A stretch of 32,000 nt of DNA from positions 2,340,001 through 2,372,000 of the forward strand of contig CP104013.1 in the NCBI GenBank assembly GCA_025839675.1, given 5' to 3'. How positions within the stretch are numbered: position 1 is the first letter of the stretch; every line of letters starts with the position of its first letter. The DNA is from Candidatus Lokiarchaeum ossiferum (GTDB lineage: Archaea > Asgardarchaeota > Lokiarchaeia > Sigyniarchaeales > Promethearchaeaceae). Below the pieces are notes generated by a model that was given only the letters and a program-made list of their open reading frames with translations, did not search any database and was not told the DNA's origin. A program made the position numbers and the translations under genes. Positions 1 to 32,000 of the stretch are shown here, piece after piece.

Positions 1-216
1 AGGTATCAAAATGGAACAAATAAAATTAGTGTAGATACTCAAGAGAGTCGAAATATGACAGGGGATAAAATCTTTCTATTATTTATTCTCTTGTGTTTCG
101 TGGCCTATTTCCTTGTGGCAATCATCGGATTGGAAGATTACCAACCAATGATTCAAAAAATTGTTTTGATCGTGATTCTCATCAGTAATTTCATTCTCGA
201 TGATGAGGATTATTAA
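1..216 (+). CDS. 3' end of an ORF open to the left window edge (or a 53-aa ORF from ATG 55); two hydrophobic helices, unknown function
   Basis: Frame 1 has no stop from nt 1 to TAA 214-216. The tail MTGDKIFLLFILLCFVAYFLVAIIGLEDYQPMIQKIVLIVILISNFILDDEDY has two hydrophobic segments. Not in the ORF track (edge or size cut-off). Confidence 0.3.
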   Translation, partial: RYQNGTNKISVDTQESRNMTGDKIFLLFILLCFVAYFLVAIIGLEDYQPMIQKIVLIVILISNFILDDEDY

Positions 217-275
217 AACAAATACATCATTTTTTATTTTTAAATATTATCTGGTTCTTAAAATGGAAAAAAAAT

Positions 276-500
276 TTAGATGTAGAGACTTTTTGATGGA
301 GTATCCAATTCTTTGATTAGTTCCTCTAAGTATTGTGCTTCTTCTTCGGTTAAAGCGAGGTCGTCTGTTTCATTTCTAAATTCTTTTTCTTCATTTAAGT
401 TCAATTCGCCATGCATGAGATCGATGTAAGTTTCGATAGTATGCATTGAAGGAACAAATTTATCGAAATCAACAACAATTGTGGGTTTAGGATTAACCAT
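276..500 (-). CDS. small acidic hypothetical protein (74 aa)
   Basis: ATG-initiated ORF co-directional with the downstream membrane-protein gene. Acidic, helical-looking C-terminal half (LTEEEAQYLEELIKELD). No recognisable motif. Confidence 0.4.
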   Translation of the reverse strand: MVNPKPTIVVDFDKFVPSMHTIETYIDLMHGELNLNEEKEFRNETDDLALTEEEAQYLEELIKELDTPSKSLYI

Positions 501-600
501 TGGTTTTCAAAATAATAGAGTAAATGCAACTATGTAAAAAAAATCGAGCCCATTATTTGTCATTAATTTCTCCGCAGATGATCATTTATATAGACCACCT

Positions 601-1554
601 TTAAATTTGAAGTTCCAAATACCGAACAAATAAGATGAAAAGGCTAAAAACAGAAAATCCTAAGAGGAAATAAAATGGTTTACCTTTTTCTTTTTCGGGA
701 ATAACTTCTCTGACAATTGTATATAAAATAACCCCTGAGATAAAGGAAAAAAGGATGTATAGAAATTCTAAATTTAGTGAAAAAGCCAGATCAATGACAA
801 TACCTGAGACTACACCCGTTATTGCTGAGGAAGCTAAAATATATTTACGTTTTCCACTTTGTCCCACAATAATTTCGATATCCAAATCTGAAAAAATGAC
901 TTGTTTTCCCTCCCGTTTAGAAACTACGGCCATAAAAAAGGCAAACAGGAAAAATAGTATTCCAGATAGAAGATCTACCAACAATAATCCGATTATAATG
1001 AGCCCTATTAAGAAATGATAAAAATATCCTGTAAAAAACTGCAACTCATCCCAATCTTTGTTAATATGATCATGAATTTTTATTTTAGTTGTTTGAATTT
1101 CTGAGCGGATTTGATTTTCTTGAATTTTCAAAGCTTTAGTTGTTTTAGCTAACTCACGCAAAGCATCTGTATGTAGTTCTTCTTCATTTAGTTCATTATT
1201 AATGATGTCATGAATATTATCTTCAACTAATTCCAAAGATTTTTCCTTTTGTACTAATTCCCGAACACGATGTTGGGACTTATATTCAACCCGTTGAAGA
1301 ATTAACTTTTCAGAGATATGAATGAAGGTGAACCCAAGTAACACGAAGAAGTATTCAAACGCGGTTAAATGCAATGGATATACTGGAAGACCTGCCGAAA
1401 TTTCTGGAAGAACGACTTGGAAGAAATATGCAATGGAAATACCTGCAATAAGAGATTTATGAATCCGAACATGATGATGATAAAAATCAACTAAATAAAA
1501 CAACACTCCAAATACTACCGCTAATATCGTAGGAACAATCCATTCTGTAGCCAT
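601..1554 (-). CDS. polytopic membrane protein with central charged coiled-coil loop (3 TM + ~100 aa loop + 4-5 TM); family unassigned
   Basis: Hydrophobic segments flank a K/E/Q-rich heptad-like segment (RVRELVQKEKSLELVEDNIHDIINNELNEEELHTDALRELAKTTKALKIQENQIRSEIQ). The track start at 1563 is TTG; the first ATG is at 1554 (MATEWIV...). Confidence 0.7.
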   Translation of the reverse strand: MATEWIVPTILAVVFGVLFYLVDFYHHHVRIHKSLIAGISIAYFFQVVLPEISAGLPVYPLHLTAFEYFFVLLGFTFIHISEKLILQRVEYKSQHRVRELVQKEKSLELVEDNIHDIINNELNEEELHTDALRELAKTTKALKIQENQIRSEIQTTKIKIHDHINKDWDELQFFTGYFYHFLIGLIIIGLLLVDLLSGILFFLFAFFMAVVSKREGKQVIFSDLDIEIIVGQSGKRKYILASSAITGVVSGIVIDLAFSLNLEFLYILFSFISGVILYTIVREVIPEKEKGKPFYFLLGFSVFSLFILFVRYLELQI

Positions 1555-1608
1555 GTTTCTCAAAGCTAATAGACCTTTTTAGGCTAAAAAATCAATGGTT
1601 ACTCGAAG

Positions 1609-2415
1609 GTGTTTTCCTTGGAATTCAACATTGAAACGTTTTTGAATGATTCACATAATTCGTCTTTTATTTTCTATCCACAAAAAATCAAAAAACCAAC
1701 GGAATTAGACCCAGATTGTTCCATTTTAGAGATAACAATGAAGGATGGAATTTCTATTGGTGGATTATTTTATTTAGGAGAGTCTTCACAACCCACACTC
1801 TTGATGTTCCATGGAAATGGAGAAATTGCAATGGAATATGAGGATATTATAGATCGGTATTTAAAATGTGGAGTTAACTGCGCCATCATGGATTTTCGAG
1901 GTTATGGATTTAGCGATGGAAGGCCAACTTATCTGAAATTAATCCAAGATTCATTACCAATTTATAAAAATATTTCTCAATGGCTTCAGAACCATAAATA
2001 TTCTCAAAGAATAATCCTCTTTGGAAGATCCTTGGGAAGCGTGTGTGCTGTAGAAATAGCCTCACATAATCCCCCACACTTAGAAGGAATTGTATTAGAA
2101 AGTGGGTTTTGTGATACATATACCCTTATGCGAAATTTATTTATGTTTAATGTACCAGAATTAACCCCAGAAGTAATAAAACCATGGTCAAATAAGATTC
2201 GAATTCAAAAAATTCAAGTTCCAGCACTCATCCTTCATGGTGCTCAAGATTGGATCATTCCTGTCACCCAAGCCAATGATATTAAAGTAAATTTAGTGAA
2301 ATCTTCGAAAATCAGCATCAAATTAATTGAACATGCGGGGCATAATGATATTCAAGGATTTCGAGATCAATATTTCTCAACACTTAAACAGTTTATTATC
2401 TCGGTATCGAAATAG
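1609..2415 (+). CDS. alpha/beta-fold serine hydrolase (ABHD13/Bem46-like)
   Basis: HGNGE oxyanion-region motif, FRGYGFSDGRP, nucleophile elbow GRSLGS, acid-region HGAQDWIIP, and catalytic His in HAGHND. GTG start; the fold requires the N-terminal FIFYPQ segment, so later ATGs are unlikely. Confidence 0.85.
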   Translation: MFSLEFNIETFLNDSHNSSFIFYPQKIKKPTELDPDCSILEITMKDGISIGGLFYLGESSQPTLLMFHGNGEIAMEYEDIIDRYLKCGVNCAIMDFRGYGFSDGRPTYLKLIQDSLPIYKNISQWLQNHKYSQRIILFGRSLGSVCAVEIASHNPPHLEGIVLESGFCDTYTLMRNLFMFNVPELTPEVIKPWSNKIRIQKIQVPALILHGAQDWIIPVTQANDIKVNLVKSSKISIKLIEHAGHNDIQGFRDQYFSTLKQFIISVSK

Positions 2416-2454
2416 CCAGATAAAGTTAAAATTGATTGAATCTGAGAACAAATT

Positions 2455-3228
2455 TCAGAGATCGAGTAAACTCTGGAAAAAATATTCTTCTTTAGGACCC
2501 TTGTTTTTTATGAATTGACGAAGGGCAGGAACGAAATCACTAATTAAAAGATTGATGACTTGATCACAAACGCCGGAACATTGTTCATAGATGGTATCAC
2601 ATCCATGTATATTGCAGAAATCCATCAATGAAAAGGAGATTTTAGATTTAACCAGGGGATGAAATTCATCAAAAATTTCTTTCACACCAAACAGGTGTTT
2701 AGGAGGAATATCCCTCAATTCAGATATGAATGAAATATTGAATTTTTGAGATATTTTATCTTCTGATTCTAAAAATAGTGCTTCTTCCCGAGCTAAATCA
2801 ATATATCTGTCTGTTGTTTCTTTAAGTTCCATTTTATCTGCAGTTTCAATAAAAAATTCTTTCTGCATGCGGCATTGATGCTTAGTTTTATCAAATTGAA
2901 TAGGAAATACACAACATTGAGCGGGACGAAGATTGGAATGAAAAATTTTACATCCATTTAGATTGGGATCAAAAAAAATGCATCGTTTTGTCTCTGGAGA
3001 TAAACGAATTCGGAATGCCAATGTATCACTACGAATAAAATCGGATTTCTGAGCAAGATTTGCTTCAATTAGTGCTTTAGCACCAGCAAAGGAGATCTCT
3101 TGGCTGGAATAACAACAGGCACCTTGACATACCTCGGAATCTAAACAATTCGTCCCCGAAATAGAACTAGTACATTTTTTATTGATGTTCAAAATAAGGG
3201 AGAGTAGAGGTTCCGAAAAACGTTCCAT
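2455..3228 (-). CDS. YkgJ/UPF0153-type Cys-rich zinc/iron-chelating domain protein (CxxCxxCC family)
   Basis: CLDSEVCQGACCYS followed by CIFFD...GCKIFHSNLRPAQCCVFP, matching the characteristic layout of the CxxCxxCC family. The track start at 3243 is TTG; the first ATG is at 3228. Confidence 0.7.
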   Translation of the reverse strand: MERFSEPLLSLILNINKKCTSSISGTNCLDSEVCQGACCYSSQEISFAGAKALIEANLAQKSDFIRSDTLAFRIRLSPETKRCIFFDPNLNGCKIFHSNLRPAQCCVFPIQFDKTKHQCRMQKEFFIETADKMELKETTDRYIDLAREEALFLESEDKISQKFNISFISELRDIPPKHLFGVKEIFDEFHPLVKSKISFSLMDFCNIHGCDTIYEQCSGVCDQVINLLISDFVPALRQFIKNKGPKEEYFFQSLLDL

Positions 3229-3354
3229 ATATGAAATAATCAAGATTTCCTTAAATTACTTGCTTAGAAATACATTTGAAAAACTGATGTGAATTCTTTT
3301 GGTTATTCATATTTGTAAACACTTTTATATCAATCGAGATTTTTATAAATAACC

Positions 3355-5166
3355 ATGAACAAGAAATTAAAAATCGTTTCCATTTTTTCAATTATCACGC
3401 TGATTTTTTGCAATTTTTGCATGAGCACCCAAGAATCTGTTTCTATAAGTGAAAAAGATGCAAATTATCAAATAGATTATTTAATTGTTACCCCTCAAGA
3501 TTTTATAGAATCAGTGATTCCATTGGCTTTATGGAAAACTCAAAGAGGTATTACATCAGCCATCATTTCAACAGAATCACTATTAAAAAATTTTAAGGGA
3601 TCAGATGATGCTGAAAAAATTCGAAATGGCATTGCTTATTACCAAGAGTTACACAATATTTCTTGGATCTTATTGGCGGGAAACAATGAATTTATCCCAG
3701 TAAACATAATAAAAATTTCATCTTATCAAGATCCGGTTTTTAATTTCATCGCATCGGATCAGTACTATTCTAATTTGGATCAAGCAATTTGGAAAACAAT
3801 AGAAAATGAATTAGGAGAAGATTATTTCACGCGTCAAAGTATATACAATAGTTACAAAGGATGGGAATCAGAAGTATTTTTAGGTCGTTTTCCCGCCGAA
3901 AACAGAAGTGAAGTAGCAAATTGGGTTCAACAACAGATCAAATACGAGCAAGCACCTCCGATTGGACCATGGATGAATCATGCAATATTAGCGGGAGGAT
4001 TTATTACCTTCGAGGAAGATCGAAATAATGATGGCCTGTGCTTATACTCAAATCGTGAACGTCCGGAATGTGATAGTAATGCATATCATAATTGGCTAAA
4101 TTCAACAGTGATTCCAGAAAATTGGACGCGATTATTATTAGCAGAGGCCAGTGGTGTCCATCCAACACAAAATAATTATGACGTCGCTCTAAATTCAATC
4201 AACTTGGTTAAAGAATTGAATAAAGGCGCCACACTTATAAATATTGGAGCCCATGGATGGGAAGCTAAAACCCTCCATCGAACCATATTTCAAAAGGATA
4301 TTGATCAAGATTCGATGCAAGATATTGGAGTTGATGCAGTTACCACTCGAGAAACGTTATCAGCAACATCAGATTTAAATAGTGAGGAACGAGAGGGTTT
4401 CTATTTTATAGAAAGTTGTACGATTGGAGAATTCTATCATAAAGGTGATCTCTTGATTGATAAACTATTAAATCAAAATGCCATTGGAATTATTGCCTCC
4501 GCTGGAGTTAGTAATGCAGATTTAGATTGGGATAACAATAGTAGAACTAGACCTGGAGGCTGGAATCAAGGGCTTTCTTCCAGATTCTGGGAACAAATTT
4601 TAATTCATGGAATTAATCAACCGGGAAAGGCATTAGAAGTTGCCAAACGAGATTACATGGCATCATTTCAAGGAACGCTTTCTAAAATTACTAGTGCTGA
4701 TTACCGCACTATCCATCAATTCAACTTATTCGGAGATCCGGAGGTCCCCTTATGGATGGGGATCCCAAATCGGATGAATGTTACTTTTTCAAATAATTCT
4801 GGAAAACTCCAATGCCAAGTTCTTAGTAATTCTTTTCCGCTCGATTCGGCCACAATCACGTTGATAAATTCTACTTTTTATTGGAAAGGGCAAATAGATA
4901 ATAATGGAATGGCAACTCTCCCAATTTCAAGTGAAAATCTTCAAGATGTCACAATCACAATTTCAAAAAACAAGTACATACCGTATCAAAAAACAATGCA
5001 AGAAACGATAACAACGTATCCTTGTATGTTGCTTGATTCAAGAGACGACGTAAATATCAATTCAATAGCTACACCAATTTTAACAATATTAATATTTGGC
5101 TTTTTTGGAGTGGTGTTTGTACTGAATAAAGGCTTTAAAAACAAATCGACCATTACTACAAAATAA
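3355..5166 (+). CDS. secreted, membrane-anchored gingipain-like cysteine peptidase (MEROPS C25-like, clan CD)
   Basis: N-terminal signal/TM (IVSIFSIITLIFCNFC). C25-type opening YLIVTPQDFIESVIPLALWKTQRG. His-Gly dyad region INIGAHGWE and catalytic Cys region FYFIESCTIGEF. C-terminal TM (ILTILIFGFFGVVFVL) plus a basic tail. Confidence 0.75.
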   Translation: MNKKLKIVSIFSIITLIFCNFCMSTQESVSISEKDANYQIDYLIVTPQDFIESVIPLALWKTQRGITSAIISTESLLKNFKGSDDAEKIRNGIAYYQELHNISWILLAGNNEFIPVNIIKISSYQDPVFNFIASDQYYSNLDQAIWKTIENELGEDYFTRQSIYNSYKGWESEVFLGRFPAENRSEVANWVQQQIKYEQAPPIGPWMNHAILAGGFITFEEDRNNDGLCLYSNRERPECDSNAYHNWLNSTVIPENWTRLLLAEASGVHPTQNNYDVALNSINLVKELNKGATLINIGAHGWEAKTLHRTIFQKDIDQDSMQDIGVDAVTTRETLSATSDLNSEEREGFYFIESCTIGEFYHKGDLLIDKLLNQNAIGIIASAGVSNADLDWDNNSRTRPGGWNQGLSSRFWEQILIHGINQPGKALEVAKRDYMASFQGTLSKITSADYRTIHQFNLFGDPEVPLWMGIPNRMNVTFSNNSGKLQCQVLSNSFPLDSATITLINSTFYWKGQIDNNGMATLPISSENLQDVTITISKNKYIPYQKTMQETITTYPCMLLDSRDDVNINSIATPILTILIFGFFGVVFVLNKGFKNKSTITTK

Positions 5167-5453
5167 AATATTTCATCATTACGAATTAATTCATTTTTTT
5201 TTAAATTTGACAAATTGGTGCATTAATTTTATAAAGATGAATAAACCGTGATTTGACGCCCTAATTCTTCTTAACAGTGTTTAAACCATTCTTAATAAAA
5301 AAATCCAAAATTCTTACTAACTTTTAAATACGTGCATTTTCTAATAATAGTTAGGTTTAGCTCCACAATCAAGATTGATTGTCGGCGTAAACCTCTCTCC
5401 AAAAAGCGCATTATGAACAACTTAACGAGAGAACTTGAAAAAAGACAAGGACG

Positions 5454-5741
5454 ATGAAAATGGAAGCCCTAAAAGAAATTATGAAAAATGCAAATCTAAT
5501 CATGGATGAAATTTATTGGAAGAACATTGATTCAGAGGCAATGCTCCATCTAAAAAATGCTGCAGGGGAATCTCTAACATCTATTAACCTTCATCTTCTC
5601 ACATTATTAAAAGTGGTTCAAAATGTTGTTGGAAAGGTCCCGAGTGAAGATGATATTTTAGATGACTTGGATCTTATCTTAGATCACAATCTTCATTTAC
5701 GCAAGAAAAAAAAAGGACGGTTGTGGAAGTCCAAAACTTAA
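5454..5741 (+). CDS. hypothetical helical protein (95 aa) with basic C-terminus
   Basis: ATG ORF in an otherwise empty interval. No recognisable motif. Preceded by a 14-codon uORF whose stop overlaps its start (ATGA). Confidence 0.4.
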   Translation: MKMEALKEIMKNANLIMDEIYWKNIDSEAMLHLKNAAGESLTSINLHLLTLLKVVQNVVGKVPSEDDILDDLDLILDHNLHLRKKKKGRLWKSKT

Positions 5742-5811
5742 CATCAAGATGATTCCATATTTTCCCTTGTTAAAATTGAAAGAAATACCAGAATTGTGTG
5801 ATTAATCTTGT

Positions 5812-5827
5812 GGGTAGGGAGGGTGGG
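5812..5827 (+). other. canonical G-quadruplex motif GGGTAGGGAGGGTGGG (loops 2,1,1 nt)
   Basis: Read directly from the sequence. It lies in the 167-nt gap between convergent genes (stops at 5741 and 5909), inside an imperfect inverted repeat (5803-5812 vs 5866-5877). Confidence 0.6.
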
Positions 5828-5908
5828 TAGAGAACAATAGATTTTCGTAAATATTGATCGAATTACACAAGAGATTATCCCTTTCTTTTTTTAAAAAAGA
5901 TTCTTTTT

Positions 5909-6379
5909 TTACTTTTCTATCATATTCGGCAATATTTCAAGTACAACCACCCATTTAGTCTCAGAATATTTTTCTAAACACACGATGCCCGCATTTTGGA
6001 AATCAATAGAGGTTTTTTCACCTTCTTGCCCCAATAAAAGCTGTGCAAATCGATTTAAGTGGGGTAGATGCCCAACAATCATAATATTGTCGTCCACACC
6101 AATTAGTTTTTGAAACCAAATTTGGGGATCATCGGACGGGTTTAATCCAGTTGTACTCCGAACCTCAGTTGCAGGATGCAAGATCTTTGCAATAATCTCT
6201 GCTGTTTGTTGAGCCCGTTTTTTTCCACTATGGAATATACAAGATATCTGAGGGTTTAATTGTTTTTTAGTAAAATGAACGATTTTTTCCAACGATTCTA
6301 TCCCTATTGGGGTGAGAGAACGTTCGGGATCATCTTGTTTACTATAAGCTAAAGCATGTTGTACAAGAAATAGTTTCAT
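5909..6379 (-). CDS. sixA: SixA-like histidine-phosphatase-superfamily protein (phosphohistidine phosphatase family)
   Basis: SixA size and layout: N-terminal MKLFLVQHALA (RHG-motif position), SLTPIG, SGKKRAQQTAEI, and C-terminal IVGHLPHL catalytic His motif. Confidence 0.7.
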   Translation of the reverse strand: MKLFLVQHALAYSKQDDPERSLTPIGIESLEKIVHFTKKQLNPQISCIFHSGKKRAQQTAEIIAKILHPATEVRSTTGLNPSDDPQIWFQKLIGVDDNIMIVGHLPHLNRFAQLLLGQEGEKTSIDFQNAGIVCLEKYSETKWVVVLEILPNMIEK

Positions 6380-6420
6380 AGATAATGTTTTAATAAGTCA
6401 GCAATAAAAAACTATGGTTT

Positions 6421-6888
6421 CTAATTCTCGAAGCAAAGACGCATTTCTACAAACGGATAAACACCTGCATTGGTTTTTTGGCTAAAATTTCGATATTTCT
6501 TAAACCCTAATTTTTCATAGGTTTTAATAGCTCGATGATTTTCTGTCCAAACGCTCAATGTAAATTGAGAGATACCAAATTTTTGTCGAGCAAAGGTTAA
6601 TCCCGCTTTGATAAATGGAAAACCTAAACCAAGTCCGGTTAATGAAGGTTTTAAGCCTAATCCGATTGAAATCCAGCCTTCTTTTTTCTCGAAATAGAAA
6701 TATCCTATGCCTTGTTCTTCGGTACTATGTACAATAAAAAAGTGATTAGGCCAGCTGAGAGGATCTAAAATTTCCTTCAAATCTTCTGGATCAGCACGGA
6801 AATCATAAAAGGCATATTTTCCTGAATAATGCCACTTCGCTATTTCATGCGCATATTGTATTTTCATCGGTTCAATGAGAAATTCCAT
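6421..6888 (-). CDS. GNAT family N-acetyltransferase
   Basis: Acetyl-CoA binding motif A region LKPSLTGLGLGFPFIKAGLTFARQKFG, then ENHRAIKTYEKLGFK. The track start at 6981 is TTG and leaves only 24 nt to the divergent gene; ATG 6888 (MEFLIEPMKIQYAHEIAKW) is more plausible. Confidence 0.8.
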   Translation of the reverse strand: MEFLIEPMKIQYAHEIAKWHYSGKYAFYDFRADPEDLKEILDPLSWPNHFFIVHSTEEQGIGYFYFEKKEGWISIGLGLKPSLTGLGLGFPFIKAGLTFARQKFGISQFTLSVWTENHRAIKTYEKLGFKKYRNFSQKTNAGVYPFVEMRLCFEN

Positions 6889-7005
6889 GGGTGTATAGTC
6901 AATCAAGAAAAACTTGCACTTGAAGTTTTCCCTCAAATAAATTAGATTACTTAAAGAAGTATCAAAAACTTTTATGATCAATAAAAATTATTCGAGAGAT
7001 TACCT

Positions 7006-7581
7006 ATGTTTGACGATGAAAAAGCCGAATGGGACAAATTCTTCGATTTCTTCAAAGAAAAATTCAATGAAGAAGTTGGATTGATGCCGGGAGTGTTTGA
7101 AAACGATGATTATGAGATTGATTTAATAGTCGGGGAAGAAACGGGAGATATCCTAGGAGTAAGAGTCATGCAATCGATAGCCTATGAAGATGATGAAGAA
7201 GACGAAGAAGGCGACGCAGAAATTGATGAAATTGCAACTGACGAAGAAGATGAAGAAGAAGATGAATCTGACATGGTGGAAATGATCCAATATGATTTCG
7301 TAAAAATGCCCATTGCAGAAACTGAAATTGAAGGAAAACCATATTTCCAACTCCAATTTGGAAGTCCAGAAGAAGAAAGCGAGGAAGAAGAAAAACAAGA
7401 TAAAGAAACTTCAACTGAAGACAAAGAAGAAAAGGAAGACAATGAATGGTTCAAATTAGTAATTTATTCAAAGAAGAACGAAAATGAAGAAGAAGAAATA
7501 ACGGGAGCGGTCATGGTTAATGAGAAAAATCCCGAAGAAATTACCGTCTTTGTTGAACATCCAGAATTGGAAGTTTTATAA
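7006..7581 (+). CDS. poly-acidic (D/E-rich) hypothetical protein, 191 aa
   Basis: ATG ORF. Long D/E runs (EDDEEDEEGDAEIDEIATDEEDEEEDESD; EEESEEEEKQDKETSTEDKEEKED) sit between short ordered-looking segments. The three antisense ORFs are codon-composition shadows. Confidence 0.55.
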   Translation: MFDDEKAEWDKFFDFFKEKFNEEVGLMPGVFENDDYEIDLIVGEETGDILGVRVMQSIAYEDDEEDEEGDAEIDEIATDEEDEEEDESDMVEMIQYDFVKMPIAETEIEGKPYFQLQFGSPEEESEEEEKQDKETSTEDKEEKEDNEWFKLVIYSKKNENEEEEITGAVMVNEKNPEEITVFVEHPELEVL

Positions 7582-7631
7582 AGAAAAAAATTTTCAACCA
7601 TTTTTTTAACTTTTACCCACAGTTCCGTCTT

Positions 7632-8654
7632 TCATAAATGAAAAGAATCAAAAATGGCTTCATCCCGATCGCGCGGGAAGATTTTTACTTCTATTTCATC
7701 AGTAATTTTAAAGAGAGTCGTATTCATGGTCATGTGAACGACATTATGAGGCTCTAACTTACCCTTAATAAAAACGTGATCGTCCCATAAGAGTTTCAAC
7801 ATATCTGAATGAGTAGGTGATACTTGAGAAAGCAACTCACATCCTCGTTCATACCGGATGCGAGTGGTTGAAATTTCATCCGAAGGAATGGCAATAAATG
7901 AGAGTTTTTCAGAGATATAATGATTAGTTCGATAATAAACATCGTGAATTTCCGTGAGAGCATGATCGTTACCAGTTATTTCCAAATTAACTGCCCGATG
8001 TTCTTTCAGTGATATTATATTGTAACTAACACCACCTGATCTGGGAGAAAACTTAACCGCCCGATCGATAGCATCTTGGATAGATGTAGATTCTAACATC
8101 CATCTTCCTAAAATAGTCCGAGGAATCCCAATCGCTTTCACAGGATCAGGAACATAGTTACATGTGATTACAATTCCATGGGAGTTAAATCCGTGAGAAA
8201 ATCCAGGAACACATCCAGGATACGCATGAGTAAAAATCTGGCATCCATCTTGTAAATTTATAGTCACATAATAAGAATTATCCACTAAAATTTTGTGTAA
8301 GTCTTCATTGTGGCCAATTAAAATGCGATCTGGGGTTTTTATCACCAAGGTAGAACAATTTTCATCGTCATAAAGATGCATCAAATTCATTAAAAGAATG
8401 GAACGAAAATTTTGGGAAGCACCATCGGCGATCCCCTTGATTTCTTGCAGATATTGGGGGAAATGTTCTTCAATTAATCTTAACGCTTGATCAGCGATAG
8501 CAGGATTTTTTTGATCCTGAGACCAAAGGTGTTGAAATCGTGCACTTTGAAGTAAGGTTTGGGTAATGTTATTCAAAAAATGTTCTCCGATTGCAAATCC
8601 AATGTCATAATTCGATCCTTCTGCTATGAAATGAGGAAAATGGGTAAAAGTCAT
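7632..8654 (-). CDS. Ntn-hydrolase, peptidase C45 / acyl-CoA:6-aminopenicillanic-acid acyltransferase-like
   Basis: Candidate self-processing nucleophile in DDENCSTLVIKTPDRILIGHNED, with N-terminal GSNYDIGFAIGEHF. Length and layout are typical of the C45 family. Confidence 0.65.
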   Translation of the reverse strand: MTFTHFPHFIAEGSNYDIGFAIGEHFLNNITQTLLQSARFQHLWSQDQKNPAIADQALRLIEEHFPQYLQEIKGIADGASQNFRSILLMNLMHLYDDENCSTLVIKTPDRILIGHNEDLHKILVDNSYYVTINLQDGCQIFTHAYPGCVPGFSHGFNSHGIVITCNYVPDPVKAIGIPRTILGRWMLESTSIQDAIDRAVKFSPRSGGVSYNIISLKEHRAVNLEITGNDHALTEIHDVYYRTNHYISEKLSFIAIPSDEISTTRIRYERGCELLSQVSPTHSDMLKLLWDDHVFIKGKLEPHNVVHMTMNTTLFKITDEIEVKIFPRDRDEAIFDSFHL

Positions 8655-8814
8655 TATTTCTTGTTAAGCAATAATGATATTTCAAAGATCACTCACCATG
8701 GAGAAAAAATGAAAAATTTTCTAAAGAAAAATGCAAACATTAACCATAAAAAAACTCTCCATTTTAAATTATTAAGAAGCTAAAAACATATTTTTGGATA
8801 GTGATTTTCAGCAC

Positions 8815-10971
8815 ATGGCCAAATTCAAGAAAAAAACAATTAATTTAAATGGAAACATCTATGTCGCTGAGAAAATAATTGGAAAAGGCCAATTTGGAGT
8901 AATATACTTAGCCCGTTCTAAACAAAAAGAAATTCGAGGAAAAAAAATTGGTAAATATGTGGCGATCAAGGAATATTTTGTATCCCGTTTCTATGATCCA
9001 GCCTTAAAGGCCAACAAATGTGATCATTATTGGAAACGGGAAATAAATAATACAAAAATTCAGGGAAAATATGGCCCGACTTTGCTGAAATATTTAGATT
9101 CTGGTGTGATCCCATATGAAAATCGAGCAGAATACTATATAGTTCTATCCTACATTGAAGGGATGCCACTATCGAAATGGTTTTCTCAATTCCAAGCACA
9201 CCATCCACTATTTAGAAAAGAAGAAATATCTTACCTTACTTACTCAATTTTAATTCCTTTAGCAAAACATCTAGAATTTTGTCATAGGAGACAATTAATT
9301 CACCGAGATCTGTCCGTGGAAAATATCTTCATTGATACTTCACAAAAAGATCTTGTTCGACCTGTAATTATGGATTGGGGAGCATCGAAATTATTAAAAA
9401 ATGCAGCTAAAGATCCCCAATCAAAAAAATATACAGCCTTCATGAATAAAGGAACACCTCCTGAAATAGTAGTAGGGGCTAGACCAATAGCCGGGTCAGA
9501 TGTCTACATGTTTGGTCATCTAATGTACTTTTTATTAACAGGGGGTAAAACCGCTCGAACCCCAGCTACCAAAGAAGATTATGTGTTAAAACCTTATATT
9601 GATAATCCCCAAATTCCAAAAGAATATGATTTCTTAGTGCAAAAATGTACCCAATATGATCTAAAAGATCGCTTCCAAGATATCAGCATGGTAATTCATG
9701 CGTTGGAACAATTAGATAAAGATATTTCTGTTTCAAAAATAACTCATTTTGGAAAATCAAGTCCTAATCAAAAAATTCAATCCCCTCAACAGATGAAAAA
9801 AGTTACGGCTACATCTACATCCAGTAATCCATTTATTGCCTCATCCCCTATATTAAAACAAACAGATTCTCCAATTAAATCCTTAAAAGAAACTCTCCCC
9901 ATTCCAGCCGTCGAAGGTATTCGACCCAAGCCGATATCAACAAATAATGTAAAAATTCAACCAGATTTACAATATTTGAAAAATTTTGAATTGCAAATTA
10001 GTCAAAAAGGATTTCAATTTGCCCAAGCATTCATGACATATTTTAAAAATCCTAGTTGGATGTATTTACGCCAAGATACTTTTCAGATTTATCAAGAATT
10101 TCTCATGGAGATAAGTGCAGCTCTTTCGAATAAAGAAAATCTAATCCGATACGAAAAAATTGACAAAATTGCATATTTTGTTGGACAAATCACAGGGTCA
10201 CTACATGATCTGCAAGAAATTATTAAATATTTTGAATTGGTCTTTCAAAAGGCCCCATCCACAAAAGTAATATTCTTAGGGAACTACATTAATAATAATT
10301 CTCACGATATTGAATCATTTACCCTTCTTCTTAGTTTTTACTGTCTCTATCCTAACAATGTCATTCTTCTACGAGGAAAAAATGAAGTATTACATGCAAT
10401 GGAAACCAAGGGATTTGGAAAACATCTCAAATTGAAATTTGGGGCCTTTAGTTCACAAATAAAACACTTATTTCTACAGATTGTACAATCCTTAGATTTG
10501 CTTTGCATTACAGACTTCAACCCGAACATGAAATGTTTAGCAAGTTCAGGAGGTATTCCCTTTGATCCCAGTTTACCAGAGGAAATCTGCATTTTGAAGG
10601 CTCATTTAAAAGAATTGAATTTAATAACGCCATCTCGAAAAGAAATGTATGTTTATATGCAATCAATTTTGTGGGGAGAACCGAATGAATTTGAAGATAT
10701 AGTTCGTTCTACTGAGAAAGGAGTCTTTCAATTTAGTTGGAGTTATCTATCAAATTTTTTTAGGCAAAATCATATTCATTATATGTTCCGAAGTGCAACT
10801 GAACCATTAGGAAATCGGGTGATCTGGAATTTAGTGAATTCACTAAATTCTTGCGCATATTCGCGAAATAAACAAAAAAGGATCTCTAAAATCATCCGAG
10901 TGACGGAAAAGGGCCTTTCTACCCTAGTGATCAAAGATCTCCAAACGTACTATGCGCGAGATTACGCATGA
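8815..10971 (+). CDS. Hanks-type Ser/Thr protein kinase fused to a C-terminal PPP-family (calcineurin-like) phosphatase domain with degenerate catalytic motifs
   Basis: Kinase motifs: GKGQFGVIY, VAIKE, HRDLSVENIF, DWG, GTPPE. C-terminal domain: GQITGSLHDL, FLGNYINNN, LLRGKNE, SSGG, LWGEP, RSA, aligned to the PPP motifs GDxHG, GDxVDRG, GNHE, HGG, LWSDP, RxH. The track start at 8794 is TTG; ATG 8815 has GTGAT about 9 nt upstream. Confidence 0.85.
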   Translation: MAKFKKKTINLNGNIYVAEKIIGKGQFGVIYLARSKQKEIRGKKIGKYVAIKEYFVSRFYDPALKANKCDHYWKREINNTKIQGKYGPTLLKYLDSGVIPYENRAEYYIVLSYIEGMPLSKWFSQFQAHHPLFRKEEISYLTYSILIPLAKHLEFCHRRQLIHRDLSVENIFIDTSQKDLVRPVIMDWGASKLLKNAAKDPQSKKYTAFMNKGTPPEIVVGARPIAGSDVYMFGHLMYFLLTGGKTARTPATKEDYVLKPYIDNPQIPKEYDFLVQKCTQYDLKDRFQDISMVIHALEQLDKDISVSKITHFGKSSPNQKIQSPQQMKKVTATSTSSNPFIASSPILKQTDSPIKSLKETLPIPAVEGIRPKPISTNNVKIQPDLQYLKNFELQISQKGFQFAQAFMTYFKNPSWMYLRQDTFQIYQEFLMEISAALSNKENLIRYEKIDKIAYFVGQITGSLHDLQEIIKYFELVFQKAPSTKVIFLGNYINNNSHDIESFTLLLSFYCLYPNNVILLRGKNEVLHAMETKGFGKHLKLKFGAFSSQIKHLFLQIVQSLDLLCITDFNPNMKCLASSGGIPFDPSLPEEICILKAHLKELNLITPSRKEMYVYMQSILWGEPNEFEDIVRSTEKGVFQFSWSYLSNFFRQNHIHYMFRSATEPLGNRVIWNLVNSLNSCAYSRNKQKRISKIIRVTEKGLSTLVIKDLQTYYARDYA

Positions 10972-11199
10972 AGGTATTTTTAATTATAAAAAAAAAATTT
11001 TGAATTAAACTTAGGATAATACCCATCAATTTAAAACCATAAGAAATAGGACACTTTTCACTGCAGAATCCAAATAATACAGCAATTTTTAGAAAAAATA
11101 AGAATTTTTTTCCACTTTAATAGAAATCCAACTTCATGTAGATAGATTAATAAATAAACAAAACAGTCTATAATATACAAATAAGGTGAGGAACAACTA

Positions 11200-14100
11200 A
11201 TGTTAGTAAAAAAAAGAATGGTTAGGTTAAGTATCTTCTTTTTAATGGTTTCATCTTTTTATATTGGTACGGACTTATTGCTCGGGGGAAAAACAAGTTC
11301 AACTGCCCCTTTAAGTTCAAATGATGATAGCTTTGAAGAGAATGATAGTTATGATCAAGCGTATCCAATAGAAAAAGCCCAAGATTTAGAAGGAGAAGAT
11401 GGGTGGTATGAAGCAATTTTGCAAGATGAAGATTGGTATATATTTGATCTTGTGGAAGGGGAAAACGTAAGTATATTAATCCTTTTTTATGAAGAAGAAA
11501 TCCAAGATTATTCAGAAAATGTTGAAGCTGCATGCTATTCTGCCGATCATGTAACTCAAGTTGGAAACATAGACATTGGTCCAGGAATCATTCAGATAAG
11601 TATGGAAAGCGCTCCTTCAACAGGAGAATATTTTATTTACTTGAATCCAAATGAATTACAATCTGTTGAATATCAAATAATAATCTGGCCTTATATGGAA
11701 GATGAGTATGAGGAAAATGATGAAATATCTTCAGCAAGTGAAATTTATGAAAATTATCGAGGATATGAACTTTATCTTTATGCATTGGATGATGATTGGT
11801 ATAAAGTCTATCTTGAACCTGGATGGGAATTGTCGGGATATATGTGGTATTTATCATGTGCTGATATTAGCATTGAATTTTATGCTCCCGATGAAACGAC
11901 TCTATTAAATGCAGGAATTGAAAATGAAGAATATCTCTTCCAAGTGGAAGTTCAATTTGATATTCCGGTGGAATTAATTGATTCAGCAGGATTTTATTAC
12001 ATCCATATTGATTTACTTCAAGGTGTCTCCCTCTATGATCTTGAAATTGATATTGTAGGAAATCCATTACAAGCCCCACAACTCTACCCCATCACACCTA
12101 ATCCAAGTGATAGCGGATATGTGCAATTGCATTGGAGTTATGATAATGAAGCTAGTTTTTATACAATATATCGGGAGAGTTTTGAAATTGTCGATGTTAC
12201 TTCCTTGACACCTATTGCGGATTTTATTCAAAACAACTACTATAATGATTTGATAACGGAAAATGGGACGTACTTTTATGCAATAACATCGAATGCTGGA
12301 GGAGAATCAACCACCCCTTCCAATAGTGAAAGTGTAGATATTACAATCTTACCATTTACTGAGAGACGTCCCATTTTAAGGAATATATATAACGACGGTT
12401 ATGGGAGGGTAGAAATATATTGGGATGCAATATACGGTGCAGACTACTATTTAGTGTATCAAGATACCATTGAAATTATTGACTATTCTCATTTGACATC
12501 CATCGCTTTGGTTCAACCACATGATGAAGACCAAACAAATTTTTACTGGTCTGGTACAATTGAAGAAAATGGGACCTATTATTATGCCATTGTTGGAGTA
12601 CAAGGTGAAGATTTCAGCATTGTTTCTAATTCTGAGAGTGTTGACATAGCCATACCCCCATTTAGCGAGCGATCTACAAGATATTTCAATGTATATACAT
12701 CCTATACGGAGGATGGATTTGTAGAGATGGCATGGGGCAATGTTGAGGGTGCTCAAAGTTACTATCTTTATCGAGATACTACCACAAATTTTGATATTTC
12801 TGGATTAGTTCCTATTTCTATACTATCGGGAACTTGGTTTGATGAAGAACTAACCGAAAATGGAACATATTATTACTGCGTGGTACCATTCAATGGAGTG
12901 GACTTCGGAATACAATCCGCATGGGAGAGCGTCGAAGTCAATTTGGTTCCTTTCACAGAACGAATTCCGCAGTTGAATCCCATTTCCTGGCATGAATCCT
13001 ATTATGAAGAAGTCCATTTAAATTGGAACTCATTCCGAGATGCAAATCAATATCTCATCTATCGAGATACGAGTGAAATCACATCTATTGCAGGGATGGA
13101 ACCAGTGGGACTTTCAGAGTATTCGAGCTTTTCCGACTATGTGTCCACCAATGGAACATATTATTATACCATTTTAGCAACAAATGGATTTGAAACCAGC
13201 AAAATATCGAACTGTGAATCGGTAACCGTTAATATCACCCCATTTTCCGAACGGATTATTCCTTATATCTATGTTTATCCAAGAATTTCCGATACTGGGC
13301 AGATTGAAATAGAGTGGGAGTCTCTTCATGGAGCAACATCTTATGCGATTTATCGGGAGTCTAGCGAAATCGTTGACATTTCATCTTTAACTCCAGTTTA
13401 TACAACGTACGAGGAAACCAATTGGCGCGATCAAATTTCCGTGAACGGTACTTATTGGTACACTGTAATAGCAAACAATGGTACGGTTAATTGTACTCTT
13501 TCAGCAGCAAAAAGTGTGGAAGTGGCGATTATTCCCTTTTCAGAACGAGAAATGGCTTACATCCACGGATATACCGAACAAAATCGTGAATGGGTATATT
13601 TAAACTGGAATGAAGTCTATAGTGCAACTATTTATGAAATCTATCGAAGTAATTCTACAATTACTGATATTTCTGGGTTAAATATTTACGATACTACGAC
13701 CAGTACTGATTGGCAAGACAATATCCCATATAATGGTACTTTCTACTATGTTGTAAGAGCTTATAATGGGAGTATTTATACACCGATATCTGCATGTATA
13801 ATGATAGAGCAAATTTTCTTGCCCTTTTATGAATTAGAAACTTACTTCTACGACGTGCAAAGTTACGACGACGGAAGGGTTCATCTTCGTTGGAATGAGA
13901 TGGTAGACACAGACATCTATGAAATCTATCGAGATACATCAGAAATTACCGATATCTCGGAAATGTTACCTGTCCACATATCTTATGATCGTTGGGATAC
14001 ATCATATGATGATTATGTGGAAGAAAATGGTTTATATTACTATGCTGTGGTAGGTAATAATGGAACATCATATAGCAAGTTATCACCAATTAGATCAGTA

Positions 14101-17100
14101 TATGTAAACATTATTCCCTTCAATGAAAGAATGCCTTCTCTTCAGTGCGATTATGAAACCTCTACTGGTGAAGTTGAACTGGGATGGGATGTATTTAAGG
14201 AAGCAGATGTCTATTATATTTATCGGCTTGATTTCCAACCAGACGGAATAGATGGGTTATCACCCATCGCTATGACACCTAATAATTATTATGAAGAAAC
14301 CTTGACGGTTAATGATACATATTATTATGTAGTAGTTGGTTATGATGGGAATCAATTAAGCCATGTTTCAAATTGTCAGAGAGTTTCCTTACAGATTCTT
14401 CCTTTCTCGCAGAGAAAGCCATATTTGAACTCTATTTATTTTGAACCTTCAGATGGAAGGGTGGAAATGTATTGGAAGCAAATGTCGGGTGCAGTAGGTT
14501 ACTATATTTATCGGGAACAAAACCCTATTACTTCTATTGAAGGATTGGAACCCGTTGGATTTCAAATTGGTAACGGGCTGGATACGCACATATGGTATAG
14601 TGATTATCCAGAAGTAAGCAATCATTACTATTATGCTGTAGTAGCGTATGATGGTACCCAAATGAGTTTACCTTCCAATTCTCGGGAAGTATATATGTTT
14701 GAATATGAATTTGGTGATAGAAAACCTTATTTCTATTTTGAAAATGTCTGGAACAGCCAAGGGAAAGTATCCTTGGAAATTGAAGATGTAGATGGTGCAA
14801 TATCCTTCTTCATATTCAGAGACACTTCTTCGATAAGTAGTACTGATGGCTTGGAACCCATTGCAAGGATAGATGCAAACCCAAATAATTGGATAACATA
14901 TCTTGATATTGTTCCGAACAACGGTGAATATTACTATGCGATAATTGCAAACAATGGAACGACCAATTCATCCCTATCCAATTATCGAGATACTTTTATA
15001 GATGGGATTCAAGATGTTGAGACACCTGAAATCAATAATTATAATAAATATGATTCAGGAGAAGTATATATTGAATGGGATTATCAAACTTCTGCAGCAG
15101 AATACCTTATTTACCGAGAGATGAGTAATATTACAGACCTAGATGGATTGACCCCATTTGCAAGATGCCATAGTTCTTCATTTCATGATTATTCCATTGC
15201 CACAAATGATTCCTACTACTACGTTGTAGTGGCAAGAAATGGCATATATACAAGTGAAATGTCGAATTGTGTCAATATAACAGTCAATATGTATGTAGTT
15301 GAAGAAGCACCATTTTTATCGGCAGTATATAGATCCAGTGATTACCAGATATATTTAGATTGGGATTATGTTTCCAACGCTAATGTCTATTATATATATC
15401 GAGATTTAACTGAAATCACCGATATTTCTGGTAAGGTCCCCATATCTATTAGAACGGACTCAACTTATTACTATGATAACAAGATTTTCGAGGAAGGCAT
15501 CTATCATTACGTTGTAGTGGCAGGAAATGGGGCAGGTAATTCTTCTTGGTCAAATTGTTTAAATGCTACGATTGAATTTCTTCCCCCAACCACGCCAATT
15601 TTAGCGAGTATAAACCCTTCAATTGATCTTGATGGAGAAATTTACCTCGATTGGGACAATATACCATATGCAGACGGATACTATATCTATCGATGTGATA
15701 CGGAGGTTTATAATGCAGCGAACTTGATTTTAATTGGAAATACTGGAAGTAGCTCGTATTCTGATTGGGTTTCAGAGAATCAGATCTATCATTATGCCAT
15801 TGTTGCGAGTAACGAACTTGGAGTTAGTGAATTGTCTAACATAGAATCAGTCGAAAATCAACGTCCAGCGATCCCGAATCATGCATATGTTCCTTCAGGT
15901 TATGAATGGATTGATACGACAAGTAATGTTATAATGGATCAATACGAAAGCGAATCTTACTTAGAAATTGATCTACCCTTCAGTTTTGATTTCTACGGGA
16001 TTTCCTATTCGACTGTATATGTATGTAAAAATGGATATTTGACCTTTGCTGATTCCGCATACAAATATTGTGGAGGAATTTATAACGATTTTCCAAACTC
16101 TGTTGATAATTTGAAATATGTTATTTCACCATTCATGGAATATCTGTACCTAGGTACCATGAGTACCATAAGTGTAACCAATGGATCAGGATATTGTGCC
16201 ATTTCATGGGAGAATATGGAGTATAATGAAGGATACTCGACAAGCTTCCAAGTTATCTTGTATGACGACGGTTCAATCAAATTTCAATATGATTATGTCG
16301 AAGATGTTGATTCATATACTACGGTAGGGCTGAATTTGGGTGATGGTATCCACGGTGAGTTTTATCTTGGATTAACTACCCAAACCGATGATTTTGCCTT
16401 TATGTATGTCCCCTATTTAGAAAATACTAATCCATCGATGACCCTTCCCAATGATCTAAGTTATTATAGTAACGATGTAAAAACATATTCATTGAGTTGG
16501 ACCATCACGGATCCAGATGTTTATCAACCAATTTATCGAATAATGGTTGATGGGGAAATGATTGTAGATGATACCGTATGGACATCTGGGACTATGATTA
16601 ACTTCGATGTGACAGGATGGGAGGTAGGCCAACATTTAGTCATGATTTTCATTGAAGATGGGTTTGGAGGAATCGTTGTGGATTATGTTTGGATTTTCGT
16701 AGAAGAAATACCCATAATTTTGACTGCAGGAGATCTCTTCTACGAAGAAGGGGAAAGCCAACCTCAAATTCTAACATGGACGATTATCGACAATACCTAC
16801 AAAGCACCAACTTATAATATAACGATGGATGGAGTAGTGATGGTTGAAAATGAACCATGGCCGGGAAATAAATCCATTAGTTATGATGTGTCAGCACTTG
16901 CTGCAGGAAATTATGTCATTGAATTGATAGTGAGTGATGGGATGGGAAACACAGCTCGTGATGCTGTAATTGTTTCCGTTTACGCTCTATCAGATAACTC
17001 CCCCCACATAACATCTCCTGAAGATCTAACCTACTATGCAGGGTCGACCGAATCCTACATTCTCAGTTGGACGATTACAGATGCAACAGTAAACAATCCC

Positions 17101-17397
17101 ACATACTCCATTGAAGTCGATGGAACAATGGTTATTGAGAATGAATCTTGGGTAAGTGGGGATACAATTGAATTTGATGTGTCAAATTGGGAAGAAGGAA
17201 TCTACACCGTCAAAATCACCGTGAAGGATGGATACAATGGCGAAGCTATCGATGTAGTTGTAGTCACAGTTACCGGAACACCTGATGGAAGTCCATTTAA
17301 TTTGGAATCAATTCCAGGCTTCAACATAATATACCTATTAGGTATTTCAGCGATCGCAATTAATATACTCAAGAAACGGAAAAAGTATCACTTATAA
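11200..17397 (+). CDS. giant (2065 aa) acidic cell-surface repeat protein: signal/TM, 2 PPC-like domains, 13 FN3-like repeats, lectin-like domain, 3 Ig-like repeats, PGF-CTERM-like anchor
   Basis: Single uninterrupted ORF; AAGGTGAGG Shine-Dalgarno 8 nt before the ATG. N-terminal hydrophobic segment. Two PPC-like motifs (EENDSYDQA...DEDWYIF; EENDEISSA...DDDWYKVY). Repeats with Y-x-I-Y-R and NGTYYYA motifs. C-terminal IPGFNIIYLLGISAIAINILKKRKK. Confidence 0.9.
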   Translation: MLVKKRMVRLSIFFLMVSSFYIGTDLLLGGKTSSTAPLSSNDDSFEENDSYDQAYPIEKAQDLEGEDGWYEAILQDEDWYIFDLVEGENVSILILFYEEEIQDYSENVEAACYSADHVTQVGNIDIGPGIIQISMESAPSTGEYFIYLNPNELQSVEYQIIIWPYMEDEYEENDEISSASEIYENYRGYELYLYALDDDWYKVYLEPGWELSGYMWYLSCADISIEFYAPDETTLLNAGIENEEYLFQVEVQFDIPVELIDSAGFYYIHIDLLQGVSLYDLEIDIVGNPLQAPQLYPITPNPSDSGYVQLHWSYDNEASFYTIYRESFEIVDVTSLTPIADFIQNNYYNDLITENGTYFYAITSNAGGESTTPSNSESVDITILPFTERRPILRNIYNDGYGRVEIYWDAIYGADYYLVYQDTIEIIDYSHLTSIALVQPHDEDQTNFYWSGTIEENGTYYYAIVGVQGEDFSIVSNSESVDIAIPPFSERSTRYFNVYTSYTEDGFVEMAWGNVEGAQSYYLYRDTTTNFDISGLVPISILSGTWFDEELTENGTYYYCVVPFNGVDFGIQSAWESVEVNLVPFTERIPQLNPISWHESYYEEVHLNWNSFRDANQYLIYRDTSEITSIAGMEPVGLSEYSSFSDYVSTNGTYYYTILATNGFETSKISNCESVTVNITPFSERIIPYIYVYPRISDTGQIEIEWESLHGATSYAIYRESSEIVDISSLTPVYTTYEETNWRDQISVNGTYWYTVIANNGTVNCTLSAAKSVEVAIIPFSEREMAYIHGYTEQNREWVYLNWNEVYSATIYEIYRSNSTITDISGLNIYDTTTSTDWQDNIPYNGTFYYVVRAYNGSIYTPISACIMIEQIFLPFYELETYFYDVQSYDDGRVHLRWNEMVDTDIYEIYRDTSEITDISEMLPVHISYDRWDTSYDDYVEENGLYYYAVVGNNGTSYSKLSPIRSVYVNIIPFNERMPSLQCDYETSTGEVELGWDVFKEADVYYIYRLDFQPDGIDGLSPIAMTPNNYYEETLTVNDTYYYVVVGYDGNQLSHVSNCQRVSLQILPFSQRKPYLNSIYFEPSDGRVEMYWKQMSGAVGYYIYREQNPITSIEGLEPVGFQIGNGLDTHIWYSDYPEVSNHYYYAVVAYDGTQMSLPSNSREVYMFEYEFGDRKPYFYFENVWNSQGKVSLEIEDVDGAISFFIFRDTSSISSTDGLEPIARIDANPNNWITYLDIVPNNGEYYYAIIANNGTTNSSLSNYRDTFIDGIQDVETPEINNYNKYDSGEVYIEWDYQTSAAEYLIYREMSNITDLDGLTPFARCHSSSFHDYSIATNDSYYYVVVARNGIYTSEMSNCVNITVNMYVVEEAPFLSAVYRSSDYQIYLDWDYVSNANVYYIYRDLTEITDISGKVPISIRTDSTYYYDNKIFEEGIYHYVVVAGNGAGNSSWSNCLNATIEFLPPTTPILASINPSIDLDGEIYLDWDNIPYADGYYIYRCDTEVYNAANLILIGNTGSSSYSDWVSENQIYHYAIVASNELGVSELSNIESVENQRPAIPNHAYVPSGYEWIDTTSNVIMDQYESESYLEIDLPFSFDFYGISYSTVYVCKNGYLTFADSAYKYCGGIYNDFPNSVDNLKYVISPFMEYLYLGTMSTISVTNGSGYCAISWENMEYNEGYSTSFQVILYDDGSIKFQYDYVEDVDSYTTVGLNLGDGIHGEFYLGLTTQTDDFAFMYVPYLENTNPSMTLPNDLSYYSNDVKTYSLSWTITDPDVYQPIYRIMVDGEMIVDDTVWTSGTMINFDVTGWEVGQHLVMIFIEDGFGGIVVDYVWIFVEEIPIILTAGDLFYEEGESQPQILTWTIIDNTYKAPTYNITMDGVVMVENEPWPGNKSISYDVSALAAGNYVIELIVSDGMGNTARDAVIVSVYALSDNSPHITSPEDLTYYAGSTESYILSWTITDATVNNPTYSIEVDGTMVIENESWVSGDTIEFDVSNWEEGIYTVKITVKDGYNGEAIDVVVVTVTGTPDGSPFNLESIPGFNIIYLLGISAIAINILKKRKKYHL
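12070..15858 (+). repeat. 13 tandem, diverged in-frame ~97-aa (~291-nt) FN3-like repeats inside the giant CDS
   Basis: Each unit reads ...G.V.L.W....gA..Y.IYR.t.eItdisgL.Pi......y.D....NGTYYYavva.NG...s..Snsesv.i.i.PFsER. Unit boundaries were read from the translation; DNA copies are diverged, not identical. Confidence 0.85.
16429..17277 (+). repeat. 3 tandem ~95-aa Ig-like repeats (motif L(S/T)WTI.D....P.Y.I.(V/M)DG......E.W..G..I.(F/Y)DVS....G.Y.....(V/I).DG.G)
   Basis: Three collinear copies are visible in the translation (SLSWTITDPDVYQPIYRIMVDGEM...; ILTWTIIDNTYKAPTYNITMDGVV...; ILSWTITDATVNNPTYSIEVDGTM...). Confidence 0.75.
17314..17397 (+). other. PGF-CTERM-like C-terminal sorting/anchor signal (PGF + TM helix + KKRKK)
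   Basis: The tripartite tail PGF-NIIYLLGISAIAINIL-KKRKKYHL sits at the extreme C-terminus after a TGTPDGSP linker. Confidence 0.45.
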
Positions 17398-17410
17398 GCG
17401 GATCTAGAAC

Positions 17411-17452
17411 TTTTTTTTCATTTTCATTTTTTTCTCTTTCTCTTCCCTTTCT
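17411..17452 (+). terminator. oligo-T / polypyrimidine tract after the giant gene (candidate archaeal terminator)
   Basis: T8 at 17411-17418, then TTTTCATTTTTTTCTCTTTCTCTTCCCTTTCT. This is 42 nt with only two purines, beginning 14 nt after the stop codon. Confidence 0.4.
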
Positions 17453-17615
17453 ATGCAAGATTTTGTTTTTCCCTTCACTTCACTTTTTGGTAATTCTAAG
17501 GGAGAATAGTACCCACATATTCTACTAATGATAAGCTTGTATTATTCCATTTCATATTGACAAATTGGTTCTTCTTCCTCAAGTGTAAGCTCTAGCAAAA
17601 GAGAGAGTGAAAATT

Positions 17616-18080
17616 ATGAGTGCATTCAAAACGTGTTTAATAGGAGAATCAGGTGTAGGAAAATCTACCCTTTCGAAAATGTTGCGGCAACAATCCGTAA
17701 CAGATCCACGAAAACCGACAATTGGAGTAAATATTGAAAAAATACCTACAAAGGAAGGCAATATGTGCCTATGGGATCTGGCGGGACAAAGACGTTTCCG
17801 TTTAATGTGGAATGAATTTATGCGAGGATCGGAATTGACCATCGTCGTGACTGATTCCTCCACCAAAAATGTGATGTTAACCAAAGATTTAATCGAACGC
17901 CATTTGAATAACTCCGCGGCCAAGATCATTGCAATTGCAAACAAGCAAGATCTCGAAAATCGGATGAATCCAGGTGAAATAGAAGCAGCCTTAGGTATAC
18001 CCACTTTTGGGATGGTTGGAATTCAGAGTGAAAACAGTGAAAAATTACAACAAATAATTGAACGTAATATTCGAAAATAA
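17616..18080 (+). CDS. Ras-superfamily small GTPase (Rab/Ras-like, 154 aa, no lipidation motif)
   Basis: G1 GESGVGKST, G2 PTIGV, G3 WDLAGQRRF, G4 NKQD. The track start at 17607 is GTG; ATG 17616 follows GAGAGAGTGA. The fully overlapping antisense ORF 17579-18004 is rejected. Confidence 0.85.
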   Translation: MSAFKTCLIGESGVGKSTLSKMLRQQSVTDPRKPTIGVNIEKIPTKEGNMCLWDLAGQRRFRLMWNEFMRGSELTIVVTDSSTKNVMLTKDLIERHLNNSAAKIIAIANKQDLENRMNPGEIEAALGIPTFGMVGIQSENSEKLQQIIERNIRK

Positions 18081-18136
18081 CATTTTTTAACTTACTAGCA
18101 ATATCTGACGCCCCCTTTTTTAAACAAGAAAGAAAA

Positions 18137-18301
18137 ATGAGAAAAATGAGCACAAGAACAGAAGTTAAAGCAATATTTTATACTTGTTCCCGATGCCATA
18201 AAAAGCATTTTGGACACCAACGTAAGTTTGACCGCCATATTGAACATGCGGATTTGTCACGAGTATTAATCCACTTCGACATCCAAAAATTTGAGCCCTA
18301 A
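18137..18301 (+). CDS. 54-aa zinc-finger-like mini-protein (CxxC...HxxH), not in ORF track
   Basis: Translation MRKMSTRTEVKAIFYTCSRCHKKHFGHQRKFDRHIEHADLSRVLIHFDIQKFEP. It contains Y-x-C-x2-C-x4-F-x5-F-x2-H-x2-H, close to C2H2 spacing. T6 runs flank it (18083-18088 and 18305-18310). A TTTTTTAAA TATA-like box at 18115-18123 would suit a leaderless start at the second ATG (18146). Confidence 0.35.
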   Translation: MRKMSTRTEVKAIFYTCSRCHKKHFGHQRKFDRHIEHADLSRVLIHFDIQKFEP

Positions 18302-18355
18302 ATCATTTTTTCCTCCTTTATTTTGAATCTGAAACACCTTCATAATAGGTTGACT

Positions 18356-18982
18356 TCATTCACCAAACTCAATTCTCGATTCAGAAGCGATAATATGAGC
18401 CAAACGTAAAGGTTCAGGAATAGCTGAAAACTCTGAAAGATGATGGAATAAGGGAATAAGTTGATGTTTCTCAATACCTATCGCATGAAAATATATAATG
18501 CGCGAGATCCCGGGATTATGGTTTATTTCGACTTTTAAACTCTCTAAGCCAGGAAGCTGTTCTAAATATGCAATTTGGTCAGCTTTGCTTGGAAAAACTT
18601 CTTGAAAAACCTCACCAATTTTGCTTTTAGGACGCCTATCGGGCAACAATATGACAGGTATATGAGTTTGCTCATAAATAGTAAATGCATTGGGCAGATT
18701 AAACCCTCCCATTGTAGGAGAATCAATGAAGATTAATTGAATCTCGTTTAAATAGGGGTTTTGCTGGATCACTTCAAGAATTTTCTCCGTGGCATCTGTC
18801 CCATCCACAGTGATTTGGGATCGAGTAGTATGCAATAATTGTAAACCGCGACACGTCACCCCAACTAACGGAACTTTCGTTGGATTGACTGTTAAATTAG
18901 GATTCAGAATGCGATTATGTGCCAAATCCATTTTAGAATGCGGAGCATCATCAAAAGCTATCGTGACGATGTTTTTTTTCAT
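18356..18982 (-). CDS. DUF99 / UPF0215 family protein
   Basis: N-terminal IAFDDAPH, VGVTCRG, ITVDGTDATEKILEVI, IFIDSPTMGGFN and IPVILL match my recollection of the archaeal DUF99 pattern. It is the last gene of the Csl4-Rpo11 operon. Confidence 0.55.
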   Translation of the reverse strand: MKKNIVTIAFDDAPHSKMDLAHNRILNPNLTVNPTKVPLVGVTCRGLQLLHTTRSQITVDGTDATEKILEVIQQNPYLNEIQLIFIDSPTMGGFNLPNAFTIYEQTHIPVILLPDRRPKSKIGEVFQEVFPSKADQIAYLEQLPGLESLKVEINHNPGISRIIYFHAIGIEKHQLIPLFHHLSEFSAIPEPLRLAHIIASESRIEFGE

Positions 18983-18990
18983 AAATGACC

Positions 18991-19434
18991 TTAAGCAAAT
19001 TTGGGTAATAAATGGTCTTTAATTTTGAGTAATAAATGTAAAAAGGCTTGAGTTGCTCCTTGTGATTCAGTTTTAAAATCATTGAGATCATAGAGTGACA
19101 ATTTTTCCATCAAGATTAGCGAAATTTGTTCAATACTCCATCCTTCAGAACAGTAAATATAGCCAATAAAGGCTTCTGTTGTATCAGCTAAAGCATGAGC
19201 ATCCGATCGGACTTTTGCAAAGGGTTTCATCCCTGCTTCCTTTAAAGCATGGGATAATATTGTACGGTTAACTTTTCGAGCATCTAATCTCCCAATAACT
19301 AAAGATTTCGCTAACGAATATGAGGTATTTGTAATACTATCCCCAAATTTAGCTAACCCTTTATTGATTCCAATTTCTTTCATGGAATGGATTCGAGGTA
19401 GAATTTTTTGTAATTCTGGATGAAGATCTTTCAT
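18991..19434 (-). CDS. RNase III-fold protein without dsRBD (mini-RNase III-like)
   Basis: NKGLAKFGDSITN resembles the mini-III NGLALAYIGDAIFE signature. ALADTTEAFIGYIY resembles the second RNase III motif (AD..EAlIGaiy). 147 aa; 8 nt upstream of DUF99. Confidence 0.55.
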   Translation of the reverse strand: MKDLHPELQKILPRIHSMKEIGINKGLAKFGDSITNTSYSLAKSLVIGRLDARKVNRTILSHALKEAGMKPFAKVRSDAHALADTTEAFIGYIYCSEGWSIEQISLILMEKLSLYDLNDFKTESQGATQAFLHLLLKIKDHLLPKFA

Positions 19435-19516
19435 TGAAATCAGCCCACAACGCTCTATGTAAGTAAGGAAAAAAGATAGTTAAGAAAATTGTTATTAAAT
19501 GGTTTATGTGAATATT

Positions 19517-19951
19517 CTAAATTTTCATGGCTGCAACTGCATTACCCATCCCTTTCCATTCAGTACGCATGAGTTTCACAGCTTCTTTCAAAATTAATCT
19601 TATATCTCGGGTTCCATCGGTACGAATGTAGATATTGGCTGGAGATAAACTAGTATTTTTGTATGCGGCAAATGAAACCCCGTTACATTTCAAGACTTTG
19701 GAGACGAGATAATTCATAAATCCATGGGATTGATGATTGACATGTAAATAATAATTATTAGTATTTTCTTGTTCTAGACTTAATTTGAGATATTTCCAAT
19801 CTTTAACCATTTCTTCATCTTCAAGTTGATCAGCCAATGTGTCTGCCAAATCAAGCTCAGAAGAAGGTTCTTCTGATTTTTTTTTAATATCTTCGGACTT
19901 ATCAGCCATCAGCTCATCGTCCAACTCATCTTCAAGATTATTTTTAGCCAT
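19517..19951 (-). CDS. rpo11: DNA-directed RNA polymerase subunit Rpo11 (RpoL) with ~47-aa acidic N-terminal extension
   Basis: The core LKLSLEQEN...HVNHQSHGFMNYLVSKVLKCNGVSFAAYKNTSLSPANIYIRTDG aligns with the archaeal Rpo11 pattern (E.E.EDHTLGNLL...L....GV.FA.Y..PHPL.....I.I.T.G). A TATATATA box lies 21 nt upstream of ATG 19951. Confidence 0.65.
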   Translation of the reverse strand: MAKNNLEDELDDELMADKSEDIKKKSEEPSSELDLADTLADQLEDEEMVKDWKYLKLSLEQENTNNYYLHVNHQSHGFMNYLVSKVLKCNGVSFAAYKNTSLSPANIYIRTDGTRDIRLILKEAVKLMRTEWKGMGNAVAAMKI

Positions 19952-20011
19952 TAATTATCGCCACTATGTGTTTATATATACCATTAAAAAAAAAATTTGT
20001 GATTTACCAAT

Positions 20012-20248
20012 TTATTCTTCATCTTCACTCGGGATTTTTTCAATAAATTCTCGAATTTGATGTTCAAAAAGATTAAGTTTATCTTTTGGTCCAGCGATGT
20101 TTAACTTTAACCCGGTATCATGCGCATAATCCACACTCATACGAATCCCACTAGAATTTGCTTTATGCTCCGCAAAGTTGATTGTGTCTTCCAAATCATA
20201 TGCATTAGTGATATTGAGTAGGATTGTTTTTCTTCCTGATTTTGCCAT
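20012..20248 (-). CDS. conserved-context small protein (78 aa), unknown function
   Basis: AGGAG Shine-Dalgarno 6-7 nt before the ATG. It sits between csl4 and rpo11 on the same strand. A Pcc1-like beta-alpha pattern is only a weak impression (LKLNIAGPKDKLNLFEHQIREFIEKI). Confidence 0.5.
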   Translation of the reverse strand: MAKSGRKTILLNITNAYDLEDTINFAEHKANSSGIRMSVDYAHDTGLKLNIAGPKDKLNLFEHQIREFIEKIPSEDEE

Positions 20249-20336
20249 AAAAATCTCCTGATTTTTGCAATAATTGCAGCCGTTTTCATTAATTAAGAAA
20301 AAAGTTAAATTATTTGTGATTTATTAAAAAAAAGTG

Positions 20337-20963
20337 TTAAAACTTTAACACTTCGACAGGATCTCCAAAATCATTAGCCATGATTTTCCGATCATAATGA
20401 TTGCAAAATGGACAAATTGATTGACCCTTCCCTTTTCTTTGCATTTCTTTTCCACAGTATTTACAAGTTGAGGTGATTACGCCCAAATTTGGAGCATTAG
20501 TAGCGATGCTATATTCTTTTCCTCTTTGAGCGATAATTTTTGCTCGTATCATATCGGTTTTCTGAAAAACATTGTCCAGCTTATCAACATAACTTCGCGA
20601 TACATTGGCCACATGAATATTTCCAATTAGACCTAGATCCATAACGAGTTTTTGATTCAAAGTTTGAATTCGCACCCCCACGGAACTTTTCCGGATCATA
20701 TACACTTCCCCAGTAATAATATCTCCATGTTTTGGGACAATTTCATTTGTACTCGTAGTGTTTTCAATAGTAATTGTTCGTTCACTTTCATTCACTTTTA
20801 ATATACCAGAGATCGCGGCACAAACCTTTCCGTCTTCTACATAGGTGGAGTCATTTTTCCCTAAATATTGTTCCTCCATTCTGAGAGGATCACCAATATT
20901 TACAAAGGTTCCCGATTGAATTTCGTTCATCATTATCGTTCTCACGTTTTTTTTCCGTTGCAT
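20337..20963 (-). CDS. csl4: exosome complex RNA-binding cap subunit Csl4
   Basis: Central S1-like segment (PKHGDIITGEVYMIRKSSVGVRIQ) and a C-terminal zinc ribbon CKYCGKEM-x-CPFCNH (C-x2-C-x13-C-x2-C). The size and domain order fit archaeal Csl4, as does the classic Csl4-RpoL-methylase neighbourhood. Confidence 0.75.
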   Translation of the reverse strand: MQRKKNVRTIMMNEIQSGTFVNIGDPLRMEEQYLGKNDSTYVEDGKVCAAISGILKVNESERTITIENTTSTNEIVPKHGDIITGEVYMIRKSSVGVRIQTLNQKLVMDLGLIGNIHVANVSRSYVDKLDNVFQKTDMIRAKIIAQRGKEYSIATNAPNLGVITSTCKYCGKEMQRKGKGQSICPFCNHYDRKIMANDFGDPVEVLKF

Positions 20964-21016
20964 ATTTAATAAAGTACCATCACTTTAAAAATATTGGAGC
21001 AGATCGAAAATTGGGA

Positions 21017-21685
21017 ATGAAGAAATCAGAGTTGATCAATATTATTCAAGGTTTGAAAGTGTTCTCAAATCCGAAGTTGAAATATGAACAATACATCACC
21101 GACGCCATATCCACGGCGGATCTTATGTTCCATTTAACCTTTACTAAAGGTGATTTACAGAATAATATCATTGTAGATCTTGGATGTGGATCGGGAAATT
21201 TAACGGTTGCTGCAGCAATATTGGGAGCAAAAAAAATTATTTCAGTGGATATTGATTCCGACGCAATTAAAATATTGAAGGAAAATCTTACAACATACGA
21301 TTTACAATCAAAAGTAGAAATTATCCAAGCAGATTTGCAAAAAGAATCTATTCTCCCCCAAATTCAAAATATCACAAAGAAAGATTTTTTGGAAAACTCC
21401 AAAGCTAAAATAGTGGTTATTTCAAATCCACCTTTTGGAGTAAGAAATAAAGGCGTGGATGTCGCCTTTCTCAAGCAAGCTCTTCAATTTGCTGATGTTA
21501 TTTATAGTATTCATCTTGCTAATACGAAAACCCAAGTGTACCTTGAAGAAAAAATCCCCAAGCTTGGAGGTTTTATACTAGAACGGTCGACGTTATATTT
21601 AACATTGAAACATACCTACAAACATCATAATAAAGCGCAAAAATCGGTTCAAACAGATATCTATCGTATTATACCCAGAAAATAA
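21017..21685 (+). CDS. METTL5-like class I SAM-dependent RNA (N6-adenine) methyltransferase (COG2263-type)
   Basis: SAM motif I VDLGCGSGNL and catalytic motif IV NPPFG. Divergent from csl4. The track start at 21011 is TTG; ATG is at 21017. Confidence 0.75.
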   Translation: MKKSELINIIQGLKVFSNPKLKYEQYITDAISTADLMFHLTFTKGDLQNNIIVDLGCGSGNLTVAAAILGAKKIISVDIDSDAIKILKENLTTYDLQSKVEIIQADLQKESILPQIQNITKKDFLENSKAKIVVISNPPFGVRNKGVDVAFLKQALQFADVIYSIHLANTKTQVYLEEKIPKLGGFILERSTLYLTLKHTYKHHNKAQKSVQTDIYRIIPRK

Positions 21686-21714
21686 GATCTTTGAAAAAAA
21701 AATAAAAAAGTAGA

Positions 21715-23025
21715 TTACTGATAAAGTTTGTAATCTTCATATTTATCTGGGAAGAATGCTTTTTCACCTAATTCTTCTTCAATACGCAAAATTTGATTGT
21801 ATTTAGCATTCCGATCTGATCGACAAGGAGCACCAGATTTAATTTGCCCCGTGCATAAACCAACTACAATATCTGCAATGGTATTATCAGAGGTTTCACC
21901 AGAGCGATGGGACACCATCACAGTAAAATCATTAGCATACGCTAATTTACAAGCAGCAATGGATTCACTGATGGAGCCAATTTGATTAATTTTTAATAAT
22001 AAAGAGTTGCCTGCACCAGTATCAATAGCTTTTTGCAATCTTTTCACATTTGTTACTGTAAGATCATCGGTAACTACTTGACATTTACCTTTAACGCGAG
22101 TGGTTAAATCGGCAAATTCTTTCCAACCTTCTTCGTCAAATGGATCTTCCATAGAAGTAATTGGATATTCGTCAATTAATGTGGCCCAATAATCAACCAA
22201 CTCACTGGGAGTCAAATGCTTACCATCAATGAAATATGTATTCTTTTCCTTATCGAAAAATTCAGAAGCAGCAGGATCCATAGCTAAAACAAAATCTTCA
22301 CCAGGTTTGTACCCACGATTCTTGATCGCTTCCATGATAATATTCAAAGCATCGCGAGTCATTTCCAAGGCAGGAGCAAATCCACCTTCATCTCCCACAT
22401 TACAGCTACTCGCACCATATTTCTTCTTAATCACCTTTTTCATTTCATGATAGACTTCAGTGGTCATTCGAAGTCCTTCCGAAAATGATTTGGCTCCAAT
22501 TGCTTGAATCATAAATTCTTGAGGTGATAAACTCCCTCCTGCATGTTTTCCACCATTTAACACATTTGAAGAGGGAATTGGTAATAAATATTTATCAGTT
22601 TTCTTTCCATGGGCCAATTCATAAACATGCTCATATAATGGAATCCCCTTGATAATAGCAGCAGCCTTTAAGGCACACATTGAAACAGATAAAATCGCAT
22701 TGGCACCAAACTTACCTTTATTGGGAGTACCATCCGCAACAATCATAGCTTGGTCAATTTTTTCTATATCATCGCAATTCATTCCAATAACAATTTTACT
22801 AATTTCTTCATTGACATTTCGCACGGCTTTTGAAACACCCTTTCCTCCAAACGCATCTCCACCATCACGTAGTTCAACAGCTTCTGCTTCCCCGGTGGAT
22901 GCACCGGATGGAACAGCAGAACGTACAAAGGTATTATCCCCCACCCACATATCACATTCGACTGTAGGGTTACCGCGAGAATCCAAGATCCATCGGGCTT
23001 TAATCTTCTTGATTTCAAAATTCAT
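21715..23025 (-). CDS. eno: enolase (phosphopyruvate hydratase)
   Basis: [27 protein letters not shown], the C-terminal signature [20 protein letters not shown], and [24 protein letters not shown]-like. ATG 23025 (MNFEIKKI...) has a GGTGA Shine-Dalgarno 9 nt upstream; the track start at 23052 is less likely. Confidence 0.95.
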   Translation of the reverse strand: [436 protein letters not shown]

Positions 23026-23490
23026 TTTATTTTCACCAAAAAATAGGTTCAAATTAAAGAAAACGTTCTCCCCTAAGAATTTTGGGAAAAAAATATGAAG
23101 GATGAATAGAGAATAAAGGATTCACGTTTTATAGTTAGAACTTCGCCAAATAAATCAGAACAAATAATCACTTTTACTCTTTTTCCACAATTTTGAATAT
23201 AAATTTCATGAAACTGCTAGAAAACATAATGAAATTTTAGTTTCTTGAAGATGAAAGATCAAAATCTAAAATAGATAGTTACTCATCAAATCTAAAATTA
23301 TTGAAAGTTCTTTTATTATTGTTGTAAACTCCGCAAAAAATCGATAGGGATTTCATAAATTAAAAATTAAGACGATGTCAAACAATAAATCTTGCTATCT
23401 TCTTATTGCATTAAAGATACGGAAGATAATAGCTATTTAACATTTAATAAATCAAATATGATTTGTAAGCATTCGATTTCGATTTGAAAT

Positions 23491-23671
23491 ATTGGATATA
23501 TTCCAACGAAGATTCTTAGAACTTGTTCAGCGATGATTTTTTGAGAGAATGAATAAGAATTCATATAATCAATTCAAATATATAATCACGAATATGAATA
23601 GTTGCACATCAATATTGAATGGATAAATTGGATATTTTCCAAAGAATCTTGCTAAAATCCGTTCATCGATA
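23491..23671 (+). repeat. two imperfect ~45-nt direct repeats (23491-23535, 23627-23671) upstream of MCP-1
   Basis: ATTGGATATATTCCAACGAAGATTCTTAGAACTTGTTCAGCGATG vs ATTGGATATTTTCCAAAGAATCTTGCTAAAATCCGTTCATCGATA. The second copy abuts a TATAAAAA box (23670-23677). Confidence 0.5.
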
Positions 23672-23793
23672 TAAAAACATATTATTGTACGAAGATAGCA
23701 AAGAAAAATGAGTTTTATTTTCAAAATTAAATATAAAATAGTCTTCTCTACTCCAAAAAAATAGAACTACAAATTATTAAGGGGAGTTTTATT

Positions 23794-26289
23794 ATGAAAA
23801 AAAATCGAATAAAAAACAATGCTACACGAAAATTTGGACTAAAACAAAAACTAATTGTTTACATGCTCATTATGGGAATTGTTCCAGTTCTCGTTGCAAG
23901 TATTACAGGATATATCCAAACATCCAGGGGAGATAATGAAGTTTGGGAGGATAACCTTAAATCCATTGGAAAGACTAAAGCAGAAGAAATTACCACTTGG
24001 TTTGAAGCTCGGGAATCAGATTCCCGTTTTTTGGCAAAAACTCCCACTGTGCATACATATACAGGAGCATTAACTGATGGAGTTGTTGCAGCAGAAGATA
24101 GCACAGCTTTGACCGAAATTATGGAGGTTTTTGAATACGTTCTTGAGGAATATAAAGTTTATAACGAAATTTTCCTATTAGATTTAGACGGAGAAATACA
24201 AGCTCAAAAATCAAATGCAGGGTGGGAAGATGGACATTCCATTGGGGATGATCAAGCAGGAAAAGAATATTTAACAACTTGCATAACGAATAAGGATGTT
24301 GAAAATTATTGTTATCTTTCTGACTTTCGACTTTCAGGAAATGGAGAATATATCCAAATCACTACATCCGCCCCAATCCATGATCCGGATGGCAATTTCG
24401 TTGGCGTACTTGTTTTTTTTATTGACACACATTTTCTTACAGATTTAATGGCAGAAACTACCGGATTAAAGACAACAGGAGAAACCTACTTAGTAAATTA
24501 TGAAGGATATTGGGTCACGGCGAGCAAATTTGACAGTACGGTGGAAGGAGAAGGATGGTATTGCACATCCGATGGAGGAAGTTATTCCGATATTCATGAT
24601 ATTGTTCTGGTGGAACAAATTACCACAGTAGGATTTCAAGCCGCGATAGATGGGGAAACAGATATTTTCGAGAAATCAAACTTGGATTATCGGGGAATTC
24701 CTGTAATGGGTAGCTATACATATTTGGATCTTAACGGAGCGAATCAACCATGGGTCTTAGTGACCGAAATAGATGCTTCTGAAGCTTTAGAGGTTAGTAG
24801 GTCCATGTTGGTTATTACAATCATTGTGATATCTGTTTCAGTCGCACTTATCGGCGTGTTAGCATGGTTTATCGGAGGACGAACAGCCGAGCCAATCAAG
24901 CAATTAGCTGCCACCAGTCAGATTATAGCGAAGGGAAACTATGATGCAGAGGTTGATGTCAAAGCAAATGATGAAGTTAAGGAATTAGTTGAAAATTTTA
25001 CCGTAATGGTGGATAATATCAAGGCTTCTATGCAATATACAGAAAATATCTTAGAAGGACTCCCCGTAGGGGTCATGGCAGTGGATAATGATTTTAATGT
25101 GGAGAAAGTCAATGATGCTTTACTTAATATCACGGGATTTAAGCGTGACATTGTGGGCAAAAAATGCTATGATTACTTCAAAACTGAAGTCTGTAATACG
25201 AAAAATTGCCCTATTGCAATGGCCAAAAGCAAAAAAGGAACAACTGAAATGATTGATATTCCTTCGGGGAATAAAATTATGGAAGTGGGAGGTGCGCCGA
25301 TCTTTAGAGAGGGCAATGAAGTCATTGGAGGAATAGAAGTTATCACCGATGTAACAGCTATACGAGGTTTGGTAAAAAGTGTTCAACAAATTGCTGGGGA
25401 AGTATCCTCGATGTCCTCACAGATCGCAGAATCAAGTAATCAAATTAACTTATCGGTTCAAGAAGTAACTGGGGGAACTCAAGAAGTTGCCAAAGGAGCG
25501 CAGCATCAAACTCAATCGGTGAATCAAATTTCAAATGCAGTGTTGAAGGTTCAAGATGTAAGTAGTAAGATTGTGGAAAATTCCGCCGAACTGGCCCAAC
25601 AAGGCGCGGAAGGACAAAATATGGCTCAAAAAGGCAAAGATTTAACCGATGATTTAGTGATTCAGATCAATGAGATTACCACCGGAGCCGACAAAGTCGC
25701 TACAACTATGGGTTCTTTGGAAGTCAAGAGTAAAGAAATCAATAAAATTGTGGAAGTAATTGCAGGAATTGCCACAGAAACAAATCTTCTAGCATTAAAT
25801 GCAGCCATTGAAGCAGCACGAGCGGGTGATGCGGGCAAAGGGTTTGCGGTGGTGGCTGAACAAGTCCGCAAATTAGCCGAAGATTCGAAACAAGCGGCCG
25901 ATCAAATCAATGATTTAATCAAAGCCATTCAAATAGAAGTAAGTGATGCGGTGTCTGCCACGAATGATACGGTGAAATCCATTGAAAAAGGGGACACCGC
26001 GTTGAACGGTACGAAAGTCCAGCTTGATAAGCTCTTTCAAGTTATTAATCAGACCAACGTGGGTATCAAAAAGACGATCGATCAAGTTTCGGGACAAGAT
26101 CAAGATATCGCAGATATTGTAAATAATGTTGAAAAGATCAATGTAGTGATAGAACAAAGTTCGGGAACCGCTCAAGAATTATCTTCATCTACAGAAGAAA
26201 TGGCTTCAACTTTAGAAGAGATGAGTGCGGCAGCCGAAGAACTCAATGCCGCAGCAGATAAATTGTTTGATGAAATTAAACGAATATAA
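23794..26289 (+). CDS. methyl-accepting chemotaxis protein 1: TM - double-Cache-like sensor - TM - HAMP - Cys-containing PAS - MCP signalling domain
   Basis: GGGGAG Shine-Dalgarno. TM1 [21 protein letters not shown]. Cache-type end [15 protein letters not shown]...[16 protein letters not shown]2, then HAMP ([21 protein letters not shown]...[14 protein letters not shown]). PAS with [17 protein letters not shown]. Hairpin tip [26 protein letters not shown]. Confidence 0.92.
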
Positions 26290-26299
26290 TTTTTTTTTT
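26290..26299 (+). terminator. T10 run immediately after the MCP-1 stop (candidate archaeal terminator)
   Basis: TAA at 26287-26289 is followed by TTTTTTTTTT. Confidence 0.4.
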
Positions 26300-26708
26300 C
26301 TGTTATGAAAATTATTTATTCTTATTTACAACATCATAAATTTCAATTGGATTAAAGAAAAAATGCACAGATTCAGGAAAAAGAAGCTTAAAAGACAAAT
26401 TGATCGCTAGTAGAGAGAAAAGAACATATATGAATAATTTACGTTTGTCAATTTTATTTTTGCACCAGTTAGAACGGCAAATCTTACAGAAATATTGTTA
26501 TTTACCATATACCAGCATTCTACAGTAGATATGCCGCGAGAATCAAAGTAGTAATACACCTTAATTTTTTTTTAAAATTTTTGTGAACTGAAGCACATTT
26601 TGAAGTAGAATAATAGACTAAGTAATCAACGCGCAAATCGAAAAAAAAGAATAAAATATATATTTCTCGATTCAAACCTTAAATGTTTATTGAATTACTA
26701 TAATATCT

Positions 26709-26736
26709 ATTGAAAAATTTCCAATTCTATTTATAG
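26709..26736 (+). promoter_or_regulatory. conserved promoter-like module with TATA box (TATTTATA 26728-26735) upstream of MCP-2
   Basis: ATTGAAAAATTTCCAATTCTATTTATAG matches 24 of 28 nt with 29647-29674 upstream of MCP-3. It lies about 133 nt before the ATG. Confidence 0.35.
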
Positions 26737-26867
26737 ATGCATTTCTGTAGCTTTCATCACAATTAGTCTCAAAATCGATCATAAGTATCCAATATGAATT
26801 CATAAACTTAAGTTCATTTTGAAAAGAATGAATATCAATAAAAAAGTAAAATAATTAAGGGAATAAC

Positions 26868-29306
26868 ATGGGAAAAAAACTTAATATTAATTTTGGCTTC
26901 AAACAGAAGTTAATTCTTTATATGATCATATTGGGTGTTCTTCCAATCATTGTGGGAAGTATGATCAATTATACCCAATTTTCACAGGAAGTTGAAAGTA
27001 ATTGGGAAAATAATTTAGAAGCAATTGGACAGCAGAAAGCAAGTGTATTCAAGGATTGGACTATGGCTCGGAAAAGTGATGCAGAATTTTTAGCTTCAAC
27101 ATACGTGTTTGAAAAATTTGCACCCATATTAACTGGAGATGAGGCAGGTAACATTACTCTAGCAAAAGCAGAGTTGATGCATGCCATGAATAATATGATA
27201 GAAACTTCTGGATTCTATGAATCAATTTATATTTGTGATACAGATGGAATTGTTGATGCAATATCACTGGCAGAAGGAAATGTTGCTATCTCAGAAGAAG
27301 GTTCAGATGAATCAGCAGAAACTGAAGTATCGTATGTTATTGATAATGCAGCAGTTCCAGGATATGTATTTTTATCCGATTTCCATTCTCAAGATGGGGA
27401 CATTCAACTTGCCGTATCTGCACCGTTACATTGTGAAATGGGGGAATTTGTAGGAATTGTAGTATTTCAAGTGGATTTAACGAGTTTCTCTGACTTAATG
27501 GCCGATTCTCACGGATTGGGTCTTTCAGGAGAGACCTATCTGGTAAATCAACAATTAGAATGGGTATCCCAATCTAAATTTAGTACTGTTGCCTTATTGG
27601 AAGATAAAATTACTCAACCAGGCGCAACCCAAGCTTTAGCTGATAATACAGATGTTATTATTGAAAACGAAGATTATCGTGGAGTTCAAGTCTTCGGAGC
27701 CTATATATACATTGATGCCGTTGCCGATGCCGGATGCTCAATCGCAGGAACGGAGTGGATATTAGTTGCAGAAATTGATAGTACAGGAGAAGCATTAGTA
27801 CCTGTCAAGCAACAATTACTATATACAGTCATTATTATTGCTGTTTCAATTGTTGCCATCGCAGTGATCGCTTGGTTTGTGGGATCGAGTACTGCAAACC
27901 CAATTAAAAATTTAGCAGTAGTGAGCCAAAAAATCGCAAAGGGAGAATATAGTACGGAAATCGATATTAAAGCGAATGATGAAGTCGGTGAATTGGTGGA
28001 AAATTTCTCGGTCATGGTCCAAAATGTGATGTATCAAATGGAATACAATCGGAACATTATTGATTCAACCACCAATCCCTTGCTATTGATAAATGAAGAC
28101 CGAGTGGTCCAAGATGTGAATCAAGCCTATTGTGACTTAACGGGATTTTCGATAGAAGATGTAAAAGGAAAATCGGTTCGAAATATATATGCCCGGGAAG
28201 AGGATTTTATCGGAGTCGGAAACGAACTGAAAAATACGGGGAAAGTAAGTAAATATGAAATGCACCTGCAAAATAAGAAAGCCGAAGAACAAATCATGCT
28301 GTTAGATGATTCAGAGATGAAAGATAAAACGGGAACTTTCATGGGGTATTTGGTTACCTTAAATGATATCACCAATATCAAGATTTTAATACAAGCAGTC
28401 TCTCAAATAGCGGAAGAGGTCTCTTCGATGTCATCACAAATTGCCGAATCGAGTAGTCAAATCAACATGTCGGTGCAAGAAGTCACAGGAGGAACGCAAG
28501 AAGTCGCCCGAGGTGCTCAACATCAGACTCAAAGCGTAAACATAATTTCCGATGCAGTAATGCGCGTACAAGAAGTGAGTAAAAACATAGTGGCGAATTC
28601 CGATGAACTTGCTCAAGATGGTGCCGCGGGTCAAGATATGGCTCAGAAAGGAAAGGATTTGACCGATGACTTAGTCATCCGGATCAACGAAATTACCCAG
28701 GGTGCGAATAAAGTATCCATTGTAATGGGATCTTTAGAAGATAAAAGCAAGGCAATTAATAAAATTGTAGAAGTGATTTCTGGAATAGCTACGGAAACTA
28801 ACTTACTTGCCTTAAATGCAGCCATAGAAGCCGCACGAGCCGGTGATGCAGGAAAAGGGTTTGCAGTGGTTGCAGAACAAGTTCGCAAATTGGCCGAAGA
28901 TTCCAAACAAGCAGCGGATCAAATCAATGATCTGATTAAAGCCATTCAAGTGGAAGTCGTGGATGCTGTTAAAGCCACCGATACCACGGTTGTGGCAATC
29001 AATGAAGGACAAACGGCATTGGATGGCACAAAAGTCCAGCTAGATGCGCTATTCGGAGTAATCAACAAAACAAACGTCGGAATCAAGGAAACCATAGACA
29101 AAGTCACTACCCAAGATGGCCATATTGCCGATATCGTGGATAATGTCGAGAAAATTAACGTTGTGATTGAGCAAAGTTCTGGTACAGCCCAAGAACTGTC
29201 ATCTTCCACCGAAGAAATGGCTTCCACATTAGAAGAAATGAGCGCTGCTGCGGAAGAACTCAATGCCGCAGCCACGAAACTCTTTGATGAAATTAAACGA
29301 TTATAA
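26868..29306 (+). CDS. methyl-accepting chemotaxis protein 2 (same architecture; PAS lacks the Cys motif)
   Basis: Collinear with MCP-1: [45 protein letters not shown]...[16 protein letters not shown] ([26 protein letters not shown]), and a near-identical signalling domain. Confidence 0.92.
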
Positions 29307-29323
29307 ATTACTGATTAAAAACC

Positions 29324-29344
29324 TTTTTTTCTTATTCATTTTTT
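29324..29344 (+). terminator. oligo-T runs (T7, then T6) after the MCP-2 stop
   Basis: ACCTTTTTTTCTTATTCATTTTTTC begins 15 nt after the TAA at 29304-29306. Confidence 0.35.
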
Positions 29345-29646
29345 CTTTCCTTATTAAATCCAACATCGGTTATTAAGCGCCAATAAATATCCACACACCA
29401 CAGTTTCAACAGACTATACTGCCCTAATTGGCAGTTGAAGTAATAGAAAAGTCGATGAGAGAATGATTTTCTAAGATTTTTATTAATCCAAATTAGAATT
29501 TTGATTGCTAAAACCAAAAATAATATTCCAAAAATAATATTCCAAAAAAAAGGAACAGAAATACTACACACGTCACAAATTTGTCAAAAAGATCATTGAA
29601 TTAAGAATAGGCGATACAAAAGTAAAAGGGAATAATTAGACGATTC

Positions 29647-29674
29647 ATTGAAATTTTTCCATTTGTATTTATAG
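29647..29674 (+). promoter_or_regulatory. conserved promoter-like module with TATA box (TATTTATA 29666-29673) upstream of MCP-3
   Basis: ATTGAAATTTTTCCATTTGTATTTATAG is the paralogous copy of 26709-26736. It lies about 143 nt before ATG 29816. Confidence 0.35.
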
Positions 29675-29815
29675 TTCCATTTTAAAATAATTTCATACTA
29701 AAATTCTCGAAATATGAATAGAAATGGTAGTTTTGTAACCACTAATTTGAATCTATTTTGAAATTATTTAACATATAATTCAAAATGGTGTTAATTGAAT
29801 AGAAGTGATGAAAGC

Positions 29816-32000
29816 ATGATTAAAAAACTCAAAGTTGGCAAAAATTTTGGTTTTAAACAGAAATTGATTCTCTATATGATTGTACTAGGGATTCTTCCAA
29901 TCATCATAGGAAGTGTAATCAATTATACCCAGTTTTCGCAAGAAGTTGAATCTTCTTGGCTGAATAATTTGGAAGCCATAGGAAAACAAAAATCTGGAGT
30001 GTTCACAACGTGGGCAACAGAAAGAAAAGGGGATGTGGAATTTATTTCCCATACTAATGCATTCCAAACCAATACACCTATAATCACTGGAGTTGCAAGC
30101 AGCGGAGATCAAGTAGCAGCCAAAGCAGAACTCATAAGAATAATGGATGAAATGATAGAAATCTACGGATGTTACAAATCTATGTACATCTTAGATACAG
30201 AGGGACTTATTGTAGCCTTGACTACTGCTGATGGCGTCGAATCGGTGTCGGAAGAAGGGGATGATGAATCTTCTGAGTTTGAAGTATCTTATATCATTGA
30301 CAATAAAGATGTTACAGGATACGTATTTATGTCCGATTTTCATTTACAAGAGGGAGATGTTCAACTCGCAGTTTCTTCTCCAATTTATGATGTATCCGGT
30401 ACTTTTAGTGGAATAATTGTTTTTCAAGTAGATTTGGTGTCATTCAATGCATTAATGCAAGATACAGAAGGATTGGGTGAATCGGGCGAAACCTATGTAG
30501 TAAATAAAGATTTAGAATGGATATCACAATCTAAATTTTCCACCATGAAACTCCTTGAAGACAGTATCACTCAACCAGGAGCCATTTCTGCATTGGAAGA
30601 TAATCTGGATGTCATCATTGAAAATGATGATTATCGTGGTATTCCTGTTTTTGGAGCTTATATCTATATTAATGCTGTTGAAGATGCAGGATGTTCGATT
30701 GCAGGAACCGAATGGATTTTGGTAGCGGAAATTGATAGTAAGGGGGAGGCATTGGTCCCGGTTCAAACTCAACTAATTTCGACATTGATCATAATTGGAG
30801 TATCCATTATTGCAATTGGAATAATTGCTTGGTTTATTGGATCGAGTACAGCAAACCCAATAAAGGAATTAGCCGGTGTGAGTCAAATCATCGCAAAGGG
30901 AAATTATAATACCGAAATCGAGGTAAAAGCCAATGATGAAGTTGGTGAATTGGTGGAAAATTTCTCCGTTATGGTTGGAAATATTCGCCAAAATCAAGAA
31001 TTTGTTCGATTATTGGTTGATTCTTCAGCATCACCTTTAGTCCATTTGGATAAAGATTTAGTAATTCAAGATGTTGGCGAATCTTTCACCGATCTCACGG
31101 GATTTCCACGAACACATTATATCGGAAAACCGGTTTCCGTTTATTTTGAGGATGCAAATGAACTCGATCAAGCCGTTGCACTGTTCAATAAAAATGGAGG
31201 ATTAACCCAATTTGAATTCAAACTAGCAAATAATAAAAACAAATCCATAATTGCCCAAATAACAGCGAAGAAACTAATATCTAAAGCGGGGGAAAATTTA
31301 GGAAATCTTACTACATTAGTTGATGTTACAATTATCAAAGAGTTAATCAAAAATGTGTCACAAATTGCTGAGGAAGTTTCTTCCATGTCATCTCAAATTG
31401 CCGAATCGAGCAGTCAAATCAATATGTCTGTGCAAGAAGTCACAGGAGGAACTCAAGAAGTTGCCCGAGGTGCACAACATCAAACTCAAAGCGTGAATAT
31501 TATTTCCGATGCTGTAATGCGCGTACAAGAAGTAAGTAAAAACATAGTGTCGAATTCAGATGAACTTGCCCAAGATGGTGCCGCAGGTCAAGATATGGCC
31601 CAGAAGGGAAAGGATTTAACCGATGACTTAGTCATCCGGATCAACGAAATTACAACCGGAGCAAATAAAGTATCCATTGTAATGGGATCTCTAGAAGATA
31701 AAAGCAAAGCAATTAATAAAATTGTGGATGTAATTTCTGGAATTGCCACGGAAACCAATTTACTCGCGTTGAATGCAGCCATTGAGGCCGCTCGAGCAGG
31801 AGATGCAGGTAAAGGGTTTGCAGTTGTAGCAGAACAGGTCCGGAAATTAGCTGAAGATTCCAAACAAGCGGCGGATCAAATCAATGATTTGATTAAAGCC
31901 ATTCAAGTGGAAGTGGTAGATGCAGTTAAAGCCACTGATACAACTGTAGTCGCGATCAATGAAGGTCAAACGGCTTTAGATGGCACGAAAGTCCAGTTAG
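29816..32000 (+). CDS. methyl-accepting chemotaxis protein 3, 5' partial view (runs off the right edge; absent from the ORF track because no stop lies in the window)
   Basis: I translated from ATG 29816: [48 protein letters not shown]... It stays open for 728 codons to nt 32000 and is collinear with MCP-2 (Cache, [30 protein letters not shown], signalling domain [26 protein letters not shown]). Confidence 0.88.

Follow-up and report, generated by a model that had tools for sequence, protein, structure and literature searches.

A protein of the cultured Asgard archaeon Candidatus Lokiarchaeum ossiferum B-35 (UYP45666.1, 718 amino acids) was found to join an intact-looking protein kinase domain to a PP1/PP2A-type (PPP) phosphatase domain, which is predicted to keep its fold and is under strong purifying selection (dN/dS 0.08) but which has lost every catalytic residue. 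Its gene lies in the window analysed here, a stretch of 32,000 nucleotides of contig CP104013.1 (assembly GCA_025839675.1, positions 2,340,001 to 2,372,000). The initial annotation of this sequence had proposed an active-looking Hanks kinase fused to a PPP domain with each catalytic motif substituted, and this observation was confirmed. PPP-type pseudophosphatases have been described already (PfPPP8, PMC10317984), but neither an archaeal family of them nor a fusion of one to a kinase appeared in any paper within the literature that we could search, including searches on the locus tags and accessions, which found nothing. The open reading frame runs from a TTG at 8794 to 10971, but the ATG at 8815 gives the 718 amino acid protein that matches the database entry (found exactly, as P0003, in NCBI, UniRef and Logan) and the N-termini of the orthologues (MAKFKKKT and MGGFKKTT). 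The motif coordinates of the initial annotation agree with counting from 8815. The features of the gene and its surroundings, in window coordinates, are as follows.

8763 to 8775 (+), AT-rich TATA-like element (TTTAAATTATTAA) about 40 bp upstream of the ATG, a possible archaeal promoter, inferred only from reading the sequence
8815 to 10971 (+), complete gene for the kinase/pseudo-PPP fusion, stop codon included
8860 to 9678 (+), protein kinase domain (aa 16-288)
8881 to 8898 (+), glycine-rich loop GKGQFG (aa 23-28)
8959 to 8973 (+), VAIKE with the beta3 lysine K52 (the alphaC glutamate is E76, nt 9040-9042)
9301 to 9324 (+), catalytic loop HRDLSVEN (aa 163-170), with D165 and N170 present and Ser in place of the usual Lys
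9373 to 9381 (+), DWG, the DFG-equivalent Mg-binding motif (aa 187-189)
9433 to 9465 (+), end of the activation segment, TAFMNKGTPPE (aa 207-217; PPE is the APE equivalent)
9751 to 9999 (+), low-complexity S/P/K/Q/T-rich linker (aa 313-395)
10000 to 10968 (+), PPP-fold domain, predicted to be catalytically dead (aa 396-718)
10183 to 10197 (+), GQITG (aa 457-461) in place of GDxHG, with metal ligands D64 and H66 (PP1 numbering) lost
10279 to 10299 (+), GNYINNN (aa 489-495) in place of GDxVDRG, with D92, D95 and R96 lost
10372 to 10386 (+), RGKNE (aa 520-524) in place of RGNHE, with N124 and the general-acid H125 lost
10546 to 10554 (+), SGG (aa 578-580) in place of HGG, with H173 lost
10717 to 10725 (+), EKG (aa 635-637), aligned to the RG of the second phosphate-clamp arginine (R221 of PP1)
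10789 to 10797 (+), RSA (aa 659-661) in place of RxH, with H248 lost
17616 to 18080 (+), Arf/Roc-family small GTPase (UYP45668.1; Pfam Arf 1.4e-20)

The N-terminal domain matched Pfam Pkinase with E=5.5e-19 (69 bits against a cut-off of 31.7), and its matches in the PDB were to Stk1/PknB-type kinases, StkP and Aurora. G23, G25 and G28, K52, E76, D165, N170, D187 and the PPE motif with E217 were invariant in three full-length orthologues, as were H163, R164, L166, S167 and the whole T207-E217 block apart from K212, which is R in one orthologue, and the DWG motif aligned to the DFG of EGFR and of the S. aureus kinase. The catalytic loop departs from the usual HRDxKxxN, reading HRDLSVEN, HRDLSIDN or HRDLSTEN with Ser at the Lys position and without the Arg of the HRDLAARN of tyrosine kinases, and so kinase activity is inferred rather than shown; this loop resembles the HxDLSxxN loops of RIO/Bud32-type kinases, and weak Bud32 and Kdo matches covered this stretch. 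Pfam and NCBIfam searches with the full protein found only kinase models, the NCBIfam matches to PknB, MADS6, BREX PglW and lanthionine synthetases being partial kinase-domain matches far below cut-off, with no defence context.

The homology of the C-terminal domain to PPP phosphatases is far beyond chance, as phmmer against the PDB gave 1.3e-9 to PP5, followed by PP2A, PP1 and calcineurin, a profile of five orthologues gave 6e-14 and hit only PPP phosphatases, and an exhaustive HMMER search of representative proteins gave 1e-27 to intact archaeal PPPs (a word-indexed protein search had yielded few relatives). The HMMER alignments placed the substitutions exactly where the initial annotation had them (GDTHG to GQITG, GDFVDRG to GNYINNN, RGNHE to RGKNE, HGG to SGG and RSH to RSA). 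Pfam Metallophos (PF00149), which had been suggested as a check on the assignment, did not hit the window protein even at E<=10, nor P0004-P0006 (two full orthologues and a fragment) at E<=0.01, while the active archaeal relative P0008 scored 2.5e-19, and hence that check alone would have given a false negative. An AF2 model of the domain, with the metallophosphoesterase beta-sandwich fold, had a pLDDT of 95.9 and a pTM of 0.94, and Foldseek matched it to PP1, PP5 and PP2A (E about 1e-19, TM 0.75-0.83), although the input alignment contained canonical PPPs and so the model is not independent of the sequence homology. AF2 of the full-length protein without an alignment was uninformative (pLDDT 35, with only a low-confidence coil over the linker) and gave no evidence for or against an intramolecular contact between the kinase and the pseudo-PPP domain.

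All six metal ligands, both phosphate-clamp arginines, the general-acid His and its partner Asp are replaced, and the replacements differ between orthologues. We considered the columns at least 90% conserved in the active archaeal PPP clade and at least 85% conserved in the other PPPs, and at every one of these that carries chemistry (D64, H66, D92, D95, R96, N124, H125, H173, D208, H248 and Y272) the fused clade has other residues, whereas glycine, hydrophobic and scaffold columns are kept (G457, G461, F487, G489, R520, G521, E524, G580, W620, P623 and F648). For GQITG the orthologues have GRTIG, GRTVG or GPICG (columns Q/R/R/R/P and T/I/I/V/C), for GNYINNN they have GNYFNLN, GNFFGLN, GNYFNAN or GHYFHSI, and for GKNE they have GPTE, GRAE, GPME or GSTE, while the H173 column reads S/S/S/A/G, the H248 column A/D/S/D/D and the R221 column, taken from alignments to PP5 and calcineurin and from the orthologue alignment, K/D/Q/D/Q. 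The replacement of D92 by N is shared by 14 of the 15 aligned degenerate archaeal PPPs (the exception, P0006, has H).

The domain is nevertheless not decaying. Against a second L. ossiferum genome, dN/dS was 0.079 for the pseudo-PPP domain (dS 0.75), 0.107 for the kinase and 0.293 for the linker, and deep orthologues share 42-43% identity in the pseudo-PPP domain and 48-51% in the kinase, so that it is about as conserved as the kinase, while the disordered linker is unalignable and varies from 83 to 187 aa. The same fusion occurs in at least four other metagenomic lineages, two of them at the same chromosomal position; the architecture is seen in the proteins P0004 and P0005 and in the frameshifted locus L004, and the fragments P0001, P0006, P0165 and P0166 also belong. 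One orthologous locus, L002, shares eight-gene synteny with the window, its neighbouring genes being 42-64% identical, which points to vertical inheritance. Two scans of GTDB species genomes and one of JGI metagenome contigs found no relatives, but the lack of a hit even to the source species suggests that this genome is absent or masked there, and this is not evidence of absence in Asgard genomes. The initial annotation had named in advance a singleton pattern of substitutions, or an alignment leaving the metal ligands intact, as grounds for rejection; orthologues and a second strain all carry degenerate motifs, and no alternative alignment restored the ligands.

In an NJ tree, made without control for long-branch attraction, the fused proteins form one clade with unfused degenerate archaeal PPPs (P0007, P0009, P0011, P0013, P0023, P0029, P0031-33 and P0044), which all share the D92 to N change and degenerate motifs, and this clade is sister to active archaeal PPPs with the GDYVDRN variant. 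The unfused proteins have other N-terminal extensions (zinc-ribbon-like Cys pairs and acidic low-complexity sequence) and no kinase, and sit at their own syntenic locus (HAD hydrolase, small ORF, GatC, pseudo-PPP), with no kinase nearby in the three loci examined; one of them occurs in the same metagenome as a fused orthologue. The active Asgard/archaeal "eukaryotic-like" PPPs (Kerk et al. 2021, PMC8249667) are the closest sequence relatives (E 1e-27, about 30% identity, for example P0008 and P0012) and share the fold including the N-terminal helices, but they keep GDTHG, GDYVDRN, GNHE, HGG and RAH, and none of those examined carries a kinase domain. An active kinase-PPP fusion was sought as a possible ancestor, but none of ten long PPP hits contained a kinase domain, carrying instead EF-hand, PPP5-TPR or no extra domains.

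The interpretation made in the initial annotation, of a retained fold with lost catalysis tethered to an active-looking kinase, was supported, with two corrections: its suggestion of a phospho-site reader is disfavoured, and PPP-type pseudophosphatases were already described, only the archaeal occurrence and the fusion to a kinase appearing undescribed in the searchable literature. What our analysis establishes is the presence and invariance of the residues needed for phosphotransfer in a Hanks-type kinase domain, the true homology of the C-terminal domain to PP1/PP2A/PP5/calcineurin-type phosphatases with their predicted fold, the loss of its catalytic and metal-binding residues, and its maintenance by selection. 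Phosphotransfer by the kinase and the absence of phosphatase activity are, by contrast, inferred from sequence and predicted structure, on which basis the domain cannot be a metallophosphatase and cannot bind phosphate in the ancestral way. It is also inferred, with moderate confidence, that the gene encodes a two-domain signalling protein of Lokiarchaeia in which the dead PPP domain is a non-catalytic protein-binding module, which could dock substrates or partners (none being identified) through surfaces away from the old active site, or could regulate the kinase in cis. Twenty-three columns are invariant in the fused clade but rare (<15%) in other PPPs (including Q401, A403, A405, Y409, P413, W415, D421, H537, D561, L563, R608, W642, I670, W671 and K686), and clade-specific invariant residues, namely an N-terminal QFAxAFxxYFxxPxW helix plus H537, D561, R608, W642, I670/W671 and K686, are candidates for the new functional surface, although they may form a surface patch or may only repack the core.

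This view rests on functional analogy. TAB1, a dead PP2C, acts in this way on TAK1 and p38, and pseudo-domains do so in JAKs (JH2-JH1) and in receptor tyrosine phosphatases (D2 domains), although their folds are PPM, PTP or kinase rather than PPP, TAB1 acts in trans, all are eukaryotic and no homology is implied. Reviews on this topic are PMC8622459 and PMC10211241. The closest PPP case is PfPPP8 and its apicomplexan homologues (Morano et al. 2023, PMC10317984), where GDxxDRG becomes GNLINRG, compared to GNYINNN here, so that the D to N changes at the two Asp positions are the same, and PfPPP8 is non-catalytic but essential or conserved. PfPPP8 is, however, eukaryotic and not fused to a kinase, and is reported to keep the positively charged residues of the other motifs, whereas here every motif is degenerate, including both Arg. 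An independent origin is likely, as the archaeal clade groups with active archaeal PPPs, although PfPPP8 was not included in that tree.

Of the alternatives, three remain possible but unlikely. The first is the phospho-site reader or substrate trap, in which the dead active site would still bind phosphorylated Ser/Thr and hold the products of the kinase, or protect them from active phosphatases, in the classic "grab and hold on" model. This is a common mode for PTP-type pseudophosphatases and was proposed for PfPPP8, which retains its basic residues (PMC10317984), and the window protein does have Lys at two pocket positions (K522 in GKNE and K636 at the R221 site). However, both clamp arginines are lost and the pocket positions are not conserved among orthologues (R96 column N/L/L/A/S, N124 column K/P/R/P/S, R221 column K/D/Q/D/Q), one even differing between two L. 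ossiferum strains (T460M), whereas a phosphate-binding pocket under selection should be conserved.

The second is a GTPase-coupled cassette, in which the dead PPP domain, or the kinase, would bind the neighbouring Arf/Roc-family small GTPase, so that GTPase state controls the kinase or the GTPase is its substrate. The GTPase gene lies immediately downstream of the fusion on the same strand in two distant orthologous loci, L002 and L003, with gaps of 131 and 165 bp, and is the next conserved gene in the window and in locus L009 once a lineage-specific gene of 2065-2278 aa is discounted, and one top structural match to the model was PP1C in a SHOC2-KRAS-PP1C complex. The adjacency may, however, only reflect conserved synteny, as the whole downstream block is conserved (Endo_dU, RNase III-like, Rpo11-like, methyltransferase and enolase), L004 has the fusion with no GTPase nearby, a 6-kb gene separates the two genes in L. 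ossiferum, where T-rich terminator-like sequence follows the fusion gene, and the Foldseek hit reflects only the PP1 fold. A literature search combining Asgard, small GTPase, kinase and Roco returned nothing relevant. Were the dead domain an effector-like GTPase-binding module, which we consider improbable but not excluded, the pair would form an Asgard GTPase-to-kinase signalling cassette and a prokaryotic precedent for PPP-fold/RAS-family contacts (SHOC2-MRAS-PP1C) and for ROCO-like coupling of a G domain to a kinase, using a pseudoenzyme as the adaptor.

The third is that the kinase is also inactive, because the catalytic-loop Lys is missing and DFG is DWG, an uncommon variant, making the whole protein a scaffold; against this, K52, E76, D165, N170, D187, the glycine loop and the PPE motif are all present and invariant, dN/dS is 0.107, and kinases with HxDLSxxN-type loops (RIO, Bud32) do hydrolyse or transfer phosphate. 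A bifunctional kinase/phosphatase, as the PPP fold and the automatic UniRef name might imply, is very unlikely given that all six metal ligands, the general-acid His and both phosphate-binding Arg are replaced by chemically unsuited and non-conserved residues and that Pfam Metallophos gives no hit. A decaying relic or an assembly or sequencing artefact, which the complete loss of catalytic residues and their varied replacements might suggest, is effectively refuted by the selection analysis; also against it are the identity of 42-43% across lineages whose housekeeping neighbours are 42-64% identical, the 23 clade-specific invariant columns and the intact ORF in two closed L. ossiferum genomes and in independent metagenomes.

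Pseudophosphatases are established regulators in eukaryotic signalling, but the PPP family was long thought to lack them, and the first characterised case dates from 2023 in Plasmodium. The present finding is of a whole clade of predicted dead PPP domains in what appear to be Lokiarchaeia-like Asgard archaea (the metagenomic relatives of L. ossiferum being placed by shared synteny), one sub-clade of which is covalently fused to an intact-looking kinase, and Kerk et al. (2021, PMC8249667) argue that eukaryotic PPPs descend from an Asgard-related ancestor. If confirmed, regulation by pseudoenzymes, and physical coupling of kinase and phosphatase folds, would already exist in the closest prokaryotic relatives of eukaryotes. 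L. ossiferum is one of the few cultured Asgard archaea and the domains are small and separable, so the idea can be tested directly.

No tRNA or Rfam matches were found in the window, and no DNA-level tandem repeats in the neighbouring giant gene. Automatic annotation calls the fusion protein both "PknD kinase" and "protein-serine/threonine phosphatase", and the second of these names is almost certainly wrong.

The fusion lies in one long ORF on the + strand, which runs 8794-10971 if read from a TTG, but the ATG at 8815 gives a 718-aa product that is identical to a database protein (P0003) and that starts like its orthologues (MAKFKKKT, MGGFKKTT, MAKFKKKT), so that 8815-10971 was taken as the gene. 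An exact-sequence look-up identified this protein as UYP45666.1 of Candidatus Lokiarchaeum ossiferum B-35, annotated by NCBI as “Serine/threonine-protein kinase PknD” (a name which ignores the C-terminal domain) and named automatically in UniRef (A0ABY6HQF8) as “protein-serine/threonine phosphatase”, which assigns an enzymatic function that the sequence cannot support. Reading of the flanking sequence showed an AT-rich, putative TATA-like element about 40 bp upstream and T-rich runs following the stop codon. The neighbouring genes fit an Asgard archaeon, with an Arf/Roc small GTPase, Endo_dU, an archaeal RNase III-like protein, an Rpo11-like subunit, enolase and MCP chemoreceptors. The fusion gene and other genes of the window lie as follows:

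3355-5166, + strand: peptidase C25 (gingipain-like, E=9e-41).
7006-7581, + strand: a 191-aa extremely acidic (D/E-rich) protein with no Pfam match, conserved at the same position in a second L. ossiferum genome.
7632-8654, - strand: an acyl-CoA:6-APA acyltransferase-family (AAT) protein.
8815-10971, + strand: the kinase/degenerate PPP fusion gene.
11200-17397, + strand: a 2065-aa protein with roughly 20 divergent ~90-aa repeats.
17616-18080, + strand: an Arf/Roc-family small GTPase, overlapped by a shadow ORF on the - strand at 17579-18004.
23794-26289 and 26868-29306, + strand: two tandem paralogous MCP chemoreceptors (dCache-HAMP-PAS-MCP signalling domain).

The Pfam Pkinase model matched aa 16-288 at E=5.5e-19 (69 bits against a cut-off of 31.7), whereas Pfam Metallophos did not hit the C-terminal domain at all, even at E<=10. 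Homology of that domain to PPP phosphatases was nevertheless clear, as a phmmer search of the PDB aligned aa 400-661 to PP5 at 1.3e-9, followed by PP2A, PP1 and calcineurin, a profile of five orthologous domains reached 6e-14 and hit nothing but PPP phosphatases, and an exhaustive HMMER search of 1.8 billion representatives gave 1e-27 to intact archaeal PPPs. The observation made in the initial annotation, of a kinase fused to a PPP domain with degenerate motifs, therefore holds: the HMMER alignments place the substitutions exactly as it described (GDTHG to GQITG, GDFVDRG to GNYINNN, RGNHE to RGKNE, HGG to SGG and RSH to RSA), and the nucleotide coordinates which it assigned to them are arithmetically right. 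AlphaFold2, using a 91-sequence alignment, modelled aa 391-718 at pLDDT 95.9 and pTM 0.94, and Foldseek matched this model to PP1, PP5, PP2A and RdgC at E about 1e-19 and TM 0.72-0.83, but as the alignment contained canonical PPPs the model corroborates the sequence homology and is not independent of it.

To ask how complete the loss of catalytic residues is, the fused clade was compared column by column with 14 active archaeal PPPs and about 60 other PPPs. Glycine, hydrophobic and scaffold columns (G457, G461, F487, G489, R520, G521, E524, G580, W620, P623 and F648) were kept, but the chemistry-bearing columns (PP1 numbering D64, H66, D92, D95, R96, N124, H125, H173, D208, H248 and Y272) were all replaced, and by residues which differ among orthologues (for example Q/R/R/R/P at D64, T/I/I/V/C at H66 and K/P/R/P/S at N124). 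The second clamp arginine (R221) aligned to K, D, Q, D and Q, and one pocket position even differs between two L. ossiferum strains (T460M). Judged from sequence, then, neither metal binding nor canonical phosphate binding can survive, and nothing in the old pocket is under selection.

The domain is not decaying, however. A second L. ossiferum genome (CP163304.1, locus L009) carries a collinear 718-aa orthologue that is 90.5% identical, and Nei-Gojobori estimates of dN/dS between the two were 0.079 for the degenerate PPP domain (dS 0.75), 0.107 for the kinase (dS 0.19) and 0.293 for the linker. Divergence between the two genomes is mosaic within the gene (8815-10971 in the window against 10001-12157 in L009), with nucleotide identity of 93-97% over the kinase half and 83-88% over the linker and PPP half, and the flanking DNA also switches, from about 92% to about 84.5% identity near 12.9 kb of the window, suggesting recombination breakpoints or locally different histories. 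Among deep orthologues (the window protein P0003 and the database proteins P0004 and P0005) the degenerate domain is 42-43% identical and the kinase 48-51%, while the linker is unalignable and is 83-187 aa long. Twenty-three columns are invariant in the fused clade yet rare in all other PPPs, including an N-terminal QFAxAFxxYFxxPxW helix, H537, D561, R608, W642, I670/W671 and K686, and these point to new constraints.

The same kinase-linker-degenerate PPP architecture was found in P0004 (744 aa) and P0005 (828 aa), both with a Pfam Pkinase domain, in a frameshift-ridden contig (locus L004) where the pieces are collinear, and in the protein fragments P0001, P0006, P0010, P0018, P0030 and P0036 and the kinase-side fragments P0165 and P0166. 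The locus encoding P0005 (L002) shares an eight-gene synteny block with the window, and its neighbouring genes are 42-64% identical to those of the window, beside 41% identity for the fusion protein, which fits vertical inheritance in Lokiarchaeia-like lineages. The neighbourhood upstream of the fusion gene, with its peptidase C25 and AAT protein, is not conserved in L002, which has a GH38 mannosidase there.

A neighbour-joining tree on 286 columns put all 15 degenerate archaeal PPPs in one clade, sister to active archaeal PPPs with the GDYVDRN variant, although long-branch attraction could inflate this monophyly; within the clade are a fused and an unfused sub-clade. Fourteen of the 15 degenerate members share D92 to N (GNY), while P0006 has H. 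The unfused members sit at their own syntenic locus of HAD hydrolase, small ORF, GatC and pseudo-PPP (L006 6001-7734, L007 6001-7518 and L008 6001-7536) with no kinase nearby, and their long N-terminal extensions are zinc-ribbon-like (CxxC pairs in the unfused protein P0007) and acidic low-complexity. This is a second undescribed pseudo-PPP architecture, and one member occurs in the same metagenome as a fused orthologue. None of ten long PPP hits contained a kinase domain, and no kinase outside the fusion family matched the kinase profile at E<=1e-15 in a word-indexed search, which has limited sensitivity. Other PPP homologues outside the archaeal clade, found in the exhaustive search (P0002, P0043, P0068, P0101 and P0146), are also degenerate, often with the same D92 to N or S change (GNYSGHR, GNYLGNN, GSYINRH, GNYINKG and GNFINNG), suggesting that PPP catalysis has been lost repeatedly and independently by the same first step.

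In the kinase, G23xG25xxG28, K52, E76, D165, N170, D187 (in DWG), TPPE, D229 and R286 are invariant in the three full-length orthologues and align with the corresponding motifs of bacterial and human kinases. The one departure is the catalytic loop, HRDLS(V/I/T)(E/D)N, which has Ser where Ser/Thr kinases have Lys. This resembles the HxDLSxxN loops of RIO/Bud32-type kinases, which are compatible with activity, and weak Bud32 and Kdo matches cover this stretch. The description of the kinase in the initial annotation as active-looking is therefore fair, although its activity is inferred.

What the analysis establishes is that an intact-looking kinase is tethered by a disordered linker to a PPP fold which has lost its catalytic residues and is maintained by selection; phosphotransfer by the kinase and the absence of phosphatase activity are inferred from sequence, as is, with moderate confidence, a role for the dead domain as a non-catalytic docking or regulatory module for the kinase, which would use surfaces other than the old active site. 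Analogies are TAB1 with TAK1/p38, the JAK pseudokinase domain and the D2 domains of receptor PTPs.

A speculative and unlikely alternative is that the protein is coupled to the Arf-like GTPase, which lies directly downstream in L002 (10491-10955) and in a second distant orthologous locus, L003 (2769-3227), with gaps of 131 and 165 bp, and which is the next conserved gene in L. ossiferum after the lineage-specific 2065-aa gene. The GTPase is 72% and 53% identical to its counterparts in L003 and L002 respectively, and so is better conserved than the fusion itself (41%), but the whole downstream block is syntenic and L004 lacks the GTPase. A model in which the old active site acts as a phospho-reader or trap, the former of which had been suggested as a possibility in the initial annotation, is disfavoured, because the clamp arginines are lost and the pocket is not conserved. 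Residual catalysis and functionless decay are effectively excluded by the replacement of the chemistry-bearing residues and by the purifying selection on the domain.

PPP-type pseudophosphatases are already known, as PfPPP8 (GNLINRG) was reported in 2023 as the first in the PPP family (PMC10317984), and a 2007 survey of kinetoplastid phosphatases (PMC2175518) was returned by a literature search on PPP-family pseudophosphatases. Asgard PPPs have been analysed as ancestors of eukaryotic PPPs, with no mention of degenerate members or kinase fusions (PMC8249667). Literature searches on archaeal pseudophosphatases, Asgard kinases and phosphatases, L. ossiferum kinases and the locus tags found no description of this protein or architecture, although absence from the partial literature searched is not proof. 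The interpretation given in the initial annotation is essentially correct. What appears to be new is an archaeal family of PPP-type pseudophosphatases with a kinase-fused sub-clade, which is under selection, is present in a cultured Asgard archaeon and is open to direct testing, but which extends a known concept and does not found a new one, and whose function is inferred.

The 2065-aa protein that separates the fusion gene from the GTPase (11200-17397) has a repeat motif of NGTYYY...SN..SV, weak PKD-like hits, an N-terminal signal-like segment and a C-terminal TM anchor, and a search for tandem repeats at the DNA level detected none. It is absent from that position in the distant loci L002 and L003, and is 2278 aa long in the second L. 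ossiferum genome, so that it looks like a fast-evolving surface protein inserted into a conserved block.
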